Assembly: GCF_013122565.1 (NCBI RefSeq) | Contig: NZ_CP053258.1 | Source of the DNA: Escherichia coli | GTDB taxonomy: Bacteria > Pseudomonadota > Gammaproteobacteria > Enterobacterales > Enterobacteriaceae | Length of the DNA stretch: 64,000 bases | Reading direction: 5' to 3' (one strand) | Shown here: piece by piece, positions 1 through 64,000 of the stretch | Position numbering within the stretch: the first letter of the stretch is position 1 | Layout: each line of letters opens with the position of its first letter | The notes under the pieces: generated by a model | Database searches by the model: none | What the model saw: the letters and a program-made list of their open reading frames with translations, nothing else | What the model was told of the DNA's origin: nothing | Program-made: the position numbers and the translations under genes

Positions 1-930
1 CGTGTTGCTACTATCACCCTTAATCCGGCTTATGACCTTGTTGGTTTCTGCCCGGAAATTGAACGCGGCGAAGTGAACCTGGTGAAAACCACCGGTCTGC
101 ATGCGGCGGGTAAAGGCATCAACGTGGCCAAAGTATTAAAAGACCTGGGAATTGATGTCACCGTTGGCGGCTTCCTGGGTAAAGACAATCAGGATGGTTT
201 TCAGCAACTGTTCAGCGAGCTGGGCATTGCCAACCGTTTCCAGGTTGTACAGGGGCGCACCCGAATTAACGTTAAGCTGACGGAAAAAGACGGCGAAGTG
301 ACCGACTTCAACTTCTCGGGTTTTGAAGTCACTCCCGCCGACTGGGAACGCTTTGTGACTGATTCTCTGAGCTGGCTCGGTCAGTTCGATATGGTCTGTG
401 TCAGCGGAAGCTTACCGTCAGGCGTCAGCCCGGAAGCGTTCACCGACTGGATGACTCGCCTGCGTAGTCAGTGCCCTTGCATTATCTTTGATAGTAGCCG
501 TGAAGCGTTAGTAGCAGGTTTGAAAGCGGCACCGTGGTTGGTGAAACCTAACCGCCGCGAGCTGGAAATCTGGGCAGGCCGTAAACTGCCTGAAATGAAA
601 GATGTGATTGAAGCTGCGCATGCGCTGCGTGAACAAGGTATTGCGCATGTTGTTATTTCACTGGGTGCCGAAGGCGCGCTTTGGGTTAATGCCTCCGGCG
701 AATGGATCGCCAAACCACCGTCAGTCGATGTCGTAAGCACCGTTGGCGCAGGGGATTCTATGGTTGGTGGCCTGATTTATGGCTTGCTGATGCGTGAATC
801 CAGTGAACACACACTGCGTCTGGCGACAGCTGTTGCAGCCCTGGCGGTAAGTCAAAGCAATGTGGGTATTACCGATCGTCCGCAGTTGGCCGCAATGATG
901 GCGCGCGTCGACTTACAACCTTTTAACTGA
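1..930 (+). CDS. fruK: 1-phosphofructokinase FruK, 5' end outside window (first ~3 codons missing)
   Basis: Open frame from base 1 (RVATITLNPAYDLVGF...) through ORF-track 73..930; PfkB-family translation matches E. coli FruK from recall; stop TGA 928-930; fruA follows 16 nt downstream. Confidence 0.93.
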   Translation, partial: RVATITLNPAYDLVGFCPEIERGEVNLVKTTGLHAAGKGINVAKVLKDLGIDVTVGGFLGKDNQDGFQQLFSELGIANRFQVVQGRTRINVKLTEKDGEVTDFNFSGFEVTPADWERFVTDSLSWLGQFDMVCVSGSLPSGVSPEAFTDWMTRLRSQCPCIIFDSSREALVAGLKAAPWLVKPNRRELEIWAGRKLPEMKDVIEAAHALREQGIAHVVISLGAEGALWVNASGEWIAKPPSVDVVSTVGAGDSMVGGLIYGLLMRESSEHTLRLATAVAALAVSQSNVGITDRPQLAAMMARVDLQPFN

Positions 931-946
931 CAGCAGGAGAGGCATA

Positions 947-2638
947 ATGAAAACGCTGCTGATTATTGACGCTAATCTCGGTCAGGCACGCGCCTATATG
1001 GCGAAGACCCTGCTGGGCGCGGCGGCGCGAAAAGCAAAACTGGAAATCATCGACAATCCGAACGACGCTGAAATGGCGATTGTTCTCGGTGATTCCATCC
1101 CGAACGACAGCGCGCTGAACGGTAAAAATGTCTGGCTGGGCGATATTTCCCGGGCAGTTGCGCACCCTGAGCTGTTCCTGAGCGAAGCCAAAGGCCATGC
1201 GAAACCTTACACTGCGCCGGTCGCTGCGACAGCACCGGTTGCCGCCAGCGGTCCGAAACGCGTAGTTGCGGTGACTGCTTGCCCGACTGGCGTAGCACAC
1301 ACCTTTATGGCGGCTGAAGCCATTGAAACCGAAGCGAAAAAACGTGGCTGGTGGGTGAAAGTTGAAACCCGTGGTTCTGTTGGCGCGGGTAATGCAATCA
1401 CTCCAGAAGAAGTAGCCGCAGCGGATCTGGTGATTGTGGCGGCAGATATCGAAGTGGATCTGGCGAAATTTGCTGGTAAACCGATGTATCGTACCTCTAC
1501 CGGTCTGGCGCTGAAGAAAACCGCGCAGGAACTGGATAAAGCGGTTGCTGAAGCAACGCCGTATGAACCGGCGGGCAAAGCTCAAACGGCGACCTCTGAA
1601 GGTAAGAAAGAGAGTGCAGGCGCATACCGTCACTTGCTGACGGGCGTCTCTTACATGCTGCCGATGGTCGTTGCAGGTGGTCTGTGTATCGCGCTTTCTT
1701 TTGCTTTTGGTATCGAAGCGTTTAAAGAGCCGGGTACGTTGGCAGCGGCGCTGATGCAGATTGGTGGTGGTTCAGCCTTTGCGCTGATGGTGCCGGTACT
1801 GGCAGGTTACATTGCCTTCTCCATTGCCGATCGTCCGGGTCTCACGCCGGGTCTGATTGGCGGTATGCTGGCGGTCAGCACCGGTTCTGGCTTCATTGGC
1901 GGTATTATTGCGGGCTTCCTGGCTGGTTACATTGCGAAGTTAATCAGTACGCAACTGAAACTGCCACAGAGTATGGAGGCGCTGAAACCGATCCTGATCA
2001 TTCCGCTAATTTCCAGTCTGGTGGTCGGTCTGGCGATGATCTACCTGATCGGTAAACCGGTTGCTGGCATTCTCGAAGGGTTGACTCACTGGCTGCAGAC
2101 CATGGGGACTGCGAATGCGGTTCTGCTGGGGGCGATCCTCGGTGGCATGATGTGTACTGACATGGGCGGTCCGGTAAATAAAGCAGCGTACGCATTCGGT
2201 GTGGGTCTGCTGAGTACTCAAACCTATGGCCCGATGGCGGCGATTATGGCGGCAGGTATGGTGCCACCGCTGGCAATGGGTCTGGCAACAATGGTGGCGC
2301 GTCGCAAATTTGACAAAGCGCAGCAGGAAGGTGGCAAAGCCGCTCTGGTTCTTGGTCTGTGCTTTATTTCGGAAGGTGCAATTCCGTTTGCTGCTCGTGA
2401 TCCGATGCGTGTGCTGCCGTGCTGTATCGTGGGTGGGGCGCTGACTGGCGCAATCTCAATGGCGATTGGTGCGAAACTGATGGCACCGCACGGTGGTCTG
2501 TTTGTTCTACTGATCCCTGGCGCTATTACGCCTGTATTGGGTTACCTGGTAGCAATTATTGCCGGTACGCTGGTGGCGGGTTTGGCCTATGCCTTCCTGA
2601 AACGTCCGGAAGTGGACGCAGTAGCGAAAGCAGCGTAA
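947..2638 (+). CDS. fruA: PTS fructose-specific EIIB'BC component
   Basis: 563-aa ORF, ATG at 947 preceded by caggagagg RBS; translation matches FruA (two B domains plus membrane C domain). Confidence 0.95.
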   Translation: MKTLLIIDANLGQARAYMAKTLLGAAARKAKLEIIDNPNDAEMAIVLGDSIPNDSALNGKNVWLGDISRAVAHPELFLSEAKGHAKPYTAPVAATAPVAASGPKRVVAVTACPTGVAHTFMAAEAIETEAKKRGWWVKVETRGSVGAGNAITPEEVAAADLVIVAADIEVDLAKFAGKPMYRTSTGLALKKTAQELDKAVAEATPYEPAGKAQTATSEGKKESAGAYRHLLTGVSYMLPMVVAGGLCIALSFAFGIEAFKEPGTLAAALMQIGGGSAFALMVPVLAGYIAFSIADRPGLTPGLIGGMLAVSTGSGFIGGIIAGFLAGYIAKLISTQLKLPQSMEALKPILIIPLISSLVVGLAMIYLIGKPVAGILEGLTHWLQTMGTANAVLLGAILGGMMCTDMGGPVNKAAYAFGVGLLSTQTYGPMAAIMAAGMVPPLAMGLATMVARRKFDKAQQEGGKAALVLGLCFISEGAIPFAARDPMRVLPCCIVGGALTGAISMAIGAKLMAPHGGLFVLLIPGAITPVLGYLVAIIAGTLVAGLAYAFLKRPEVDAVAKAA

Positions 2639-2795
2639 TAAAAGGTGTGTTACAGGGCAGAAATTTCCTGCCCTGTATCATTGGATGAGCGCAAAGGGAA
2701 TGACCGGCTTATGAATGTAATTTTATGAATTTAAATGGTTTTATCTTTCAGTAGAAACCTGAAACGTTCATCAAACACTAAGGTTATTTCCTCAA

Positions 2796-2824
2796 GGGCA
2801 GATTATTTTCTGCCCTTTTTTATT
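2796..2824 (+). terminator. Intrinsic terminator downstream of fruBKA
   Basis: Stem gggcaga / tctgccc (2796-2802 / 2809-2815) with 6-nt loop, followed by T-run ttttttatt. Confidence 0.6.
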
Positions 2825-3061
2825 GTTCCTGTTCTGTGCATCCCGTCACAAATTCCTCGCTTTTGTAATTCAGGCATTTAATCGCATTTTGTGAGCCTGC
2901 TCAAATCTGCCCATTTTGCCTCTCTGGCGGTAATTTACTTTACGTAAAACATGCATACTATGAGCACATGTTTAAATATGAACACATGTTTAAACCGTCT
3001 TTGCAGTATCTATATTCTTGTGGATTGACAGGGTTGGTAATTTTTTACCAGAGGACGTGCT

Positions 3062-4003
3062 ATGCGCGAAAAGGATTATGTCGTAATTATAGGTTCGGCG
3101 AATATTGATGTCGCCGGATATTCACATGAATCATTAAATTATGCGGATTCAAATCCAGGTAAAATAAAATTTACGCCTGGTGGAGTCGGGCGCAATATTG
3201 CACAAAACCTGGCGTTGCTGGGGAATAAAGCCTGGCTACTTAGCGCAGTAGGCAGTGATTTTTATGGTCAATCGTTGCTAACGCAAACCAATCAATCTGG
3301 TGTTTATGTCGATAAATGCCTGATTGTGCCGGGAGAAAATACGTCGAGCTATTTATCATTACTCGATAATACCGGTGAAATGCTGGTTGCTATAAATGAC
3401 ATGAATATTAGCAACGCTATTACAGCTGAATATCTCGCACAGCACCGTGAATTTATTCAGAGGGCAAAGGTCATTGTCGCGGACTGTAATATCAGTGAAG
3501 AGGCACTGGCATGGATTCTGGATAATGCCGCCAACGTACCCGTATTTGTCGATCCTGTTTCCGCGTGGAAATGTGTCAAAGTGCGCGACCGTCTAAATCA
3601 GATCCACACTCTCAAACCAAACCGCCTTGAAGCGGAAACCCTGAGTGGGATTGCGCTGTCAGGGCGTGCAGATGTGGCAAAAGTTGCTGCCTGGTTCCAT
3701 CAACATGGCCTGAACCGACTGGTATTGAGCATGGGCGGCGACGGCGTTTATTACAGCGATATCAGCGGTGAAAGTGGCTGGTCTGCGCCGATCAAAACCA
3801 ATGTCATTAATGTTACCGGAGCGGGCGATGCCATGATGGCGGGGCTTGCTTCGTGTTGGGTAGACGGAATGCCGTTTGCCGAATCTGTTCGTTTCGCACA
3901 GGGATGTTCGTCAATGGCGCTCTCCTGTGAATACACCAATAACCCCGATTTATCGATTGCCAACGTTATATCGTTAGTGGAGAACGCAGAATGTCTGAAT
4001 TAA
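3062..4003 (+). CDS. psuK: Pseudouridine kinase (PfkB family)
   Basis: 313-aa ORF MREKDYVVIIGSANIDV...; matches E. coli YeiC/PsuK; 13-nt overlap with psuG start. Confidence 0.92.
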   Translation: MREKDYVVIIGSANIDVAGYSHESLNYADSNPGKIKFTPGGVGRNIAQNLALLGNKAWLLSAVGSDFYGQSLLTQTNQSGVYVDKCLIVPGENTSSYLSLLDNTGEMLVAINDMNISNAITAEYLAQHREFIQRAKVIVADCNISEEALAWILDNAANVPVFVDPVSAWKCVKVRDRLNQIHTLKPNRLEAETLSGIALSGRADVAKVAAWFHQHGLNRLVLSMGGDGVYYSDISGESGWSAPIKTNVINVTGAGDAMMAGLASCWVDGMPFAESVRFAQGCSSMALSCEYTNNPDLSIANVISLVENAECLN

Positions 4004-4929
4004 AAATTTCCCCTGAATTATTACAAATTTCCCCGGAAGTGCAGGACGCTTTAAAAAACAAAAAACCGGTTGTGGCGCTGGAATCGACCATTATTTCTCA
4101 CGGGATGCCGTTCCCACAAAATGCCCAGACCGCAATTGAAGTTGAAGAAACTATTCGTAAACAGGGCGCAGTACCTGCCACTATCGCCATTATTGGTGGC
4201 GTGATGAAAGTGGGTTTAAGCAAAGAAGAAATTGAATTACTGGGTCGTGAAGGGCATAACGTGACTAAAGTTAGTCGTCGCGATTTACCTTTTGTCGTTG
4301 CCGCCGGAAAAAATGGCGCAACCACCGTGGCTTCAACGATGATTATTGCGGCGCTTGCCGGAATTAAAGTATTTGCCACCGGCGGAATTGGTGGTGTTCA
4401 TCGCGGGGCGGAACATACCTTCGATATTTCTGCCGATTTGCAAGAACTGGCAAATACTAATGTCACCGTTGTTTGTGCCGGGGCGAAATCTATTCTCGAT
4501 TTAGGCTTAACTACCGAATATTTAGAAACTTTCGGTGTACCGCTAATTGGCTATCAGACCAAAGCGTTGCCTGCGTTTTTCTGCCGCACCAGCCCGTTTG
4601 ACGTCAGCATTCGTCTCGACAGCGCCAGTGAAATTGCCCGTGCAATGGCGGTGAAATGGCAAAGCGGGCTGAACGGTGGCCTCGTGGTAGCGAACCCGAT
4701 CCCGGAACAGTTTGCGATGCCGGAACAGACCATTAACGCTGCGATTGATCAGGCAGTGGCAGAAGCCGAAGAACAGGGAGTCATTGGTAAAGAAAGTACG
4801 CCATTCCTGCTGGCGCGCGTTGCTGAGCTGACCGGCGGTGACAGCCTGAAATCCAACATCCAGCTGGTGTTCAACAACGCCATTCTGGCGAGCGAAATTG
4901 CCAAAGAATATCAGCGTCTCGCGGGTTAA
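3991..4929 (+). CDS. psuG: Pseudouridine-5'-phosphate glycosidase
   Basis: 312-aa ORF MSELKISPELLQISPEVQDALKNKKPVVALESTIISHGMPFP...; matches YeiN/PsuG. Confidence 0.92.
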   Translation: MSELKISPELLQISPEVQDALKNKKPVVALESTIISHGMPFPQNAQTAIEVEETIRKQGAVPATIAIIGGVMKVGLSKEEIELLGREGHNVTKVSRRDLPFVVAAGKNGATTVASTMIIAALAGIKVFATGGIGGVHRGAEHTFDISADLQELANTNVTVVCAGAKSILDLGLTTEYLETFGVPLIGYQTKALPAFFCRTSPFDVSIRLDSASEIARAMAVKWQSGLNGGLVVANPIPEQFAMPEQTINAAIDQAVAEAEEQGVIGKESTPFLLARVAELTGGDSLKSNIQLVFNNAILASEIAKEYQRLAG

Positions 4930-5022
4930 TTTCTGACGGGCAGAAAGCCGTCGCCCGTACTCATCAAGCATACCAAAACCTGGCGCTGACGCCGGGTTTA
5001 CTGGCATGAAGGGAAAATCATT

Positions 5023-6273
5023 ATGGATATAATGAGAAGTGTTGTGGGGATGGTGGTGTTACTGGCAATAGCATTTCTGTTGTCAGTGAATAAAAAGAGC
5101 ATCAGTTTGCGCACGGTTGGAGCCGCACTGCTGCTGCAAATCGCTATTGGTGGCATCATGCTCTACTTCCCACCGGGAAAATGGGCAGTAGAACAGGCGG
5201 CATTAGGCGTTCATAAAGTGATGTCTTACAGTGATGCCGGTAGCGCCTTTATTTTTGGTTCGCTGGTTGGGCCGAAAATGGATGTCCTGTTTGACGGTGC
5301 GGGTTTTATCTTCGCCTTTCGCGTACTTCCGGCGATTATCTTCGTCACTGCGCTCATTAGTCTGCTGTACTACATTGGCGTGATGGGGCTGCTGATTCGC
5401 ATCCTTGGCAGCATTTTCCAGAAAGCCCTCAACATCAGCAAAATCGAATCTTTTGTCGCAGTCACCACTATTTTCCTCGGGCAAAATGAGATCCCGGCGA
5501 TCGTTAAACCGTTTATCGATCGCATGAATCGCAACGAGTTGTTTACCGCAATTTGTAGCGGGATGGCGTCCATTGCTGGTTCGATGATGATTGGTTATGC
5601 CGGAATGGGCGTACCAATTGACTACCTGTTAGCGGCATCGCTGATGGCGATCCCCGGCGGTATTTTGTTTGCACGTATTCTTAGCCCGGCAACCGAGCCT
5701 TCGCAGGTCACATTTGAAAATCTGTCGTTCAGCGAAACGCCGCCAAAAAGCTTTATCGAAGCGGCGGCGAGCGGTGCGATGACCGGGCTGAAAATCGCCG
5801 CTGGTGTGGCGACGGTGGTCATGGCGTTTGTCGCAATTATTGCGCTGATCAACGGCATTATCGGCGGAATTGGCGGCTGGTTTGGTTTTGCCAATGCCTC
5901 TCTGGAAAGTATTTTTGGCTATGTGCTGGCACCGCTGGCGTGGATCATGGGTGTGGACTGGAGTGATGCCAATCTTGCGGGTAGCCTGATTGGGCAGAAA
6001 CTGGCGATTAACGAATTCGTCGCTTACCTGAGTTTCTCCCCATACCTGCAAACGGGCGGCACGCTGGAAGTGAAAACCATTGCGATTATCTCCTTTGCGC
6101 TTTGTGGTTTTGCTAACTTTGGTTCTATCGGTGTTGTCGTTGGCGCATTTTCGGCTATTTCGCCAAAACGTGCTCCGGAAATCGCTCAGCTTGGTTTACG
6201 GGCGCTGGCAGCAGCAACGCTTTCCAACCTGATGAGCGCGACTATTGCCGGGTTCTTTATTGGTTTAGCTTGA
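5023..6273 (+). CDS. psuT: NupC-family nucleoside transporter (putative pseudouridine transporter)
   Basis: 416-aa polytopic membrane ORF; matches YeiM/PsuT; close paralogue of nupX at 8210. Confidence 0.9.
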   Translation: MDIMRSVVGMVVLLAIAFLLSVNKKSISLRTVGAALLLQIAIGGIMLYFPPGKWAVEQAALGVHKVMSYSDAGSAFIFGSLVGPKMDVLFDGAGFIFAFRVLPAIIFVTALISLLYYIGVMGLLIRILGSIFQKALNISKIESFVAVTTIFLGQNEIPAIVKPFIDRMNRNELFTAICSGMASIAGSMMIGYAGMGVPIDYLLAASLMAIPGGILFARILSPATEPSQVTFENLSFSETPPKSFIEAAASGAMTGLKIAAGVATVVMAFVAIIALINGIIGGIGGWFGFANASLESIFGYVLAPLAWIMGVDWSDANLAGSLIGQKLAINEFVAYLSFSPYLQTGGTLEVKTIAIISFALCGFANFGSIGVVVGAFSAISPKRAPEIAQLGLRALAAATLSNLMSATIAGFFIGLA

Positions 6274-6279
6274 GTTTTA

Positions 6280-6319
6280 TTGCCGGATGTACTCGCTTAT
6301 TAAGCGTTGCATCCGGCAA
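6280..6319. repeat. REP-like palindrome between convergent psuT and yeiL
   Basis: ttgccggatg ... gcatccggcaa inverted repeat immediately after psuT stop. Confidence 0.55.
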
Positions 6320-6340
6320 TCGCACTATTGCAAATAATAT

Positions 6341-7000
6341 TTACTGCATCATCCCGGAGAATTTATTCTCCGGGTCCATCTCCAGCGCCAGTCCTGACAA
6401 CTGCTTTCTGTTTTTAATTAGATATCCTTTCTTGCTTTTAATTAATAAACCGTCGTGAATGAATTGTGCGAGAACATATAAAAGATGTCGATAAGAAACG
6501 CCTAAATACTCTGCCGCTTGCGTATGCTTTTCGTGATAAAGATCACCTTCTTGTGAGAGTAATATAAATGCTGCCAGGCGATTCACTAACGGAAATGATT
6601 GATTCTGAGTTAAAGAAACAATATTACGATAATTTTTATGACTTAAGGTGACGCAAAGTTTTCGTAAAAATAGGGTGTCGTTTAATAACAGCGGACGGTA
6701 ATGTTTCATAGGGAGCGCAAGGCACCAACACTCTTCAATAGCCTGTACCGCACGCGGTTCATGGTCTTTATCGATTAACTCAATCTCACCAATAAAACAG
6801 GGGGCGGCAAAGAAATCGATCAGCGACACGCGACCATTAGCTAGCGTGGCGTAAAGCCTGGCGCGGCCTCGCGTCAGGTAAAACAGCCAGGACGGCTGTT
6901 GCCCTTCCTGCACAATGTAGTCACGCGCTAAAAAATGAAACAGCCGCGTATCGGCTGAAACATCCGTTAAAAAGCAATCCTTAAACGCGGATTCACTCAT
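6341..7000 (-). CDS. yeiL: CRP/FNR-family transcriptional regulator YeiL
   Basis: ORF-track 6341..7039 begins at a GTG; internal ATG at 7000 gives the 219-aa protein [14 protein letters not shown]... matching YeiL. Confidence 0.88.
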
Positions 7001-7168
7001 CAATTGCTGCTTAAGATCATTATTGTGGATTTCTTTCACGATGTTTATCCGCTATGAGATTTCTCATATTTAGCATACGTACGCTGTTGTTAAGATTCAA
7101 TCATCGGCCCGATCGAAATTTCTTTGCTGTAGAAAAAATAACGCAACTGGAAACAGAGGAAATAAACA

Positions 7169-8110
7169 ATGGAAAAGAGAAAAATTATTCTGGATTGTGA
7201 TCCGGGTCATGATGATGCTATTGCTATAATGATGGCGGCGAAACATCCGGCAATAGATTTATTAGGCATCACTATTGTAGCGGGTAATCAGACGCTTGAT
7301 AAAACATTAATTAATGGCCTGAATGTTTGCCAGAAACTGGAGATTAATGTTCCGGTTTATGCGGGGATGCCACAACCCATTATGCGGCAACAAATCGTTG
7401 CCGATAATATTCACGGTGATACCGGACTGGATGGCCCGGTATTCGAGCCGCTGACCCGCCAGGCAGAAAGCACTCATGCGGTGAAATACATCATTGATAC
7501 CCTGATGGCAAGCGATGGCGATATCACTCTGGTGCCGGTTGGTCCGCTTTCAAATATCGCGGTGGCAATGCGTATGCAACCCGCGATCCTGCCCAAAATC
7601 CGTGAAATTGTGCTAATGGGCGGCGCTTACGGTACAGGCAACTTCACGCCATCTGCCGAGTTCAACATCTTTGCTGACCCGGAAGCCGCACGCGTGGTGT
7701 TCACCTCCGGCGTTCCATTAGTGATGATGGGCCTCGATCTTACCAACCAGACCGTTTGCACCCCGGACGTGATTGCACGAATGGAAAGGGCAGGCGGCCC
7801 TGCCGGAGAGCTGTTCAGCGACATCATGAACTTCACTCTCAAAACCCAGTTCGAAAACTACGGCCTGGCTGGCGGCCCGGTGCACGACGCCACCTGCATC
7901 GGTTATCTGATTAACCCTGATGGCATTAAAACCCAGGAGATGTACGTCGAAGTGGACGTCAACAGTGGCCCTTGCTATGGGCGTACCGTCTGCGACGAGC
8001 TGGGCGTTCTTGGCAAGCCCGCTAATACCAAAGTCGGCATCACTATTGATACCGACTGGTTCTGGGGCTTAGTCGAAGAGTGCGTGCGCGGCTACATCAA
8101 AACCCATTAA
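7169..8110 (+). CDS. rihB: Pyrimidine-specific ribonucleoside hydrolase
   Basis: 313-aa ORF with N-terminal DCDPGHDD nucleoside-hydrolase motif; matches RihB/YeiK. Confidence 0.93.
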
Positions 8111-8209
8111 GTGTTGATAACAAGCCGGGTCAGTATCGCAAGATGCAGGCCCGGCTATTTCTGAGGGGCAGAAAGCCGTCGCCCAATATGACATGAAGAG
8201 ATAATCACT

Positions 8210-9460
8210 ATGGATGTCATGAGAAGTGTTCTGGGAATGGTGGTATTGCTGACGATTGCGTTTTTACTGTCAGTAAACAAGAAGAAGATCAGCCTGCGTA
8301 CCGTTGGCGCGGCGTTAGTGTTACAGGTCGTGATTGGCGGCATTATGCTTTGGTTACCGCCAGGGCGTTGGGTCGCTGAAAAAGTCGCTTTTGGCGTGCA
8401 TAAAGTGATGGCGTACAGCGACGCGGGTAGCGCATTTATCTTCGGTTCTCTGGTCGGACCGAAAATGGACACCTTATTTGATGGCGCAGGATTTATCTTT
8501 GGTTTCAGGGTGTTACCGGCAATTATCTTCGTCACCGCGCTGGTGAGTATTCTCTACTACATCGGTGTGATGGGGATCTTAATTCGCATTCTCGGCGGTA
8601 TCTTCCAGAAAGCATTAAATATCAGCAAGATCGAGTCATTCGTCGCGGTCACTACCATTTTCCTCGGGCAAAACGAAATTCCGGCGATCGTCAAACCCTT
8701 TATCGATCGTCTGAATCGCAATGAATTATTTACAGCGATTTGTAGTGGCATGGCCTCGATTGCTGGTTCGACAATGATTGGTTACGCCGCGCTGGGCGTG
8801 CCTGTGGAATATCTGCTGGCGGCATCATTAATGGCGATCCCTGGCGGGATCTTGTTTGCCCGCCTGTTAAGCCCGGCAACGGAATCTTCGCAGGTTTCCT
8901 TTAATAACCTCTCTTTCACCGAAACACCGCCAAAAAGCATTATTGAAGCCGCTGCGACAGGGGCAATGACCGGGCTGAAAATCGCCGCAGGTGTGGCGAC
9001 AGTAGTGATGGCATTTGTCGCCATCATTGCGTTAATTAACGGTATTATCGGCGGCGTTGGCGGCTGGTTTGATTTTGAACATGCCTCGCTGGAATCCATT
9101 TTAGGTTACCTGCTGGCCCTACTGGCGTGGGTGATGGGTGTTGACTGGAGTGATGCGAATCTTGCCGGGAGTTTGATTGGTCAGAAACTGGCAATAAATG
9201 AATTTGTCGCTTATCTCAATTTCTCACCCTATCTGCAAACAGCTGGCACTCTCGATGTTAAAACTGTGGCGATTATTTCCTTCGCGTTGTGCGGTTTCGC
9301 TAACTTTGGTTCTATCGGGGTAGTGGTGGGGGCGTTTTCTGCGGTTGCGCCACACCGCGCGCCGGAAATCGCCCAGCTTGGTTTACGTGCGCTGGCGGCG
9401 GCGACACTTTCTAACCTGATGAGCGCTACCATTGCCGGATTCTTTATTGGTTTAGCGTAG
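8210..9460 (+). CDS. nupX: NupC-family nucleoside permease
   Basis: 416-aa ORF, highly similar along its length to psuT; matches NupX/YeiJ. Confidence 0.9.
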   Translation: MDVMRSVLGMVVLLTIAFLLSVNKKKISLRTVGAALVLQVVIGGIMLWLPPGRWVAEKVAFGVHKVMAYSDAGSAFIFGSLVGPKMDTLFDGAGFIFGFRVLPAIIFVTALVSILYYIGVMGILIRILGGIFQKALNISKIESFVAVTTIFLGQNEIPAIVKPFIDRLNRNELFTAICSGMASIAGSTMIGYAALGVPVEYLLAASLMAIPGGILFARLLSPATESSQVSFNNLSFTETPPKSIIEAAATGAMTGLKIAAGVATVVMAFVAIIALINGIIGGVGGWFDFEHASLESILGYLLALLAWVMGVDWSDANLAGSLIGQKLAINEFVAYLNFSPYLQTAGTLDVKTVAIISFALCGFANFGSIGVVVGAFSAVAPHRAPEIAQLGLRALAAATLSNLMSATIAGFFIGLA

Positions 9461-9474
9461 CGCGCAATTTATGA

Positions 9475-9508
9475 GCCGGATAAGATGCGGTCAAGCGTCG
9501 AATCCGGC
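9475..9508. repeat. REP-like palindrome between convergent nupX and yeiI
   Basis: gccggataagatgcgg ... gaatccggc inverted repeat. Confidence 0.5.
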
Positions 9509-9515
9509 AACATTG

Positions 9516-10604
9516 TTACACCATTGGCACTAATGAAAGCGCGTTATCGGCAGACAGGGTAGGGTTGTTTAAGCTGCCGCTGGCGCGTGAAATTGCCGCG
9601 CAGGCCATCGCAAAACGGGCGCTGTCACGGAAATTGTTTCCCTCCAGAAAGCTATATACCAGGCCCGCCATAAAACCATCGTCAGCACCAAAACTGTCTA
9701 CTGTCGTATGCGCTGGTGCGGTCAGCAAAAATTGTTCTCCATCCTTTTCGCTGCAATAAACTGACTCATCGGGCAAATAAACAAACAGTTGCTGAACACC
9801 TTGCTGATGCAACGCATTCACTGCGGCATTACGGTCAACATCGCTGGTGATCGCCTGTCCCCATAAAATTTCCAGCTCCGGTAAAGTGGGTTTCAGGGTA
9901 TGAATATGCGCCAGCCAGTGTTTGATTTTGCCCGCTTTGAATTCTGAAACGGTATCGACAAACACCGGGATCTCATCAGCGAGGGTAAAGACCCATTCCA
10001 GCGCCTCGGCTGTCAGGTTGCAATCAGCCAGTACCACGCCCGCATGACGAAGTAAATCGCGCGACCCGTTCAGTAGTTGCGGTGTCAACTGTTCCAGCAG
10101 ATGGGTATCGTTAATCGCCAGCACGGTTTGATCGTCTCGATTGGCAATTGCCAGATACGTCGATGTGCTTTGACCATGCAAACGAACGCAGCCGGAGACA
10201 TTCACGCCGGCACGGCGCGTTTCTTCCAGGAGCATTTCGCCATAAAAGTCATCGCCAATCACTGAAAGCAAATGGACGTCGCGGCCTAACAGCGCCAGAT
10301 TGTGGGCGATATTGCGTCCAACGCCGCCCGCCGAGCAATGAATTGTACCGGGATGAGAAGCCGCTTGCGGGTAACGGATATCCGCCATCCCGCGAATATC
10401 CATATTGATTGTCCCCACCACTACGCAGTATTCCTGCTCGGTGAGAATGTAACCTTTGCCTTTAATCCGGCCTTTGCGCATTAAATCCATAATATGCGCC
10501 GCAACGCGCGAACGACTGATTTGCAGCATGTCCGCAATTTCGTTCTGCTGAATCAGCGGGTTACGCCGTAAAATTGCAAGGATCTCCTTTTCCCGGTTAT
10601 TCAT
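9516..10604 (-). CDS. yeiI: HTH-fused PfkB-family carbohydrate/nucleoside kinase (uncharacterised)
   Basis: 362-aa ORF: N-terminal winged-HTH-like segment (MNNREKEILAILRRNPLIQQNEIADMLQISRSRV) fused to a PfkB kinase domain paralogous to psuK; matches YeiI. Confidence 0.88.
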   Translation of the reverse strand: MNNREKEILAILRRNPLIQQNEIADMLQISRSRVAAHIMDLMRKGRIKGKGYILTEQEYCVVVGTINMDIRGMADIRYPQAASHPGTIHCSAGGVGRNIAHNLALLGRDVHLLSVIGDDFYGEMLLEETRRAGVNVSGCVRLHGQSTSTYLAIANRDDQTVLAINDTHLLEQLTPQLLNGSRDLLRHAGVVLADCNLTAEALEWVFTLADEIPVFVDTVSEFKAGKIKHWLAHIHTLKPTLPELEILWGQAITSDVDRNAAVNALHQQGVQQLFVYLPDESVYCSEKDGEQFLLTAPAHTTVDSFGADDGFMAGLVYSFLEGNNFRDSARFAMACAAISRASGSLNNPTLSADNALSLVPMV

Positions 10605-10606
10605 CT

Positions 10607-11464
10607 TCAGGCTACCGCTTTTTCAGTTTGTTGCGCTTTCAGCCAGGCGATCTCTTCTGCCCAGATATCCGGGTTGATGGTTTCAAGGATCAGCGGAATG
10701 CCGTCGAAACGGTCATCCTGCATGATCCAGCGGAACGCATCATGACCGATATTGCCTTCACCGAGGCTATGATGGCGGTCAACGCGGCTGCCAAAGGTGC
10801 TTTTCGCATCGTTAAGGTGCATCCCGCGCAGATACTTAAAGCCGACAATACGGGCAAAATCAGCGAACGTTTTCTCGCATTCGGCTGGAGTACGCAAATC
10901 ATACCCGGCAGCGAAAGCATGGCAGGTATCAATGCAGACGCCGACACGGGATTTATCTTCCACGCCGTCGATAATTGCCGCGAGATGTTCGAATTTAAAC
11001 CCTAAGTTACTACCCTGACCGGCGGTGTTTTCAATCACCGCGGTCACACCTTGAGTTTTATCCAGCGCAATGTTGATGGATTCGGCAATACGCGCAAGGC
11101 AATCCTCTTCTGAAATCTGCATCAGATGGCTGCCAGGGTGGAAGTTGAGCAAAGAAAGCTCCAGCTGTTCGCAACGCTGCATTTCATCTATAAAGGCATC
11201 GCGCGATTTTTCCAGAGCTTCAGTGACCGGATGTCCGAGGTTAATCAGATAGCTGTCGTGGGGAAGAATTTGCGCCGATGTGTAGTGATATTTTTCACAG
11301 GCGGCTTTGAATTCATCGATGGTTTGCGTCGTGAGCGGTGCGGCACGCCACTGACGTTGGTTTTTGGTGAACAAGGCAAACGCGGTTGCGTCGATTTCGG
11401 CGGCGCGAATTGCGGCATTTGCCAGACCGCCAGCAGCACTAACGTGCGCTCCAATGTATTTCAT
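10607..11464 (-). CDS. nfo: Endonuclease IV (AP endonuclease)
   Basis: 285-aa [24 protein letters not shown]...; matches Nfo; 2-nt gap to yeiI downstream on the same strand. Confidence 0.95.
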
Positions 11465-11537
11465 GCGAGGACTCCTGTTAAACCCGCTGGAGGAAAACGG
11501 TAATGATAGCGGGTTAACAGGAGCAAGATGTAGTGGT

Positions 11538-12587
11538 TTATGCGATGACGCTTTGAATCACATAGTTAATCGCACCACCACCAACAATCAGCCAGGCAAA
11601 CAGTACCAGTGCCATCAGCAGAGGTTTCGCCCCGGCTTTTTTCAGCGCGCTGACGTGAGTGGTCAGACCCAGCGCCGCCATCGCCATTGCCAGCAGGAAG
11701 GTATCCAGCGTTACCAGCATGTTCACCACGCTCTGCGGTAACAGGTGGAACGAGTTAAAGATGGCAACTACGATGAACAAGATGGCAAACCACGGAATAG
11801 TGATTTTGCTTTTCTCGCCGCTGTTCGCCCCAGACAGCTGTTTAACACGCGCCGCCAGCAGGATGAGGAACGGAGCCAGCATCATCACGCGCAGCATTTT
11901 GGAAATAACTGCTGCGTTTTCCGCATCCGGGCTGATGGCATGACCTGCCGCCACCACCTGCGCCACTTCGTGCACAGTAGAACCAATGTAGATACCGAAA
12001 GTTTCCGGACTAAACCATTGAGACATCAGCGGATATATCGCCGGGTAGAGGAAAATCGCGACGGTCCCGAAGATAACAACGGTTGCAACAGCCACGGTTA
12101 CTTTACTGGCTTCCGCTTTCACTACCGGCTCAGTCGCCAGTACCGCGGCAGCACCACAGATACTGCTACCGGCACCGATCAACCAGCTGGTGTGCTTATC
12201 CAGACCAAACACTTTCTGTCCCAGGAAGCAAGCCAGCAGGAAGGTACTGGACAGCGTCAACACGTCAATGATGATCCCACTGATACCGACATCGGCAATT
12301 TGCGAGAACGTCAGACGGAAGCCATAAAGAATGATACCCAGACGTAATAAATATTGCTTGGCAAACAGCACACCACCGTCACAGCTTTTCCAGATGTGCG
12401 GATAGATGGTGTTGCCTAAAACCATCCCCAACAAAATTGCGAGGGTGAGGGCACTAAACCCGGCACCCGCAACCGCGGGAATGGAACCACCCCACAGGGC
12501 GACCCCGGTGATAACTGCACTCAGGGCTAACCCCGGAATAAAATGCCACAGTGTACGATGTTGTTTCTGTAAGGTGATATTCGTCAT
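11538..12587 (-). CDS. yeiH: UPF0324 inner-membrane protein YeiH
   Basis: 349-aa polytopic membrane ORF matching YeiH; divergent from the LysR-type gene yeiE. Confidence 0.9.
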
Positions 12588-12640
12588 AACCCTCTCCTTT
12601 ATCCGGGCATAAGGTTACGACTAACTGGTTTAAAAATAAA

Positions 12641-12664
12641 ATTGATTATATATTTATAATCAAT
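12641..12664. promoter_or_regulatory. Perfect 24-bp palindrome in the yeiH/yeiE divergent promoter (putative LysR-type YeiE operator)
   Basis: ATTGATTATA-tatt-TATAATCAAT, 10-bp perfect arms; contains TATAAT hexamers on both strands; 22 nt upstream of the yeiE ATG. Confidence 0.45.
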
Positions 12665-12685
12665 CTTTATAAGTGGTAAGCGACT

Positions 12686-13567
12686 ATGCACATCACCCTC
12701 CGGCAGTTGGAAGTTTTTGCAGAAGTATTGAAAAGTGGATCAACCACCCAGGCGTCGGTGATGCTGGCGTTGTCGCAATCAGCAGTGAGCGCAGCCTTGA
12801 CCGACCTGGAAGGGCAGCTTGGCGTTCAACTGTTTGATCGCGTGGGGAAAAGACTGGTTGTTAATGAACACGGGCGGCTGCTCTATCCGCGTGCGTTGGC
12901 ACTGCTTGAACAGGCGGTTGAAATCGAACAACTGTTTCGTGAAGACAACGGCGCGATTCGTATCTATGCCAGTAGTACCATCGGTAACTACATTCTGCCT
13001 GCAGTCATTGCCCGTTATCGCCATGATTATCCGCAGTTGCCGATTGAACTTAGCGTTGGGAACAGCCAGGACGTGATGCAAGCGGTACTGGATTTCCGCG
13101 TTGATATTGGCTTTATTGAAGGACCGTGCCACAGCACTGAAATCATTTCTGAACCGTGGCTGGAAGACGAGCTGGTGGTTTTCGCCGCGCCGACTTCGCC
13201 GTTGGCCCGTGGTCCGGTCACCTTAGAACAGCTGGCCGCTGCGCCGTGGATCCTGCGTGAACGCGGTTCCGGCACGCGAGAGATTGTCGATTATCTGTTG
13301 CTGTCACATTTACCGAAGTTTGAGATGGCGATGGAATTAGGTAACTCCGAGGCAATCAAACATGCGGTGCGTCATGGGTTGGGAATTAGTTGCCTGTCGC
13401 GACGGGTGATTGAAGATCAATTGCAGGCAGGCACATTAAGTGAAGTTGCGGTCCCTCTGCCGCGCCTGATGCGTACGTTGTGGCGTATACATCATCGGCA
13501 AAAACACCTTTCCAACGCGCTACGGCGCTTCCTGGACTATTGCGATCCCGCGAATGTCCCGCGTTAA
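12686..13567 (+). CDS. yeiE: LysR-family transcriptional regulator YeiE
   Basis: 293-aa ORF with N-terminal LysR HTH ([42 protein letters not shown]); matches YeiE. Confidence 0.92.
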
Positions 13568-13771
13568 GTTGCTGTACAAGAACATGCTGGTGCTGTGTCG
13601 ATTTCGTGACGCAGCGCCCTCAGCATGCATTCGCCAGAAAAGAGATTGGCTGCTTTACTTATAATCCCTGGGCGATCATGAAGGTGTCTTATAACCGTGC
13701 ATTTCTGCCGGAAGGATTGCCAATCGTCTGCTACAATCGCGCCTCATTTTTAAGATGGATAGCATTTTTGT

Positions 13772-15241
13772 ATGGTTTCCGAAACTAAAACCACAGAAGC
13801 GCCGGGCTTACGCCGTGAATTAAAGGCGCGTCACCTGACGATGATTGCCATTGGCGGTTCCATCGGTACAGGTCTTTTTGTTGCCTCTGGCGCAACGATT
13901 TCTCAGGCAGGTCCGGGCGGGGCATTGCTCTCGTATATGCTGATTGGCCTGATGGTTTACTTCCTGATGACCAGTCTCGGTGAACTGGCTGCATATATGC
14001 CGGTTTCCGGTTCGTTTGCCACTTATGGTCAGAACTATGTTGAAGAAGGCTTTGGCTTCGCGCTGGGCTGGAACTACTGGTACAACTGGGCGGTGACTAT
14101 CGCCGTTGACCTGGTTGCAGCTCAGCTGGTCATGAGCTGGTGGTTCCCGGATACACCGGGCTGGATCTGGAGTGCGCTGTTCCTCGGCGTTATCTTCCTG
14201 CTGAACTACATCTCAGTTCGTGGCTTTGGTGAAGCGGAATACTGGTTCTCACTGATCAAAGTCACGACAGTTATTGTCTTTATCATCGTTGGCGTGCTGA
14301 TGATTATCGGTATCTTCAAAGGCGCGCAGCCTGCGGGCTGGAGCAACTGGACAATCGGCGAAGCGCCGTTTGCTGGTGGTTTTGCGGCGATGATCGGCGT
14401 AGCTATGATTGTCGGCTTCTCTTTCCAGGGAACCGAGCTGATCGGTATTGCTGCAGGCGAGTCCGAAGATCCGGCGAAAAACATTCCACGCGCGGTACGT
14501 CAGGTGTTCTGGCGAATCCTGTTGTTCTATGTGTTCGCGATCCTGATTATCAGCCTGATTATTCCGTACACCGATCCGAGCCTGCTGCGTAACGATGTTA
14601 AAGACATCAGCGTCAGTCCGTTCACCCTGGTGTTCCAGCACGCGGGTCTGCTCTCTGCGGCGGCGGTGATGAACGCAGTTATTCTGACGGCGGTGCTGTC
14701 AGCAGGTAACTCCGGTATGTATGCGTCTACTCGTATGCTGTACACCCTGGCGTGTGACGGTAAAGCGCCGCGCATTTTCGCTAAACTGTCGCGTGGTGGC
14801 GTGCCGCGTAATGCGCTGTATGCGACGACGGTGATTGCCGGTCTGTGCTTCCTGACCTCCATGTTTGGCAACCAGACGGTATACCTGTGGCTGCTGAACA
14901 CCTCCGGGATGACCGGTTTTATCGCCTGGCTGGGGATTGCCATTAGCCACTATCGCTTCCGTCGCGGTTACGTATTGCAGGGACACGACATTAACGATCT
15001 GCCGTACCGTTCAGGTTTCTTCCCATTGGGGCCGATCTTCGCATTCATTCTGTGTCTGATTATCACTTTGGGCCAGAACTACGAAGCGTTCCTGAAAGAT
15101 ACCATCGACTGGGGCGGCGTAGCGGCAACGTATATTGGTATCCCGCTGTTCCTGATTATTTGGTTCGGCTACAAGCTGATTAAAGGAACTCACTTCGTAC
15201 GTTACAGCGAAATGAAGTTCCCGCAGAACGATAAGAAATAA
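13772..15241 (+). CDS. lysP: Lysine-specific permease (APC family)
   Basis: 489-aa ORF MVSETKTTEAPGLRRELKARHLTMIAIGG...; matches LysP. Confidence 0.95.
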   Translation: MVSETKTTEAPGLRRELKARHLTMIAIGGSIGTGLFVASGATISQAGPGGALLSYMLIGLMVYFLMTSLGELAAYMPVSGSFATYGQNYVEEGFGFALGWNYWYNWAVTIAVDLVAAQLVMSWWFPDTPGWIWSALFLGVIFLLNYISVRGFGEAEYWFSLIKVTTVIVFIIVGVLMIIGIFKGAQPAGWSNWTIGEAPFAGGFAAMIGVAMIVGFSFQGTELIGIAAGESEDPAKNIPRAVRQVFWRILLFYVFAILIISLIIPYTDPSLLRNDVKDISVSPFTLVFQHAGLLSAAAVMNAVILTAVLSAGNSGMYASTRMLYTLACDGKAPRIFAKLSRGGVPRNALYATTVIAGLCFLTSMFGNQTVYLWLLNTSGMTGFIAWLGIAISHYRFRRGYVLQGHDINDLPYRSGFFPLGPIFAFILCLIITLGQNYEAFLKDTIDWGGVAATYIGIPLFLIIWFGYKLIKGTHFVRYSEMKFPQNDKK

Positions 15242-15261
15242 GTTTCCTCCCTTCCTTGCTA

Positions 15262-15288
15262 AGCCCTCTCAACCGAGAGGGCTTTTTC
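15262..15288 (+). terminator. Intrinsic terminator of lysP
   Basis: Stem agccctctc / gagagggct with aacc loop, then TTTTT. Confidence 0.8.
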
Positions 15289-15336
15289 AATTCCATTTCC
15301 CTGACAAATCATGCGGATATAAAATTTAACATTTGG

Positions 15337-15366
15337 ATTGATAATTGTTATCGTTTGCATTATCGT
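15337..15366 (+). promoter_or_regulatory. Fur box in the cirA promoter
   Basis: attgATAATTGTTATCgtttgcATTATCg: overlapping GATAAT/ATTATC hexamers typical of Fur sites, about 170 nt upstream of the cirA ATG. Confidence 0.7.
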
Positions 15367-15533
15367 TACGCCGCAATCAAAAAAGGCTGACAAATCAGAG
15401 GCTGTTCCGGCTTTCTGGGATGATCACCTGCATACAAATAAGTCCACCGCGATGCTGCCGTACGCAAGGGGACGTGAAGAAGATGTGAGCGATAACCCAT
15501 TTTATTTTCGTAGTTACCTCATGGAGATATGGA

Positions 15534-17513
15534 ATGTTTAGGTTGAACCCTTTCGTACGGGTCGGGCTGTGTTTGTCCGCTATTTCTTGTGCATGGCCTG
15601 TGTTAGCGGTCGATGATGATGGCGAAACGATGGTTGTCACTGCATCTTCCGTTGAACAAAACCTTAAAGATGCACCTGCCAGTATCAGCGTCATTACCCA
15701 GGAAGACCTGCAGCGAAAACCGGTACAGAATCTGAAGGATGTCCTCAAAGAAGTGCCTGGCGTACAACTGACGAACGAAGGGGATAACCGTAAGGGCGTT
15801 AGTATTCGTGGTCTGGACAGCAGCTATACCCTGATTCTTGTCGACGGTAAACGCGTTAACTCCCGCAATGCCGTCTTCCGCCACAATGATTTCGATCTGA
15901 ACTGGATCCCGGTCGATTCCATCGAACGTATTGAAGTGGTTCGTGGCCCGATGTCGTCGCTGTACGGTTCCGATGCGCTCGGCGGTGTTGTGAATATCAT
16001 CACCAAAAAAATCGGTCAGAAATGGTCGGGTACCGTTACCGTCGATACCACCATTCAGGAACATCGCGATCGCGGTGATACCTATAACGGTCAGTTCTTT
16101 GCCAGCGGACCATTAATTGACGGTGTGCTGGGAATGAAAGCTTACGGCAGCCTGGCAAAACGTGAAAAGGATGATCCGCAAAACTCAACGACCACCGATA
16201 CTGGAGAAACGCCGCGTATTGAAGGATTCTCCAGCCGCGACGGCAATGTCGAATTTGCCTGGACACCGAATCAAAATCACGATTTTACTGCCGGATACGG
16301 TTTCGACCGTCAGGATCGTGATTCCGACTCGCTGGACAAAAACCGCCTGGAACGCCAGAACTACTCCGTCAGCCATAATGGGCGTTGGGATTACGGCACC
16401 AGCGAACTGAAATACTACGGTGAGAAAGTCGAGAACAAAAACCCTGGCAACAGCAGCCCGATAACTTCCGAAAGCAATACGGTCGACGGCAAATACACGT
16501 TGCCGCTGACGGCGATTAATCAGTTTCTCACAGTTGGCGGTGAATGGCGTCACGACAAACTTAGCGATGCGGTGAACCTGACCGGGGGAACCAGCTCCAA
16601 AACGTCTGCCAGCCAGTACGCGCTGTTTGTGGAAGATGAATGGCGGATCTTCGAGCCGCTGGCGCTGACGACCGGCGTACGTATGGACGATCATGAAACC
16701 TACGGTGAACACTGGAGTCCGCGTGCCTACCTGGTTTATAACGCCACCGACACCGTAACGGTGAAAGGGGGCTGGGCGACGGCATTTAAAGCGCCTTCTC
16801 TGTTGCAACTTAGCCCTGACTGGACGAGCAATTCCTGCCGTGGCGCATGTAAGATTGTGGGTAGCCCGGATCTGAAACCAGAAACCAGCGAAAGTTGGGA
16901 GCTGGGGCTTTACTATATGGGTGAAGAAGGCTGGCTGGAAGGGGTTGAATCCAGCGTTACCGTTTTCCGTAACGATGTGAAAGATCGCATCAGCATCAGC
17001 CGTACGTCTGACGTCAATGCTGCACCGGGCTACCAAAACTTTGTCGGTTTTACAGCGGGCGGTGTGCCGGTATTCAGCTACTACAACGTTAACAAAGCAC
17101 GTATTCAGGGCGTGGAAACCGAACTGAAAATTCCGTTCAACGATGAATGGAAACTGTCACTCAACTACACCTACAACGATGGTCGTGATGTCAGCAACGG
17201 CGAAAATAAACCGCTATCCGATCTGCCGTTCCATACTGCTAACGGTACGCTGGACTGGAAACCGCTGGCGCTGGAAGACTGGTCATTCTATGTTTCTGGT
17301 CACTATACCGGGCAGAAACGAGCCGACAGCGCGACGGCTAAAACACCGGGCGGTTATACCATCTGGAATACCGGCGCGGCCTGGCAGGTGACCAAAGATG
17401 TCAAACTGCGCGCAGGCGTGCTGAACCTTGGCGACAAGGATCTCAGTCGTGACGACTACAGCTATAACGAAGACGGACGTCGTTACTTTATGGCAGTGGA
17501 TTATCGCTTCTGA
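15534..17513 (+). CDS. cirA: TonB-dependent catecholate siderophore / colicin I receptor
   Basis: 659-aa ORF with signal peptide, TonB box (ETMVVTAS) and C-terminal ...AVDYRF; matches CirA. Confidence 0.95.
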
Positions 17514-17520
17514 TGAGAAG

Positions 17521-17547
17521 ATGCCCGGCGCGGATCCTGCCGGGCAT
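17521..17547. terminator. GC-rich hairpin between convergent cirA and the island transporter (possible bidirectional terminator, no U-tract)
   Basis: atgcccggc gcggatcct gccgggcat: 9-bp perfect stem. Confidence 0.35.
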
Positions 17548-17571
17548 AATGCCAGAAATTCGGTTCTGGAT

Positions 17572-18894
17572 TTATAACCGATGAAATTTTGCCAGTAAGG
17601 CCAGTGAAAATGTTGTCAGCAAAATGGTAATGACGGCGTAAATATACACGCCTGACCATTCCCAACTGTTTTTCACCATAATAACTGGAAGCCCTGCCAT
17701 TGCCGCGCCTACATAACTAAATAAGCCCCTGAACCCAGTAATGGAACCTGCCGCATCTTTATGCGTAACATCAAGACATCCGACAGCGAATAACATATGT
17801 GGTCCATATAATGCAAACCCCATGATTGTAAAAAGAATAGCCGTTAATGTGTAGGAGACGTCCTGCACCAGCGGCACGAGAACGATGCAAATACATAAGG
17901 CGATGGCAAACATTAATCCGGTCATCCAGCGGTTACTTTTAAACATAAAATCGGACAAGTACCCCGCCAGTAATCCCCCTGCAAGTCCACCTGCTTCAAA
18001 CCAGGATATAATGGAGTTCGCTTTAATCAGGCTCCAGTTATGAACCTGAGAATAATAAATTTGTGGCCAGTCATTGAGGATGGTGCGTGCAATATAGACT
18101 GACATATCCCCGAGGATAATCAGCCAAACTAATGGGTTGGTAAGAATATATTTAATGAAAATTTGCCAAAAACTCAGATCTACCGGGCTTGCTTTAACTT
18201 GTGCAAGTTCTGTCGGGTCGTTGCGCCACTTACCTACGTTAGGCAAACCGAGTGTGCCAGGACGATCTTTAATCGTAAACAGGGCAACAACCCCCATAAT
18301 CAGCGATATTACACCCGGAACATAAAAGCCCATTTTCCAGCTGCCACTAAAAGCAATGGCAAAGCTTGTCAGGAGAGGCGCAAGACTACCGCCAATATTA
18401 TGCGCCGCTTCAACAACTGCCCACCAGCGCCCGCGTTCATTTTTAGAAAACCACGAGGCCATAATTTTTGCCATCGGCGGAAAACTGGTACCCTGAAGAA
18501 TAGCATTAAGGCTATACAGGATATAGAACGCAGCAACGCTGTCTGAAAAACCGAAAAGAATGTTAACAATACCGACGCCAATAAGTACGGGGCCGGTCAT
18601 TGCGCGTGGGTTAATTTTATCGACTAACATGCCCCCTACAAACTTCATGGAGCCATAAAGAATGTAAAAGACCGACGACATGATAGCGAAATCTTGTGCG
18701 GTTAATGACGTATCCGTCAACATCGCCGGCATGGCCGCAGAGAAATTCTTGCGGGTTAAATAAAATACGGCATAAGAGATAAATACAGAGGTGATGATTT
18801 CAATACGAAATTTTTTATAAGTATGATCAACTTCTTCTTTCGGTTTGACCACTGGTTGGTCGGCCTGGCTGAAAATAAATTTTTTCAAGCTCAT
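17572..18894 (-). CDS. Organophosphate:phosphate antiporter family MFS transporter (GlpT/UhpT/PgtP-like); accessory
   Basis: 440-aa 12-TM ORF; N-terminal VDHTYKKFRIEII and YLTRKNF, WFSKNERGRWWAVVEAAHNIGG and YGPHMLF closely parallel GlpT/PgtP signature regions recalled from E. coli/Salmonella; RBS aaggaaa before the ATG. Confidence 0.8.
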   Translation of the reverse strand: MSLKKFIFSQADQPVVKPKEEVDHTYKKFRIEIITSVFISYAVFYLTRKNFSAAMPAMLTDTSLTAQDFAIMSSVFYILYGSMKFVGGMLVDKINPRAMTGPVLIGVGIVNILFGFSDSVAAFYILYSLNAILQGTSFPPMAKIMASWFSKNERGRWWAVVEAAHNIGGSLAPLLTSFAIAFSGSWKMGFYVPGVISLIMGVVALFTIKDRPGTLGLPNVGKWRNDPTELAQVKASPVDLSFWQIFIKYILTNPLVWLIILGDMSVYIARTILNDWPQIYYSQVHNWSLIKANSIISWFEAGGLAGGLLAGYLSDFMFKSNRWMTGLMFAIALCICIVLVPLVQDVSYTLTAILFTIMGFALYGPHMLFAVGCLDVTHKDAAGSITGFRGLFSYVGAAMAGLPVIMVKNSWEWSGVYIYAVITILLTTFSLALLAKFHRL

Positions 18895-18926
18895 CGTGAG
18901 TTTCCTTTTCTGTGAACCTTATGGTG

Positions 18927-19814
18927 CTATAGTTTTTCTTCTATAAAAAAGAGAAGCGACTCGAAACCATTAAAATTAATCTGGTTAGTAACTTTTTCCC
19001 GGGTTTTAGGTTTTGCTTTCCATGCCACGCCATACCCGGCATGCAGAAGCATAGGAATATCATTAGCGCCATCTCCGCAGGCAATGATGTTTTCACGACA
19101 AATAGATAACTCTGTCGCCAAATTTATCAGGGTTTGCTTTTTCTTTTCTGCATTCATAATGGGAAAGGTAATTTTGTCAGTTAATAGATCTTCCTGAATG
19201 CGTACAGAGTTAGAAAATGCAAAATCAAGTTGATATTTTTCTTTTAATCTCTCAGTAAAAATATCTAAACCGCCGGATATAATTGCCGTCTTGAATCCTT
19301 TTTCTTTAAGAATGGGAAGAATAGTTTTAAGACCTGGTGAAAGGGTCATCTGTTCACAAACCTGATGCAATATATCTTTATGTGTTCCTTTAAGCATGCC
19401 AATTCGGCGGGTAAAACTGGTATCAAAATCGATTTTTCCTTCCATCGCTTCACGGGTCAGCGCGGTGATTTTTTCAGAGATCCCGAGTCTACGGGCTATT
19501 TCATCGACGCCTTCCTCTTCAACAAAGGTGGAATCCATATCAAAGGCAATAATTCCCTCAGCCGGTAAGTCCGTAGGTTTGCGGAAAAAATCAAAATGAT
19601 GATGATCAGCACGGTGACGTAAACCAGCATAAAAATCAGGATTGGTTACATCATCTGTTAATACTAGCTTTAGATACTCTTTATTTATTTGCTCACTGTA
19701 ATTCGTTGTTAACGAAAACACCGAGGATGAAACCTTTAAATGTTGCAAATAATGTTCCAGACATTTTTTGGTGATGTCGATGCCTGTTGGCGACAAGAAA
19801 TAAATAATCGTCAT
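18927..19814 (-). CDS. Phosphoserine-phosphatase-like HAD hydrolase (SerB paralogue); accessory
   Basis: 295-aa ORF with HAD motif I FDMDSTF, EAMEGKIDFDTSFTRRIGMLKG and GDGANDIPML...AWKAKPK closely paralleling E. coli SerB catalytic-domain motifs; no signal peptide. Confidence 0.8.
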   Translation of the reverse strand: MTIIYFLSPTGIDITKKCLEHYLQHLKVSSSVFSLTTNYSEQINKEYLKLVLTDDVTNPDFYAGLRHRADHHHFDFFRKPTDLPAEGIIAFDMDSTFVEEEGVDEIARRLGISEKITALTREAMEGKIDFDTSFTRRIGMLKGTHKDILHQVCEQMTLSPGLKTILPILKEKGFKTAIISGGLDIFTERLKEKYQLDFAFSNSVRIQEDLLTDKITFPIMNAEKKKQTLINLATELSICRENIIACGDGANDIPMLLHAGYGVAWKAKPKTREKVTNQINFNGFESLLFFIEEKL

Positions 19815-20023
19815 TTACCGCTCCTTTTTATCTGCAATGATTATAATAAGGTTTCGTAGCGGCTGATGTATCTAACAATCACAGTTGTGAATGTTAAATA
19901 AAAGATAAAAAAGTGCTTTTTTTGATACCCTGAAATAATAAGATACTAAAAGTACCATTTTTGATACCTTTGCCAGGATATAACGAATAACGAGTTTCAA
20001 CGTTGAAGGAATCATTTACAAAA

Positions 20024-21376
20024 ATGGAAAGCTGCTTAGATATATTCAAGATAGTTATAGGTCCATCCAGTTCCCGCACTGTCGGGCCAATGCGTGCGGC
20101 TTATAATTTTGTCTCACAATTGAAACAGCGAGAAATGTTACCTTTGTTGCGGAAAATTGATGTCGAACTTTATGGCGCACTGTCATTAAGCCGCAAGTGC
20201 CATAATGTTGATGTGGCGATTTATCTCGGTTTGCAAGGTCACTTACCTGACAGCGTTGATATCCGCATGGAAATGTCCGCCATCAGGCGTGCGGAAACTG
20301 AGGCGACGCTGGAAGTTATGCCTGGTGTCAACGTTGGTGTAGCCATTATTTCTAATCCACAGGCGCACCCGGGGCATCCTTATGCGATGACATTTCGTGC
20401 CAGAGATGACTGGTTTACGCTTTATGAAGAAACCTGCTTTTCTGTCGGCGACGGTCAGGTTCAAAAAGCGGGAGAGGCGATGATTCCCTCCTCAGTCACT
20501 CCACATCCTTTTGAATTCCAGAACGCAAACGAATTATTAAAACTTTGTCAGCAAAACGGATTATCTGTTGCGGCATTAATGATGAAAAACGAACTACACT
20601 GCCAGACTTCTGATTTTTTGCATGACGATCTCAATAAAAAATGGGAAGTAATGAAGGATGCGGTCTATCGCGGGATGCATACAGAGGGATTACTTCCTGG
20701 TCCGTATCAGGTTAACCGTCGTGCCTGTGCTTTATATAAATCGTTGCAGGCAAAGGGGTTTACCAATGACTTCCTGACTACGATCAATTGGGTCAATACT
20801 TTTGCCATTGCGGTGAGCGAAGAAAATGCTGCAGGTGGACGCGTCGTGACAGCACCCACCAACGGCGCGAGCGGTATTATCCCGGCCGTACTGTGTTGGT
20901 ATGACAAATTCATTCACGAGCTTGATACTTACTCCGTTACCCGCTTTTTTCTGACCGCCGGTGCCATAGCCATTCTGTTCAAAAAAAATGCCTCTATTCT
21001 GGGGTCTGAAGTTGGATGTCAGGGGGAAATAGGCGTTGCCAGTTCAATGGCGGCAGCAGGATTAGCAGAACTTATGGGCGGGTCAGTGACTCAGGTACTC
21101 AGCGCGGCAGAAATTGCGATGGAACACCATTTAGGTTTGACCTGTGATCCAGTTGGCGGGCAGGTACAAATTCCTTGTATTGAACGAAATGCTATTTCAG
21201 CCGTGAAAGCTATCAACGCAACGACGATGGCTTTGAGTCGCATAAGCGAGCCGTGCATTACGCTGGATGAGATAATTTCCGCGATGTATGAAACCGGAAA
21301 GGATATGAGCGCTAAATACCGGGAAACTTATCATGGCTGTCTTAGCAAATTGCAGCCAAGAAAAAAGGACGCGTAA
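20024..21376 (+). CDS. L-serine dehydratase (Fe-S, SdaA/SdaB/TdcG family paralogue); accessory
   Basis: ORF-track 20003..21376 starts at a TTG; ATG at 20024 ([23 protein letters not shown]...) aligns with the SdaA N-terminus [23 protein letters not shown]; conserved [25 protein letters not shown] and LTCDPV..GQVQ.PCIERNA blocks. Confidence 0.85.
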
Positions 21377-21377
21377 G

Positions 21378-21767
21378 ATGAAATACAATACCATGAATAA
21401 CAACGAAATTATTTTATCTCTGTGCGCACGTATTAAAGAAACGCGGATCTCATTATCATTGACCCAGCAGCAGTTAGCCGATCGTGCATTGGTGGGCATT
21501 GCAACGGTCAAGCGGATTGAAAAGGGGGGAAGTTTAAATCTTGATACCCTCATTTCTCTTCTGCGCGCGCTGAATAAATTGCAAAATCTCGATGCCATAT
21601 TGTTCGAAGCAGAAATGCGTAATTTCAATGAAAATACTTCCAGCGGCGAAGGGGCAGGGCGACTTCAGGTGCGCCAGCAACTGACAGATTTAAACCAGAA
21701 GTCTCCAGCCCCGCACGCAGATGACCGTGATTTTAGTACGGCGCTGGAAAATACTCTTTGCTGGTGA
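21378..21767 (+). CDS. XRE-family (Cro/CI-type HTH) transcriptional regulator; accessory
   Basis: ORF-track 21333..21767; ATG at 21378 (MKYNTMNNNEIILSLCARIKETRISLSLTQQQLADRALVGIATVKRIEKGG) begins 1 nt after the dehydratase stop; typical HTH_XRE signature. Confidence 0.75.
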   Translation: MKYNTMNNNEIILSLCARIKETRISLSLTQQQLADRALVGIATVKRIEKGGSLNLDTLISLLRALNKLQNLDAILFEAEMRNFNENTSSGEGAGRLQVRQQLTDLNQKSPAPHADDRDFSTALENTLCW

Positions 21768-22637
<870 letters not shown>

Positions 22638-22861
22638 TCATCATACCGTTTATTCAATGTGCTGTGAGTAACTTTCACTTCCGTATTTGCATAACGATGT
22701 TTTAACATCTGCTGATGAAAGGCAGCGGCAATTACAATAATTATCGCTGTGAATACTGGATTATGTGCGCCGCCTCACGCACAATAATCAGGCTGTAAAT
22801 CAGCTTAATAACTTTGCCCCCACGCAGGGCGGAGGCGTCACACCTGCAGGAGAAATCATAA

Positions 22862-23530
22862 ATGCCATCACTCAGTAAAGAAGCGGCCCTGGTTCATGAA
22901 GCGTTAGTTGCGCGAGGACTGGAAACACCGCTGCGCCCGCCCGTGCATGAAATGGATAACGAAACGCGCAAAAGCCTTATTGCTGGTCATATGACCGAAA
23001 TCATGCAGCTGCTGAATCTCGACCTGGCTGATGACAGTTTGATGGAAACGCCGCATCGCATCGCTAAAATGTATGTCGATGAAATTTTCTCCGGTCTGGA
23101 TTACGCCAACTTCCCGAAAATCACCCTCATTGAAAACAAAATGAAGGTCGATGAAATGGTCACCGTGCGCGATATCACTCTGACCAGTACCTGTGAACAC
23201 CATTTTGTTACCATCGATGGCAAAGCGACGGTGGCTTATATCCCGAAAGATTCGGTGATCGGTCTGTCAAAAATTAACCGTATCGTGCAGTTCTTTGCCC
23301 AGCGTCCGCAGGTGCAGGAACGTCTGACGCAGCAAATTCTTATTGCGCTACAAACGCTGCTGGGCACCAATAACGTGGCTGTCTCTATCGACGCGGTGCA
23401 TTACTGCGTGAAGGCGCGTGGCATCCGCGATGCAACCAGTGCCACGACAACGACCTCTCTTGGTGGATTGTTCAAATCCAGTCAGAATACGCGCCACGAG
23501 TTTCTGCGCGCTGTGCGTCATCACAACTGA
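22862..23530 (+). CDS. folE: GTP cyclohydrolase I
   Basis: 222-aa [27 protein letters not shown]...; matches FolE. Confidence 0.95.
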
Positions 23531-23546
23531 TTAAAAGGCAGGAACC

Positions 23547-24704
23547 ATGGAGCGCAACGTCACGCTCGATTTTGTTCGCGGCGTCGCCATTCTGGGGATC
23601 CTGCTATTAAACATCAGCGCCTTTGGGCTACCAAAGGCGGCTTATCTCAATCCCGCCTGGTACGGCGCTATTACGCCGCAGGATGCATGGACCTGGGCAT
23701 TTCTCGATCTCATCGGCCAGGTGAAATTCCTCACGCTTTTTGCGCTGCTGTTTGGTGCTGGCCTGCAAATGTTGCTGCCCCGTGGCAGACGCTGGATCCA
23801 GTCGCGGTTAACGCTGTTAGTCTTGCTGGGCTTTATTCACGGTTTATTGTTCTGGGACGGCGATATTCTGCTGGCTTACGGGCTGGTGGGCTTAATCTGC
23901 TGGCGGCTGGTGCGCGATGCGCCATCGGTAAAAAGCCTGTTTAATACAGGCGTCATGCTTTATCTGGTGGGGCTTGGCGTTTTGCTGTTATTGGGGCTGA
24001 TTTCCGACAGCGAGACCAGCCGCGCCTGGACGCCGGATGCATCGGCTATTTTGTATGAAAAATACTGGAAGCTTCACAGCGGCGTTGAAGCGATCAGTAA
24101 TCGTGCCGATGGTGTTGGCAACAGTTTACTGGCACTGGGCGCACAGTATGGCTGGCAACTGGCTGGGATGATGCTCATTGGTGCGGCGCTGATGCGCAGC
24201 GGCTGGCTGAAAGGGCAGTTCAGCTTACGTCACTATCGTCGTACTGGTTTTGTGCTGGTGGCGATTGGGGTGACCATTAACCTTCCTGCCATCGCCCTGC
24301 AATGGCAGCTGGACTGGGCGTATCGCTGGTGTGCCTTCTTACTTCAGATGCCGCGGGAACTGAGTGCGCCGTTTCAGGCGATTGGCTATGCGTCGCTGTT
24401 TTATGGCTTCTGGCCGCAATTGAGCCGCTTTAAGCTGGTGCTGGCGATCGCCTGCGTCGGACGGATGGCGCTGACCAACTATCTATTGCAAACGCTGATT
24501 TGTACCACGCTTTTTTATCACCTCGGTTTGTTTATGCAGTTTGACCGTCTGGAATTGCTGGCGTTTGTTATTCCGGTATGGCTGGCTAATATCCTCTTCT
24601 CTGTTATCTGGCTGCGTTACTTCCGCCAGGGGCCGGTGGAATGGCTCTGGCGTCAGTTAACTTTGCGTGCTGTCGGACCGACAATATCTAAAACATCAAG
24701 ATAA
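23547..24704 (+). CDS. yeiB: DUF418-family inner-membrane protein YeiB
   Basis: 385-aa polytopic membrane ORF matching YeiB. Confidence 0.88.
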   Translation: MERNVTLDFVRGVAILGILLLNISAFGLPKAAYLNPAWYGAITPQDAWTWAFLDLIGQVKFLTLFALLFGAGLQMLLPRGRRWIQSRLTLLVLLGFIHGLLFWDGDILLAYGLVGLICWRLVRDAPSVKSLFNTGVMLYLVGLGVLLLLGLISDSETSRAWTPDASAILYEKYWKLHSGVEAISNRADGVGNSLLALGAQYGWQLAGMMLIGAALMRSGWLKGQFSLRHYRRTGFVLVAIGVTINLPAIALQWQLDWAYRWCAFLLQMPRELSAPFQAIGYASLFYGFWPQLSRFKLVLAIACVGRMALTNYLLQTLICTTLFYHLGLFMQFDRLELLAFVIPVWLANILFSVIWLRYFRQGPVEWLWRQLTLRAVGPTISKTSR

Positions 24705-24845
24705 CGATCTGGATCACATTCGTTAACAAAACGGCTGTAACCGTTTCCATTGCTGTGACTCGATTCACGAAGTCCTGTAGTCAGTGCTGACAAAATAGCC
24801 GCCAGCAAGCAGTCATTTACTGCAATCTCATAACAGGTAGTGAAT

Positions 24846-25886
24846 ATGATCACCATTCGTGATGTAGCGCGTCAGGCTGGCGTCTCTGTGGCAACGGTTT
24901 CCCGGGTGCTCAATAACAGCACGCTGGTCAGTGCCGACACGCGTGAAGCAGTAATGAAAGCCGTGAGTGAGCTGGATTATCGGCCAAACGCCAATGCCCA
25001 GGCGCTGGCAACTCAGGTTAGCGATACCATTGGCGTGGTGGTGATGGACGTTTCTGATGCGTTTTTCGGCGCGCTGGTAAAAGCGGTGGATCTGGTCGCC
25101 CAGCAGCATGAGAAATACGTGCTAATCGGCAATAGCTATCATGAAGCGGAAAAAGAGCGTCACGCTATTGAGGTGTTAATTCGCCAGCGTTGTAATGCGT
25201 TGATTGTTCACTCAAAAGCATTGAGTGACGATGAACTGGCACAATTTATGGATAACATTCCCGGTATGGTGTTAATCAACCGCGTTGTGCCGGGGTACGC
25301 CCATCGTTGCGTTTGCCTGGATAATCTCAGCGGTGCCCGAATGGCGACGCGCATGTTGCTGAATAACGGTCATCAACGTATTGGTTATCTTTCTTCCAGC
25401 CACGGCATTGAAGATGACGCCATGCGTAAAGCAGGCTGGATGAGTGCGTTGAAAGAGCAGGATATTATTCCGCCGGAAAGCTGGATTGGCACTGGTACGC
25501 CGGACATGCCGGGCGGTGAGGCGGCGATGGTTGAACTGCTGGGGCGCAATCTACAACTTACCGCTGTATTTGCTTATAACGACAATATGGCCGCTGGCGC
25601 ACTGACAGCATTAAAAGATAATGGCATTGCGATTCCGTTACATCTCTCAATCATCGGTTTCGATGATATTCCCATCGCCCGTTACACCGACCCGCAATTA
25701 ACGACCGTGCGTTATCCCATTGCTTCAATGGCTAAATTAGCCACCGAACTGGCCTTGCAGGGGGCAGCAGGCAATATTGATCCTCGTGCCAGCCACTGTT
25801 TTATGCCGACGTTAGTGCGTCGTCATTCTGTCGCAACTCGCCAGAATGCGGCGGCGATCACTAACTCAACAAATCAGGCGATGTAA
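24846..25886 (+). CDS. galS: LacI/GalR-family galactose isorepressor
   Basis: ORF-track 24840 is a GTG; ATG at 24846 gives 346-aa [25 protein letters not shown]... matching GalS. Confidence 0.92.
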
Positions 25887-25898
25887 CCGCTTTCAATC

Positions 25899-25914
25899 TG
25901 TGAGTGATTTCACA
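25899..25914 (+). promoter_or_regulatory. Consensus CRP site in the mgl control region
   Basis: TGTGA-gtgatt-TCACA, perfect CRP half-sites; lies just after the galS stop and upstream of mglB; an adjacent GalR/GalS-operator-like sequence tgtaaccgctttca overlaps the galS stop. Confidence 0.55.
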
Positions 25915-26165
25915 GTATCTTAACAATGTGATAGCTATGATTGCACCGTTTTAACGTTGTAACCCGTATGTAACAGTGAATAATCACTTTCACCGAGGTA
26001 ATAGCGTCATAACAACAATTAAAGCCGTTTTCTGGAGCGTTACCGGGCATGGAAGAACGAATTTTAAAAAGTAAGCTTCGGCGTTCAGTAACACTTCATT
26101 AACTCTACTGCCCCGCCGAGCATTTATCTCAAGCACTACCCTGCATAAGAAAAACCGGAGATACC

Positions 26166-27164
26166 ATGAATAAGAAGGTGTTAACCCTGTCTGCTGTGAT
26201 GGCCAGCATGTTATTCGGTGCCGCTGCACACGCTGCTGATACTCGCATTGGTGTAACAATCTATAAGTACGACGATAACTTTATGTCTGTAGTGCGCAAG
26301 GCTATTGAGCAGGATGCGAAAGCCGCGCCAGATGTTCAGCTGCTGATGAATGATTCTCAGAATGACCAGTCCAAGCAGAACGATCAGATCGACGTATTGC
26401 TGGCGAAAGGGGTGAAGGCACTGGCAATCAACCTGGTTGACCCAGCAGCTGCGGGTACGGTGATTGAGAAAGCGCGTGGGCAAAACGTGCCGGTGGTTTT
26501 CTTCAACAAAGAACCGTCTCGTAAGGCGCTGGATAGCTACGACAAAGCCTACTACGTTGGCACTGACTCCAAAGAGTCCGGCATTATTCAGGGCGATTTG
26601 ATTGCTAAACACTGGGCGGCGAATCAGGGATGGGATCTGAATAAAGACGGTCAGATTCAATTCGTACTACTGAAAGGTGAGCCGGGCCATCCGGATGCAG
26701 AAGCACGTACCACTTACGTGATTAAAGAGCTGAACGACAAAGGCATCAAAACTGAACAGTTACAGTTAGATACCGCTATGTGGGATACCGCTCAGGCGAA
26801 AGATAAGATGGACGCCTGGCTGTCTGGCCCGAACGCCAACAAAATCGAAGTGGTTATCGCCAACAACGATGCGATGGCAATGGGCGCGGTAGAAGCACTG
26901 AAAGCACACAACAAGTCCAGCATTCCGGTGTTTGGCGTCGATGCTCTGCCAGAAGCGCTGGCGCTGGTGAAATCCGGTGCACTGGCGGGCACCGTACTGA
27001 ACGATGCTAACAACCAGGCGAAAGCGACCTTTGATCTGGCGAAAAACCTGGCCGATGGCAAAGGTGCGGCTGATGGCACCAACTGGAAAATCGACAACAA
27101 AGTGGTCCGCGTACCTTATGTTGGCGTAGATAAAGACAACCTGGCTGAATTCAGCAAGAAATAA
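26166..27164 (+). CDS. mglB: Periplasmic galactose/glucose-binding protein
   Basis: 332-aa ORF with signal peptide [23 protein letters not shown]; matches MglB. Confidence 0.95.
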
Positions 27165-27224
27165 GACTGATTGGGCGCAGTCTATTACTGCGCCCTTATT
27201 GTATGACCAACAAGGTAAAATTAT

Positions 27225-28745
27225 ATGGTCAGCTCAACGACTCCGTCCTCCGGGGAATACTTGTTGGAAATGAGCGGTATCAACAAGTCCTTTCCTGGTG
27301 TTAAGGCACTTGATAACGTTAATTTAAATGTCCGGCCACATTCTATCCATGCATTAATGGGGGAAAACGGCGCAGGAAAATCAACATTATTAAAATGCCT
27401 GTTTGGTATTTATCAAAAAGACTCCGGCACCATTTTATTCCAGGGTAAAGAGATCGATTTCCATTCTGCAAAAGAAGCCCTGGAAAATGGTATTTCGATG
27501 GTACACCAGGAGTTAAACCTGGTATTACAACGTTCGGTGATGGATAACATGTGGCTGGGGCGATATCCCACCAAAGGCATGTTTGTCGATCAGGACAAAA
27601 TGTACCGCGAAACCAAAGCGATTTTTGACGAACTGGATATTGATATCGATCCGCGTGCGCGCGTCGGCACATTATCCGTTTCGCAAATGCAGATGATCGA
27701 AATCGCCAAAGCGTTTTCCTATAACGCGAAAATTGTGATTATGGATGAACCGACTTCTTCGTTAACCGAAAAAGAGGTCAATCATCTGTTCACTATTATT
27801 CGTAAATTAAAAGAGCGCGGCTGCGGTATTGTTTATATCTCGCATAAAATGGAAGAAATCTTCCAGTTATGTGATGAAGTTACCGTATTGCGCGACGGTC
27901 AGTGGATCGCTACCGAACCGTTGGCAGGGCTGACGATGGATAAGATCATCGCCATGATGGTTGGGCGTTCTCTTAACCAGCGTTTCCCTGACAAAGAAAA
28001 CAAGCCGGGCGAAGTCATCCTCGAGGTGCGTAACCTGACGTCACTGCGCCAGCCGTCGATCCGTGATGTCTCGTTTGATCTGCATAAAGGGGAGATCCTC
28101 GGTATTGCCGGTCTGGTGGGGGCGAAACGTACCGATATTGTTGAGACGTTATTTGGTATTCGCGAGAAATCGGCTGGCACCATTACGTTGCACGGCAAAA
28201 AGATCAATAACCATAATGCCAATGAAGCCATAAACCACGGATTTGCTCTGGTAACTGAGGAGCGCCGCTCAACGGGAATTTATGCCTATCTGGATATTGG
28301 TTTTAACTCGTTAATTTCCAATATTCGCAACTACAAAAACAAAGTTGGTTTACTGGATAACTCGCGGATGAAAAGCGATACCCAGTGGGTGATTGATTCG
28401 ATGCGGGTAAAAACGCCGGGGCATCGGACGCAAATTGGTTCGCTCTCAGGTGGTAATCAGCAAAAGGTGATTATTGGGCGCTGGCTACTAACGCAACCGG
28501 AAATATTAATGCTCGATGAACCGACGCGCGGTATTGATGTCGGGGCGAAGTTTGAGATCTATCAGTTAATTGCCGAACTGGCGAAGAAAGGCAAAGGGAT
28601 TATTATTATCTCCTCTGAAATGCCTGAGTTGTTAGGGATAACAGACCGTATTCTGGTCATGAGCAACGGTCTCGTTTCCGGAATTGTCGACACAAAAACA
28701 ACAACGCAAAACGAAATTCTGCGTCTTGCGTCTTTGCACCTTTAA
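27225..28745 (+). CDS. mglA: Galactose/methyl-galactoside ABC transporter ATP-binding protein (duplicated ABC domains)
   Basis: 506-aa ORF with two Walker A motifs (GENGAGKST; GLVGAKRT); matches MglA. Confidence 0.95.
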
Positions 28746-28760
28746 GATTAGGGGCTTCCC

Positions 28761-29771
28761 ATGAGTGCGTTAAATAAGAAAAGTTTTCTTACTTACCTGA
28801 AAGAGGGCGGTATTTACGTCGTTCTTTTAGTTTTGCTGGCGATTATTATTTTCCAGGACCCAACATTTTTAAGTCTGTTGAACTTAAGTAATATTCTCAC
28901 CCAGTCATCGGTGCGTATTATTATCGCGCTCGGTGTGGCAGGGTTAATTGTCACCCAGGGGACCGACCTTTCTGCAGGTCGCCAGGTGGGGCTGGCGGCA
29001 GTAGTAGCGGCGACGTTATTGCAGTCCATGGATAACGCCAACAAAGTGTTCCCGGAAATGGCGACGATGCCGATTGCGCTGGTTATTCTGATTGTCTGTG
29101 CCATTGGTGCGGTGATCGGTTTGATCAACGGTCTGATTATCGCTTATCTCAACGTGACGCCGTTCATTACCACGCTCGGCACGATGATCATCGTCTATGG
29201 CATCAACTCGCTCTATTACGACTTTGTCGGGGCGTCGCCGATTTCTGGTTTCGACAGTGGCTTCTCTACCTTTGCTCAGGGCTTTGTCGCGCTGGGGAGT
29301 TTCCGTCTCTCTTACATCACCTTCTACGCGTTGATTGCGGTGGCGTTCGTCTGGGTGTTGTGGAACAAAACCCGCTTCGGTAAGAACATTTTTGCCATTG
29401 GCGGTAACCCGGAAGCGGCAAAAGTATCTGGTGTCAACGTCGGCCTGAACCTGCTGATGATCTACGCGTTGTCTGGCGTGTTCTATGCCTTTGGCGGGAT
29501 GTTAGAAGCCGGACGTATCGGCTCTGCCACCAACAACCTCGGCTTTATGTATGAGCTGGATGCTATCGCGGCGTGCGTGGTAGGCGGTGTATCGTTCAGC
29601 GGCGGTGTGGGGACGGTGATTGGCGTGGTGACCGGGGTAATTATTTTTACCGTCATCAACTATGGCCTGACGTATATCGGCGTAAACCCATACTGGCAGT
29701 ACATCATCAAAGGGGCGATTATTATCTTCGCCGTAGCGCTGGATTCACTGAAATACGCGCGTAAGAAGTGA
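28761..29771 (+). CDS. mglC: Galactose/methyl-galactoside ABC transporter permease
   Basis: 336-aa membrane ORF matching MglC. Confidence 0.95.
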   Translation: MSALNKKSFLTYLKEGGIYVVLLVLLAIIIFQDPTFLSLLNLSNILTQSSVRIIIALGVAGLIVTQGTDLSAGRQVGLAAVVAATLLQSMDNANKVFPEMATMPIALVILIVCAIGAVIGLINGLIIAYLNVTPFITTLGTMIIVYGINSLYYDFVGASPISGFDSGFSTFAQGFVALGSFRLSYITFYALIAVAFVWVLWNKTRFGKNIFAIGGNPEAAKVSGVNVGLNLLMIYALSGVFYAFGGMLEAGRIGSATNNLGFMYELDAIAACVVGGVSFSGGVGTVIGVVTGVIIFTVINYGLTYIGVNPYWQYIIKGAIIIFAVALDSLKYARKK

Positions 29772-29785
29772 TGTAATTGTGGATA

Positions 29786-29832
29786 TTGCCGGATGCGCTG
29801 CATCCGGCAATCGGTGCCAAATGCCGGATGCG
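29786..29832. repeat. REP element(s) between convergent mglC and preA
   Basis: Perfect palindrome ttgccggatgc-gct-gcatccggcaa, then a second partial gccggatgcg copy. Confidence 0.6.
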
Positions 29833-29841
29833 TCTCTGGTT

Positions 29842-31077
29842 TTACAACGTTACCGGGTGTTCTTTCTCTCCCTTCTTAAACTTCACTTCTCCGAGATCAA
29901 TACAACCCACCGGGCAGACGTGACCACAAAGCAGACAACCCACACATTTCTCGGTATTACAATGCGGTGTGCGGGTTTTCTCGCTCCATTCCATCGCCTG
30001 GTGACCGCCGTCGTAACAGGAAATATAACAGCGTCCACAGCCAACACATTTATCAAGATTGATACGGGGATAGACAATATAACTGCGGTCTAAATCTTCC
30101 GCCGGGACAATATTGTTATTCGCCAGACCTACCATCTCCTGCAACGAATCAAATCCCTGATCGGCGAGATAATGCGATAACCCGCTCGCCATATCTTCTA
30201 CGATGCGATAGCCGTACTGCATAATGCCGGTGGTGACCTGTAACGTTGCTGCGCCGAGCAATAAAAACTCCGCCGCATCCTCCCAGGTTTCAATACCGCC
30301 GATACCGCTGATTGGGAAATCGCGCAGTTCTGGATGGGTGCGCATTTGCTGAATGAAGCGCAGGGCGATCGGTTTTACCGCTTTACCGGAATATCCGGAA
30401 ATACTCGATTTTCCGTTAACGATCGGCATACCGATTTTCTGATTAAGATCGATATTGGTGATGGATTTAACGGTGTTAATCGCCGCAATGCCATCTGCGC
30501 CGCCGCGCTTCGCCGCCAGCGCCACTTCGCACATATCACCGATATTCGGCGTCATCTTCGCCAGCATTGGCAGCGTGGAACCCCGTTTCACTGCCCGACA
30601 ATATTTTTCTACCAGCTCCGGGCTTTGCCCGACATCGCTACCCATCGCATGAGAAGTCATTTGCGGACAGGAGAAGTTGCACTCGATCATATCCGCGCCA
30701 GCTTCTTGCACCAGGCGCGCCAGCTCCTCCCATTGCTGCTCATTTTCCCCCATGATCGAAGCGATCAATACTTTGTCCGGGTAATCTTCCTTCAGCCGAC
30801 GCAGGGCGGCCAGATTCTCTTCCAACGGATGTTCAGCAATCTGCTCCATATTTTTGAAGCCGATAAAACCGGTATCTTCTTTCACCAGATGATCAAAACG
30901 CGGCGAGACTTCGTTGGCGATAAAAAAGCCGATCGTTTTAAACACCACACCGCCCCAACCTGTGTCGTAGGCTTTGGCACACATCTCATAGCAGTTGCCT
31001 ACCGGCGAAGAAGAGAGGCAGAATGGGTTGGGAAACTTCACGCCGCAAAAAGTAATCGAAAGATCTTTCGTTAACAT
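29842..31077 (-). CDS. preA: NAD-dependent dihydropyrimidine dehydrogenase subunit PreA
   Basis: ORF-track 29842..31083; start moved to the second Met (31077) to give 411-aa [19 protein letters not shown]...; C-terminal 4Fe-4S ferredoxin cysteine motifs; matches PreA/YeiA. Confidence 0.9.
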
Positions 31078-32309
31078 GAGCAAGCTCCCTCTAAATAGTG
31101 ATGAATCGCCTCGGCGGCTTCTTTCCCGGTTTTCACGGCATAGACCACGGTTTTGTCACCCTCAACAATATCGCCAGCAGCAAAGACTTGCGGATCGCGG
31201 GTCTGATAATTTTGTGTTTTGATGGTGTTACGCTGCGGCTCTAACTCCGCAAAGGCATCCAGTCTGGCATGCTGACCGACGGCGAGAATAATTTTATCTG
31301 CCACCATCGTCAGTTCGCCCGATAACCGTACATGCTTAAACGTGACTTTATTGCCTTCCACGGCTACTGGCGTGAATCCATCGATGATCGAAACGCCCAG
31401 CTCCCGGGCGCTGGCAAACTCTTTTTCGCTTGCCGGAAACTCATCTAACTCTTCACGCGCTACGCAAGTTACCGCCTGACAGCCGAGAACTTTCAGCGTG
31501 CTGGCTACGTCCATCGCGACATCACCGCCGCCGATAATTAATGCGCTTTGTGGAATGCTGATATCGCCTTGCGCCTGTCGTGCACGTTGCAGGAAGTCGA
31601 CGGCAATCTCAACGTCGCTATGCTCAAACAGCGGTAGCCCGGAACCGCTTGATAACCCCACGGTGACCAGTACCGCGCGGTTTTCCGCTTTCAGTTGCTC
31701 CAGGGTGAGTGTTTTACCGACTTCGTTGTTGCACTTAATGGTCACGCCCATTTTTTCAATACGGGCGATTTCTGCATCCAGCACTGATTGCGGTAACCGA
31801 AATTGCGGAATACCGTTACGCAACCAGCCACCGGGGTGCGCTTCTTTCTCATAAATCGTGACGTCATAACCCTGGTTTGTTAGCGTCACACTGGCCTGCA
31901 ATCCGGCAGGACCTGCGCCAATAATCGCGACTTTGCCGAGCGTTTTAGTACCGGGCTGATAAATTTCCATCCCGGTTTGTTGTTCAAAATCAGTAACAAA
32001 ACGCTGTAAGCGGCCGATATCAATGGGAGCATCAACACCGGCACGGGTACAACCGCTTTGGCATAATTTCTCCGTCGGGCACACTCTGGCACAAACGGCA
32101 CCGAGGGCATTATTTTCGCGAATTGTCTCGGCAGCGCCTTTAAAATTACGAAAGTAGATTGAGCGAATAAATTTCCCCGGATCGGTCTGTGCCGGGCAAG
32201 CCTGACTACAGGGAGCGTCGTGACATAATAAACAGCGAGAGGCTTCTTTAATCGCCAGTAAAGGCGTAAAAGCCGGAGTGAGTTCATCCAGATAATTTTG
32301 TTGCGGCAT
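31071..32309 (-). CDS. preT: NAD-dependent dihydropyrimidine dehydrogenase subunit PreT
   Basis: 412-aa ORF with GAGPAG dinucleotide-binding motif; matches PreT/YeiT; overlaps preA start. Confidence 0.9.
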
Positions 32310-32401
32310 GTGATCTTCCTTAATGCTATGAGTAATTAAGGCGAACGCTAAATAAATATTGCGTGCTGATATTAAGGCTATGCGCGTGGGGAAATTTAAA
32401 C

Positions 32402-32417
32402 TGTGAAAGGATTCACA
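32402..32417 (-). promoter_or_regulatory. Consensus CRP site upstream of preTA
   Basis: TGTGA-aaggat-TCACA, about 90 bp upstream of the preT start. Confidence 0.45.
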
Positions 32418-32502
32418 AATAGCTGCGGTTCAGAATGTTATATCCGCAGCTTATTGAGTGAAGTAATAATTATTCTCAATAATTAACAGAAAAGAGAAAA
32501 TA

Positions 32503-34498
<1,996 letters not shown>

Positions 34499-34554
34499 GG
34501 CGTTGCCTCATAATCATGTAATGGGATAACAGTTTACGAACCCGTTATGGCTTT

Positions 34555-34627
34555 ATATGTGATCTGAATCTCATTAATTATGCAACGCGTGAAACTTACA
34601 TCAAAAATGCGCGACGCATCGCAAATT
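34555..34627 (-). promoter_or_regulatory. cdd promoter region with tandem CRP-like sites (CytR/CRP-regulated)
   Basis: TGTGAtctgaaTCTCA at 34558-34573 and a second CRP-like element tgcgcgacgcatcgcaaa near 34608-34625, in the 129-bp region upstream of cdd. Confidence 0.5.
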
Positions 34628-35754
<1,127 letters not shown>

Positions 35755-35956
35755 TTAATTCGTAAAACGTGCTACCGATCACATTAAGAAATCAGCGCTT
35801 ATTTTTTCGCTCCCCGGTATTACGCAATGAGCAGCGAACTCAGGCATACATCAAGCATAGAGAGGGATTGCAGTTTGCAGCAATCCCTCTTTGCAGACCT
35901 TTAATCCGCTGACCATCGGCGCTAACATAGCGCCTCATTTTTTTGCGGGTGATGAT

Positions 35957-36907
35957 ATGCGTGTGTTACTGGCACCGATGGAGGGAGTGCTTGACTCTCT
36001 GGTGCGTGAATTGCTGACCGAAGTTAACGACTACGATCTGTGCATCACCGAGTTCGTCCGCGTGGTGGATCAACTGCTGCCGGTAAAAGTTTTTCATCGC
36101 ATTTGCCCTGAGCTACAAAACGCCAGCCGGACACCATCCGGTACGCTGGTGCGCGTGCAGTTGTTGGGTCAGTTCCCACAATGGCTGGCAGAGAACGCCT
36201 CCCGTGCGGTGGAATTAGGTTCCTGGGGCGTGGATCTCAATTGCGGCTGCCCGTCGAAAACGGTTAACGGTAGCGGCGGCGGCGCGACGTTACTCAAAGA
36301 TCCTGAACTCATCTACCAGGGTGCAAAAGCGATGCGTGAAGCTGTACCGGCGCATTTGCCCGTCAGCGTGAAAGTGCGTCTGGGCTGGGACAGCGGTGAG
36401 AAGAAATTTGAAATCGCCGATGCGGTTCAACAGGCTGGCGCTACGGAGCTGGTGGTGCATGGGCGGACGAAAGAGCAGGGTTACCGCGCGGAGCATATTG
36501 ACTGGCAGGCGATTGGTGAGATTCGCCAGCGGCTGAATATTCCGGTGATTGCCAACGGTGAAATCTGGGACTGGCAGAGCGCGCAACAATGCATGGCGAT
36601 CAGCGGCTGCGACGCAGTGATGATTGGTCGCGGGGCGCTCAATATTCCCAACCTGAGCCGGGTAGTAAAATATAACGAACCGCGAATGCCGTGGCCGGAG
36701 GTGGTTGCTTTGCTGCAAAAATATACCCGTCTGGAAAAGCAGGGCGATACCGGGTTATATCACGTAGCGCGGATTAAACAGTGGTTGAGTTATTTGCGTA
36801 AAGAATACGCTGAAGCAACAGAATTATTTCAGCATGTTCGGGTGTTGAATAATTCCCCTGATATTGCAAGGGCTATTCAGGCAATTGATATCGATAAGCT
36901 GCGATAA
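35957..36907 (+). CDS. dusC: tRNA-dihydrouridine(16) synthase
   Basis: ORF-track starts at a TTG (35891); ATG at 35957 gives [19 protein letters not shown]... matching DusC. Confidence 0.9.
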
Positions 36908-37294
36908 TAGTGGAATCGCAGCTTATCAGAGACAATGAATCGCTTATTCAGCTTCATCATCTTGTTGCGCTCCTTTCATGAACTAAGCCATATATTGCCA
37001 CTGGCGCAAGGAGCGCGCAGGGGGAGGACAATCGCCTCCTCCCCCTGCACCCCCGGGCTCTGGCGAACAAAATCGCCGCTGCGCGGTACCTTCAGCTTAT
37101 CCCCTTCGGCTACCGGGTCGGGCGCGAGGTAACGTCCTTGTAAGACGCGCCCTCAGCCCACATCCATGTGGGCTGTCCCGGCCTTCGGGGAACGCTTCAG
37201 CGATTTTGACGCCACCAACACCGGAGCTGTTTGCAAATCAAGTACACAAAATATCTAGTTCCTGACCTGACAACTTATATGCCATATCTGATTT

Positions 37295-37378
37295 TTAAAA
37301 TATCATCTTAAATACGCCAGTCACCACCAGTAGCCCAATCAGGAAAATAATCAATACAGCCCAGAGTATAATTTTCAT
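37295..37378 (-). CDS. yohP: Small membrane protein YohP (27 aa)
   Basis: Hand translation of the minus strand: MKIILWAVLIIFLIGLLVVTGVFKMIF*, a single hydrophobic helix; below the ORF-track size cut-off; matches YohP from recall. Confidence 0.75.
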   Translation of the reverse strand: MKIILWAVLIIFLIGLLVVTGVFKMIF

Positions 37379-37601
37379 TGGCGTTCCTTTATTTGTGAGT
37401 GCTGAATAAGTATAGGAAAAAACGAAGCCCTTTGCCGTTATCCATAAACGATTAAGATAAATCGGAAGATATCATTCACTTAGTGTATATTTTTCTGGAT
37501 ATGTCGTTTTATTGCTACTGATGTATTGCCACGCGAAACTAAAAAATATATCGCAACACACGGTAATCTCCCCGCACCTTTTCTTACCTGATTATTCCCC
37601 C

Positions 37602-39038
37602 ATGAATCGTGATTCCTTTTATCCAGCCATCGCCTGTTTTCCGCTGTTACTGATGCTGGCCGGATGTGCGCCTATGCATGAAACCCGCCAGGCGTTAAGC
37701 CAGCAAACGCCCGCTGCACAAGTTGACACCGCATTACCCACGGCGCTGAAAAATGGTTGGCCAGACAGCCAATGGTGGCTGGAGTATCACGATAATCAAC
37801 TCACTTCATTAATTAACAATGCACTACAGAACGCACCGGATATGCAGGTGGCTGAACAGCGCATTCAGCTAGCTGAAGCCCAGGCGAAGGCAGTTGCTAC
37901 TCAGGATGGTCCGCAGATCGACTTTTCTGCGGATATGGAGCGGCAAAAAATGTCGGCAGAAGGGCTAATGGGGCCGTTTGCTCTGAACGATCCGGCCGCA
38001 GGTACGACCGGTCCGTGGTACACCAACGGAACTTTTGGCTTAACGGCGGGCTGGCATCTCGATATCTGGGGAAAGAATCGGGCGGAGGTTACTGCCCGCC
38101 TGGGTACGGTTAAAGCACGGGCGGCGGAACGCGAGCAAACCCGCCAATTGCTGGCTGGCAGCGTAGCCCGCCTGTACTGGGAGTGGCAAACCCAGGCGGC
38201 GTTAAACACGGTCTTGCAGCAAATAGAAAAAGAGCAGAACACCATTATCGCGACCGATCGCCAGCTATATCAGAACGGGATTACTTCTTCAGTTGAAGGT
38301 GTGGAAACCGATATTAATGCCAGCAAAACCCGGCAGCAGCTCAACGATGTCGCGGGGAAAATGAAAATTATTGAGGCACGGTTAAGCGCACTTACAAATC
38401 ACCAGACAAAGTCATTGAAGCTTAAACCGGTCGCGTTGCCGAAAGTGGCAAGCCAGCTTCCTGATGAACTGGGGTACTCCTTACTGGCCCGGCGGGCAGA
38501 TTTGCAGGCGGCGCACTGGTACGTTGAGTCATCGTTAAGCACCATTGATGCGGCGAAAGCGGCATTTTATCCTGACATCAACCTGATGGCCTTCCTGCAA
38601 CAGGATGCGTTGCACTTAAGCGATCTGTTCCGTCATTCCGCGCAGCAAATGGGCGTTACGGCAGGCCTGACGCTACCCATTTTCGATAGTGGTCGTCTTA
38701 ACGCAAACCTCGATATCGCAAAAGCCGAAAGCAACTTGTCTATCGCCAGCTACAACAAAGCAGTGGTTGAAGCGGTGAATGACGTGGCGCGGGCAGCCAG
38801 TCAGGTTCAGACACTGGCGGAGAAAAACCAGCATCAGGCGCAAATTGAGCGCGATGCCTTGCGTGTGGTAGGTCTTGCGCAGGCGCGCTTTAACGCGGGC
38901 ATCATTGCTGGTTCCCGTGTCAGCGAAGCCAGAATCCCGGCGCTGCGTGAGCGGGCCAATGGCCTGTTATTGCAAGGGCAGTGGCTGGATGCCTCCATTC
39001 AACTCACTGGTGCGTTGGGCGGGGGTTACAAACGCTGA
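37602..39038 (+). CDS. mdtQ: Outer-membrane efflux lipoprotein (NodT/OprM family), apparently intact
   Basis: ORF-track 37512..39038 is one continuous frame; ATG at 37602 gives MNRDSFYPAIACFPLLLMLAGC (lipobox LAGC); 478 aa. Confidence 0.8.
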   Translation: MNRDSFYPAIACFPLLLMLAGCAPMHETRQALSQQTPAAQVDTALPTALKNGWPDSQWWLEYHDNQLTSLINNALQNAPDMQVAEQRIQLAEAQAKAVATQDGPQIDFSADMERQKMSAEGLMGPFALNDPAAGTTGPWYTNGTFGLTAGWHLDIWGKNRAEVTARLGTVKARAAEREQTRQLLAGSVARLYWEWQTQAALNTVLQQIEKEQNTIIATDRQLYQNGITSSVEGVETDINASKTRQQLNDVAGKMKIIEARLSALTNHQTKSLKLKPVALPKVASQLPDELGYSLLARRADLQAAHWYVESSLSTIDAAKAAFYPDINLMAFLQQDALHLSDLFRHSAQQMGVTAGLTLPIFDSGRLNANLDIAKAESNLSIASYNKAVVEAVNDVARAASQVQTLAEKNQHQAQIERDALRVVGLAQARFNAGIIAGSRVSEARIPALRERANGLLLQGQWLDASIQLTGALGGGYKR

Positions 39039-39090
39039 TGATATGCGCCTTCTATACTTAACGTTTATTCAGCGTTAAGTGGAGAACTCG

Positions 39091-39852
39091 ATGGCACAGG
39101 TCGCGATTATTACCGCCTCCGATTCGGGGATCGGCAAAGAGTGCGCGTTATTACTGGCGCAGCAGGGGTTTGATATTGGCATTACCTGGCACTCAGATGA
39201 AGAAGGGGCAAAAGATACCGCGCGTGAGGTGGTTAGCCATGGCGTACGTGCGGAGATCGTGCAACTGGATCTCGGCAATCTGCCAGAAGGTGCGCAGGCG
39301 CTGGAGAAACTCATTCAACGGCTGGGGCGTATTGATGTGCTGGTGAATAATGCGGGTGCAATGACCAAAGCGCCGTTTCTTGATATGGCTTTCGATGAGT
39401 GGCGCAAGATTTTTACCGTTGATGTTGATGGTGCATTTTTATGCTCGCAAATTGCTGCCCGTCAGATGGTGAAACAAGGGCAGGGCGGTCGCATCATCAA
39501 CATTACGTCGGTACATGAACATACACCGTTGCCGGATGCCAGCGCCTACACAGCCGCTAAACATGCGCTCGGCGGGTTAACCAAAGCGATGGCGCTGGAG
39601 CTGGTCAGGCATAAGATTTTGGTGAACGCAGTCGCACCTGGGGCGATCGCTACGCCAATGAACGGCATGGATGATAGCGACGTGAAGCCCGACGCGGAGC
39701 CTTCGATTCCTCTGCGGCGTTTTGGCGCAACGCATGAGATTGCCAGCCTGGTGGTGTGGCTTTGTTCGGAGGGCGCAAATTACACCACCGGGCAGTCGTT
39801 GATAGTGGATGGCGGCTTTATGTTGGCGAATCCGCAGTTCAACCCAGAATAG
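39091..39852 (+). CDS. yohF: SDR-family oxidoreductase YohF
   Basis: ORF-track starts at a GTG (39079); ATG at 39091 gives 253-aa MAQVAIITASDSGIGKECAL... (TGxxxGIG motif); matches YohF. Confidence 0.9.
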   Translation: MAQVAIITASDSGIGKECALLLAQQGFDIGITWHSDEEGAKDTAREVVSHGVRAEIVQLDLGNLPEGAQALEKLIQRLGRIDVLVNNAGAMTKAPFLDMAFDEWRKIFTVDVDGAFLCSQIAARQMVKQGQGGRIINITSVHEHTPLPDASAYTAAKHALGGLTKAMALELVRHKILVNAVAPGAIATPMNGMDDSDVKPDAEPSIPLRRFGATHEIASLVVWLCSEGANYTTGQSLIVDGGFMLANPQFNPE

Positions 39853-39893
39853 CGCAGTGAGGTGCGTGGTTATTTCAATGGGGAATATTTTGG

Positions 39894-39957
39894 TAGGCAT
39901 GGTAAGACGCGCCAGCAACGCATCAGGCATGTTGGATGCGGCGCGAGCGCCTTACCC
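39894..39957. repeat. REP-like GC-rich palindromic element between convergent yohF and yohD
   Basis: ggtaagacgcgcc ... ggcgcgagcgccttacc imperfect inverted repeats. Confidence 0.45.
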
Positions 39958-39969
39958 AAGGCAATGGTT

Positions 39970-40548
39970 TTACGCCTGATTATCCGGCTTTTTCTTCCCG
40001 CGCCGTTTCAGCCACCAGCGCACGCCTACCACCAGAACCACGACCAGAATCAACCAGACCCAGTGCTTCAAATGCTGATCGAGATTGTGCAACCACGGCG
40101 CAATCACCTGACCACCAGCGTAACCGATAGTGGTAAAAATCAACGCCCAGGCAAATGCGCCGAGGATATTCAGTGGCAGAAAGATTTTCGGCGGCAGCTG
40201 GCTGGCACCAATCAGCGTCGGGCCAATCACCCTAAAGCCATACATAAAACGCGTACCAATGACAAACAGATACGGATGGCGTTGGATAAGTTTCTGCGCC
40301 CGCTCAATTTTATCCTGATGTTTCGAGAAACGGCGTAACAGCTTGCCGCCAAACCGCCGTCCGCACAGATAGAGCACCTGGTCGCCAATCATGCCGCCAA
40401 GCGCTACAGAAAGTACCACCAGCGGGAACTTTAATAGCTCCTGATGTGCCGCAACGCCTCCCAGCAAAGTCACGGTTTCACCTTCCGCCAGGCTACCGAT
40501 CACCAGCGCGGCATAACCATATTGTGAGATGAGTGTATTGAGATCCAT
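39970..40548 (-). CDS. yohD: DedA-family inner-membrane protein YohD
   Basis: ORF-track 39970..40584; internal ATG at 40548 gives 192-aa MDLNTLISQYGYAALVIGSLAEG... Confidence 0.88.
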   Translation of the reverse strand: MDLNTLISQYGYAALVIGSLAEGETVTLLGGVAAHQELLKFPLVVLSVALGGMIGDQVLYLCGRRFGGKLLRRFSKHQDKIERAQKLIQRHPYLFVIGTRFMYGFRVIGPTLIGASQLPPKIFLPLNILGAFAWALIFTTIGYAGGQVIAPWLHNLDQHLKHWVWLILVVVLVVGVRWWLKRRGKKKPDNQA

Positions 40549-40717
40549 AGGCCAGTCTGTCTCCCTTTGGTTGTCTGTAAGCATACACCCTGTGAATCAT
40601 TCACGCTGAAAAAGGACATACATCAGACGGTGCAAATTACATGGGTGAACAAAAAATAATCACAAGCTGGCTTATACTTGAACTGTCAGGTTCATGAACT
40701 CACAACAAGGGGGCGGT

Positions 40718-41305
40718 ATGAGCCATGTCTGGGGACTGTTTTCTCATCCCGATCGTGAAATGCAGGTGATTAATCGCGAAAACGAAACGATTTCTCACCA
40801 TTACACCCACCACGTTTTGCTGATGGCGGCGATTCCGGTGATTTGCGCCTTCATTGGCACTACACAGATTGGCTGGAATTTTGGCGATGGCACTATCCTG
40901 AAGTTATCCTGGTTTACCGGACTGGCGCTGGCTGTCTTGTTTTACGGCGTTATGCTGGCTGGGGTTGCGGTGATGGGGCGGGTCATCTGGTGGATGGCGC
41001 GTAATTATCCGCAGCGTCCGTCACTTGCGCACTGCATGGTCTTCGCGGGCTACGTTGCAACTCCGCTGTTTTTAAGCGGTCTGGTGGCGCTCTACCCGCT
41101 GGTCTGGTTGTGCGCGCTGGTCGGCACGGTGGCACTGTTTTACACCGGTTACCTGCTTTACCTTGGTATTCCGAGCTTCCTGAATATCAACAAAGAGGAA
41201 GGCCTTAGCTTCTCCAGTTCGACGCTGGCGATTGGCGTGCTGGTGCTGGAAGTGCTTCTCGCCCTAACCGTTATACTATGGGGCTACGGTTATCGTTTGT
41301 TCTAG
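40718..41305 (+). CDS. yohC: Yip1-family inner-membrane protein YohC
   Basis: ORF-track 40694..41305; ATG at 40718 after aagggggcgg gives 195-aa MSHVWGLFSHPDREMQVINREN... Confidence 0.88.
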   Translation: MSHVWGLFSHPDREMQVINRENETISHHYTHHVLLMAAIPVICAFIGTTQIGWNFGDGTILKLSWFTGLALAVLFYGVMLAGVAVMGRVIWWMARNYPQRPSLAHCMVFAGYVATPLFLSGLVALYPLVWLCALVGTVALFYTGYLLYLGIPSFLNINKEEGLSFSSSTLAIGVLVLEVLLALTVILWGYGYRLF

Positions 41306-41478
41306 AAAGTTCTTTTGCGTTGCATTGCTGGCGTAAATGTCAGCAATGCAGCATTTCCTCACGATTCTCCTTTGACGATCGCACTTTTTGCTCGTTATGA
41401 TGGCGTCGCTAGCCTCAGTAAATCCTTACTCCGGCGGTGCGCAACCCGTGCGCGTGAACCACTATCTGAATGCTCATC

Positions 41479-42411
41479 ATGCCGAAATTTCGAGTTTCTT
41501 TATTTAGCCTGGCCCTTATGCTGGCTGTGCCTTTTGCACCGCAGGCCGTTGCGAAAACGGCAGCCGCTACCACCGCTTCACAACCGGAAATTGCCTCCGG
41601 TAGCGCGATGATTGTTGATCTGAATACTAACAAAGTGATCTATTCGAACCACCCGGATCTGGTGCGTCCGATTGCGTCTATCAGCAAATTAATGACCGCG
41701 ATGGTTGTGCTGGATGCACGACTGCCGCTGGATGAAAAACTAAAAGTGGATATCAGCCAGACGCCGGAGATGAAAGGGGTCTATTCGCGCGTACGACTGA
41801 ATAGCGAAATCAGCCGTAAAGATATGCTGTTGCTGGCGCTGATGTCTTCAGAAAACCGCGCGGCGGCAAGCCTTGCGCACCATTATCCCGGTGGTTACAA
41901 AGCCTTTATTAAGGCAATGAATGCGAAAGCGAAATCGCTCGGAATGAACAACACGCGCTTTGTTGAACCTACCGGATTGTCGGTGCATAACGTTTCAACT
42001 GCCCGTGACTTAACCAAACTGCTCATTGCCAGCAAACAATATCCGTTGATCGGTCAGTTAAGTACTACCCGGGAAGATATGGCAACCTTCTCTAACCCGA
42101 CGTATACGCTGCCGTTCCGCAATACTAATCATCTGGTGTATCGCGATAACTGGAATATCCAGCTAACCAAAACCGGCTTTACCAATGCGGCGGGCCATTG
42201 TCTGGTGATGCGTACGGTTATCAATAATAAACCGGTGGCGCTGGTAGTGATGGACGCGTTTGGCAAATATACCCATTTTGCCGATGCCAGCCGCCTGCGT
42301 ACCTGGATTGAAACCGGTAAAGTGATGCCTGTTCCGGCAGCAGCGTTGAGCTATAAAAAACAAAAAGCCGCCCAAATGGCGGCGGCGGGGCAGACGGCAC
42401 AGAACGATTAA
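41479..42411 (+). CDS. pbpG: D-alanyl-D-alanine endopeptidase (PBP7)
   Basis: ATG at 41479 gives 310-aa [25 protein letters not shown]...; SxxK motif SISK; matches PbpG. Confidence 0.92.
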
Positions 42412-42414
42412 GAG

Positions 42415-42595
42415 TAGGCAGGATAAGGCGTTTACGCCGCATCCGGCATTCGGAGCACAATGCCTGATGCGATGTTTGCGCATCTTATCAGGCCTACAAA
42501 CGTGACGCGTCCGTAGGCAGGATAAGGCGTTCACGCCGCATCCGGCATCCGGTGCACGCTGGCTGATAAGATGCTTGCGCATCTTATCAGGACTC
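42415..42595. repeat. BIME/REP cluster between convergent pbpG and dld
   Basis: Two copies of gcaggataaggcgtt(t/c)acgccgcatccggcat plus repeated gcgcatcttatcagg units. Confidence 0.75.
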
Positions 42596-42622
42596 CATCT
42601 GCATCATGGCATCCAGCCGTAT

Positions 42623-44338
42623 TTACTCCACTTCCTGCCAGTTTTTCCGCTTACTGGTTTTACCGATCCCCGGATTCATACTGTTGGTCGGATCGTTCTC
42701 GCGATAAAACTTCTGCAACGTCTCCGGTGCTTTATACAAATGACCGACGTTATGCTCGGCAGGGTATTGTGCGCCGCGCTGCTGTAGCAGTTCCAGCATC
42801 TGTTCTTTCAACGCATGCACATCCACGCCTTTTTTAACGATGTAATCCTGATGGAAGACATAGCACATAAAATGGCCGTAATAGAGCTTGTGCACCAGCT
42901 GGCTGTCGATCTCCGGCGGTAAATGCTCATACCATTCGGTGTCGTTACGCCGCAGAGCGATATCCAGCGCCAGAATGTCTTCGACTTCATCGGAATGCAC
43001 CGCCTGATAACGAATTGCTGCGCCCGCAGCGGCGAAACGGTGTAAAAACGCTTTGCTGCCTTCCTCCGGCGTACAGACAAAGAAATCGCCCTCGGCCTGT
43101 TTGAAATAATCCACCAGCCACGATTTGGCTTCACCAACGCCATCGCCCGCCATTTTTAACAGCAGATGATGCTCGTATTTATCGCGCCAGTTTTTCATGC
43201 GCGGCGGTAAATGGCTGGGGAACAGGTGACCGAATTTTTGCATCGCACGGTCAGTAAAATGCGGACGGAAGAATTTCACTTTCTCCAGCATCGCATCGGT
43301 GCGTCCCTTGAGATTAAAGAAGAACGGCATCTTATCGGTGCCTAACTTATCAATCATCAGGAAGGTGTCTTTGCCGTATTTTTCCGCAATATCGTAGATA
43401 TCCCGGTGCATATATTCCCCGGCAACCGGCAGATTTTCGAAGTTAGCCAGAATATGACGGCGGATTTCGGTCAGCACTTCCGGCTGGTTGGTGCCGATAT
43501 AAAACACCTGCTGATTTTTTTCCGCTTCGAAGGTATCAAGACGTACTGCAAAGACGGCCAGCTTCCCGGCGCAACCAGACGATTCAAATAACCGATCCGG
43601 ATCGGCGTTATAACGTGCGGGCGTGTCGGCTTCAATATCACGAACGCGGTGGACATAGTCATAATCGTGGGCGTGACGACCATCGTGACGCACATCGTCA
43701 TCTTTGATGCGATCGTCATCCAGCTTGCTAAGGATCTGCTCCGGCGTTTCGCCCAGATCAATCCCCAGATGGTTCACCAGCGTCAGTTTGCCATCTTCAT
43801 TTATACGCGCGAATAACGACATTTCGGTATACGCCGGGCCACGTTGCACCAGCGAGCCGCCGGAGTTGTTACAAATACCGCCGATAACCGATGCGCCAAT
43901 GCACGATGAACCAATCACCGAGTGCGGTTCGCGTCCCAGCGGTTTGAGGGCTTTTTCCAGCGAATAGAGCGTGGTGCCCGGATAGGCCAGCACCTGTTCG
44001 CCCTTGCCAAGAACGTGCAGCTTGTCGAGACGCAGGGTGCTGATGATCACGATATCGCGATCATAATCGTTACCGTTTGGCGTCGATCCTTCGGTCAGGC
44101 CTGTATTGGCAGCCTGCATCAGAATAATTTTGTCGGCGGTGACGCAGGCTTTCAGCACCCGCCACAATTCCAGTAGTGAGCCAGGGAAAACGACAGCCAG
44201 CGCGTCGCCCTGACCAGAACGGAAGCCCTTGCGATAGCGGGCCGTTTTTGCGGGATCGGTGAGCAGGTGTGAATGACCGACCAGACGGGCAAGTTCATTC
44301 AAAAAGGCTTTATTATCAGTTGTTGTCATGGAAGACAT
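42623..44338 (-). CDS. dld: FAD-dependent D-lactate dehydrogenase (membrane-associated)
   Basis: ORF-track starts at a GTG (44371); ATG at 44338 gives 571-aa MSSMTTTDNKAFLNELARLVG... matching Dld. Confidence 0.93.
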   Translation of the reverse strand: MSSMTTTDNKAFLNELARLVGHSHLLTDPAKTARYRKGFRSGQGDALAVVFPGSLLELWRVLKACVTADKIILMQAANTGLTEGSTPNGNDYDRDIVIISTLRLDKLHVLGKGEQVLAYPGTTLYSLEKALKPLGREPHSVIGSSCIGASVIGGICNNSGGSLVQRGPAYTEMSLFARINEDGKLTLVNHLGIDLGETPEQILSKLDDDRIKDDDVRHDGRHAHDYDYVHRVRDIEADTPARYNADPDRLFESSGCAGKLAVFAVRLDTFEAEKNQQVFYIGTNQPEVLTEIRRHILANFENLPVAGEYMHRDIYDIAEKYGKDTFLMIDKLGTDKMPFFFNLKGRTDAMLEKVKFFRPHFTDRAMQKFGHLFPSHLPPRMKNWRDKYEHHLLLKMAGDGVGEAKSWLVDYFKQAEGDFFVCTPEEGSKAFLHRFAAAGAAIRYQAVHSDEVEDILALDIALRRNDTEWYEHLPPEIDSQLVHKLYYGHFMCYVFHQDYIVKKGVDVHALKEQMLELLQQRGAQYPAEHNVGHLYKAPETLQKFYRENDPTNSMNPGIGKTSKRKNWQEVE

Positions 44339-44533
44339 TTTCCACTCCTTGTGGTGGCGAAAAAATATCACAAACTAGAATAGCGCCTTGTATGACAATT
44401 CAGCGAGTGAATATTTTGAAAATTCAGACAATAAACTGAGCATTCTTTTTCTCTCTCCATCATGCTTATGGCAAACTACGGTTTTTGCACCATTTTCGCT
44501 GCCACGTCGGGCAACAAAGGAAGAAAAATCCAT

Positions 44534-46831
44534 ATGAAATGGCTATGTTCAGTAGGAATCGCGGTGAGTCTGGCCCTGCAGCCAGCACTGGCGGATGATT
44601 TATTCGGTAACCATCCATTAACGCCTGAAGCGCGGGATGCGTTCGTCACCGAACTGCTTAAGAAAATGACAGTTGATGAGAAAATTGGTCAGCTGCGCTT
44701 AATCAGCGTCGGCCCGGATAACCCGAAAGAGGCGATCCGCGAGATGATCAAAGACGGTCAGGTTGGGGCGATTTTCAATACCGTAACCCGTCAGGATATC
44801 CGCGCCATGCAGGATCAGGTGATGGAATTAAGCCGCCTGAAAATTCCTCTTTTCTTTGCTTACGACGTGCTGCACGGTCAGCGCACGGTGTTCCCGATTA
44901 GCCTCGGTCTGGCCTCGTCTTTTAACCTCGATGCAGTAAAAACGGTCGGACGTGTCTCTGCTTATGAAGCGGCAGATGATGGCCTGAATATGACCTGGGC
45001 ACCGATGGTCGATGTCTCGCGCGATCCGCGCTGGGGACGTGCTTCCGAAGGTTTTGGCGAAGATACGTATCTCACCTCAACAATGGGTAAAACCATGGTG
45101 GAAGCGATGCAGGGTAAAAGCCCGGCAGATCGCTACTCGGTGATGACCAGCGTCAAACACTTTGCCGCATACGGCGCGGTAGAAGGCGGTAAAGAGTACA
45201 ACACCGTCGATATGAGTCCGCAGCGCCTGTTTAATGATTATATGCCGCCGTACAAAGCGGGGCTGGACGCAGGCAGCGGCGCGGTGATGGTGGCGCTGAA
45301 CTCGCTGAACGGCACGCCAGCCACCTCCGATTCCTGGCTGCTGAAAGATGTTCTGCGCGACCAGTGGGGCTTTAAAGGCATCACCGTTTCCGATCACGGT
45401 GCAATCAAAGAGCTGATTAAACATGGCACGGCGGCAGACCCGGAAGATGCGGTGCGCGTGGCGCTGAAATCCGGAATCAACATGAGCATGAGCGACGAGT
45501 ACTACTCGAAGTATCTGCCTGGGTTGATCAAATCTGGCAAAGTGACGATGGCAGAGCTGGACGATGCTGCCCGCCATGTACTGAACGTTAAATATGATAT
45601 GGGGTTGTTTAACGACCCATACAGCCATTTGGGGCCGAAAGAGTCTGACCCGGTGGATACCAATGCCGAAAGCCGCCTGCACCGTAAAGAAGCGCGTGAA
45701 GTGGCGCGTGAAAGCCTGGTGTTGCTGAAAAACCGTCTCGAAACGTTACCGCTGAAAAAATCGGCCACCATTGCGGTGGTTGGGCCACTGGCGGACAGTA
45801 AACGTGACGTGATGGGCAGCTGGTCCGCAGCCGGTGTTGCCGATCAATCCGTGACCGTACTGACCGGGATTAAAAATGCCGTCGGTGAAAACGGTAAAGT
45901 GCGGTACGCCAAAGGGGCGAACGTTACCAGTGACAAAGGCATTATCGATTTCCTGAATCAGTATGAAGAAGCGGTCAAAGTCGATCCGCGCTCGCCGCAA
46001 GAGATGATTGATGAAGCGGTGCAGACTGCGAAACAATCTGATGTGGTGGTGGCTGTGGTCGGTGAAGCACAAGGCATGGCGCACGAGGCCTCCAGCCGTA
46101 CCGATATCACTATTCCGCAAAGCCAACGTGACTTGATTGCGGCGCTGAAAGCCACTGGTAAACCGCTGGTGCTGGTGCTGATGAACGGGCGTCCGCTGGC
46201 GCTGGTGAAAGAAGATCAGCAGGCTGATGCGATTCTGGAAACCTGGTTTGCGGGGACTGAAGGCGGTAATGCAATTGCCGATGTATTGTTTGGCGATTAC
46301 AACCCGTCCGGCAAGCTGCCAATGTCCTTCCCGCGTTCTGTCGGGCAGATCCCGGTGTACTACAGCCATCTGAATACCGGGCGTCCGTATAATGCCGACA
46401 AGCCGAACAAATACACTTCGCGTTATTTTGATGAGGCTAACGGGGCGCTGTATCCGTTCGGCTATGGTCTGAGCTATACCACTTTCACCGTCTCTGATGT
46501 GAAACTTTCTGCGCCGACCATGAAGCGTGACGGTAAAGTAACTGCCAGCGTGCAGGTGACGAACACCGGTAAGCGCGAAGGGGCGACGGTAGTCCAGATG
46601 TACTTGCAGGATGTGACGGCTTCCATGAGCCGTCCAGTGAAGCAGCTGAAAGGCTTTGAGAAAATCACCCTGAAGCCGGGCGAAACTCAGACCGTCAGCT
46701 TCCCGATTGATATCGAGGCGCTGAAGTTCTGGAATCAGCAGATGAAATATGACGCCGAGCCTGGCAAGTTCAATGTCTTTATCGGCACTGATTCCGCACG
46801 CGTTAAGAAAGGCGAGTTTGAGTTGCTGTAA
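44534..46831 (+). CDS. bglX: Periplasmic beta-glucosidase (GH3)
   Basis: ORF-track 44462..46831; ATG at 44534 gives 765-aa protein with signal peptide MKWLCSVGIAVSLALQPALA; matches BglX. Confidence 0.93.
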   Translation: MKWLCSVGIAVSLALQPALADDLFGNHPLTPEARDAFVTELLKKMTVDEKIGQLRLISVGPDNPKEAIREMIKDGQVGAIFNTVTRQDIRAMQDQVMELSRLKIPLFFAYDVLHGQRTVFPISLGLASSFNLDAVKTVGRVSAYEAADDGLNMTWAPMVDVSRDPRWGRASEGFGEDTYLTSTMGKTMVEAMQGKSPADRYSVMTSVKHFAAYGAVEGGKEYNTVDMSPQRLFNDYMPPYKAGLDAGSGAVMVALNSLNGTPATSDSWLLKDVLRDQWGFKGITVSDHGAIKELIKHGTAADPEDAVRVALKSGINMSMSDEYYSKYLPGLIKSGKVTMAELDDAARHVLNVKYDMGLFNDPYSHLGPKESDPVDTNAESRLHRKEAREVARESLVLLKNRLETLPLKKSATIAVVGPLADSKRDVMGSWSAAGVADQSVTVLTGIKNAVGENGKVRYAKGANVTSDKGIIDFLNQYEEAVKVDPRSPQEMIDEAVQTAKQSDVVVAVVGEAQGMAHEASSRTDITIPQSQRDLIAALKATGKPLVLVLMNGRPLALVKEDQQADAILETWFAGTEGGNAIADVLFGDYNPSGKLPMSFPRSVGQIPVYYSHLNTGRPYNADKPNKYTSRYFDEANGALYPFGYGLSYTTFTVSDVKLSAPTMKRDGKVTASVQVTNTGKREGATVVQMYLQDVTASMSRPVKQLKGFEKITLKPGETQTVSFPIDIEALKFWNQQMKYDAEPGKFNVFIGTDSARVKKGEFELL

Positions 46832-46840
46832 TGCTTTAGT

Positions 46841-46900
46841 AAGGGCGCGACGTTTGCGCCCTTTGTAGGCCGGATAAGGCGCTCGCGCCGCATCCGGCAG
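46841..46900 (+). terminator. bglX terminator hairpin followed by a REP unit
   Basis: Stem aagggcgc / gcgccctt with 7-nt loop, then taggccggataaggcgctcgcgccgcatccggcag REP. Confidence 0.6.
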
Positions 46901-47041
46901 GAAACGCCGGACCGAATATGCCTCTTAAGTATTTATCTGATTCTGCAACTGATTCCTTCCGCTCAGGCTAACCCCGCCATTATCAACTATGCTTTTCTCT
47001 TAATTCGCTGAAAACAACAGTAAAAGAATGAGGAAAGCATC

Positions 47042-47959
47042 ATGCCACTCTTAAAGCTCTGGGCAGGTTCACTGGTTATGTTGGCAGCCGTGAGCCTGCC
47101 GCTACAGGCGGCTTCCCCCGTTAAAGTCGGTTCAAAAATCGATACCGAAGGCGCGCTGCTCGGCAACATCATCTTGCAGGTACTCGAAAGCCACGGCGTA
47201 CCGACGGTGAATAAAGTGCAACTCGGAACGACTCCTGTGGTGCGCGGGGCGATTACTTCCGGTGAACTGGATATCTATCCGGAATATACCGGCAATGGCG
47301 CTTTCTTCTTTAAAGATGAAAACGATGCAGCGTGGAAAAATGCCGGGCAGGGCTACGAGAAAGTCAAAAAGCTCGATGCGGAGCACAACAAGTTAATCTG
47401 GCTGACGCCCGCACCTGCGAATAACACCTGGACCATCGCCGTGCGTCAGGATGTGGCAGAGAAAAACAAACTCACTTCGCTTGCTGACCTGAGTCGTTAT
47501 CTGAAAGAGGGCGGAACCTTCAAACTGGCAGCCTCGGCAGAGTTTATCGAACGCGCCGATGCCTTACCCGCGTTTGAAAAAGCCTACGACTTTAAACTCG
47601 ATCAGGATCAGTTACTGTCACTGGCCGGTGGCGACACGGCGGTAACGATTAAAGCCGCTGCCCAGCAAACTTCTGGCGTTAATGCCGCAATGGCTTACGG
47701 CACTGACGGTCCGGTCGCGGCGCTGGGGCTGCAAACCTTAAGCGATCCGCAAGGCGTGCAACCTATCTACGCGCCTGCACCAGTAGTGCGTGAATCGGTG
47801 TTGAAGGAATATCCGCAAATGGCACAGTGGCTACAGCCAGTCTTCGCCAGCCTCGATGCAAAAACATTGCAGCAACTGAATGCCAGCATTGCAGTGGAAG
47901 GACTGGATGCCAAAAAAGTGGCTGCCGACTACCTGAAACAAAAAGGGTGGACGAAGTAA
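47042..47959 (+). CDS. osmF: Glycine betaine ABC transporter periplasmic binding protein
   Basis: 305-aa ORF with signal peptide MPLLKLWAGSLVMLAAVSLPLQAA; matches OsmF/YehZ. Confidence 0.93.
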   Translation: MPLLKLWAGSLVMLAAVSLPLQAASPVKVGSKIDTEGALLGNIILQVLESHGVPTVNKVQLGTTPVVRGAITSGELDIYPEYTGNGAFFFKDENDAAWKNAGQGYEKVKKLDAEHNKLIWLTPAPANNTWTIAVRQDVAEKNKLTSLADLSRYLKEGGTFKLAASAEFIERADALPAFEKAYDFKLDQDQLLSLAGGDTAVTIKAAAQQTSGVNAAMAYGTDGPVAALGLQTLSDPQGVQPIYAPAPVVRESVLKEYPQMAQWLQPVFASLDAKTLQQLNASIAVEGLDAKKVAADYLKQKGWTK

Positions 47960-47965
47960 TTTCCC

Positions 47966-49123
47966 GTGACTTATCTACGTATTAATCCTGTTCTGGCGCT
48001 GCTGCTGTTGCTGACGGCAATCGCAGCGGCGCTGCCGTTTATCAGTTACGCGCCTAATCGTTTAGTCTCGGGTGAAGGGCGACATCTCTGGCAGCTGTGG
48101 CCGCAAACGATCTGGATGCTGGTGGGCTTTGGTTGCGCCTGGCTGACAGCCTGTTTTATTCCCGCTAAAAAAGGCAGCATTTTTGCACTCATTCTGGCGC
48201 AATTCGTCTTCGTATTGCTGGTGTGGGGAGCTGGAAAGGCGGCGACCCAACTGGCGCAAAATGGCAGTTCGCTGGCGCGTACCAGCCTCGGCAGTGGTTT
48301 CTGGCTGGCTGCCGCGCTGGCATTGCTGGCCTGTAGCGATGCCATCCGCCGAATCTCCACGCATCCGCTGTGGCGCTGGTTGTTGCATATGCAGATTGCC
48401 ATTATTCCGCTGTGGTTGCTGTACTCCGGCATGCTTAACGATCTCTCACTAATGAAAGAATACGCCAACCGTCAGGATGTGTTTGACGACGCGCTGGCAC
48501 AACATCTGACGTTGCTGTTTGGTGCGGTGCTGCCTGCGTTAGTGATTGGTGTGCCGTTGGGCATCTGGTGCTACTTTTCCACTGCGCGGCAGGGGGCAAT
48601 TTTTTCTCTGTTCAATGTCATTCAGACCGTGCCTTCGGTAGCGCTTTTTGGCCTGTTGATTGCGCCGCTTGCCGCGCTGGTTACGGCCTTTCCGTGGCTG
48701 GGGAAGCTCGGCATAGCAGGAACCGGAATGACACCCGCACTGATTGCGCTGGTGCTCTATGCCTTGCTGCCGCTGGTGCGCGGCGTGGTAGTCGGTTTGA
48801 ACCAGATCCCGCGCGATGTGCTGGAGAGCGCCAGAGCGATGGGCATGAGCGGGGCGCAGCGATTCCTGCATGTTCAGTTACCACTGGCGTTACCGGTATT
48901 TCTGCGCAGCCTGCGGGTGGTGATGGTGCAAACTGTAGGTATGGCGGTGATTGCGGCGTTAATCGGCGCAGGCGGTTTTGGTGCGCTGGTTTTCCAGGGG
49001 CTGCTAAGCAGCGCCATTGATTTAGTGTTGCTGGGGGTGATCCCGGTAATTGTTCTGGCGGTGCTTACCGACGCGCTGTTCGATTTGCTTATCGCACTGC
49101 TGAAGGTGAAACGTAATGATTGA
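47966..49123 (+). CDS. yehY: Glycine betaine ABC transporter permease
   Basis: 385-aa membrane ORF (GTG start at 47966) matching YehY. Confidence 0.88.
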
Positions 49124-50042
49124 ATTTAGCCATGTCAGCAAACTGTTCGGCGCACAAAAAGCCGTTAACGATCTCAATCTCAATTTTCAGGAAGGGAGTT
49201 TTTCGGTGCTGATTGGCACATCTGGTTCCGGCAAATCCACCACCCTGAAAATGATTAATCGCCTGGTGGAGCATGACAGCGGAGAGATCCGCTTTGCCGG
49301 AGAAGAAATTCGTTCGCTGCCAGTACTGGAGTTGCGCCGCCGGATGGGCTATGCCATTCAATCTATTGGCCTGTTCCCCCACTGGAGCGTGGCGCAAAAC
49401 ATCGCTACCGTGCCGCAATTGCAAAAATGGTCGCGGGCGCGGATTGACGATCGTATCGACGAATTAATGGCGCTACTGGGGCTGGAGTCAAATTTGCGTG
49501 AGCGTTATCCGCATCAGCTTTCCGGTGGTCAGCAGCAACGTGTGGGAGTGGCGCGCGCACTGGCTGCCGATCCGCAAGTCTTACTGATGGATGAACCCTT
49601 TGGCGCACTGGACCCGGTAACGCGCGGCGCGTTGCAACAAGAGATGACGCGCATTCACCGTTTGCTGGGGCGCACTATTGTGCTGGTCACTCATGATATT
49701 GATGAGGCGCTACGGCTGGCAGAACATCTGGTATTGATGGATCGCGGTGAAGTGGTGCAGCAGGGCAATCCGCTGACGATGCTGACTCGTCCGGCGAATG
49801 ATTTTGTCCGCCAGTTTTTTGGACGTAGTGAACTGGGTGTGCGCCTGCTTTCGTTACGTAGTGTGGCGGATTACGTGCGTCGCGAAGAACGAGCAGAAGG
49901 TGAGGCACTGGCAGAAGAGATGACGCTACGCGATGCGCTCTCTCTGTTTGTCGCGCGGGGATGCGAGGTGCTGCCGGTGGTGAACATGCTGGGCCAGCCT
50001 TGCGGCACGCTGCATTTTCAGGATCTGCTGGTGGAGGCGTAA
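49116..50042 (+). CDS. yehX: Glycine betaine ABC transporter ATP-binding protein
   Basis: 308-aa ORF with Walker [10 protein letters not shown] and signature LSGGQQQR; overlaps yehY by 8 nt. Confidence 0.93.
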
Positions 50043-50046
50043 ACGT

Positions 50047-50778
50047 ATGAAGATGTTGCGCGATCCGCTGTTCTGGCTCATTGCTCTGTTTGTGGCACTG
50101 ATTTTCTGGCTGCCTTACAGCCAGCCGCTGTTTGCTGCCTTGTTCCCACAACTGCCACGACCCGTTTATCAGCAAGAAAGTTTTGCAGCTCTGGCACTGG
50201 CTCATTTCTGGCTGGTGGGAATTTCGAGTTTGTTTGCGGTGATCATTGGTACTGGTGCCGGAATTGCAGTCACTCGCCCGTGGGGCGCGGAATTTCGCCC
50301 ACTGGTGGAAACTATTGCCGCCGTTGGGCAGACTTTTCCGCCTGTCGCAGTGCTGGCGATTGCTGTTCCGGTGATCGGCTTTGGTCTGCAACCAGCGATT
50401 ATCGCCTTGATCCTGTACGGCGTGCTGCCCGTCCTGCAGGCGACACTTGCCGGGCTGGGAGCGATTGATGCCAGCGTGACAGAAGTTGCGAAGGGTATGG
50501 GAATGAGTCGTGGTCAGCGACTGCGTAAGGTCGAGCTACCGCTGGCGGCTCCGGTGATTCTGGCGGGCGTGCGAACTTCGGTGATTATCAACATTGGTAC
50601 GGCGACAATCGCCTCAACGGTAGGGGCCAGCACGCTGGGTACGCCCATCATCATCGGGCTTAGCGGATTTAATACCGCGTATGTGATCCAGGGGGCGTTA
50701 CTGGTGGCACTGGCGGCGATCATCGCAGACCGCCTGTTTGAAAGGCTGGTGCAGGCGCTTAGCCAGCACGCAAAATAA
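50047..50778 (+). CDS. yehW: Glycine betaine ABC transporter permease
   Basis: 243-aa membrane ORF matching YehW. Confidence 0.92.
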
Positions 50779-50866
50779 AGGTATAACCTGCGAGCATGAC
50801 GCCACCAATTCCGCCTAACGCCATAAACAGGAACAGGGCGATGACCCCAATTTTAGCTATGCGCAT
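50759..50866 (-). CDS. yohO: Small membrane protein YohO (35 aa)
   Basis: Hand translation of the minus strand: [35 protein letters not shown], preceded by aaggag SD; 3' end overlaps the yehW stop region convergently; absent from the ORF track. Confidence 0.7.
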
Positions 50867-50925
50867 AATGCACTCCTTATGTTAACGAAAGGATTGTACA
50901 GTAAAGCGCATTTGTTAACGAATCA

Positions 50926-51657
50926 TTAAATGCCGAGTGGGAAAATATCATGGCCTTGTTCTTGCCAACTGGTGAGTTGCTGCTGTTGGGCGGAGGTTCG
51001 ATTTTCACCGCACCACACCAGCAATGTACGGCCTTCGAATAGTTCAGGGCGTAGTTGATTGAGCGAGTGGGCGAGGACATCAATGCGCCATCCTTGTTGA
51101 CTGGCAATCCAGCCCTCCAGCCACAGACGGGTGGTATCCTGAATATTCCAGCCAACCACCAGCGCATCTTTACCCTGTTTTTTACGTGCCGAAGCCAGAC
51201 AAATGGCGATGTAGTTGATCAGTACGCCGTCGAGGATCGCCAGCAGCGCCTGGAGAGTCGGTTGTTGGCACTGAAGCCGTCGGCGCAGAGGAATAAACAG
51301 ATGCGTGGTGAGTGTCTGGGCGGGGTAATCCTGACCGCGCTCTTTGATCCACGTTCGCAGGCTATGCAGATTGCCGCTTTGCAGGTAAGTCAGTAATGTT
51401 TCTTGCTGATCGCGCCAGCCGTTCTGCACATCAACATTTTCATTACTGAGCAGCACTTTTACTTTGCTGACCTGCACGCCGTTGTCGATCCAGCGTTTGA
51501 TCTCGCGGATCCGGTCAATATCGGCATCGTTGAACAGCCGATGACCGCCGTCTGTCCGTTGCGGTTTCAGCAATCCGTAACGCCTCTGCCACGCGCGTAA
51601 CGTGACAGGGTTAATATCACAAAGCAACGCCACTTCACCAATTGTGTAAAGCGCCAT
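50926..51657 (-). CDS. mlrA: MerR-family transcriptional regulator MlrA (curli/csgD activator)
   Basis: 243-aa ORF MALYTIGEVALLCDINPVTLRAWQRRYGLL... (MerR HTH); matches MlrA. Confidence 0.93.
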   Translation of the reverse strand: MALYTIGEVALLCDINPVTLRAWQRRYGLLKPQRTDGGHRLFNDADIDRIREIKRWIDNGVQVSKVKVLLSNENVDVQNGWRDQQETLLTYLQSGNLHSLRTWIKERGQDYPAQTLTTHLFIPLRRRLQCQQPTLQALLAILDGVLINYIAICLASARKKQGKDALVVGWNIQDTTRLWLEGWIASQQGWRIDVLAHSLNQLRPELFEGRTLLVWCGENRTSAQQQQLTSWQEQGHDIFPLGI

Positions 51658-51878
51658 CGTCTCACCCTTGCTCGCGAGGTCCCGGTTTAACTTTAGACGC
51701 AGTTTTGCGAACCAGGTAGTTTTGCCCGTTTTTTGTGCATCTATAGGGTGATTTTATTTTTGCCAGGCGATTTTGAGTGATCGTACTCACGAATTCTCAT
51801 TTTTCTGCAAGAGTTCAAAGAAAGTTAAACGCAGGCAATGTATGTTACGCGTTTTAAAGGGAAGTGTGGTTTGCGGGT

Positions 51879-53564
51879 ATGTACGATTTTAATCTGGTGT
51901 TGCTGCTGCTTCAGCAGATGTGCGTTTTTTTAGTCATTGCATGGTTAATGAGTAAAACGCCATTATTCATACCGTTAATGCAGGTCACGGTTCGTCTGCC
52001 GCATAAATTTCTCTGCTACATCGTCTTTTCCATCTTCTGCATCATGGGCACCTGGTTTGGGTTGCACATTGACGATTCTATTGCCAATACCCGTGCGATA
52101 GGCGCGGTAATGGGCGGCTTACTCGGCGGTCCGGTCGTCGGTGGACTGGTTGGTCTGACCGGCGGGTTACATCGATATTCGATGGGGGGCATGACCGCGT
52201 TAAGTTGCATGATCTCGACCATCGTTGAAGGATTGCTCGGCGGCCTGGTACACAGCATCCTGATCCGCCGCGGGCGCACTGATAAAGTCTTTAACCCCAT
52301 TACCGCCGGTGCCGTCACGTTCGTCGCTGAAATGGTGCAAATGTTGATCATCCTGGCAATCGCCCGACCTTATGAAGATGCGGTGCGTCTGGTGAGTAAT
52401 ATTGCTGCGCCAATGATGGTCACCAATACCGTCGGCGCGGCGCTGTTTATGCGTATATTGCTCGATAAACGCGCGATGTTTGAAAAATACACTTCAGCTT
52501 TTTCTGCCACTGCGCTGAAAGTGGCGGCCTCGACGGAAGGCATTTTGCGTCAGGGGTTTAACGAAGTGAACAGCATGAAAGTGGCACAGGTGCTGTATCA
52601 GGAGCTGGATATTGGTGCAGTCGCGATTACCGATAGAGAGAAATTGCTGGCCTTTACCGGAATTGGTGACGACCACCATTTACCCGGCAAACCGATTTCT
52701 TCGACTTACACCTTAAAAGCGATTGAAACCGGTGAAGTGGTCTACGCTGATGGCAACGAAGTACCTTATCGTTGCTCTTTGCATCCGCAATGCAAACTGG
52801 GGTCGACGCTGGTAATTCCGTTGCGTGGTGAAAATCAGCGGGTGATGGGCACCATCAAATTGTATGAAGCCAAAAACCGTTTATTCAGTTCAATCAACCG
52901 CACGCTGGGCGAGGGGATTGCGCAACTGCTTTCGGCGCAGATCCTCGCCGGGCAATATGAGCGGCAAAAAGCGATGCTCACCCAGTCAGAGATCAAACTG
53001 CTTCACGCCCAGGTGAACCCCCATTTTTTGTTTAATGCGCTTAACACCATTAAAGCGGTGATCCGTCGCGACAGCGAACAGGCCAGCCAGCTGGTGCAGT
53101 ATCTTTCCACTTTTTTCCGCAAAAACTTAAAGCGGCCTTCGGAGTTTGTTACTCTCGCCGACGAAATTGAACATGTGAATGCTTATCTGCAAATTGAAAA
53201 GGCGCGCTTCCAGTCGCGGTTGCAGGTCAACATTGCTATTCCGCAAGAATTATCCCAGCAGCAATTGCCCGCGTTTACCCTGCAACCGATAGTGGAAAAC
53301 GCCATTAAACATGGGACATCACAACTGCTGGATACAGGGCGAGTGGCAATCAGCGCCCGACGTGAGGGGCAACATTTGATGCTGGAGATCGAAGACAATG
53401 CCGGTTTGTATCAACCGGTAACCAATGCCAGTGGGCTGGGGATGAATCTGGTGGATAAGCGTTTACGTGAACGGTTTGGCGATGACTATGGGATAAGCGT
53501 CGCCTGTGAGCCTGATAGTTACACCCGAATAACGTTACGACTACCATGGAGGGACGAGGCATGA
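51879..53564 (+). CDS. btsS: LytS-type sensor histidine kinase (pyruvate-responsive BtsS)
   Basis: ORF-track starts at a GTG (51864); ATG at 51879 gives 561-aa [15 protein letters not shown]...; 5TM-LytS N-terminus, GAF and His-kinase blocks. Confidence 0.9.
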
Positions 53565-54280
53565 TTAAAGTCTTAATTGTCGATGATGAACCGTTAGCAC
53601 GGGAGAACCTGCGCGTATTTTTGCAGGAGCAGAGCGATATTGAAATCGTTGGAGAGTGTTCAAACGCCGTGGAAGGGATCGGCGCGGTGCATAAACTGCG
53701 CCCGGATGTGCTGTTTCTCGATATCCAGATGCCGCGCATCAGTGGTCTGGAAATGGTGGGGATGCTTGACCCGGAACATCGCCCGTATATTGTTTTTCTC
53801 ACCGCGTTTGACGAATACGCCATTAAAGCCTTTGAAGAACATGCCTTTGATTATCTGCTGAAGCCAATTGATGAAGCGCGACTGGAGAAAACGCTGGCGC
53901 GTTTGCGGCAGGAACGCAGCAAGCAGGATGTTTCGCTGTTACCGGAAAATCAACAGGCGCTGAAATTTATCCCTTGTACGGGGCATAGTCGGATTTATTT
54001 GCTGCAAATGAAAGATGTGGCATTTGTCAGCAGTCGGATGAGCGGTGTCTACGTTACCAGCCACGAAGGGAAAGAGGGCTTTACCGAATTGACATTACGT
54101 ACCCTGGAAAGTCGTACACCACTACTGCGCTGCCATCGTCAGTATCTGGTTAACCTCGCGCATTTACAGGAGATTCGTCTGGAAGATAACGGCCAGGCCG
54201 AGTTGATTTTGCGTAATGGCTTAACCGTGCCGGTCAGCCGCCGTTATCTGAAAAGCTTAAAAGAGGCGATTGGCCTGTAA
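53561..54280 (+). CDS. btsR: LytTR-family response regulator BtsR
   Basis: ATG at 53561 (ATGA overlap with btsS stop) gives 239-aa [18 protein letters not shown]... Confidence 0.92.
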
Positions 54281-54326
54281 AAGACTGCTAAAATGGCTTT
54301 TTGCCTCATCAACACCTGAAGGCCTC

Positions 54327-54797
54327 ATGCTAAGTAACGATATTCTGCGCAGCGTGCGCTACATTTTGAAAGCCAATAATAATGACCTGGTGCGTATTCT
54401 GGCGCTGGGTAATGTCGAAGCCACCGCGGAACAGATCGCCGTCTGGCTACGTAAAGAAGACGAAGAGGGTTTTCAGCGTTGTCCGGACATTGTTTTGTCG
54501 TCATTCCTCAATGGCCTGATTTATGAAAAACGCGGCAAGGATGAGTCTGCTCCGGCACTGGAGCCGGAACGTCGCATTAATAACAACATCGTGCTGAAAA
54601 AATTACGCATCGCGTTTTCGCTGAAAACCGATGACATTCTGGCGATCCTCACCGAACAGCAGTTCCGCGTTTCGATGCCGGAAATTACAGCGATGATGCG
54701 CGCACCGGATCATAAAAACTTCCGCGAATGCGGCGATCAATTTTTACGTTATTTTCTGCGTGGACTGGCAGCGCGCCAGCATGTGAAGAAAAGCTAA
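54327..54797 (+). CDS. yehS: DUF1456-family protein YehS
   Basis: ORF-track 54270..54797; ATG at 54327 after tgaagg RBS gives 156-aa MLSNDILRSVRYILKANNNDLV... Confidence 0.85.
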   Translation: MLSNDILRSVRYILKANNNDLVRILALGNVEATAEQIAVWLRKEDEEGFQRCPDIVLSSFLNGLIYEKRGKDESAPALEPERRINNNIVLKKLRIAFSLKTDDILAILTEQQFRVSMPEITAMMRAPDHKNFRECGDQFLRYFLRGLAARQHVKKS

Positions 54798-54837
54798 GAC
54801 GGGTATGGCGGCCATGCGAAACATGGCCGCCGACAGA

Positions 54838-55299
54838 TTATTTCACTTCTTTAAAACCAGCGGCTTTCATCACCAGTTCCATTTGCGCCATAGTGATACC
54901 TTTTTTGGCATCTTCAGCAGAAACGTTGATTCCTGAAATACCCTGCAGGGCTTTAAAATCCACTTTTTCCATATCGATAGTCACGTTTTCCTGCGCGTAG
55001 GTATCGGTATAGGTTAATTTTTCTTCAACACCCTCGATGTTTTTGTATTTGGCGCTTAACGGCTCAAGTGTCTTGGCAGCATCTTCTTTGGTGGTTGCAC
55101 CAATGGAGGCAAATTGAATTTTGGTTTCAGAAGATTGCTTAAGCACCTTGTCACCTTTGTAGATATAGGTAATGGCAATTTCAGTGCCGTTCAGATTGGC
55201 GCTGAATTTCTTCGATTCTTCTTTGTCACCGCAGCCAGCAAGAGAGAAAACCAGAACAGATGCAACAACAAGGGAAAACAGCTTATTGAAAGCCTTCAT
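54838..55299 (-). CDS. yehR: Lipoprotein YehR
   Basis: ATG at 55299 gives 153-aa MKAFNKLFSLVVASVLVFSLAGC (lipobox). Confidence 0.88.
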   Translation of the reverse strand: MKAFNKLFSLVVASVLVFSLAGCGDKEESKKFSANLNGTEIAITYIYKGDKVLKQSSETKIQFASIGATTKEDAAKTLEPLSAKYKNIEGVEEKLTYTDTYAQENVTIDMEKVDFKALQGISGINVSAEDAKKGITMAQMELVMKAAGFKEVK

Positions 55300-55423
55300 G
55301 TAAAACTCCATTTTATTTAATCAAGGAACTGGTGACTCTCACCAGGGGCTATATAGGATATGCCTAATACCGTGGCGTGAGCAGTCCGGAACTGGAGTAG
55401 AACTCTTAGTAAAAAGCACTATT

Positions 55424-57424
55424 TCATCCTTTTTGCTGAAGCATGGGGAATAATTGTTCGCACAGCAAAACACCGTTATTCATTGCTTCTACCCGTGCCT
55501 CGCTTTCTGTATTACGAAATTGTCCCAACACATGTGCCAGCCGATAAAAAACCACCGCGGTGAGGTCATTCGCCAGCAACTCTGCCTGACCAATAGCACT
55601 CTGTTCCTGATAGCGCCAGCCGTTATGGAGCAGTTGAATAAGTAACGCCTGGCAGCGCATCAGCAACTGATGAGCAGTAGACGGCACAGGCAGAACGCTG
55701 GCAGAAGGTAGCGGTGCCACAGGCGCAGTTTCTGCGTCCAGCGCCCAGGCGCGGGTTTTTGTCATCATTACCCGTGGTTCCAGTGTCAATTGCCCATCAA
55801 CAAAACTGACAAAGCCAGAAACCAGACACACGGGGTCCTCTGTTTGTTGCAAAAGCGCCGCCATGCGTTCAACGGCATAAGGCGCGCTGGCTGAGGCTGG
55901 TAGGGATAACGTCAGCACATTATCTTCCCCTTCGCCGCTAATGACCTGCGCATCCAGTGTCTGGCGGCTGCTATCCCAACCAAGCGAAATACACTCCGCT
56001 ACCGGCAGAATAAATAAGTTATCGACCTGGTTGAGTGGTCGTATGCAGGCGGGGGGACGCTGGCGTAAATATTCCCGCAAAGCCACAATGCCCGGCTGGC
56101 GCAACGGCGCGCTCAACATTTGCCAGGCGTCTGGCGACAACGGCACAACGCTGCTTAAGCGGTTGCGGGTAGCTAACAGCAGCTCGCCATCGGCACTGCG
56201 TTTTGCTGCTTGTGAAACAATTTGCCCACCTGCCAGTGCGCCAGCCTGAAAACTAAACAGCCGACGTTTTGCCGCGGGAGCGTTTTCTTGTTCGCTTCTC
56301 GGCCAACTACGCGAAAGATGCAAAATACTGCCGGTGTCGGGATCGGTGAACCAGATGCGTAAACCATACTGCTCAATATCCTGCCAGCAACGCATACCTA
56401 AAGACACCAGCCGCAGATGATCAAGCTTTGCTTCTCCGGCAATGCCAGCGCCAACGACCGTGCGCCACGGCACAGGAGGAACTTCACCGATACTGTCGCG
56501 CCGGGCCATCTCTTGTGCGCAATTTAATCGACTGTTTAATGCCGCAAGCTGACGTAAGCATTCTCCGGCATGATAGTGGCTGGCGCGGGCGTGGAAGGCA
56601 TCAACGCTGGCGCGCAGTTGCCGTAGCGATTCACTCACCCATCGCCAGTTGCAGCGTTCCGCCGCCTGCTGTGCGCGGCTGAAAGCGGCCTCGTAATGGA
56701 TTGGCGGCTGGCTGATGCCGCCCAGCCATAATGCCTGACTTAATTGCTGAACATATTGACGACACGCGTTGCCCTCTTCGCTGGCAAACGGATCGTCAGA
56801 TGATGTGACGTGTTCGCTGCGCATCTGCCAGATTAAATGAGTAAATTCCGCTTGCTGAGTTTTTGCCTCGACGAAGGCCTGCACAGCCAGTACGACATGT
56901 TCGCAAAGTGTGCCGTCAATACAATCACAACGGGCGAAACGAATACTGCTGCGGGAATAAAAACGCACATCGCTCATCGGTAAGCGGGCAGAGGGAATTT
57001 CGCCCGGCGTACAGAACAACTCAATGGTGATGCCTTTAGCGACCAACGCCTGTGCGCGTTTGCGGGTGGCATCGGGAAGGGTAGCCAGTTCTTCCAGCCA
57101 GATTGCCGGATCCCACTCTTCTTCTTTTTCCGTGGGCTGAACGGTGGCACAAAGTCGTTGATAACTTAACACCAGCATAACGCGATGACGGCACATGCCG
57201 CTGGCCCCGCAGGTGCACTGAGCCTCTTTCAGTGCCTGACCGTTCGCCAGCTGGGTACGGACACCGTCACTGAAGGTGGCGATTAAAGCGCCGTTCTCAT
57301 GGCTGATTTCCGGGACGTTGCCATTTTCCAGTTCCTTAAGGCTGCGCTTAACAAAACCGGCATTGCTTAACGCCGTCAGTGCCTGCGGTGTCAGTTCTAA
57401 TAATTCCGGGCGTAGTGAATTCAT
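55424..57424 (-). CDS. yehQ: SWIM zinc-finger protein YehQ
   Basis: ORF-track 55424..57448; start placed at the ATG at 57424, which forms an ATGA overlap with the yehP stop; contains CxC...CxH SWIM-type motifs (CTCGASGMCRHRV; CDCIDGTLCEHVV). Confidence 0.8.
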   Translation of the reverse strand: MNSLRPELLELTPQALTALSNAGFVKRSLKELENGNVPEISHENGALIATFSDGVRTQLANGQALKEAQCTCGASGMCRHRVMLVLSYQRLCATVQPTEKEEEWDPAIWLEELATLPDATRKRAQALVAKGITIELFCTPGEIPSARLPMSDVRFYSRSSIRFARCDCIDGTLCEHVVLAVQAFVEAKTQQAEFTHLIWQMRSEHVTSSDDPFASEEGNACRQYVQQLSQALWLGGISQPPIHYEAAFSRAQQAAERCNWRWVSESLRQLRASVDAFHARASHYHAGECLRQLAALNSRLNCAQEMARRDSIGEVPPVPWRTVVGAGIAGEAKLDHLRLVSLGMRCWQDIEQYGLRIWFTDPDTGSILHLSRSWPRSEQENAPAAKRRLFSFQAGALAGGQIVSQAAKRSADGELLLATRNRLSSVVPLSPDAWQMLSAPLRQPGIVALREYLRQRPPACIRPLNQVDNLFILPVAECISLGWDSSRQTLDAQVISGEGEDNVLTLSLPASASAPYAVERMAALLQQTEDPVCLVSGFVSFVDGQLTLEPRVMMTKTRAWALDAETAPVAPLPSASVLPVPSTAHQLLMRCQALLIQLLHNGWRYQEQSAIGQAELLANDLTAVVFYRLAHVLGQFRNTESEARVEAMNNGVLLCEQLFPMLQQKG

Positions 57425-58557
57425 GACTGAAGATTCTCCGCAAGCCATGATGCCAGCTCGCCCGGTGTCATGGCGGCTATTTGTGCGCCGATATTAACCA
57501 GCGCCTGGGCCGTATCGTGGTCATAGCAGGGTGTTGCGTTGCTATCGAGCGCCGCCAGTCCCAGCACTTTGATGCCGCTCTGGACACACTTTTTCACCTG
57601 ATGCGTCAGCAATGATGATGAACCCCCTTCGTAAAAATCGCTCACGAGGATAATGACGCTTTTTGCTGGTTGTTCAATAAGTTGCCGACCATACTCCACG
57701 GCACTGGCGATATTGGTCCCGCCACCCAACTGTACTTTCATTAATAACTCTACCGGATCGGCAACGTCTGCCGTGAGATCAACGACGCTTGTGTCAAACG
57801 CCACCAGATGGGTACGAATGCCGGGTAACTGCCACAAACAGGCCGCCATCACCGCAGAGTGGATCACCGAATCGACCATCGAGCCGCTTTGATCAACCAG
57901 TAAGACCAGTTGCCATTGTTCGCTTTGGCGTTTAATGCGGCTGTTAAAGCGGGGGGATTCGATATACAACTTGCCGTGTTGCGGGTGCCAGTGTTGCAGG
58001 TTGGCGCGCAGAGTACTTTTGAAATCAAAGTTTCGCGCCAGTGGAATAAATGAGCGGCGACGGCGATCGCGGACACCAGAAAAAGCCTGACGAACCTCCT
58101 TTGCCAGTTGTGCCATAATTTCTTCCACAACCTGGCGCACTATCCGGCGGGCGGCAGCCAGTACTTCGGGATTCATCAGATGTTTGGTGTGCAAAACGGC
58201 GCGTAGCAGGCTTTCAGAAGGCTGCATACGTTCCAGCACGTCGAGATTTGTCACCACATCTTCAATGCCGTAGCGCAGTACGGCATCGCTTTCCAGCCGC
58301 TCAATCACCTGTTGCGGAAACAGCGTGTGAATACTGTTGATCCACTCAGGAGTGGTGAGATTTGAGCCACCTAATCCACCGGAGCGTTCACCACGCTGGA
58401 GCCGTTCAGGATCGCGCCCATACAGCCACTCCAGCGCGTGGTCTATCTGCCGGGCGTTGTCATCCAGCCCACAAAGCGTCGTTTCTGCCGCTTCGCCAAG
58501 AATTAATCGCCAGCGTTGTAGTTCACGGGTGGTCAGAAGATCGTTCAGTTCAGACAT
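57421..58557 (-). CDS. yehP: von Willebrand factor A (VWA) domain protein YehP
   Basis: ORF-track 57421..58785; internal ATG at 58557 gives 378-aa MSELNDLLTTRELQRW...; MIDAS motif LVLLVDQSGSM. Confidence 0.88.
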   Translation of the reverse strand: MSELNDLLTTRELQRWRLILGEAAETTLCGLDDNARQIDHALEWLYGRDPERLQRGERSGGLGGSNLTTPEWINSIHTLFPQQVIERLESDAVLRYGIEDVVTNLDVLERMQPSESLLRAVLHTKHLMNPEVLAAARRIVRQVVEEIMAQLAKEVRQAFSGVRDRRRRSFIPLARNFDFKSTLRANLQHWHPQHGKLYIESPRFNSRIKRQSEQWQLVLLVDQSGSMVDSVIHSAVMAACLWQLPGIRTHLVAFDTSVVDLTADVADPVELLMKVQLGGGTNIASAVEYGRQLIEQPAKSVIILVSDFYEGGSSSLLTHQVKKCVQSGIKVLGLAALDSNATPCYDHDTAQALVNIGAQIAAMTPGELASWLAENLQS

Positions 58558-60829
58558 GGAAAACTCCCCAGTGTTGCAGCGATGCCAGTGCCTGCTGTTC
58601 GAGTTGTTGATGATGTGCAATGGCTTGTGGTGGACAATGCAACGGCATTTGCAGAGCCGAAACGGGAAGTTGCGCCAGTTGATAATGTTCAAGCACCTGA
58701 TGCGCCAGCGTCCCGCGTTCTCGTGGCGGTAGCCAGGCCATCGCCGCGCGTAAATCGGGCAGGGCATTGATAAAATCGGCATCACTTAGTTGATTTAAAT
58801 GACTGCTGAAACCGGCGATAAATGCCGGCTGACAAGCCAGTTGATGACGGGCTAATGCCAGCAAACCGTGCAGCGCCTCGCCGGATTGGGCCGGGGATAA
58901 CTGCGTCAGCATTGTCAGCGCCGCTTCGGCACTAGCGTTGGGATGTTCCAGACGCATCAGTGCGCCAAGAGTCGCGCCGCGATCCAGCGCCGGGGCATGA
59001 ATCGCCTGACTGCGGCGCTCCAGTAAGGCTACCGCCGCAGAAAGCGAAACGCCGGATAAGTTAACGCCGCTATGTAGATCGCGCAGGATATGGCAAAGCG
59101 CTTGCCAGCTATGCAGGTGAGCGTGAAACTCCTTTTCATCCGGTCTGCCGTTGGATTCACACAGCCACAGCGTGCGATCGATAGCCGCGCATAACGTCGT
59201 TTGTAATATCTGCGCGCCTTGCATACCGCTAATTTCATCCAGCCGCCATAAGGCATATAGCACTTCCAGCGCCTGGCCCATTTCGGCAAATTGATTTTCC
59301 TGGGCGATTAATAATGTGAGTTGTTCCAGTAATTGCTCACTAAAGCTCGCCAGGCCCGCTAACGCCGCCTGGCTAAGACATGCGGTAATGCTGCCGATTC
59401 CACCCGCGTCCAGCATATCGGCTTCTAATTTATTGCGTGCGGCTTCCTGGAGTGTTGCACCAAAGCAGGCGGCCTCAATCAATGCCGCATGCTGGCTAAG
59501 CGGGCGGGTTAATTTCCAGCGTTCTTCACCGTTGCCTGCAAGTGTCAGTGTACTTCCCTGCTGGCGTACAATCCCTGGGATCTCCAGTATTGCCAGCCGA
59601 TGTAACACCTGACTTTGCGCTAGTCCATTGGGGTTAAAGCGATTTAAGGTAAGCTGCGCCGGAAGAGAGATTCCGGTACGTTCCAGTTCGCAGGTGACAT
59701 CTTTTGGCAGAGGCGGTTGTGGCGTGGAGGGGGCAAGTTTACCGAATCCGTCACCCGCTAATGTGTCTATCAACGTTAGCAGAATCGGATCGGTATCGGG
59801 ATGAATAACTCCGCGATAGCTCCACGGCAACGGCGCGTTCAAGGCTTCTTTAATCAGCGAGCCTGCTATGGCATCCAGCCAGTCAGTGCGTAACGGTAGT
59901 GTATGACCGCGCAACTGTGCCAGCGCCATCACATGCAGATGAGCGGCAGCCATATCAGCGGTAGAAGCGGGCAATTTGTGCTGGCGCAAACGGGCAAGGA
60001 TAGTTTTTAGCAGTTGTTCACCGGCCTGCTGTAAGCCCCACTGCCAGCACCAGTTTTGCCAGACCGGGGCAGGCATACCGGAAAGGTATCCAGCCAGCAC
60101 ATCAAGGCGCTTTTCACTGTAGGGGGTGAGATAACAACCTGTAACGGCATCTGCCAGCGACGGCAATTCTGGCGTGTTAATTTCCTGCGGACATTCGCGC
60201 CACATTTTTGCCAGTGCCGGAGCGTGCCAGCCACCGCAGACAACTAACACGTCGCCATTATTTTGCTGCATCGCCCATCCAATCCAGCGGGCCATAAAGG
60301 CTTCGCGCTGACGATTGAGTGCATCGCCGAGGAAATCGCCCCGCAGTTGGGCAAAATAGTGCGCCAGTGCAGAGGGTAATGCAGTTCGCTGGCTTTCATC
60401 TTCGAACAAGTGATCCCACAGGGTATCGCTGTTATCCATGCGGGTGGCACGCAGCAGCAAGGTCTGGCTTTCCTCTTGCGTATCAGGCGAATCGTCCTCT
60501 TCTTCACTCTGTGCCCAGCAAGGCAAATCGATGAAGTAAGTTTGTGCCTGAATACGACGAGCGGCTTGTAGCGCCTGCCACTCCGGCGAAAATTCAGCAA
60601 ATGGCGTCCAGGCACCACGCCCGGGGGCTGCACCGTCCTGATACTGGCAATAACTGTAAATAGCTACCGGAAGCTGGTGGGCTAAAAACAGTTCGTCTAC
60701 CCGGTCATTAAAATCAGCCGGGCCTTCAATCAACACGTATCGTGGCCGCTGGCTTTCGATTAACGATTTCACCAGCCGGGCGCAGGCCGGACTATGATGC
60801 CGGATGCCGACAATTAACAGCTCGCTCAT
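58550..60829 (-). CDS. yehM: Large uncharacterised protein YehM
   Basis: ORF-track 58550..60997; internal ATG at 60829 gives 759-aa MSELLIVGIRHHSPACARLV... Confidence 0.85.
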   Translation of the reverse strand: MSELLIVGIRHHSPACARLVKSLIESQRPRYVLIEGPADFNDRVDELFLAHQLPVAIYSYCQYQDGAAPGRGAWTPFAEFSPEWQALQAARRIQAQTYFIDLPCWAQSEEEDDSPDTQEESQTLLLRATRMDNSDTLWDHLFEDESQRTALPSALAHYFAQLRGDFLGDALNRQREAFMARWIGWAMQQNNGDVLVVCGGWHAPALAKMWRECPQEINTPELPSLADAVTGCYLTPYSEKRLDVLAGYLSGMPAPVWQNWCWQWGLQQAGEQLLKTILARLRQHKLPASTADMAAAHLHVMALAQLRGHTLPLRTDWLDAIAGSLIKEALNAPLPWSYRGVIHPDTDPILLTLIDTLAGDGFGKLAPSTPQPPLPKDVTCELERTGISLPAQLTLNRFNPNGLAQSQVLHRLAILEIPGIVRQQGSTLTLAGNGEERWKLTRPLSQHAALIEAACFGATLQEAARNKLEADMLDAGGIGSITACLSQAALAGLASFSEQLLEQLTLLIAQENQFAEMGQALEVLYALWRLDEISGMQGAQILQTTLCAAIDRTLWLCESNGRPDEKEFHAHLHSWQALCHILRDLHSGVNLSGVSLSAAVALLERRSQAIHAPALDRGATLGALMRLEHPNASAEAALTMLTQLSPAQSGEALHGLLALARHQLACQPAFIAGFSSHLNQLSDADFINALPDLRAAMAWLPPRERGTLAHQVLEHYQLAQLPVSALQMPLHCPPQAIAHHQQLEQQALASLQHWGVFHV

Positions 60830-60839
60830 GCATCTTTCC

Positions 60840-61928
60840 TCACGGCAGGCGGTGGCGGGCTTGATAATAAGCCTGCCAGTGAGCTTCTTTATGTGTGGCG
60901 ACTCGCTGTTCGAAGTAACGGCGCAGACGAGCGCGATCTTCTTCGTTATCTTTGACGATGGTTCCGGCAATACAGTCCACCAGATCGGCTGGCTCACCTG
61001 CGCGATTCGCTAAAAACCAGGCGCGGACGCCCACAGCGTGGGCCACGTTCACGGCTTCAGCGGTGGACATAATCGCTGTTAGTGTATCCATTGACGTTTT
61101 CTTTTCGCCGTTGGCACGCAGATCGCGGAAGGTGCGGACCAGTAACTCCAGTACCGCGTCAGGCACTTTATGCGGAATACCGCTATGGGCCAGCAAACGC
61201 GCCGAAGCACTGGCGACCAGTTCCAGCTCCTGAGCGAAATCCATAATCGGAAAGACAGTTTCAAAATCGAAGCGACGCTTTAGCGCAGCACTCATCTCAT
61301 TGACGCCGCGATCGCGCGTATTGGCAGTGGCAATAATATTAAAGCCTTCCCGCGCATAGAGTTGACTGGCTTCACCAGTGAGTTCCGGCACCGTCATCAC
61401 CCTGTCAGAAAGCATACCTAACAGACAGTCTTGCACTTCCAGCGGTGTACGCGTTATCTCTTCAAAACGGACGATTTTGCCGTCGCGCATTCCCTGGTAA
61501 AGCGGGGCAGGGACCAGCGCTTCCGTTGATGGACCATGATTGATAAGCAGAGCGTAGTTCCAGCCGTACTTGATTTGATCTTCAGTGGTAGATGCGCCGC
61601 CCTGGATGGTTAACCCGGCATCGCCGCTAATAGCGGTTGCCAGTAATTCAGACAGGAGAGATTTTGCGGTGCCCGGTTCCCCCACCAACATCAAACCGCG
61701 CCCGGTGGCAAGAGTGACTAACATACGTTCGACAGCAGAGGGACTAATCACGACTTTACGGCTAATATTTTGCGCGCTATCGCCAAGGATAAAAGCACGT
61801 GCCGCAGGCAAACTTAACTGCCAACCGGGCGGGCAAGGTGCGTTATCATTTTGTTTTAATTTTGCCAGTTCATCGGCGTATAACACAGCGGCAGGCGGAC
61901 GCTGCAGATGATTATTCTGCGGTGACAT
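60840..61928 (-). CDS. yehL: MoxR-like AAA+ ATPase YehL
   Basis: ORF-track 60840..61994; internal ATG at 61928 gives 362-aa MSPQNNHLQRPPAAVLYADEL...; Walker A GEPGTAKS. Confidence 0.88.
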   Translation of the reverse strand: MSPQNNHLQRPPAAVLYADELAKLKQNDNAPCPPGWQLSLPAARAFILGDSAQNISRKVVISPSAVERMLVTLATGRGLMLVGEPGTAKSLLSELLATAISGDAGLTIQGGASTTEDQIKYGWNYALLINHGPSTEALVPAPLYQGMRDGKIVRFEEITRTPLEVQDCLLGMLSDRVMTVPELTGEASQLYAREGFNIIATANTRDRGVNEMSAALKRRFDFETVFPIMDFAQELELVASASARLLAHSGIPHKVPDAVLELLVRTFRDLRANGEKKTSMDTLTAIMSTAEAVNVAHAVGVRAWFLANRAGEPADLVDCIAGTIVKDNEEDRARLRRYFEQRVATHKEAHWQAYYQARHRLP

Positions 61929-62037
61929 ATATTCATCCCTGAAATGTATTAATGAAATAAACGATATTTTACGCGCAATAAATGTTTGGTGCATTAGTTG
62001 TTTGAGCGAAAAATATCTGGAAAGCAGATCACAGTAA

Positions 62038-62120
62038 ATAAAAAAACCTGCTGGTGAGGCAGGTTCTTTTATTTACTACAGTGACGCTAACTTGCTGATT
62101 GTGCAACATTTCGTACCAAC
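62038..62120 (-). ncRNA. orzO: OrzO-like type I antitoxin sRNA (about 83 nt)
   Basis: Minus-strand promoter (-35 TTGCAA at 62150-55, 17-bp spacer, -10 TATAAT as reverse complement of 62127-32); 5' region complementary to the zorO 5' UTR; ends at hairpin aacctgc-tggtgag-gcaggtt (62045-62065) followed on the minus strand by TTTTTTT. Confidence 0.7.
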
Positions 62121-62126
62121 GAATAA

Positions 62127-62177
62127 ATTATAACCATATCCACACTCCATTGCAATTCAGTGAGTGAGATTTATAAT
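62127..62177. promoter_or_regulatory. Overlapping divergent promoters of orzO (-) and zorO (+) sharing one -35 hexamer
   Basis: Palindromic TTGCAA (62150-55) serves as -35 for +strand -10 TATAAT (62172-77, 16-bp spacer) and -strand -10 TATAAT (62127-32, 17-bp spacer). Confidence 0.65.
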
Positions 62178-62358
62178 CCTGCCCGTTGGGAGGTTGTGCC
62201 GGATCGGACCAATTTTAAGTCCTGGCTGCCGGACGGGTGGTGCCGCAGGCGGTGCCCTGATCCGGAGAGCAACGTTTCGTACCAACATACGTAAACCAGT
62301 ATCGACAGGCAGTGTAAGGGTAAGGTGCTGGTGTTGCGCTCCTTAATAAGGAGAGCGG

Positions 62359-62448
62359 ATGGACACGCTGACACAAAAGTTAACCGTGCTCATTGCCGTA
62401 CTGGAGTTATTAGTGGCTCTGTTACGGTTGATTGATTTGTTGAAGTAA
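62359..62448 (+). CDS. zorO: Type I toxin ZorO (29-aa hydrophobic peptide)
   Basis: Hand translation MDTLTQKLTVLIAVLELLVALLRLIDLLK*; strong SD aaggag 5 nt upstream; about 174-nt 5' UTR from the predicted TSS; matches my recollection of ZorO from E. coli O157:H7. Confidence 0.85.
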   Translation: MDTLTQKLTVLIAVLELLVALLRLIDLLK

Positions 62449-62469
62449 CGGGCAAATTGAAACGCATCT

Positions 62470-62496
62470 AAGGGGGAATACCGTTTCCCCCTTTAA
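62470..62496 (+). terminator. Terminator hairpin after zorO
   Basis: Stem aagggggaa / ttccccctt with 6-nt loop, short T tail. Confidence 0.55.
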
Positions 62497-62645
62497 TAAA
62501 ATGATTACATCTTCCATTAATTCACCCGATAACTTTTTTCATATTTATAAATTCATCGATTTTATAATCAACGTACTATTTGGCCGGGATGTGAATAATC
62601 ATGGTGGGCTATTGGCGAAAAATATCTGGAAAGTAGATCGCAGAA

Positions 62646-62729
62646 AATAAAAGAACCTGCTGGTGAGGCAGGTTCTTTTATTTACTACTTTGATGTTAAG
62701 TTACTGATAGTGCAACATGGCATCTCAAC
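62646..62729 (-). ncRNA. orzP: OrzP-like type I antitoxin sRNA
   Basis: Same architecture as orzO: -35 TTGCAA 62759-64, -10 reverse complement of 62736-41, hairpin 62654-62674 plus T-run on the minus strand. Confidence 0.65.
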
Positions 62730-62735
62730 GAACGA

Positions 62736-62786
62736 ATTATAACCACCTCGGGGCCGTGTTGCAATTAAGATAATGAGATTTATAAT
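62736..62786. promoter_or_regulatory. Overlapping divergent promoters of orzP (-) and zorP (+)
   Basis: Shared TTGCAA (62759-64); +strand TATAAT 62781-86; -strand TATAAT reverse complement of 62736-41. Confidence 0.6.
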
Positions 62787-62967
62787 CCTGACTGTTGGGA
62801 AGTTGCGCCGGATCGAACCCATTTCAAGTCCTGGCTACCGGACGGGTGGTGCCGCAGGTAGTGCTCTGATCCGGAGTGCAACATGGCGACTCAACATACG
62901 TAAACCAGTATCGACAGGCAGTGTAAGGGTAAGGTGCTGGTGTTGCGCTCCTTAATAAGGAGAGCGG

Positions 62968-63057
62968 ATGGACACGCTGACAAAAAAGTTAACCGTGCTC
63001 ATTGCCGTACTGGAGTTATTAGTGGCTCTGTTACGGTTGATTGATTTGTTGAAGTAA
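62968..63057 (+). CDS. zorP: Type I toxin ZorP (29 aa; one substitution, Q6K, relative to the upstream copy)
   Basis: Hand translation MDTLTKKLTVLIAVLELLVALLRLIDLLK*; identical SD and context to zorO. Confidence 0.85.
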   Translation: MDTLTKKLTVLIAVLELLVALLRLIDLLK

Positions 63058-63078
63058 CGGGCAAATTGAAACGCATCT

Positions 63079-63105
63079 AAGGGGGAATACCGTTTCCCCC
63101 TTTAA
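63079..63105 (+). terminator. Terminator hairpin after zorP
   Basis: Same aagggggaa / ttccccctt hairpin as after zorO. Confidence 0.55.
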
Positions 63106-63110
63106 TAAAG

Positions 63111-63238
63111 CTATACTCGTCATACTTCAAGTTGCATGTGCTGCGACTGCGTTCGTTCACCCCGGTCACTTACTTTAGTAAGCTCCTGGGAATTCACTCG
63201 CTTATCGCCTTCCTGCAACTTGAATTATTTAGAGTATA
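63111..63238. repeat. ERIC (IRU) enterobacterial repetitive intergenic consensus element
   Basis: Reverse complement of 63150-63198 reads gtgaattcccaggagcttactaaagtaagtgaccggggtgaacgaac, matching the ERIC core GTGAATCCCCAGGAGCTTACATAAGTAAGTGACTGGGGTGAGCG; terminal inverted repeats ctatactcgtcatacttcaagttgca / tgcaacttgaat...agagtata. Confidence 0.85.
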
Positions 63239-63541
63239 TTATTCTATTTCTTGGTTGAATATATTCTGTAGTTCGCGATTAAAAATTGCTATTACCGTTT
63301 CAGGTGATTCACCTCGTAATTTCCGCTCATCAATACACTCATCTCTTATATAAATCAACGCATCATTTATTTGCGGGTCGGCATCATTAAATGTTGGATG
63401 TAGCCGGAATCGCTCCAGCCGGTAGACGGAACCTGTAAATAATTCAGAGCATTTATGGATCTCAAGTCTGAAGGAAAACGGATCTTCAGGTACAGGGACC
63501 TCATAATCGTAAATAGCAACCAGCTCTTTTTGCACGATCAT
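63239..63541 (-). CDS. yehK: Small uncharacterised protein (YehK-like)
   Basis: 100-aa ORF MIVQKELVAIYDYEVPVPEDPF...; the position between yehI and yehL corresponds to yehK in K-12; identity by synteny only. Confidence 0.5.
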   Translation of the reverse strand: MIVQKELVAIYDYEVPVPEDPFSFRLEIHKCSELFTGSVYRLERFRLHPTFNDADPQINDALIYIRDECIDERKLRGESPETVIAIFNRELQNIFNQEIE

Positions 63542-63600
63542 CGCTTTCCCGTTGGTAAGTCGTGTTGAAAACGGGCAGTCGCATCACTGCCCGTTGTGTT

Positions 63601-64000
63601 TTAATGGAAAATGACGTCGGGTGCGCTTAACGCCTCACTCAAATCAAACACATCAAGTTCGGCAAAAGTGACGGATTTATTGTCACGGTACACTCGAAGA
63701 GAACGGAAGCTCATTAACGCTTTGCTATCAACATTGTAGTGGTTAAAACCGGGTGAAAACTTAAGGACCAGCCGGTACTCGCCCAGGTCATAGACAAATG
63801 CATCCTCATAGCCTGACTCCCAGCCTTTGTATCGCATTCCCATAAGCTGCCCAACGGTAGCGGATTTACCTTCCCAGCGAGTCAGGCTGTTACTGGTTGA
63901 CTCGTCAGGTGTGAGCAGCACCGTGCGGCGCGACAACTGGCGAAAAGGCGGCATAATTTCGTAATCGGCAAAAAGCTGTGCAAATTCACTGCGCATTTCT
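63601..64000 (-). CDS. yehI: 3' end of a large ORF continuing beyond the window (likely YehI, DUF4132 family)
   Basis: Open frame on the minus strand from the window edge down to the stop at 63601 (...FDLSEALSAPDVIFH*); assignment by synteny with K-12 yehI-yehK-yehL. Confidence 0.5.
   Translation of the reverse strand, partial: EMRSEFAQLFADYEIMPPFRQLSRRTVLLTPDESTSNSLTRWEGKSATVGQLMGMRYKGWESGYEDAFVYDLGEYRLVLKFSPGFNHYNVDSKALMSFRSLRVYRDNKSVTFAELDVFDLSEALSAPDVIFH

Follow-up and report, generated by a model that had tools for sequence, protein, structure and literature searches.

A dispersed structured repeat related to TwoAYGGAY in the dusC-yohP spacer of Escherichia coli

What is the GC-rich, strongly folding block that separates dusC from yohP in Escherichia coli, and does it belong to this locus? 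A sequence-only reading of 64,000 nt of an E. coli chromosome (contig NZ_CP053258.1; the whole stretch is called the window below) had singled out positions 37011-37200 as a structured intergenic block. It had proposed, as alternatives, a repeat family unlike REP or ERIC, perhaps RSA or BoxC-like, a structured sRNA or a 3′ UTR element of dusC. The description of the locus is largely borne out. The block does lie between dusC and yohP (Table 1), and its GC content of 0.65-0.67 in 37000-37199 (100-nt windows) stands against about 0.30-0.41 in the flanks (0.39-0.41 at 36800-36999 and 0.30-0.39 at 37200-37549). The stem-loops listed at 37017-37028/37037-37048 (12 nt), 37120-37126/37146-37152 (7 nt) and 37154-37163/37166-37175 (10 nt) are present and 100% complementary. 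A 'cccg/cggg' hairpin at 37177-37189, in contrast, is not a conserved pairing, since 37177-37180 pairs with 37114-37117 across 80 copies, and a long-range pairing of 37068-37083 with 37193-37208 was absent from the list. The block itself is real, but its limits were drawn too narrowly: the conserved unit covers approximately 36940-37245, and the block is its middle.

Copies of this unit, which is non-coding, are scattered between the genes of Enterobacteriaceae, and the window holds one of them. Of 5426 complete E. coli genomes, 5425 have a match, at one to nine places each (median 3); in one Klebsiella pneumoniae chromosome there are 13 such places. Elsewhere in E. coli the unit is found at aqpZ-lysO, putP-efeU, copA-ybaP, asmA-yegH and alx-sstT; of the K-12 copies, two are intact (aqpZ-lysO and dusC-yohP) and two damaged (putP-efeU and asmA-yegH). 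The family spans nine enterobacterial genera, those beyond E. coli including Klebsiella, Citrobacter, Enterobacter, Leclercia, Kluyvera, Raoultella and Silvania, and flank clustering indicates at least ~27 independent contexts, a figure that is over-merged since the flanks carry other repeats. Hence the proposal of a different repeat family was correct, a feature specific to dusC/yohP is refuted by the copies elsewhere in the same genomes, and the original observation is mostly explained by a repeat copy rather than by a locus-specific dusC regulator. A wider taxonomic range was considered and rejected, as pattern matches in Actinobacteria, Clostridia and other groups are due to chance and three matches in MAGs outside the family look like contamination. 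Similarly, there was no match among 50,697 phage records to indicate a phage origin, and the matches labelled 'plasmid', which might have indicated a plasmid origin, are mostly mis-filed chromosomes or chromosomal segments. Among the matches listed, E. coli records have no annotated feature beneath the match, and the hairpin sequence used as a literature query matched no papers.

The unit shares with REP/BIME, ERIC, BoxC and RSA sequences that it is extragenic, dispersed, palindromic, enriched after genes and polymorphic between strains. REP sequences are palindromes of ~35 bp (35-40 bp, often clustered), BoxC elements measure 56 bp and ERIC/IRU elements 127 bp. The unit is much longer and more elaborate than REP or BoxC and forms one complex of ~300 bp, and matches to the REP-derived naRNA4 lie at 42417-42593, outside the block; the ERIC core pattern (with up to three mismatches) matches only 63176-63197. 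The sequence-only reading was thus right to set REP and ERIC aside, whereas its suggestion of a BoxC-like family fails, because the sequences that adjoin or replace the unit at other loci, which we take to be of BoxC type, are a different element. RSA, compared here by length and copy number alone, is a repeat of 150/151 bp with six copies in K-12 (PMC5172473). This length is close to that of the core of the unit; the six copies, set against two intact and two damaged ones, give no obvious fit.

Table 1. Features of the dusC-yohP spacer in window coordinates; on the folding (minus) strand the modules of the unit run 5′ to 3′ as leader, core, H3, H4 and tail.
Feature	Position	Strand	Remarks
dusC	35891..36907	+	convergent with yohP; antisense to the folding strand of the unit in this strain
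yohP, 27 aa	37295..37378	-	ORF identical to K-12 YohP; upstream of the unit and co-oriented with the folding strand
Full repeat unit, ~300 bp	36940..37245	-	extent of similarity among non-orthologous copies; ends fuzzy by ~+/-10 nt
5′ leader UUGAUUUGCAAACAGCU	37225..37245	-	loosely conserved among E. coli/Kluyvera-type copies
Core domain, TwoAYGGAY-like	37054..37224	-	covariance model R1, 188.1 bits, E 1.4e-44
P1 and P2 5′ arms	37201..37214	-	P1 37210-37214; P2 37201-37208, AAAAUCGC
P3 5′ arm	37194..37200	-	invariant GA at 37197-37198, half of the tandem G.A
P4 5′ arm, CCGG within GGCCGGGA	37177..37180	-	pairs with 37114-37117
Hairpin H1, CAGCCCAC-AUGGAU-GUGGGCUG	37154..37175	-	GGA at 37163-37165
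Hairpin H2, GGGCGCG...UUAC-AAGGAC-GUUA...CGCGCCC	37120..37152	-	GGA at 37135-37137
P4 3′ arm, CCGG	37114..37117	-	with 37177-37180 closes the two-hairpin platform
Conserved unpaired stretch GAAGGGGAUAAG	37101..37111	-	third conserved GG(A/G)AUAAG motif; columns nearly invariant
P3 3′ arm	37090..37096	-	invariant GA at 37092-37093
Small hairpin P2a, CCGC-GCA-GCGG	37076..37086	-	makes the three-way junction
P1 and P2 3′ arms	37061..37075	-	P1 37061-37065; P2 37068-37075, GCGAUUUU
Hairpin H3, GCAGGGGGAGGA-GGCGAUUG-UCCUCCCCCUGC	37017..37048	-	inverted repeat 100% complementary
Hairpin H4, variable 32-nt loop	36967..37016	-	arms GCGCUCCUU 37008-37016 and AAGGAGCGC 36967-36975
3′ tail, CAAC and ~20 nt	36940..36966	-	loosely conserved

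The copies have diverged in a manner that preserves a fold. Paired cells amount to 94.8% in 80 distinct copies, against 35-44% with the partners slid, 32 of 49 pairs have changed on both sides, and the observed values were reached by none of 500 shuffles. The conserved fold is closed by a long stem (P1-P3) that contains an invariant tandem G.A; it includes a three-way junction, adjacent hairpins H1 and H2 with covarying stems and with loops held at C-A-N-G-G-A-Y-G, and two more covarying hairpins, H3 and H4. In the closing stem, 99-100% of P1/P2 cells pair, with double changes at 9 of 13 positions of pairing, while the GA/GA of P3 occurs in all 80 copies between flanking pairs that covary (5/5). 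Compensatory or double changes affect 6 of 8 pairs of the H1 stem, 8 of 12 of the H2 stem and 3 of 4 of P2a (99.7% of cells paired); across genera they affect 6 of 9 scored pairs of H3, and the arms of H4 covary at 3 of 7 pairs (CGCUCC/GGAGCG versus CGUUCAC/GUGAACG). P4 is 100% paired but varies too little to tell anything about covariation. Between H1 and H2 lie 1-3 nt, and the two hairpins are enclosed by P4, P3 and P2/P1, ~25 pairs in total, with covariation.

Both strands of 37060-37215 fold far better than shuffled sequence (z = -5.6 for the minus and -4.3 for the plus strand; none of 200 shuffles is as stable), and for the 301-nt unit the z values are -5.7 and -5.3, with a minimum free energy of -144.7 kcal/mol on the minus strand versus -130.4 on the plus strand, a gap of ~14 kcal/mol. 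On the minus strand of the window, wobble pairs read as G.U in 106 cells and as A.C in 12, a ratio of about 9:1, which means that it is this strand, in single-stranded form, on which selection acts. The minus-strand fold is thus kept by selection, and the selected single strand is most likely RNA. It should be noted that G.T wobbles stabilise DNA hairpins too, so that the asymmetry leaves room for single-stranded DNA.

With structural selection on the minus strand, the unit is antisense to dusC and co-oriented with yohP, and the idea of a dusC 3′ UTR element is not supported. The broader notion that a plus-strand RNA forms the dusC 3′ UTR, or that the block is a small protein gene, is hardly credible for the same reason, even though the plus strand folds well and, in its view, the unit begins ~35 nt past the dusC stop codon; the Rfam matches, like the wobble pairs, concern the minus strand only, and in K-12 the unit at dusC-yohP is inverted relative to this strain, so that there it is the folding strand that follows dusC. 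ORFs do cross the block (36935..37132 on the plus strand, 65 aa; 36957..37070 on the minus strand, 37 aa), and one genome record has a CDS annotated across a copy, yet the 1-nt indels and stem-swapping substitutions between copies would destroy a reading frame. The possibility that the folding strand carries an SD with ATG at its 3′ end, in the manner of a riboswitch-like leader, was likewise considered and rejected. AAGGAG is the 3′ arm of H4 and becomes GGUGAACG in other genera, and the small ORF downstream is not conserved, reading MMKLNKRF..., MMNQHITTS* or MRD*, or being absent; because the arms of H4 covary, the apparent SD and ATG are one stem arm and not a conserved ribosome-binding site.

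Judged by its sequence and predicted fold, the unit is a divergent relative of TwoAYGGAY (RF01731) extended by modules that are absent from the Rfam model. Among Rfam families, RF01731 alone gives a plausible match to the window copy, and this match is the best (37070-37209, minus strand, 26.2 bits, E 0.2); it falls short of the gathering score of 43, and no match to the family reaches that score anywhere in the window. RF01731 is likewise the best match of four other copies (30.6-37.2 bits), and in all five the match is on the same strand with H1 and H2 aligned to the two hairpins of the model. One partner copy, a divergent one from Kluyvera (L123 4104-4167), reaches 49.2 bits, above gathering, and 78.5 bits with R1, whose sole match in the window is the core. 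In TwoAYGGAY RNAs two adjacent hairpins are enclosed by a frequently very long P1 (Weinberg et al., 2010, PMC2864571), and a tandem G.A has been reported in their closing stem (PMC4333381). The unit has each of these features, the tandem G.A in 80 of 80 copies, and resembles TwoAYGGAY further in its two terminal hairpins with A-Y/N-GGA-Y loops, in a short stem followed by the long closing stem, in its occurrence in Gammaproteobacteria and in its multiple copies per genome, as is the case for published members in Psychromonas. A second tandem G.A may be present in the closing stem of the unit. The loop of H1 is AUGGAU in the window (37162-37167, minus strand) and conforms to AYGGAY in 72 of 80 copies; that of H2, in contrast, is AAGGAC in the window, conforms to AYGGAY in only 16 of 80 and is ARGGAY, mostly AGGGAY, in most copies. 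Further differences are P2a, which the Rfam consensus lacks, ~125 nt of extra conserved structure (H3 and H4) beyond the 168-position Rfam model, and a GC-rich composition where the Rfam consensus is AT-rich. No enterobacterial accession occurs in the portion of the original TwoAYGGAY alignment that was examined.

How would the folding strand come to be transcribed? Along the minus strand, the yohP stop codon is followed after ~50 nt by the 5′ end of the unit, and the terminator scan gave no candidate site in between; because of this arrangement, read-through from yohP would make the unit part of the yohP 3′ UTR in this strain. We consider it probable that the folded molecule is RNA and that it is made here in this way; the yohP literature makes no statement on the 3′ region of the gene. 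At aqpZ-lysO, copA-ybaP and putP-efeU, where the E. coli neighbours are co-directional, the folding strand is antisense to both, so that read-through cannot produce it there. Across genera its orientation relative to neighbouring genes is sense:antisense 16:16, as judged by crude ORF calls that miss small genes such as yohP.

These antisense placements would need a promoter of their own, as provided by a free-standing sRNA gene that has been duplicated genome-wide into sibling sRNAs. The 5′ ends of paired copies in Citrobacter, Kluyvera and Enterobacter face each other across a common AT-rich spacer of ~80 nt, which is a divergent-promoter layout, and conservation between non-orthologous copies extends to a short leader ahead of the core. 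We nevertheless regard such a gene as improbable. The conserved leader is too short for a -35 plus a -10 element, consensus scans of the folding strand revealed no sigma-70-like promoter, whether in the window, at aqpZ-lysO or at two paired loci, and simple scans revealed no intrinsic terminator on it in the window or at aqpZ-lysO. All of these scans are weak tests, and in them the promoter and terminator that would mark an abundant independent transcript did not appear. Divergent 'type 2' partner copies do not occur in E. coli. What survives of the structured-sRNA proposal is therefore the hallmark of structured RNA, the covarying fold; a unique sRNA it is not, as there are many copies genome-wide.

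A simpler role at the end of messages should also be weighed. Like REP, the unit could be an mRNA 3′-end element whose stable hairpins block 3′ exonucleases or separate the convergent dusC and yohP, with either strand serving. Both strands do fold well beyond expectation, no other terminator is visible for yohP, and by crude ORF calls the family favours gene 3′ ends and convergent spacers (24 convergent and 4 divergent among 60); at copA-ybaP and sstT-alx, moreover, BIME or BoxC-type elements occupy the spacer in strains that lack the unit. A barrier of this kind, however, requires no invariant loops, no tandem G.A and no 9:1 wobble bias, none of the hairpins is followed by a U-tract, the terminator scan was empty, and REP is a far simpler structure than ~300 nt folded around a three-way junction. 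We regard this role, too, as improbable.

If the molecule is RNA, its two conserved GGA loops point to CsrA. CsrB repeats read CAGGA(U/C/A)G, the SELEX consensus of CsrA is RUACARGGAUGU and that of RsmE is A/UCANGGANGU/A, the last of which finds two exact matches on the minus strand. H1 matches WCANGGANGW at 37160-37169 and H2 at 37132-37141 (both on the minus strand), being two of only six such matches in the 64 kb; the sites are 28 nt apart, a distance that one CsrA dimer can span, and both lie in loops. The CANGGANG loop is kept in 79 (H1) and 78 (H2) of 80 copies while the stems change. Two GGA hexaloops at this distance on a rigid platform are predicted to bind one CsrA dimer jointly, a proposal that we make tentatively from loop sequence and geometry, and each transcribed copy might then act as a small CsrA decoy or as a tether bringing CsrA to the transcript that contains it. 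TwoAYGGAY has independently been proposed as a CsrA-binding RNA (PMC4333381). Gene-level tables of E. coli CsrA CLIP list dusC, ybjE and efeU as not bound (PMC5694010), and being gene-level only they are uninformative for intergenic repeats. With CsrB, CsrC and RsmZ the unit shares GGA in hairpin loops and the C-A-N-GGA-N-G context; it differs in having two to three conserved GGA sites where those RNAs have ~9-22 per molecule, and in being multi-copy, variable in orientation and devoid of a recognised promoter or terminator, and the block has no Rfam match to CsrB or CsrC. The toleration of damaged copies in K-12, at putP-efeU and asmA-yegH, counts against the overall explanation given below.

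The most far-reaching form of this proposal would be that Enterobacteriaceae, K-12 included, carry an unrecognised RNA family of ~300 nt, an extended, GC-rich branch of TwoAYGGAY, each member of which clamps one CsrA dimer with its two GGA hexaloops and which together add a strain-variable layer to the Csr system; in this full form it is rather doubtful. If true, units in different transcripts, with copy number and orientation varying by strain, would tether CsrA locally or form a distributed sponge, and the best-studied bacterium would hold an unannotated class of conserved structured RNA that feeds a global regulator. TwoAYGGAY, an orphan since 2010, would gain its first function and become tractable in E. 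coli K-12, with only two intact copies. Taken as a whole, a dispersed TwoAYGGAY-like structured repeat, with the RNA and CsrA as its conjectural parts, is the best explanation we can offer, and we hold it with evenly balanced confidence.

Its main competitor is a selfish, non-autonomous mobile DNA without host function, the hairpins of which would be recognised in single-stranded DNA by an enzyme acting in trans, as REP sequences are by RAYT and the ends of IS200/IS605 by TnpA. The GGA loops would then be a protein site on DNA and their likeness to CsrA sites a coincidence. The unit is indeed similar to MITEs, IS200/IS605 and REP-RAYT systems in being non-coding, a few hundred bp long and variable in copy number (1-13 per genome), with strand-specific hairpins, and its P1/P2 closing stem might be taken for terminal inverted repeats. 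It occupies many unrelated intergenic loci in both orientations, the orientation at dusC-yohP and asmA-yegH even differing between strains, some copies have decayed, promoter-bearing divergent spacers are avoided, no promoter was found in the scans, and the strand asymmetry would suit a single-stranded DNA intermediate as well as RNA. Unlike in MITEs, however, the internal hairpins covary, which conservation of terminal repeats alone would not require, and neither a target-site duplication nor a clean empty site was found at the polymorphic copA-ybaP, asmA-yegH and sstT-alx loci, where whole spacers are swapped between strains and precise insertion alleles did not turn up; nor was an associated transposase or parent element seen in ~130 loci. 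Orientation relative to replication, inferred from K-12 map positions, is inconsistent (3:2 at five E. coli loci). Orthologous copies have, moreover, been retained across Escherichia species, the dusC-yohP spacer is occupied in Citrobacter too, and the orthologues evolve more slowly than neighbouring synonymous sites. On balance, we find purely selfish DNA somewhat unlikely. If it is correct, enterobacteria hold a further family of intergenic repeats whose inversions and cassette swaps add to spacer polymorphism and which can mislead sRNA and ORF prediction, as in the record that already annotates a protein across a copy.

The family probably owes its distribution to past spread, as an intergenic cassette that moved or recombined, and many of today's copies would be relics. 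Copies lie in either orientation, some of them are truncated, and at several loci other intergenic elements take the place of the unit in some strains. Two comparisons of orthologous dusC-yohP copies give 97.7% and 92.4% identity, against 83.4% and 86.4% at third codon positions of dusC, and the changes are in unpaired sites or compensatory. This speaks for constraint at the locus, though the slow evolution could reflect gene conversion between paralogues and not selection at the level of the host. The sole IS found in the ~130 loci is itself an insertion into a copy.

The sequence-only reading had singled out the GC-rich block between dusC and yohP as an unusual structured element, and it is now largely explained as one copy of a dispersed repeat. 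Its composition is as that reading described (GC 0.65-0.67 over 37000-37199 versus 0.30-0.41 in both flanks), and the inverted repeats were confirmed without a mismatch (37017-37028/37037-37048, 37154-37163/37166-37175 and 37120-37126/37146-37152), with an additional long-range pair at 37068-37083/37193-37208. The limits proposed there are narrower than the repeat unit, as similarity among non-orthologous copies spans ~36940 to 37245. The suggested copy count by BLAST showed the block to be multi-copy, with matches in 5,425 of 5,426 complete E. coli genomes at 1-9 places per genome (median 3); the 64-kb window holds exactly one copy, and among the E. coli records listed no annotated feature lies under the match. 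Further E. coli sites are aqpZ-lysO, putP-efeU, copA-ybaP, asmA-yegH and alx-sstT. One Klebsiella chromosome carries the family at 13 places, and it also occurs in Citrobacter, Enterobacter, Leclercia, Silvania, Kluyvera, Raoultella and Pseudocitrobacter. The phage records searched gave no match, and pattern matches beyond Enterobacteriaceae were dismissed as chance or contamination. Klebsiella-like or E. coli-like copies (119-188 bits) on three short MAG contigs (L088, L023 and L026, labelled Sporobacter termitidis, Desulfacinum and 'Proteobacteria') are probably binning contamination, and an 'Uncharacterised protein' CDS annotated straight over a copy in K. aerogenes (record L007, 1732-2313) is probably a spurious gene call due to the GC-rich repeat.

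Folding energies on either strand lie far from those of dinucleotide-shuffled controls (z = -5.6 and -4.3 over a 156-nt segment; -5.7 and -5.3 over the 301-nt unit). RNAalifold analysis of 80 distinct copies of the core (37054..37224) gave 41 pairs, and compensatory double changes were present at 27 of these. When this structure was slightly completed to 49 pairs, standard pairing was found in 94.8% of cells across the 80 copies, compared with 35-44% when partners were slid by 1-3 columns; both sides had changed at 32 of the 49 pairs, and none of 500 shuffles attained the observed pairing and covariation values. H3 and H4, the hairpins of the 3' extension, both covary as well. G.U outnumbers A.C by 106 cells to 12 on the window minus strand, where A.C corresponds to G.U on the plus strand, and the minus-strand fold is more stable by 14 kcal/mol; it is therefore the minus strand of the unit, as a single strand, that is under selection. 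An AAGGAG-N8-ATG at the 3' end of the unit was considered as a sequestered ribosome-binding site and rejected, AAGGAG being the 3' arm of H4; in other genera covariation turns this arm into GGUGAACG, and unit copies do not conserve the ORF that follows.

Features of the window and of related records (window positions unless a record handle is given)
Feature	Position	Strand	Remark
dusC	35891..36907	+	gene flanking block
yohP	37295..37378	-	gene flanking block
P1/P2 closing stems	37201-37214 with 37061-37075	-	alignment fold
P2a small hairpin	37076-37086	-	alignment fold
P3, invariant tandem G.A	37194-37200 with 37090-37096	-	GA/GA in 80/80 copies
P4	37177-37180 with 37114-37117	-	alignment fold
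H1 hairpin	37154-37175	-	alignment fold
H2 hairpin	37120-37152	-	alignment fold
H3 hairpin	37017-37048	-	covariation in 3' extension
H4 hairpin	36967-37016	-	covariation in 3' extension
Peptidase-S11 RNA motif match	41394-41474	+	72.8 bits
naRNA4 (REP-derived), two matches	42417-42593	+	
ERIC/IRU-like core	63176-63197	+	3 mismatches
Inverted unit pairs	L008 1986-2405; L041 711-1130; L099, L100, L113, L024, L025, L123, L057		

Identity between orthologous dusC-yohP copies is 97.7% and 92.4%, against 83.4% and 86.4% at dusC third codon positions, and the copies differ at unpaired sites or by compensatory changes. Such slow change favours constraint at this locus, which gene conversion between paralogues could mimic. 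Across the dusC stop codon (36893-36927) lies a perfect 13-bp inverted repeat, GATAAGCTGCGAT / ATCGCAGCTTATC, which has no T-run after it on either strand and is missing from K-12.

The sole plausible Rfam match of the block was TwoAYGGAY (RF01731) on the minus strand, at 26.2 bits and thus under the gathering score of 43; four further copies scored 30.6-37.2 bits in the identical register. In Kluyvera and Enterobacter the unit is accompanied by a divergent inverted partner, and the Kluyvera partner, with 78.5 bits against R1, our covariance model of the core, and an above-threshold 49.2 bits against RF01731, bridges the two families. Common to both are two neighbouring hairpins whose loops read A-N-GGA-Y, a long stem that closes the structure (described for TwoAYGGAY in the Weinberg supplement, PMC2864571), tandem G.A (reported in PMC4333381) and multi-copy occurrence, for TwoAYGGAY in the gammaproteobacterium Psychromonas. 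They differ in that the H2 loop of the unit is AAGGAC in the window and reads AYGGAY in no more than 16 of the 80 copies, and in that P2a, H3 and H4 are missing from the Rfam model. The part of the original TwoAYGGAY alignment examined contains no enterobacterial accessions. We place the unit among TwoAYGGAY-type structured repeats as an extended branch in enterobacteria, outside formal RF01731 membership because it falls short of the gathering score and departs from the second-loop rule. The core may or may not correspond to RSA, an old E. coli repeat listed at 150/151 bp with 6 copies in K-12 (PMC5172473); our K-12 count is only 2 intact and 2 damaged units. The repeat family itself is unannotated, structurally well supported and testable in K-12.

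While the H1 and H2 stems vary freely, the loop C-A-N-G-G-A-Y-G is kept by 79 (H1) and 78 (H2) of the 80 copies, the signature of sequence-specific loop recognition. The CsrA/RsmE consensus is A/UCANGGANGU/A, and both loops of the window copy fit it. They share a strand, with 28 nt between them, and the whole 64 kb contains just six such matches, these two included. Given these conserved GGA loops, their fit to the consensus and the earlier proposal that TwoAYGGAY is a CsrA-binding RNA (PMC4333381), we tentatively favour, at somewhat less than even odds, a putative CsrA-clamping RNA module. The folding strand in the window strain is that of yohP, and as the unit starts ~50 nt past the yohP stop codon and nothing terminator-like was found in between, yohP read-through would yield a unit transcript. 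The proposed comparison with K-12 showed the unit there too, in opposite orientation (36900-37300 versus 2566-2939 of record L001) and thus 3' of dusC instead of yohP. Several points speak against a general RNA role: scans at the window, aqpZ-lysO and two paired loci found no promoter; at three E. coli loci the unit lies antisense to the genes on either side; sense and antisense placement is balanced across genera by crude ORF calls; damaged copies persist in K-12; and the CsrA CLIP tables (PMC5694010), with gene-level entries, are negative. The main rival, to which we give slightly lower odds than to the CsrA-clamping module, holds that the unit is selfish and mobilised in single-stranded DNA form. 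Neither a parent element nor a transposase was seen among the loci examined, and the polymorphic loci compared showed neither a clean empty site nor a target duplication.

Flank clustering distinguished at least ~27 contexts, and crude ORF calls showed a preference of the unit for convergent (24) and co-directional (32) over divergent (4) spacers. Orientation differs between strains at both dusC-yohP and asmA-yegH. At the former, the window and K-12 alleles differ over the entire spacer and the final dusC codons (…DIDKLR* versus …DIEKL*), their two units being 89% identical and members of separate subfamilies; at the latter, Ecol_542 and MB19 are opposed (records L133 1480-1930, L134 866-1324 and L132 1480-1752) and K-12 retains a truncated unit reduced to its 3' half. 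In MB19 and in record L029 the unit lies between inverted REP sequences, recombination of which could invert it. The Citrobacter dusC-yohP spacer, for example in C. youngae, holds an inverted pair of units. Pairs in Citrobacter, Kluyvera and Enterobacter combine two divergent subtypes (~69% identical) whose 5' ends face a common AT-rich spacer of ~80 nt.

At copA-ybaP, sstT-alx and dusC-yohP the entire spacer differs by allele, with BIME/BoxC-type elements or ybaQ replacing the unit; the alternatives are ybaQ plus a BIME cluster, or BoxC-like elements, at copA-ybaP (L130 1560-2400 versus L004 2330-2830) and sstT-alx (L135/L136 versus L009 1700-2420). These two loci exchange entire intergenic cassettes rather than undergoing precise insertion. 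At K-12 putP-efeU (L131 1900-2000 versus L003 2400-2720) the core is cleanly deleted between short CTGC repeats with the outer parts intact, and a large plasmid with the putP-efeU chromosomal segment carries the deletion as well. In an Enterobacter record (L036 ~7236-7371), the sequence reads as a copy broken in the H3 loop by an IS3-family-like insertion sequence with its orfA start visible. Directly 3' of the unit in Enterobacter, Leclercia and Silvania (L033, L037, L068, L073, L090, L107-L109) lies a BoxC-like palindrome, CCCTCACCCTAACCCTCTCCCC…GGGGAGAGGG, which suggests that the two repeats may travel or accumulate together.

Elsewhere in the window, the Peptidase-S11, naRNA4 and ERIC/IRU-like matches are ordinary known elements unrelated to the block. 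Two OrzO/OrzP antitoxin RNA matches (62040-62113 and 62649-62722, minus strand, 89-90 bits) indicate a type I toxin-antitoxin locus of tandem zor-orz genes, not known from K-12. The mdtQ (yohG) frame at 37512-39038, annotated as a pseudogene in K-12, is intact here, an ORF of 508 aa whose N-terminus is lipoprotein-like.

Follow-up and report, generated by a model that had tools for sequence, protein, structure and literature searches.

Positions 37295-37378 on the minus strand of the window (the whole 64,000-nucleotide stretch of Escherichia coli DNA analyzed here) are the gene yohP. The gene is already known: it has been annotated for years, its product is a well-studied model small membrane protein, and there is nothing new in the identification, which nothing contradicts. 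What kind of gene is it? In all likelihood, yohP is a free-standing mini-gene for a single-helix inner-membrane protein that functions as published YohP does. A sigma-S-type −10 box, a 5' UTR of ~24 nt, a Shine-Dalgarno site, and 27 codons would follow one another in that order. YohP in the window strain would behave as it does in K-12, the strain of the published YohP experiments, where the 3' flank differs from that in the window strain, and its physiological role would be “metabolic silencing” on entry into stationary phase.

What are the implications of this identification? First, a genuine gene for a 27-aa protein is recognizable from raw sequence, and the unambiguous recovery of its identity serves as a positive control. 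Second, the points that may merit further work lie outside yohP: an apparently lost terminator, and an unannotated, multi-copy element that occurs in two orientations in Escherichia.

Identity and genomic setting of the reading frame

Direct translation of the minus strand at 37295-37378 gives exactly MKIILWAVLIIFLIGLLVVTGVFKMIF, the peptide proposed in the first-pass annotation, followed by a stop. The coding sequence consists of 27 codons and a TAA stop, with the start ATG at 37378-37376 and the TAA at 37297-37295. As had been proposed, the 27-aa peptide has a single transmembrane helix (mean Kyte-Doolittle hydropathy 2.47). The helix is flanked by K2 and K24, and G15 and G21 share one helix face.

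The first-pass annotation had called the peptide “YohP-like”, a label that was to stand or fall with homology to YohP and with ribosome occupancy. This was an understatement. The peptide is YohP itself, 100% identical to K-12 b4679. It scores 67.3 bits on the NCBIfam equivalog model NF011345 (“small membrane protein YohP”; cut-off 58), an equivalog-level match that covers residues 1-27 of 27, and it matches Pfam PF25659 end to end (50.6 bits; cut-off 27). A megablast search with the surrounding 801 bases finds RefSeq yohP (WP_000691708.1) annotated at the matching locus, between dusC and mdtQ. That an ORF track had missed the frame, as the first-pass annotation stated, is plausible, since 27 aa falls under the usual length limits for ORF listing (60 aa by default in one such tool).

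The genomic setting also agrees with the earlier description of an AT-rich region between a GC-rich block and mdtQ: the GC content is 0.30-0.40 across 37200-37600, versus 0.65-0.67 across 37000-37200. The gene dusC (35957-36907, plus strand) is convergent with yohP, and mdtQ (37602-39038, plus strand) is divergent from it across a 223-bp AT-rich intergenic region; both neighbors were placed from the ORF list, RefSeq annotation (that of the matching locus for dusC), and tblastn, with synteny for dusC. The locus order in K-12 is likewise dusC-yohP-mdtQ. The 27-aa sequence and the coding DNA of yohP are the same in K-12, and two positions distinguish K-12 from the window in the ~220 bp of intergenic DNA upstream, both >130 nt 5' of the ATG. 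K-12 differs only around the gene: the 3' flank diverges, a structured repeat is inverted and 88% identical, and mdtQ, which is an intact 478-codon frame in the window, is annotated as a pseudogene.

Conservation of YohP across six genera

Short ORFs are plentiful in this DNA, with 125 of at least 20 aa in the surrounding 7 kb and 698 of 20-50 aa in the window, and this is the argument for regarding the frame as a chance ORF in AT-rich intergenic DNA that yields no product. The YohP ORF is an outlier among them, however: its hydropathy is the highest of the 698 (Kyte-Doolittle 2.47; z = 4.0), and its ATG start codon is preceded by a Shine-Dalgarno site. It also passes the curated models NF011345 and PF25659.

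Conservation within the species is close to complete. A 201-bp yohP core is present as a single copy in 5,421 of 5,426 complete E. coli genomes, and is at least 99% identical in 4,973 of the E. coli genomes carrying it. To find orthologues in other genera, a collection of species-representative genomes was scanned for a degenerate DNA pattern in which codons 1-7 and 9-10 are fixed, such that N-terminal variants of yohP are outside its reach; the yohP genes of Salmonella and Klebsiella were not returned by this pattern scan with fixed N-terminal codons. There were 28 matches, 26 of which are ORFs of exactly 27 codons. These 26 orthologues come from six genera: Escherichia, Citrobacter, Enterobacter, Buttiauxella, Cedecea, and Atlantibacter. 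The gene adjoins dusC in Escherichia, Citrobacter, and Atlantibacter. The other two matches (L006 and L024), from unrelated phyla, diverge immediately past the pattern and serve as a built-in control for chance matches.

How has the peptide changed between genera? In codons 11-27, each non-Escherichia orthologue differs from the window by 7-13 synonymous changes and 0-1 non-synonymous changes. Across the 26 orthologues there are 20 variable sites in these codons (15 third-position, 4 first-position, and 1 second-position). The amino-acid variants amount to L13I, M25A, and V8I, the last in the free codon of the pattern. Residues G15, G21, and K24, in the part that the search left unconstrained, are constant in 26/26 orthologues, and the motif IGLLVVTGV found in window YohP is likewise unchanged in all of them. 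Because the substitutions are nearly all synonymous in codons free of the pattern, the comparison indicates that the YohP peptide is under strong purifying selection.

The exact 27-codon length and the nearly all-synonymous substitutions across six genera are not what a chance ORF would leave behind. Moreover, the protein has been detected from its native locus in published work, by Western blotting of a chromosomal SPA-tagged version in E. coli (PMC12719787) and by 3xFLAG-tagging in Salmonella (PMC5437024). The conservation pattern and the published protein detection together refute the chance-ORF reading, which has practically no probability of being correct.

Expression signals and the transcript

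Upstream of yohP, two islands of sequence are conserved. The first is the Shine-Dalgarno site, read from the sequence as AAGGA at 37385-37389 (minus strand), 6 nt 5' of the ATG; an AGGA/GGAG-type motif is equally spaced in 26/26 orthologues despite the diverging 5' UTR. The second is the −10 box CCTATACT at 37409-37416 (minus strand), in which the hexamer TATACT follows a C at −13. This box is invariant in the 26 orthologues and lies 30-33 nt 5' of the ATG in all of them. The rest of the upstream DNA cannot be aligned between genera. A TATACT hexamer with a C at −13 and a poor −35 is the form of −10 element preferred by sigma-S (RpoS). A scan with the sigma-70 consensus did not call the yohP promoter, in line with its weak −35; the promoter is recognizable solely from its invariance between genera and from the established form of sigma-S −10 elements. 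From the position of the box, transcription would start at ~37403/37402, giving a 5' UTR of ~24 nt. Thus, yohP is predicted to have its own sigma-S-type promoter and ribosome-binding site, and to be a stand-alone unit.

In Buttiauxella, Cedecea, and Enterobacter-like orthologues (L003-L029), a conserved hairpin, CGGGGAGGCAACTCCCCCG, occurs just 5' of the −10 box, ~45-70 nt upstream of yohP, and is absent from Escherichia. This hairpin may terminate the upstream gene or have a regulatory function.

Published work on expression is consistent with a sigma-S promoter. Canonical sigma-S −10 features have been described for a class of genes that includes Salmonella yohP (PMC5437024). The Salmonella gene, STnc1330/yohP, is orthologous, RpoS-dependent, and specific to stationary phase, with a sigma-S-type −10 region (PMC5437024); the likeness is drawn from the published description rather than from sequence alignment, and a CTATACT box, as in sigma-S-type −10 regions, occurs upstream of window yohP. 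FLAG-tagged YohP in Salmonella reaches high levels in stationary phase and is barely detectable in an rpoS deletion mutant, and RpoS dependence has been demonstrated in Salmonella only (PMC5437024). In E. coli, YohP-SPA expressed from the native chromosomal promoter climbs from early to late stationary phase, and it also accumulates in minimal medium and under oxygen limitation, while the earlier-reported induction by SDS/EDTA and H2O2 was not reproduced (PMC12719787).

The Salmonella orthologue was first catalogued as a small RNA, STnc1330, presumed non-coding, abundant in stationary phase, and dependent on sigma-S (PMC5437024). Could the transcript have a dual function, acting by base-pairing as well as encoding YohP? 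Such a role has been raised for other coding small RNAs in the same Salmonella paper (PMC5437024), but the sequence comparison does not favor it here. Between genera, the UTRs on both sides and the third positions of codons vary freely, so no conserved seed is visible beyond the coding constraint. In addition, structure in the coding sequence is not above background, and there is no Rfam match at yohP. A second, base-pairing function is therefore given very little credence.

The coding sequence has been assigned another role at the RNA level. The yohP mRNA reaches the membrane independently of translation, and its targeting signal lies within the coding sequence, in the form of uracil content and two predicted stem-loops (PMC7549839, PMC10066597). 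The coding sequence in the window has a U content of 41%, and its predicted fold contains both published stem-loops, at nt 10-25 and 30-78. The stem-loops are no more stable than those of shuffled sequence (z = +0.94), and so they carry no evidential weight.

How does YohP act?

K-12 YohP is found in the carbonate-resistant membrane fraction and is an integral inner-membrane protein with a mainly N-out/C-in topology (PMC7549839). It forms SDS-resistant dimers that require G15 (PMC7549839) and that are lost in a K24E mutant (PMC12542507). The protein is recognized post-translationally by SRP/FtsY and inserted via SecYEG or YidC (PMC7549839); an alternative route proceeds without SRP, from membrane-bound mRNA (PMC7549839, PMC10066597). 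Production of YohP causes a sub-lethal drop in membrane potential (proton motive force) and induces PspA/PspC; cardiolipin and (p)ppGpp rise, the nucleoid condenses, and protein synthesis falls (PMC12719787, PMC12542507). Deletion of yohP makes cells more sensitive to ciprofloxacin and oxidative stress (PMC12719787, PMC12542507), with no growth phenotype and only minor effects on the proteome (PMC12719787). The authors of that work read these effects as “metabolic silencing” at the entry into stationary phase; most of the phenotypes were seen when a plasmid drove YohP expression prematurely, in exponential phase, and native effects may differ (PMC12719787).

These properties invite comparison with type I toxins. 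Like YohP, TisB and ZorO (~29 aa) consist of a single helix in the inner membrane, decrease the proton motive force, and favor dormancy-like states. YohP might accordingly be the toxin of a type I toxin-antitoxin pair, held in check by an unrecognized antisense or trans-acting small RNA, as in TisB/IstR-1 and ZorO/OrzO. It is small, hydrophobic, and C-in, it depolarizes the membrane and slows growth, and the comparison with TisB-type toxins is drawn by the YohP authors themselves (PMC12719787). There are also two conceivable sources of antisense RNA: the structured element of K-12-type strains faces yohP, such that any outgoing transcript would be antisense to the gene, and a promoter-like site on the plus strand at 37279-37306 would drive antisense transcription of the coding sequence. 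However, that site is the lone antisense match, at the level expected by chance (1 found, 1.2 expected), and it is not conserved, with its −35 in the strain-variable flank. No antitoxin is known for YohP, no Rfam small RNA overlaps the locus, and neither the Rfam scan nor the promoter scan revealed a complementary small RNA antitoxin there. Type I toxins have long structured leaders, whereas the yohP 5' UTR is ~24 nt, in keeping with the 30-33 nt between the −10 box and the ATG. The effect of YohP is sub-lethal, and its native stationary-phase levels are high (PMC12719787). Furthermore, in other genera yohP is a compact promoter-ORF-terminator unit, leaving no room for an antitoxin partner. 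YohP also lacks sequence similarity to TisB and ZorO, and its control is by sigma-S rather than by the SOS response. Membership in a type I toxin-antitoxin pair thus fails and is very improbable, even though YohP works in a like manner.

A second alternative is that YohP physiologically serves to bind and modulate a single larger membrane protein, as in the pairs AcrZ-AcrB, MgrB-PhoQ, and MgtS-MgtA, with depolarization being a side effect of overexpression. This is the most common mechanism among characterized small membrane proteins, and deletion of yohP alters a few specific proteins, TnaA and YgeY (PMC12719787). The constraint on the whole helix, with V8I, L13I, and M25A the only variants across six genera, likewise exceeds what generic hydrophobicity would need. 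Set against this, no partner has been reported for YohP, and the YohP levels reached from the plasmid matched native stationary-phase levels (PMC12719787). The unrelated small membrane protein YncL causes the same nucleoid condensation (PMC12542507), which points to a generic membrane effect. YncL (31 aa) resembles YohP in being a small, sigma-S-linked membrane protein (PMC5437024) whose effect on the nucleoid depends on depolarization (PMC12542507), but its sequence and locus are unrelated, and in E. coli it is induced by heat shock (PMC12719787). Action through one specific partner is therefore unlikely, although the near-total invariance of the helix speaks for it.

A lost terminator on the 3' side of yohP

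Homology between alleles ends 2 nt past the yohP stop codon (in many genomes, the break falls at query position 188). In the window, the AT-rich 3' flank (37219-37294, minus strand) is allele-specific, and homology to K-12-type genomes stops at 37293. No intrinsic terminator or terminator-like site was found in 36850-37700.

Other genera have a different arrangement. For example, Buttiauxella orthologues have a terminator-like hairpin and T-run 5-8 nt past the yohP stop (5036-5063 in L009; 10842-10863 in L010). The L009 hairpin also has a flanking A-run and may work in both directions. Inspection by eye finds a similar hairpin after yohP in most other non-Escherichia orthologues. The gap between yohP and dusC is ~65 nt in Citrobacter and Atlantibacter, versus about 390-470 nt in Escherichia, and the extra Escherichia DNA is the GC-rich block. 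The comparison indicates that the terminator trailing yohP in Buttiauxella, and in the majority of the other orthologues from outside Escherichia, was lost in Escherichia. With no terminator there, the yohP transcript of Escherichia would be without a defined 3' end.

A dispersed structured element next to yohP

The GC-rich block is a structured element (36947-37218; sense, minus strand) that neighbors yohP and is not part of the gene. It has a core of ~265-272 bp and starts 77 nt past the yohP stop in the window. The element occurs at 17,461 places in 5,425 E. coli genomes, with a median of 3 per genome, and RefSeq has no annotation for it. One further copy is located between lysO and aqpZ. 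A literature search for its signature sequence gave no matches.

What is the element? Full-length matches to the Rfam model RF01731 (TwoAYGGAY) score 26.2 bits for the window copy, 30.9 for the K-12 copy, and 30.6 for the lysO-aqpZ copy; none of the three copies scored reaches the gathering score of 43 bits, and no Rfam match at or around the yohP locus reaches its threshold. The loop of the first hairpin, ACAUGGAUGU, fits AYGGAY, the second loop, A(A/G)GGA(C/U), has a purine at position 2, and an outer stem is predicted. In an alignment of nine copies, the consensus fold has 80 pairs, almost none of which are broken; 3 of the 80 are kept through compensatory double changes, all in one lineage. 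A 464-nt model transcript that begins at the predicted yohP start and extends to the end of the element has a fold with z = −5.0. The element is best described, on its sequence and predicted fold, as a dispersed, TwoAYGGAY-like structured element.

At its end, the element carries a conserved Shine-Dalgarno-like stretch, AAAGGAGCGCAAC, followed by an ATG. In the window, this end (CATGAAAGGAGCGCAACAAGATGATGAA, 36877-36990, minus strand) combines a strong Shine-Dalgarno sequence with an ATG and reads outward into the flank. The ORF that follows is 27, 9, and 3 codons long in three copies. The window version, a 27-aa ORF at 36877-36960 (minus strand), is antisense to the 3' end of dusC. With no family match and no conservation between copies, this ORF was rejected as a gene.

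Orientation of the element and possible effects on yohP

The element at the yohP-dusC site is inverted relative to its flanks between the window strain (36947-37294) and K-12 (5067-5438 of the K-12 locus, L002). The two versions are 88% identical, versus ~99% in the flanks. Among 5,426 E. coli genomes, the element is oriented as in the window in 1,999 (37%) and as in K-12 in 3,316 (61%), and both orientations are also seen in other Escherichia species. Different lineages have the element fixed in one or the other of these opposite orientations. In E. coli EA7 (NZ_CP069709.1, 1614058-1615555), a copy of IS1B interrupts a yohP-dusC interval of the K-12 type.

The orientation could matter for the yohP transcript. 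In window-type strains the element is co-oriented with yohP, and, with no intervening terminator, it would be transcribed as a structured 3' UTR; a 3' UTR is thus a possible role for the window-strain copy. In the K-12-type inversion, the outward Shine-Dalgarno-ATG end instead points antisense into yohP. It is conceivable, but a long shot, that the element acts as a strain-variable regulator of yohP, with the two alleles setting different levels of YohP. If it did, strains might differ by allele in their depth of stationary-phase “metabolic silencing” or in antibiotic tolerance, and published K-12 results on YohP would not transfer to window-type strains.

Other features in the window and at the K-12 locus

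The window contains a second known small membrane protein gene, yohO, at 50759-50866 (minus strand). It encodes 35 aa, scores 80.1 bits on NF010225 (cut-off 57), and ranks third in hydrophobicity among the short ORFs of the window.

Two 29-aa ORFs, at 62359-62448 and 62968-63057 (both plus strand), resemble a type I toxin pair that arose by duplication. The peptide of the first has exactly the sequence published for the ZorO toxin (PMC6669753), and that of the second differs from ZorO by Q6K, which suggests that the second ORF is zorP in the zorO-orzO/zorP-orzP locus, a duplicated locus known from published work. In matching RefSeq genomes, the ZorO/ZorP region is labeled “hypothetical protein” or “yehK”, or has no label.

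Structured RNA motifs were also seen at the K-12 locus (L002). Sub-threshold matches to naRNA4 (REP-like) follow yohD (2389-2466, plus strand) and cdd (8730-8767, minus strand), and the Peptidase-S11 RNA motif RF03039 matches above threshold, with 72.8 bits, at 876-956 (minus strand), upstream of pbpG.

Follow-up and report, generated by a model that had tools for sequence, protein, structure and literature searches.

Escherichia coli has four genes for outer membrane factors (OMFs): tolC, cusC, mdtP and mdtQ. Such genes need not share an operon with a pump, and tolC is also unlinked. VceC of Vibrio cholerae is the OMF of the MFS-type pump VceAB, and it is encoded together with that pump (VceCAB). 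For OprM, CusC, CmeC, MtrE and TolC, which are 12-23% identical to MdtQ, the pump partners are defined, whereas none is defined for MdtQ. OprM and CusC have an N-terminal lipid anchor, as is predicted for MdtQ.

The closest paralogous family is that of MdtP (YjcP), the OMF of the mdtNOP operon, which belongs to the same NodT lipoprotein branch. In MdtP-like relatives, the OMF gene comes immediately after a FUSC-family (MdtO-like) pump gene. In contrast, no pump gene adjoins mdtQ, which is instead paired with a gene of the SDR family.

In K-12, mdtQ is a pseudogene, presumably b2139, which was originally split as yohG/yohH. [quoted passage not shown] Null mutants are given as slightly more susceptible to puromycin, acriflavine and tetraphenylarsonium in two publications, which attribute these data to the Sulavik 2001 mutants (PMC11762307, PMC9241588). 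No other phenotype of MdtQ has been reported.

Here we describe mdtQ in a stretch of 64,000 nucleotides of E. coli DNA (contig NZ_CP053258.1), called the window below. The original prediction, made from the letters of the window, was that the gene is intact here and a disrupted pseudogene in K-12, and that it probably makes a functional orphan channel. The window gene is very probably an ordinary, ancestral and intact allele of mdtQ, from which the K-12 gene differs by one lost A. As a finding this is already known: the core gene is on record in its wild-type form, and so is the pseudogene that is specific to the K-12 lineage.

Reading frame and protein

The gene is open for 1437 nucleotides from ATG to TGA, with no internal stop or frameshift in either the list of open reading frames or the raw sequence. 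Both therefore confirm the predicted single frame of 478 codons, which begins with a signal peptide and the lipobox LAGC, and so does the profile alignment, which runs from residue 1 to residue 478. Table 1 lists the features of the locus, together with the lesions that were found in other strains.

Table 1 Features of the mdtQ locus in window coordinates, and mdtQ lesions in other strains.
Feature	Position	Strand	Details
dusC	35891-36907	+	
yohP	37295-37378	-	27-aa small membrane protein, divergent from mdtQ; NCBIfam NF011345 YohP equivalog, 67.3 bits (cutoff 58)
yohP-mdtQ divergent intergenic region	37379-37601		223 nt; presumably holds both promoters
mdtQ (formerly yohG) CDS	37602-39038	+	Intact, 478 codons + TGA; NodT/OprM-type outer membrane factor lipoprotein
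Signal peptide and lipobox	37602-37667	+	Codons 1-22; L19-A20-G21-C22; read directly from the sequence
A5 homopolymer, site of the K-12 lesion	37749-37753	+	Gene nt 148-152, codons K50-N51; from pairwise alignment
yohF	39091-39852	+	SDR-family oxidoreductase; NF009384 equivalog, 487.3 bits; 52 nt 3' of mdtQ
yohD, yohC, pbpG	Beyond yohF	- (yohD)	E. coli min-48 region
Lesion in K-12	A5 run		delA
Lesion in PigCaeca_1	G-run, codon 123		delG; could be a homopolymer sequencing error
Lesion in FDAARGOS_1252	Codon 53		W53* (TGG>TGA); allele common to only 4 genomes
Lesion in strain 129130	38193		Q198* (CAG>TAG); yohF frameshifted too

The protein starts with MNRDSFYPAIACFPLLLMLAGCAP, which contains the lipobox; the codon for Cys22 is TGT, at 37665-37667. 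Read as MNRDSFYPAIACFPLLLMLAGC-APMH, the N-terminus has a hydrophobic core and one basic residue, followed by the LAGC motif. The residue at +2 after Cys22 is Ala, not Asp. Under the Lol-sorting rule, this Ala is consistent with outer-membrane localisation of MdtQ. Residues 1-30 are invariant across the E. coli alleles compared (10/10). An alignment of 113 full-length homologs, with identities of 25-59%, has six invariant residues. C22 is among them, and LxGC is retained in the consensus.

Taken mechanically, the open reading frame reaches further upstream, to a TTG at 37512, for a protein of 508 amino acids. This start is used in some GenBank entries. It was rejected in favour of the ATG at 37602, because the geometry of signal peptide and lipobox works only from the ATG; the MdtQ equivalog also aligns its residue 1 from there. 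Another cysteine, C12 in A-I-A-C, was rejected as the lipobox cysteine: it is too near the N-terminus, the residue at -3 is wrong, and C22 is the invariant one.

The NCBIfam equivalog model for MdtQ (NF008524) scores 1025.6 bits, where the cutoff is 650, and aligns to 1-478 of the 478 residues. TIGR01845 (outer_NodT) scores 274.1 bits (cutoff 210.05), with residues 16-475 of the protein aligned to 4-460 of the 460 positions of the model. Pfam PF02321 (OEP) scores 106.6 bits and covers two tandem stretches. The next-best family is MdtP at 356 bits, which is below the MdtP equivalog cutoff of 597. A scan of 1.84 billion cluster representatives returned 15,474 relatives at E<=1e-3. Sequence matches in the PDB are full-length, of which the best is VceC (1yc9, E 1.5e-39, residues 51-477), followed by OprM, SilC, CmeC and CusC.

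An AlphaFold2 model of the monomer was built on the alignment of 113 homologs. It has a mean pLDDT of 90.6 and a pTM of 0.87. The model contains four beta-strands (105-116, 139-153, 325-336 and 348-357), and its helices pair into two long hairpins (158-224/230-265 and 365-431/437-471). As modelled, the protomer has the canonical OMF layout, which consists of four strands, long antiparallel helical hairpins and an equatorial domain. All 44 Foldseek matches to the PDB at E<=0.001 are OMF channels: CmeC, VceC, CusC, OprN, SilC, OprJ, OprM, TOprJ1 and MtrE, and then TolC and ST50. The best TM-scores are 0.75-0.89.

Among solved relatives, VceC is the nearest by sequence and ranks second in the fold comparison (TM 0.75/0.87, rmsd 3.8 A, 26% identity). 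It comes from another genus than the host of MdtQ, and is only about 26% identical to it. The lipoprotein OMFs OprM, CusC, CmeC and MtrE share the fold over its full length, with a TM of 0.73-0.79. TolC reaches 0.63-0.70, and has no lipobox, whereas MdtQ does. The two profile models, the OEP repeats and the PDB and Foldseek matches all support the prediction of an OprM/NodT-family channel, and by its sequence MdtQ falls within the NodT/OprM lipoprotein branch of the OMFs.

How such a protein might work can be proposed from the solved OMFs (OprM, VceC, CusC and TolC). Cys22 would be lipidated, after which MdtQ would be sorted to the outer membrane in a Lol-dependent way. Three protomers would then form a 12-stranded barrel in the outer membrane and a helical tunnel in the periplasm. 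By the same analogy, this tunnel would dock on an adaptor in the periplasm and a pump in the inner membrane, and would be the exit duct for the exported substrates.

Intact and broken alleles

In RefSeq, the mdtQ gene of K-12 MG1655 measures 1436 nucleotides and is marked as pseudo, 'frameshifted'. Pairwise alignment with K-12, which had been proposed as a check, located the lesion: the A5 run at 37749-37753 of the window is A4 in K-12. With one A lost, the frame shifts after K50, and a stop follows at codon 70. The flag and the deletion of a single nucleotide bear out that K-12 mdtQ is a disrupted pseudogene. Neither of the two outcomes that would have overturned the prediction was seen in the alignment or the raw sequence, these being a K-12 gene of the same intact length and an overlooked frameshift within the window gene.

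A global alignment of the K-12 and window genes contains 17 substitutions and a single gap, at an identity of 98.7%. Only one of the 17 substitutions is non-synonymous (H267N). Beyond the lesion, the K-12 gene stays open in the +2 frame with no second lesion, and the protein it would encode differs only at H267N. This means that the lesion is young. In the upstream region, 2 of the 232 aligned positions differ between K-12 and the window. The loss of the A is recent, and restricted to the K-12 lineage.

The mdtQ region is found at a coverage of 80% or more in 5,407 of 5,426 complete E. coli genomes. An 80-nucleotide probe for the A4 allele of K-12 has an exact match in 355 of 5,411 complete genomes, and all 60 of the matches listed are K-12 or other laboratory or engineered strains. 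Carriers among the matches listed include MG1655, DH5alpha, C600, J53, DH1, RR1 and NCM3722. BW25113 and HB101 likewise have an mdtQ match that is one nucleotide shorter. The 81-mer that spans the A5 of the window is found exactly in 3,054 genomes, including BL21(DE3), O157:H7, O26:H11 and NCTC86. The run was also compared across 22 alleles: only K-12 has A4, and every non-K-12 allele has A5.

RefSeq calls mdtQ intact in 16 of 17 non-K-12 genomes. These 17 are from an evenly spaced sample, picked irrespective of length or identity; BL21 and PE164 were inspected besides. The gene is annotated as intact in O157:H7 (Q8X659, WP_001078131), BL21(DE3) (WP_001078139) and ST131 (WP_001078132). Their proteins have 478 amino acids, of which 1-2 differ from the window protein, and the genes are at the same locus as in the window (dusC-yohP-mdtQ-yohF-yohD). 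At least 957 contigs encode exactly the 478-residue protein of the window, which is deposited under the name 'MdtQ [Escherichia coli] / MULTISPECIES [Escherichia]'. Its 90%-identity cluster has 11,156 members, including E. albertii.

The census of A4 and A5 alleles, the neutral sample and the deposited proteins all make an intact gene the norm. Judged from these genomes, mdtQ was ancestrally intact in E. coli and is so in the majority of strains, with the K-12 lineage as an exception. The original framing was therefore right in that the window is intact and K-12 is broken, but it had the wrong one of the two as unusual: K-12 is the outlier.

Broken alleles do occur outside K-12. Among the 22 alleles inspected there are four independent lesions, that of K-12 included (Table 1). 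Independent truncations have also been described in Salmonella Typhi and Paratyphi A (PMC9241588). Such repeated, independent losses mean that the gene is dispensable in some niches.

Selection and upstream sequence

Between the window gene and nine other alleles, the Nei-Gojobori dN/dS is 0.02-0.08, at a dS of 0.033-0.098. The mean over the 45 pairs that can be formed from these 10 alleles is 0.075. Of the polymorphic codons, 62 vary only synonymously, and 23 include an amino-acid change. The alleles were picked by DNA search, and loci that had been selected for an identical protein were set aside as biased. A dN/dS in this range indicates purifying selection, and the codon comparisons show it to be strong across E. 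coli.

The intergenic region that separates mdtQ from the divergent yohP was aligned over 6 lineages. In this alignment 226 of 232 columns are invariant, and mean column identity is 99%. The region is more conserved than synonymous sites are, which suggests that it may be constrained regulatory sequence, common to both divergent genes.

The 20 nucleotides 5' of the mdtQ ATG (...cttacctgattattccccc ATG) contain no Shine-Dalgarno core. A promoter scan of 36850-39950 gave 2 sites, against 3.1 +/- 1.9 expected from shuffled sequence, so nothing above chance. Over the same range, counts for promoters and terminators were all at or below the shuffled expectation. The promoters of mdtQ are described as lacking experimental confirmation (PMC11762307).

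Neighbourhood

The order dusC - yohP(-) - mdtQ - yohF - yohD(-) is conserved, as found with HMMs on the window and by synteny with K-12, 6EVA, PE164 and BL21. The genes from dusC to pbpG in Table 1 are all those of the E. coli min-48 region. yohP is annotated at the same position in each inspected genome that covers the site. The scan of 36850-39950 found no terminator-like site between mdtQ and yohF.

The pairing with yohF can be followed some way out. P0016, which is 60% identical and scores 711.9 bits, is the nearest representative of a 50%-identity cluster that still passes the MdtQ cutoff. It is followed after 48 nucleotides by a gene whose product shares 73% identity with YohF over its first 52 residues, as seen on one 2.3-kb contig. 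An MdtP-like relative is preceded by a FUSC-family gene, like mdtO. It is a reasonable hypothesis that mdtQ and yohF form a conserved and likely co-transcribed unit.

The part of the window that is syntenic with PE164 (about 9.8-62 kb) contains no gene for an adaptor or an efflux pump. None was found among the genes next to mdtQ either, or in the insert between cirA and yeiG, where the additional genes have metabolic roles not related to efflux. This agrees with the orphan channel that was predicted. It also means that no tripartite assembly can be named for MdtQ from its syntenic neighbourhood.

Interpretation

MdtQ of the window is probably functional, given that the gene is intact and under purifying selection, and that its predicted fold is both confident and canonical. 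One could object that the difference with K-12 is a sequencing error, either in the window or in the K-12 reference. The lesion is indeed in a homopolymer, which is a classic site for errors, and the missing G of PigCaeca_1 could be just such an error. For the A-run this is practically impossible, and the genome census refutes it: A4 is present in 355 complete genomes, those listed having been sequenced on many platforms, while A5 is present in each non-K-12 allele inspected and the identical 81-mer in 3,054 genomes. An intact gene may also be a cryptic one, too weakly transcribed or translated to yield a physiologically relevant channel, in which case its loss would have been costless in K-12-like lineages. 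The missing Shine-Dalgarno motif fits this, as do the promoter-like sites that do not exceed shuffled expectation, the unconfirmed promoters (PMC11762307), and a gene that has four independent lesions in 22 alleles and recurrent truncation in Salmonella Typhi and Paratyphi A. We consider it unlikely all the same. A dN/dS of 0.02-0.08, at a dS of up to 0.098, is the signature of a protein that is translated and selected. Conservation in the intergenic region upstream exceeds that of synonymous sites, the identical protein is present on at least 957 contigs, and even the K-12 pseudogene, whose decay is recent, has not gained another lesion.

A functional MdtQ need not be a drug channel. Its substrate could be a metabolite, endogenous or from the diet, that is linked to YohF, with mdtQ-yohF as one unit, and 'multidrug resistance' would then be a misnomer that came from weak K-12 knockout phenotypes. 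The two genes are on the same strand, 52 nucleotides apart and with no terminator-like site in between; the pairing is kept, with a 48-nucleotide gap, beside the 60%-identical ortholog; and in strain 129130 both are pseudogenes. The Sulavik 2001 mutants are reportedly in a K-12 background. If that is where the phenotype comes from, the frameshift was present before the gene was knocked out, and the phenotype cannot count as evidence for channel activity of MdtQ. Polar effects on yohF or yohP, or noise, would then be likelier causes than MdtQ activity. Still, the distant synteny consists of a single 2.3-kb contig, adjacency is no proof of a shared function, and in FDAARGOS_1252 and PigCaeca_1 mdtQ is broken while yohF has no pseudogene flag. 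We rate this reading as rather improbable. A broader proposal, that MdtQ of wild-type E. coli is a working second exit duct, is equally speculative, and we give it a low probability. This duct could serve pumps that are thought to depend strictly on TolC, pumps that have no assigned duct, or the metabolite tied to YohF. Should it be true, then TolC-centred models and the phenotypes of tolC knockouts would not be fully transferable from K-12 to clinical and commensal strains.

Usage notes

As a discovery, an intact mdtQ matters little, as it is the norm of the species and has been deposited thousands of times. What it does affect is the use of K-12 as a reference. K-12 is a natural mdtQ null, and yet it has been the host of almost all E. 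coli efflux genetics. Because K-12 is itself a natural mutant, studies of efflux or of the outer membrane in K-12 cannot reveal the role of MdtQ.

When annotation is carried over from K-12 to other strains, the pseudogene label of mdtQ should not go with it. Purifying selection on MdtQ is strong, whereas its loss is sporadic and independent. Together with the conserved pairing with yohF, this makes MdtQ a reasonable, if modest, target for functional work outside K-12.

Compared with complete E. coli genomes, the window differs by about 1% or more from each of them, and almost all of these differences are synonymous. The highest DNA identity to a complete genome is 99.2% for the gene region, and 98.6% when 20 kb are compared. 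Among 8 assemblies with an identical MdtQ protein, none has a DNA identity above 98.4%.

Repeat orientation at the mdtQ locus

The spacer between dusC (also known as yohI) and yohP holds a repeat element of about 272 bp, in the opposite orientation to that of K-12, where the counterpart aligns on the minus strand at 88% identity. Other E. coli genomes differ in this respect: PE164 has the orientation of the window, while 6EVA has that of K-12. The element sits at the published position of the TRIP1c repeat, which is 43 bp past the yohI/dusC stop and 363 bp ahead of the start of yohG/mdtQ (PMC10888264). Both orientations of TRIP1c are on record, and the repeat mediates rearrangements of the chromosome (PMC10888264). 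The boundary of the inversion alters the C-terminus of the dusC product, which reads ...DIDKLR* in the window versus ...DIEKL* in K-12.

In three assemblies that encode the identical MdtQ protein (L005, L006 and L010), dusC is replaced by unrelated genes directly upstream of yohP, and in one of these IS1 and transposase fragments are close by. These replacements are consistent with the TRIP1c rearrangements reported in PMC10888264.

The divergent intergenic region between yohP and mdtQ is nearly invariant, with 226 of 232 aligned columns identical across lineages that differ at up to 9% of synonymous sites in their coding regions. This near-invariance suggests dense regulatory constraint. No Shine-Dalgarno motif was found ahead of mdtQ.

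Distance from sequenced genomes

Over the 20 kb from 28000 to 48000, none of 5,426 complete E. coli genomes exceeds 98.6% identity to the window; for the mdtQ region, the best identity in this set is 99.2%. Eight assemblies with an identical MdtQ protein likewise have flanks that are just 98.1-98.3% identical. The source lineage of the window is poorly represented or mosaic.

Gene content and annotated pseudogenes

Positions of the features discussed, in window coordinates
Feature	Position	Strand
cirA	15534-17513	
cirA-yeiG insert	17572-21376	
UhpC/PgtP-like organophosphate MFS transporter	17572-18894	-
SerB-type phosphoserine phosphatase	18927-19814	-
L-serine ammonia-lyase	20003-21376	+
yeiG	21768-22604	
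Repeat element, dusC-yohP spacer	36947-37218	
yohP-mdtQ intergenic region	37379-37601	

The insert of about 4 kb between cirA and yeiG, which is missing from PE164, carries the transporter, phosphatase and ammonia-lyase genes of the table and looks like a small island for the uptake and catabolism of phosphoserine or serine.

In some E. coli (L002, L004, L008 and L011), an aromatic-catabolism island of about 6 kb separates yohJ from dusC, immediately upstream of the mdtQ locus; neither the window nor K-12 has this island. It encodes a LysR regulator, an MFS transporter, a cupin dioxygenase, an FAA-hydrolase family protein, maleylacetoacetate isomerase and 3-hydroxybenzoate 6-monooxygenase.

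In strain 129130 (NZ_CP158333.1, 1791757-1793593), mdtQ and the adjoining yohF are both annotated as pseudogenes, the former through Q198* (CAG>TAG) and the latter through a frameshift. The two genes could have decayed together, or the assembly may be of low quality.

Follow-up and report, generated by a model that had tools for sequence, protein, structure and literature searches.

Results

Organization of the yohC–pbpG intergenic region

The Escherichia coli DNA analyzed in this study is a stretch of 64,000 nucleotides (contig NZ_CP053258.1; hereafter the window), in which yohC and pbpG are arranged in tandem on the + strand. The intergenic region between them holds an RNA hairpin with its tail, a conserved box, the pbpG promoter, and the pbpG leader (Table 1). 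The yohC stop codon (TAG) is located at 41303–41305, and YohC homologues carry PF04893. Over the 301 nt from 41200 to 41500, the best identity among 5426 complete E. coli genomes was 99.0% and the identity to K-12 was 98.3%; the window is not K-12. E. coli strain E69 (L006, CP089930.1) has exactly the same sequence between the yohC stop and the conserved box.

The −10 hexamer (TATGAT) of the pbpG promoter is located at 41396–41401. The same hexamers were reported as a constitutive RpoD promoter of pbpG within the yohC–pbpG spacer by genomic SELEX (Shimada 2014; PMC3946193), and a 2025 study described a single pbpG promoter, in the spacer of which a marbox allows MarA, SoxS, and Rob to repress pbpG (PMC12052159). 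The pbpG transcription start was inferred at approximately 41405–41409, which places the hairpin at about −89 to −56. The leader motif found by Rfam, Peptidase-S11 (RF03039), shares with the hairpin its location in the intergenic region upstream of pbpG and its conservation across Enterobacteriaceae, but the two elements are distinct, with the hairpin 42 nt ahead of the match, not covered by the model and upstream of the promoter. The start of the Peptidase-S11 consensus (GgUAUGAUGcCG) coincides with the −10 hexamer TATGAT, and the first 12 to 14 positions of this "RNA" motif are therefore probably promoter DNA that precedes the transcription start.

Further downstream, two REP-type elements (Rfam naRNA4/CssrE) are found between pbpG and dld, at 42417–42494 (80.6 bits) and 42516–42593 (65.9 bits). 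An intrinsic terminator of dld is present on the − strand at 42367–42386 (GCCGCCGCCATTTGGGCGGC followed by TTTTTGTTTT), with the RNA 3′ end near 42352, and sits within the 3′ part of the coding sequence of pbpG, which is convergent with dld. Adams 2021 lists the dld 3′ end in its supplement as "antisense pbpG" at K-12 coordinate 2223987 on the + strand.

Table 1. Features of the yohC–pbpG region. Positions refer to the window except in the last row, in which they refer to the individual loci.
Feature	Position	Strand	Basis or remark
yohC CDS, Yip1-family inner-membrane protein	40718..41305	+	ORF list; RefSeq annotation of K-12-derived L081
5′ stem arm GUUGCAUUGCUGGC	41319..41332	+	Repeat search, folding, covariation
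Loop GUAAAU	41333..41338	+	6 nt in Escherichia, Citrobacter, Enterobacter
3′ stem arm GUCAGCAAUGCAGC	41339..41352	+	Repeat search, folding, covariation
Tail AUUUCCU	41353..41359	+	Weak, interrupted U-tract; read from sequence
Conserved box CACGATTCT	41360..41368	+	About −48 to −40; promoter-linked, outside hairpin
pbpG sigma-70 promoter, TTGACG-18-TATGAT	41372..41401	+	Promoter scan; PMC3946193; PMC12052159
Peptidase-S11 RNA motif (Rfam RF03039), pbpG leader	41394..41474	+	72.8 bits vs gathering 34.8; E = 6e-13
pbpG CDS, PBP7, D-alanyl-D-alanine endopeptidase	41479..42411	+	ORF list; RefSeq annotation
Insertion sites	L022 3086-3115; L026 3086-3160; L031 3086-3140

The inverted repeat folds into an extended RNA hairpin

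A repeat search of 41100–41600 detected only one inverted repeat, with arms at 41321–41330 (TGCATTGCTG) and 41341–41350 (CAGCAATGCA). The arms are 10 nt each, 100% complementary, and spaced by 10 nt; the entire segment 41321–41350 reads TGCATTGCTG-GCGTAAATGT-CAGCAATGCA. The first arm starts at the 16th nt past the yohC stop. A previous reading of this DNA, made without database searches (hereafter the sequence-only reading), had described a perfect 10-bp hairpin 16 nt after the yohC stop and upstream of pbpG, and the repeat search confirmed this description; its placement of the hairpin in the pbpG leader was incorrect, as the pbpG promoter lies downstream of the hairpin. RNA folding extended the stem to 14 bp, with 41319–41332 paired with 41339–41352 around a 6-nt loop (GUAAAU), and the pairs gained over the perfect 10 bp were G-C, U.G, G.U, and C-G. 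The ΔG of the + strand hairpin was -24.0 kcal/mol, compared with -12.0 ± 2.4 kcal/mol for shuffled sequences (z = -5.0), and none of 200 shuffles equaled it. Three of the + strand pairs are G.U, and the − strand therefore folds less stably (-17.4 kcal/mol, z = -2.3).

In each of 5377 E. coli genomes, the hairpin occurred at a single place, which carries no annotated feature, and the repeat arm was found nowhere else in the window. No Rfam family scored above its threshold at the hairpin. Two weak hits, BTnc201 (22.9 bits; gathering score, 105) and mir-33 (17.4 bits; gathering score, 50), were rejected as chance matches to a generic hairpin. The REP/BIME elements (naRNA4) are likewise intergenic palindromes able to stabilize upstream mRNA, but the present hairpin is single-copy and has no sequence or Rfam likeness to REP, and naRNA4 gave no Rfam match at the site. 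A nine-codon ORF (ATG CAG CAT TTC CTC ACG ATT CTC CTT TGA; 41346–41375, + strand) begins inside the 3′ arm. We consider this ORF (MQHFLTILL*) to be probably noncoding and rejected it as a coding sequence; it has no Shine–Dalgarno sequence, its start lies within the stem, and the Citrobacter freundii group has lost the ATG.

We considered whether the palindrome could be a chance or neutral sequence without function. Perfect 10-bp inverted repeats with a loop of 3 to 12 nt occurred 0.74 times per shuffled 64-kb window, and at least one was present in 42% of the shuffles; the bare 10-bp repeat is therefore only mildly unusual and is not decisive. However, the extension of the stem to 14 bp (z = -5) and its conservation exclude chance for the hairpin as a whole: its position is kept and its stem covaries over approximately 80 species, as described below. 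This explanation is effectively refuted, and we regard its probability as negligible.

The hairpin is conserved and covaries in Enterobacteriaceae

Loci were collected with a YohC scan using one genome per species, which gave 80 Enterobacteriaceae loci, and a K-12 derivative and three further genera were added. The yohC–pbpG synteny was intact in 85 of 85 loci. A strong hairpin was present at the same place in 82 of the 85 sequences, representing approximately 80 Enterobacteriaceae species, and was missing in Buttiauxella, Cedecea, and Dryocola (L047, L064, and L074). Before the three further genera were added, 79 of 82 sequences had the hairpin past the yohC stop and ahead of the pbpG promoter, and the ΔG values ranged from -13.8 to -32.2 kcal/mol, with a median of -24.8 kcal/mol. 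Each of the three genera added later, namely, Cronobacter, Tenebrionibacter, and Kluyvera, has the hairpin. Divergent versions of the hairpin were still significant (z = -2.5 to -9.6). In a protein search for YohC in distant Enterobacterales, the matches listed all had at least 78% identity, and the full-length ones at least 82%. An enterobacterial YohC with 85–87% identity to that of E. coli is encoded in two records that are labeled as Chryseobacterium sp. 18061 and as Vagococcus sp. WN89Y. L038 (CACSKA010000001.1) also has the full yohC–pbpG context, and the other YohC record is P0071; both assemblies are probably mislabeled or contaminated.

For the covariation analysis, 49 sequences with the E. 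coli geometry were aligned without gaps. Pairing was retained in 93% of the cells, and changes on both sides were observed at 6 of the 14 pairs, for example, 13 sequences have G-C in place of A-U. The covariation score was 0.210, compared with 0.147 ± 0.008 for shuffled alignments (0 of 500 reached it), and was at most 0.067 when the partners were slid. A wider structural alignment of 71 distinct sequences showed alternative Watson–Crick types at 12 of the 14 pairs. Among the non-Watson–Crick cells of the inner 12 pairs, read on the yohC-sense strand, 31 were G.U and 1 was A.C, which means that it is the yohC-sense RNA, rather than its complement, in which pairing is kept. When the alignment was used to build a covariance model, the model found one match per locus and no match in Buttiauxella, Cedecea, or Dryocola; over the 64-kb window, it gave one match besides its own weaker mirror image.

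The geometry of the stem and loop varies among genera. Klebsiella, Raoultella, Kluyvera, and Pseudocitrobacter carry an extended stem and loop in place of the 6-nt loop, and the spacing of the conserved outer halves (CATTGC…GCAATG) increases from 14 nt to 23–24 nt. Yokenella, Siccibacter, and Cronobacter have an unrelated GC-rich stem, the fold of which is still significant (z = -3.2 for Yokenella and -5.6 for Siccibacter). Because of the covariation, the varying stem and loop lengths, the replacement of the stem, and the excess of G.U over A.C, the comparison indicates that selection acts on a + strand RNA hairpin and not on a protein-binding palindrome with fixed spacing. The sequence-only reading had suggested conservation analysis as a check, and its outcome is RNA pairing under selection on the yohC-sense strand. 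The palindrome is a genuine RNA stem-loop, conserved across Enterobacteriaceae, between yohC and the pbpG promoter.

The 3′ arm together with the tail (CAGCAATGCAGCATTT) is conserved beyond the needs of pairing. Salmonella has lost the outer 5′ arm and forms a shorter, 6-bp stem, and the 3′ arm and tail are kept there. This over-conservation, Salmonella included, hints at an additional, sequence-specific constraint. The distance from the yohC stop to the hairpin varies from 5 to approximately 90 nt, and all insertions lie past the stop codon on the yohC side of the hairpin, with none on its promoter side (L022, L026, and L031). These insertions, in Raoultella and Enterobacter sp. JUb54, comprise 24–66 nt ahead of the conserved hairpin, and that of L031 carries a second perfect hairpin (GGTTCAGGCGAC/GTCGCCTGAACC).

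The hairpin lacks a U-tract

The sequence that follows the stem (ATTTCCTC) has no real U-tract; the tail ATTTCCTCAC (AUUUCCUC, AUUUCCUCAC) contains 4 T within its first 8 nt. A consensus terminator scan with a threshold of at least 5 T in 8 did not call the hairpin, and the same scan did pick out the dld terminator, which is encoded on the − strand. The T-run in the 10-nt tail was at most 3 in all 79 orthologous hairpins (79/79), and the T count in the first 8 nt was 3–5 in 69 of 79, mostly 3 or 4; the Enterobacter tail is CAUCUGUU. The T-tract weight of a d'Aubenton-Carafa-type score was 1.46 at the hairpin versus 2.78 for a canonical terminator at 15261–15284 in the same window; only the T-tract part of the score was used, and the comparison is a rough one. 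The full d-score was dropped as uninformative with modern energies because a clear terminator in the window received merely +5.6. The lack of a U-tract in every genus examined indicates that the hairpin is most likely not a classical Rho-independent terminator. In having a strong hairpin with a short loop right after the stop codon and co-directional with the gene, it resembles a canonical intrinsic terminator, but the U-tract that defines such terminators is missing from it, both in E. coli and in each of the orthologues examined. The sequence-only reading had proposed a Rho-independent-like terminator lacking a T-run, which is a fair account of the anatomy: a genuine hairpin directly after yohC without a U-tract.

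A conserved box is linked to the pbpG promoter

A constant 36 nt separate the box CACGATTCT from the pbpG −10 hexamer downstream of it (L001–L084), and the stem base lies 3–12 nt (mode 7–8) upstream of the box. Buttiauxella, Cedecea, and Dryocola keep the box without the hairpin, and hence the box belongs to the pbpG promoter. The −35 hexamer of this promoter is consensus-like (TTGACG) only in Escherichia; elsewhere, CTGGCG, GTAGCG, or TTAGCC is found. These features, namely, the fixed and retained box next to a −35 that is poor outside Escherichia, suggest a candidate activator site or UP-like element. The tight packing of the hairpin and the box may simply follow from the shortness of an intergenic region that is constrained by the promoter. 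Two other candidate sites were rejected. The consensus spacing of sigma-54 promoters from GG to GC is 10; a sigma-54 reading of CTGGCG…CAGCA gives a spacing of 11. A CRP site built on the conserved TCACG was the other, and a search for its second half-site found none.

Discussion

The hairpin described here is an ordinary kind of element that had previously gone unannotated. It is co-directional with yohC and lies directly past its stop codon, and the reading that we favor, with a confidence slightly above even, is that the stem-loop defines and protects the 3′ end of the yohC mRNA after non-canonical termination, either Rho-dependent or leaky. The sequences show the hairpin, its selection as a + strand RNA structure, the absence of a U-tract, and its position relative to yohC and the pbpG promoter; we infer the location of the 3′ end, any involvement of Rho, and the stabilizing and insulating roles of the stem-loop. 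RNA polymerase would run past the hairpin and be released slightly downstream, in untranslated RNA that, in Escherichia, is rich in C and poor in G. The RNA would then be trimmed to the stem base by 3′-to-5′ exonucleases, and the stem-loop would shield the yohC message from decay; the termination or trimming point would be expected at the tail (41353–41359). Because the stem base is located so close to the pbpG promoter region, the same hairpin would also restrict read-through from yohC into the pbpG promoter.

A comparable class of 3′ ends was described by Dar and Sorek in 2018 (PMC6061677), who found that Rho-dependent transcripts end just past stable stem-loops lacking a U-rich tail, that rut sites adjoin these on the downstream side, and that the loops guard against PNPase and RNase II. 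The hairpin shares with this class a stable stem-loop just past the coding region without a U-rich stretch. In Escherichia, the adjoining downstream sequence is C-rich and G-poor in a rut-like manner; the 80 nt past the stem contain 24 C versus 13 G, and the GC skew is -0.26. However, the C>G bias does not extend to all genera (it was observed in only 48 of 79 loci), and the downstream region is here the promoter of another gene; the constraints of the pbpG promoter itself may explain the base composition. Among the entries of the Adams 2021 3′-end tables and the TERMITe supplements, there was no yohC entry or coordinate near the expected K-12 position, which is weak evidence because these are thresholded and possibly incomplete lists and yohC is perhaps poorly expressed.

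The main rival of a protected 3′ end is a weak but functional intrinsic terminator of a non-canonical type, in which the hairpin and the AUUU tail would themselves free RNA polymerase, possibly with help from NusA or NusG, and yohC transcription would end at approximately 41356–41361. The stable, GC-containing stem, the canonical loop size, the position immediately past the stop codon, the one A and three U residues that follow the stem, and the moderately T-rich tail of most genera are all consistent with such a terminator, and terminators between tandem genes typically lie, as this hairpin does, right beside the next promoter. The tail nevertheless argues against it: the consensus scan did not call the hairpin, T-runs are limited to 3 in all orthologues, the tail in Enterobacter reads CAUCUGUU, and the T-tract weight is below that of the canonical terminator in the window. 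Direct release would also be expected to have selected a U-tract in at least some of the approximately 80 species. We therefore judge an intrinsic terminator to be unlikely, although it deserves more weight than the remaining alternatives. Alternatively, the hairpin could serve pbpG as a cis-acting RNA element in yohC–pbpG read-through transcripts, for example, as a hairpin that directs processing or adds stability on the 5′ side of a pbpG mRNA that has been processed, or as a docking site for an RNA-binding protein, ProQ being one example. Read-through is plausible without a U-tract, the distance from the hairpin to the pbpG promoter and leader is near-fixed, whereas that to the yohC stop is not, and a known structured leader motif (Peptidase-S11) lies downstream. 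However, pbpG has its own constitutive sigma-70 promoter past the hairpin, the only one reported (PMC3946193 and PMC12052159), the fold of 41340–41480 was not significant (z = -1.1) and did not link the hairpin to the leader, and the three genera without the hairpin still keep the promoter box and the leader. A role as a pbpG element is thus improbable.

The sequence-only reading had also raised the possibility of a regulator-binding palindrome, that is, a DNA site for a dimeric transcription factor centered at about −72.5 of the pbpG promoter, with CytR as one candidate. Dyad symmetry is perfect in E. coli, the center near −72.5 from the inferred pbpG start is usual for upstream regulators, and the 3′ arm is unusually well conserved. 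The CytR octamer GTTGCATT, as quoted in a comparative study of the CytR regulon (PMC3454398), occurs exactly (8/8) at 41319–41326, and AATGCAGC at 41345–41352 matches 7 of 8 positions of its inverse; CytR operators consist of octamer repeats GTTGCATT between CRP sites. By contrast, the half-sites of the hairpin are everted relative to AATGCAAC-N-GTTGCATT and separated by an 18-bp spacer, flanking CRP sites are lacking (no CRP-like site, TGTGA-N6-TCACA, within 3 mismatches in 41250–41430), the spacing is unconserved, and the covariation is of the RNA type. Neither pbpG nor yohC is among the candidates of the comparative study (PMC3454398), and the known MarA/SoxS/Rob site of pbpG sits in the promoter spacer (PMC12052159). 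More generally, a protein-binding palindrome needs a fixed spacing and cannot tell G.U from A.C, and the outer halves of this one are spaced by 14, 23, or 24 bp, Yokenella, Siccibacter, and Cronobacter have a wholly different stem, and its compensatory changes and G.U-only mismatches point to RNA pairing on one strand. An operator is accordingly disfavored and very unlikely. We assign a similarly low probability to a positionally locked functional composite of the hairpin and the pbpG promoter, in which the hairpin would do more than end yohC. This idea arises from the locked distance between the stem and the box, the over-conserved 3′ arm and tail, and the confinement of all indels to the yohC side. 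One possible variant is a hairpin-stabilized pause or termination at the conserved C-A-C-G, approximately 10–11 nt past the stem, a his-pause-like geometry; if true, the pbpG promoter would be shielded or tuned according to yohC transcription. Another possible variant is an RNA–protein docking site that would couple the expression of both envelope genes.

The favored reading, a stem-loop at the yohC 3′ end, is of modest importance in itself and adds a previously unannotated, evolutionarily validated 3′-end stem-loop to the yohC–pbpG region. It corrects the view of the palindrome as a part of the pbpG leader or an operator, and it flags the conserved box at −48 to −40. For the regulation of pbpG, including that by MarA, SoxS, and Rob and that involving the Peptidase-S11 leader, the hairpin sets the upstream boundary of the promoter region. 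With clear covariation over approximately 80 species, it also provides a clean example of a conserved terminator-like hairpin that never gained a U-tract, and this conservation without a U-tract supports the idea that such hairpins are selected as 3′-end protectors or insulators rather than as intrinsic terminators.

Follow-up and report, generated by a model that had tools for sequence, protein, structure and literature searches.

We determined that the minus-strand reading frame at positions 50759..50866 of the window analyzed here, a stretch of 64,000 nucleotides from Escherichia coli contig NZ_CP053258.1, is yohO, a known gene that has already been annotated. The overall picture that emerged is of a gene with its own ArcA-bound promoter, whose mRNA is ended by Rho and whose product is a single-helix protein that would tune a larger membrane protein. 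We regard this picture, taken as a whole, as highly probable, and nearly all of the uncertainty in it lies in the last step. What had been noticed in the sequence was a re-discovery of yohO, as the gene, its translation, its promoter, the ArcA site, the 3' end and the overlap with yehW were all already public. The comparisons reported below add to this incrementally: the overlap and the promoter with its ArcA box are conserved across genera, the protein carries an invariant motif, and there are natural cases in which yohO and the transporter genes have become separated. YohO belongs to those small membrane proteins of E. coli that have no assigned role, and the invariant helix face, the conserved ArcA-bound promoter and the near-universal but dispensable overlap with yehW provide handles for studying its function.

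Identity and distribution of yohO

The frame runs from an ATG start to a TAA stop and encodes 35 amino acids by ORF call and translation, and its product is exactly the peptide that the initial annotation had quoted. That annotation had also described the peptide as unannotated and as YohO-like, and both descriptions have to be corrected. The peptide is an exact match to the UniRef entry YOHO_ECOLI; it is YohO itself, 100% identical to the K-12 protein, and yohO (b4542) carries an annotation both in K-12 and, through PGAP, in the listed genomes of E. coli. The MG1655 counterpart (yohO, b4542, YP_588460.1) is flanked by mlrA and yehW and has the same 20-nt overlap (2215745..2215764). The NCBIfam equivalog NF010225, 'protein YohO', aligned to residues 1-35 of 35 at 80.1 bits (E 8.8e-23), above its cut-off of 57. 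It was noted that PF27791 (UPF0387_membrane) is the precomputed Pfam label on YohO orthologues. Our Pfam-A scan of YohO, for which the copy used seems to be without the PF27791 model, returned only B12D/MLRQ at an E value of 0.36, below threshold, and this kinship was dismissed as generic similarity between transmembrane helices.

Of 5426 complete E. coli genomes, 5423 contain the 601 bases around yohO. In each of the 15 genome records listed, the matched features were yehW, 'yohO: protein YohO' and mlrA, the last of these being labelled 'transcriptional regulator' in one record, and yohO had been called by PGAP. Between the window and MG1655, 2 of the 601 positions around the gene differ, both of them outside yohO. 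Set against the YohO/UPF0387 family, the gene in the window agrees with MG1655 in the protein, the mlrA-yohO-yehW locus, the 20-nt overlap, the promoter and the mapped 3' end, with no difference between the two. A scan of positions 49500-52500 against Rfam gave no match at E<=1.

We then assessed the distribution of the gene by searching 1.84 billion representative proteins exhaustively with HMMER. Only 17 YohO clusters were found, and several of these represent the one gene in frameshifted or chimeric form. Relatives of YohO were encountered in 159 genomes in a scan of approximately 100,000 species genomes. The comparative set comprised 89 loci, made up of the best 80 of these 159, eight loci obtained by exact protein look-up, and MG1655; 85 of the 89 are from Enterobacteriaceae other than Erwinia, and the remaining four are Erwinia genomes. 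The genera among the 89 loci include Escherichia, Salmonella, Citrobacter, Klebsiella, Raoultella, Kosakonia, Pluralibacter, Phytobacter, Trabulsiella, Leclercia, Shimwellia, Yokenella and Erwinia, together with others. An ATG followed by an open frame of 34-37 codons was kept in 89 of 89 loci, with no frame-breaking insertion or deletion. Together with the equivalog score, the UniRef identity and the near-complete presence in E. coli, this goes well beyond a chance open frame.

The genes around yohO were found to be more variable on its upstream side. The upstream neighbor was mlrA in 70 of the 85 Enterobacteriaceae loci, and in the other 15 it was btsS directly, an HTH_5 regulator, metG, a TonB-dependent receptor or something else. 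Two natural separations of yohO from the transporter genes were also encountered. The four Erwinia genomes carry yohO with a DUF3833 lipoprotein gene on one side, an MFS transporter gene on the other and no yehW within 4 kb. In Escherichia sp. MOD1-EC7003 (locus L012), the whole of osmF-yehYXW has been deleted and yohO is intact; the breakpoint is located 64 nt past the yohO stop, approximately 15 nt beyond the position of the mapped 3' end.

Promoter, leader and ArcA site

We found that yohO is a separate transcription unit with a -10 element close to consensus and a weak -35 region, and that its leader is short and unstructured and its Shine-Dalgarno sequence strong. Transcription starts on the minus strand at position 50886, the G of GTTAACA, 7 nt after the -10 element and 20 nt upstream of yohO, which gives a 20-nt 5' UTR; the promoter sequence listed for this start ends in ...TGTACAATCCTTTCG (Kim et al. 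2012, PMC3415461 supplement). The read count for the start is low in that one dataset, in which the third column reads 2 (PMC3415461). The -10 element TACAAT (50893..50898, minus strand) is TATAAT in most other species, and among 75 unique promoter regions we counted TATAAT in 49, TACAAT in 17, TATACT in 6 and TAGAAT in 3. The distance from the -10 element to the ATG is 26 nt in 57 of these 75 regions.

Conservation extends over the 70 nt upstream of the ATG, which follow the order A-TTAATG-n-TTCATTAACA, 14 nt, TATAAT, 6 nt, GTTAACA-n-AGGAG, 6-7 nt and ATG. The -10 element and its spacing are kept with or without mlrA upstream, including in the 15 loci that lack mlrA. Because the promoter is conserved whatever gene stands upstream, it belongs to yohO and not to mlrA. 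The aaggag Shine-Dalgarno sequence reported in the initial annotation is borne out by both the sequence and its conservation: AAGGAG occupies 50873..50878 on the minus strand, 6 nt before the ATG, and AGGAG stands at this position in 83 of the 85 Enterobacteriaceae loci.

Two other elements were considered in the mlrA-yohO spacer and were rejected. The first was a hairpin that would sequester the Shine-Dalgarno sequence by pairing UGUACAAUCCUU with AAGGAGUGCA, the 5' arm of which is not conserved in sequence. This arm also falls outside the primary transcript, because the transcription start at 50886 is located inside the loop, and such a hairpin is possible only in read-through from mlrA. The operator of MlrA is a palindrome containing TGTACA. 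The second candidate, TGTACAAT as an MlrA half-operator, turned out to be the -10 element, which reads TATAAT in most species, and the left half-site expected for the operator agrees at only 5 of 11 positions.

An ArcA box, ttgttaacgaatcattaa, is located at 50912..50929 on the plus strand, from -26 to -43 relative to the transcription start and over the -35 region, and it takes in the mlrA stop codon (50926-50928). On the yohO strand, the box forms part of the near-palindrome TTAATGATTCGTTAA. By ChIP-seq and ChIP-chip of ArcA-P, one of the 176 regions bound in E. coli is named 'yohO', and the 18-bp box in it scores 14.2 bits (Park et al. 2013, PMC3798270). The conserved block that we found upstream of yohO is this same ArcA box. 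A strict ArcA-box pattern matched 66 of the 85 Enterobacteriaceae loci and most of the others were near-matches, with Salmonella having diverged.

The response of yohO to oxygen has been recorded in Shigella flexneri, in which the gene shows a log2 change of -2.96 (approximately an 8-fold drop) under anaerobic compared to aerobic conditions and no effect of FNR (PMC4229854 Table 1). The position of the box, this FNR-independent anaerobic drop and the conservation of the box together suggest that ArcA represses yohO at low oxygen; if it does, YohO would be mainly an aerobic protein. Park et al. placed yohO among the operons that were bound but lowly expressed, with values of 7.17 in the wild type and 7.77 in the arcA mutant (PMC3798270). 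This small difference between wild type and mutant, seen in a barely expressed gene, and the diverged box of Salmonella speak against repression by ArcA.

The 3' end and the overlap with yehW

The yohO mRNA was found to have no intrinsic terminator, to run antisense into yehW and to be ended there by Rho. By Term-seq, its 3' end maps to position 50710 on the minus strand (MG1655 2215813), which is 49 nt beyond the yohO stop and 69 nt within the yehW coding sequence, and is labelled 'primary yohO / antisense yehW' (Adams et al. 2021, PMC7815308 supplementary file 1). This end is listed three times in a file of three growth conditions, and therefore the transcript was seen in at least two of them (PMC7815308). 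A Rho region labelled 'antisense yehW' has been recorded at MG1655 2215995 with a score of 5.6 and p of 9e-16 (Adams et al. 2021, PMC7815308 supplementary file 2). This corresponds to approximately position 50528, and the Rho-ended stretch antisense to yehW thus spans 50528..50710 on the minus strand; the MG1655 coordinates of both the 3' end and the Rho region were converted to those of the window in this analysis.

Between yohO and yehW, no intrinsic terminators were found on either strand, and the folds of both 3' regions were no stabler than those of shuffled sequences (z -0.6 and -0.7). The yohO 3' UTR contains, within the yehW coding sequence, a predicted GC-rich 7-bp hairpin (GGCGGUC-UGCGAU-GAUCGCC; 50715..50734, minus strand) that has no U-tract and did not score as an intrinsic terminator. 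Its conservation is confounded by the coding constraint on yehW and by the 2-codon length difference between forms of yohO, and the mapped 3' end is located 5 nt after its stem. This arrangement of hairpin and end resembles that of Rho-terminated transcripts after trimming up to a protective stem.

The convergent partner, yehW (50047..50778, plus strand), is the last gene of osmF-yehYXW and encodes a glycine betaine ABC transporter permease. An overlap of about 20 nt between the two 3' ends had been proposed, and the coding sequences do share exactly 20 nt, at 50759..50778. Of the 85 Enterobacteriaceae loci, 84 have an overlap of 17-26 nt, and a change of the upstream neighbor does not disturb it. 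Its length is 20 nt in 41 loci, which have the 35-aa form of the protein, 26 nt in 42 loci, which have a 37-aa form ending in RGGVG, and 17 nt in one locus. The yehW stop always lies 88 nt after the yohO ATG, and the single locus without an overlap (L075) lacks it because its yehW is damaged.

This arrangement raises the question of whether transcription of yohO antisense into yehW and transcription of osmF-yehYXW across yohO and its promoter repress each other, through interference or through RNase III cleavage of the RNA duplex, so that expression of the two is mutually exclusive, as in an excludon. The yohO-yehW pair indeed belongs to the 165 convergent excludons that recur in 50% or more of 58 E. 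coli transcriptomes (PMC12288877 Table 1). With the convergent excludons called by ExcludonFinder it shares convergence, overlapping transcripts and the lack of a terminator between the genes (PMC12288877). The yohO mRNA covers 69 nt or more of yehW, the antisense RNA is stopped by Rho approximately 250 nt in, there is no terminator-like site between the two genes on either strand, and the overlap has been kept across nearly all of the Enterobacteriaceae loci while the upstream neighbor varies, all of which favor mutual repression. However, the excludome was defined by overlap in coverage alone and not by an effect on expression (PMC12288877), and the yohO-yehW pair differs from the excludon concept in that the coding sequences overlap and not only the UTRs.

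The pair differs from this concept also in that reciprocal repression is not apparent in the Shigella tables. In an fnr mutant, yehWXYZ is up 4-8-fold (log2 1.9-3.0) and yohO is unlisted in the FNR table; yehWXYZ in turn is unlisted in the oxygen-responsive table, though yohO falls approximately 8-fold (PMC4229854). Each of the two thus changes without the other being listed, and absence from such significance-filtered tables is weak evidence against coupling. The yohO 3' end in at least two of three growth conditions (PMC7815308) also sits poorly with mutually exclusive expression. The YohO protein itself is under strong purifying selection, as described below, and therefore the locus is not merely a generator of antisense RNA. 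Furthermore, yohO has been kept as a complete transcription unit in Escherichia sp. MOD1-EC7003, in which the operon is deleted, and in Erwinia, in which there is no yehW nearby. Taking both sides together, we consider mutual repression to be unlikely. The initial annotation had read the convergent overlap as implying antisense coupling between the osmoprotectant transporter operon and the small protein. The physical part of this claim, an overlap of the transcripts, stands on the Term-seq 3' end, the Rho region and the excludome, and the functional part finds no counterpart in the Shigella tables, where expression of the two is not reciprocal.

It seems more plausible to us that the 20-nt overlap has for the most part simply been frozen in place by the close packing of two convergent genes that share Rho-dependent termination, and any transcriptional interference would then be a secondary effect of the overlap. 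A further possibility is that the fixed overlap has been selected and is not accidental, in that it would link oxygen status, through ArcA, to OsmF-YehYXW by way of antisense transcription or of binding between YohO and the permease; this, too, we judge to be rather improbable.

The YohO protein and its possible partner

The yohO coding sequence (50759..50866, minus strand), supported as such by the ORF call, identity to K-12, NF010225, dN/dS and the AF2 model, encodes 35 amino acids followed by TAA and a predicted single transmembrane helix. It was noted that 27 uncharged residues stand in a row (I6-L32), with a GRAVY of 1.58 and a maximum 19-residue Kyte-Doolittle mean of 2.41, and AF2 models one helix over residues 3-33 with a pLDDT of 92. 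The protein has two positive residues at its N-terminus versus one at its C-terminus, which by the positive-inside rule suggests an N-in orientation. YohO has been reported as synthesized and present in the membrane fraction (Hemm et al. 2008, as described in a paper citing it) and has been seen by top-down mass spectrometry (PMC12529367). Together with a dN/dS of approximately 0.13, these observations uphold the proposal that the frame encodes a real, translated small membrane protein.

Selection was assessed over 80 unique Enterobacteriaceae coding sequences, for which the mean pS was 0.59, near saturation, and the mean pN 0.14, giving a pN/pS of 0.24 and the dN/dS stated above. The tightest constraint (0.065) was found in codons 17-29. 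From these alignments, purifying selection on YohO is strong. The invariant residues are G19, I20, G22, V23, M24, L25, G27, Y28 and I31, and an 11-residue core is unchanged; G19, G22 and G27, with Y28, form a small-residue helix face of the type G-x-x-G-x-x-x-x-G-Y. The loci had been scanned with the pattern [GS]GI[GS]GVML[AV], which covers columns 18-26, and for this reason the invariance of those columns is partly a matter of ascertainment; G27, Y28 and I31 lie outside the pattern. The pattern-free HMMER search of representative proteins revealed no relatives without the motif.

A small and very hydrophobic peptide that is overlapped by a convergent transcript could also be a type I toxin-like peptide held in check by the yehW antisense transcript. 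Several observations run counter to this: YohO is detectable in normally growing cells, and an ASKA clone under IPTG induction still grew sufficiently to be selected in a growth-based screen. The gene is single-copy, belongs to the core genome (5423/5426) and is under strong purifying selection. Its own Shine-Dalgarno sequence is unobstructed and its leader is 20 nt long, whereas type I toxins typically have a long and structured 5' UTR, and a PADLOC scan gave no match for yohO. We therefore consider a toxin function to be extremely improbable.

We instead favor the reading in which YohO is a modulator. By way of its Gly-rich face it may pack onto transmembrane helices in a larger membrane protein, the activity or stability of which it would thereby tune. 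Single-helix modulators of larger membrane proteins in E. coli and Salmonella include AcrZ with AcrB, KdpF with KdpABC, MgtS with MgtA, and CydX and CydH with cytochrome bd. From general knowledge of the AcrZ, KdpF, MgtS and CydX type, YohO resembles these proteins in having fewer than 50 amino acids, one transmembrane helix, a conserved small-residue face, a ribosome-binding site of its own and a distribution restricted to enterobacteria. It differs from them in that KdpF and CydX are operon members, whereas YohO is not co-transcribed with a candidate partner and is absent from solved structures. In a profile search of the PDB, no chain matched YohO, and thus no purified E. coli complex has so far shown YohO among its subunits. 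Our literature search returned no experiment that gives YohO a function or a partner; yohO appeared only in lists, and the term 'UPF0387' was absent.

Because of the conserved position of yohO next to yehW, the YehZYXW betaine transporter is a candidate partner of YohO, and not a required one. In a stricter proposal, YohO would serve OsmF-YehYXW alone, as an accessory or regulatory subunit that binds YehW or YehY in the manner of KdpF, AcrZ or MgtS. The linkage to the end of yehW, near-universal across Enterobacteriaceae genera whatever the upstream gene, argues for such a subunit, as does the invariance of the Gly-rich helix face, which is expected for specific packing between helices. Against it, the two genes are convergent and are not co-transcribed, and the ArcA-bound promoter of yohO contrasts with the response of the yeh operon to loss of FNR in Shigella. 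In addition, yohO is intact in the Escherichia genome that is without osmF-yehYXW (L012), and the four Erwinia genomes carry it without a yehW within 4 kb. On this evidence a dedicated subunit appears distinctly unlikely, and we return to a modulator of a larger membrane protein that need not be this transporter. The distributions of the two proteins also weigh against a dedicated subunit: YehW-type permeases, with 4477 matches at E<=1e-30 among the candidates scored, are far commoner and spread far beyond YohO, with its 17 clusters and its relatives in 159 of approximately 100,000 species genomes.

Length classes and gene neighborhoods of YohO

Among the yohO loci compared (L002-L089), the YohO orthologues were found to fall into two length classes of 35 aa and 37 aa. 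The 35-aa proteins end in RAG or HAG and their genes overlap yehW by 20 nt, while the 37-aa proteins possess RGGVG, RGGIG or RGGAG at the C-terminus, with an overlap of 26 nt. The longer form was paired with a 245-aa YehW and was encountered in Klebsiella, Raoultella, Kosakonia, Leclercia and their relatives. The YohO homologues of Erwinia (loci L037, L050, L054 and L089; positions ~3900-4240) comprise 34 aa. Neither yehW nor mlrA was found near yohO in these four Erwinia loci, where the gene is flanked on the same strand by genes for a DUF3833 lipoprotein and an MFS transporter. The upstream region of the Erwinia genes also differs, with a CTATACT-type -10 element lying within an inverted repeat (GGGCGAAAGCGCTATACTTCGCCC), and their Shine-Dalgarno site is weak.

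We noted that Escherichia sp. MOD1-EC7003 (L012; 4100-4440) lacks the entire osmF-yehYXW operon when compared to K-12, with yohO and its 3' region intact. Homology to K-12 ends 64 nt past the yohO stop codon and picks up again just upstream of bglX, the two homologous flanks being separated by approximately 270 nt without a match.

Doubtful species labels

The locus from a record titled Chryseobacterium sp. 18061 (L086) has the enterobacterial gene order btsS-mlrA-yohO-yehW, and its YohO protein and yohO promoter region are almost identical to those of Citrobacter sp. 18056 (L084). This record is either wrongly labeled or contaminated. It was also noted that the locus assigned to an uncultured Raoultella sp. 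(L027) looks more like Citrobacter than Raoultella.

Transcription signals in mlrA and the betaine transporter operon

Kim et al. 2012 assigned to yohO an additional start site of low count, 310 nt 5' of the ATG (PMC3415461), and this second site lies within the mlrA coding region at window position ~51176 (MG1655 version 2 coordinate 2213369). A terminator scan identified a terminator-like hairpin and T-run at 51653-51631 on the minus strand, within the first 39 nt of mlrA (51619-51657). The hairpin and T-run coincide with a Term-seq 3' end classed as 'internal mlrA' (MG1655 2214904, window ~51619; PMC7815308), which suggests premature termination or attenuation of mlrA directly past its start codon.

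For the transporter genes, prior work on Shigella flexneri under anaerobiosis recorded a 4-8-fold increase of yehW, yehX, yehY and yehZ in an fnr mutant compared to the wild type (PMC4229854 Table S2), with RNA-seq and FRT-seq each showing the rise. These increases point to the betaine transporter operon (yehW at window 50047-50778, with yehX, yehY and osmF upstream of it) being repressed in an FNR-dependent manner. Inside yehW, between yohO and yehX, genomic SELEX has also been reported to give a peak of intensity 4.0 for the holoenzyme of a minor sigma factor, at window position ~50395 (MG1655 version 2 coordinate 2214150; PMC5493296).
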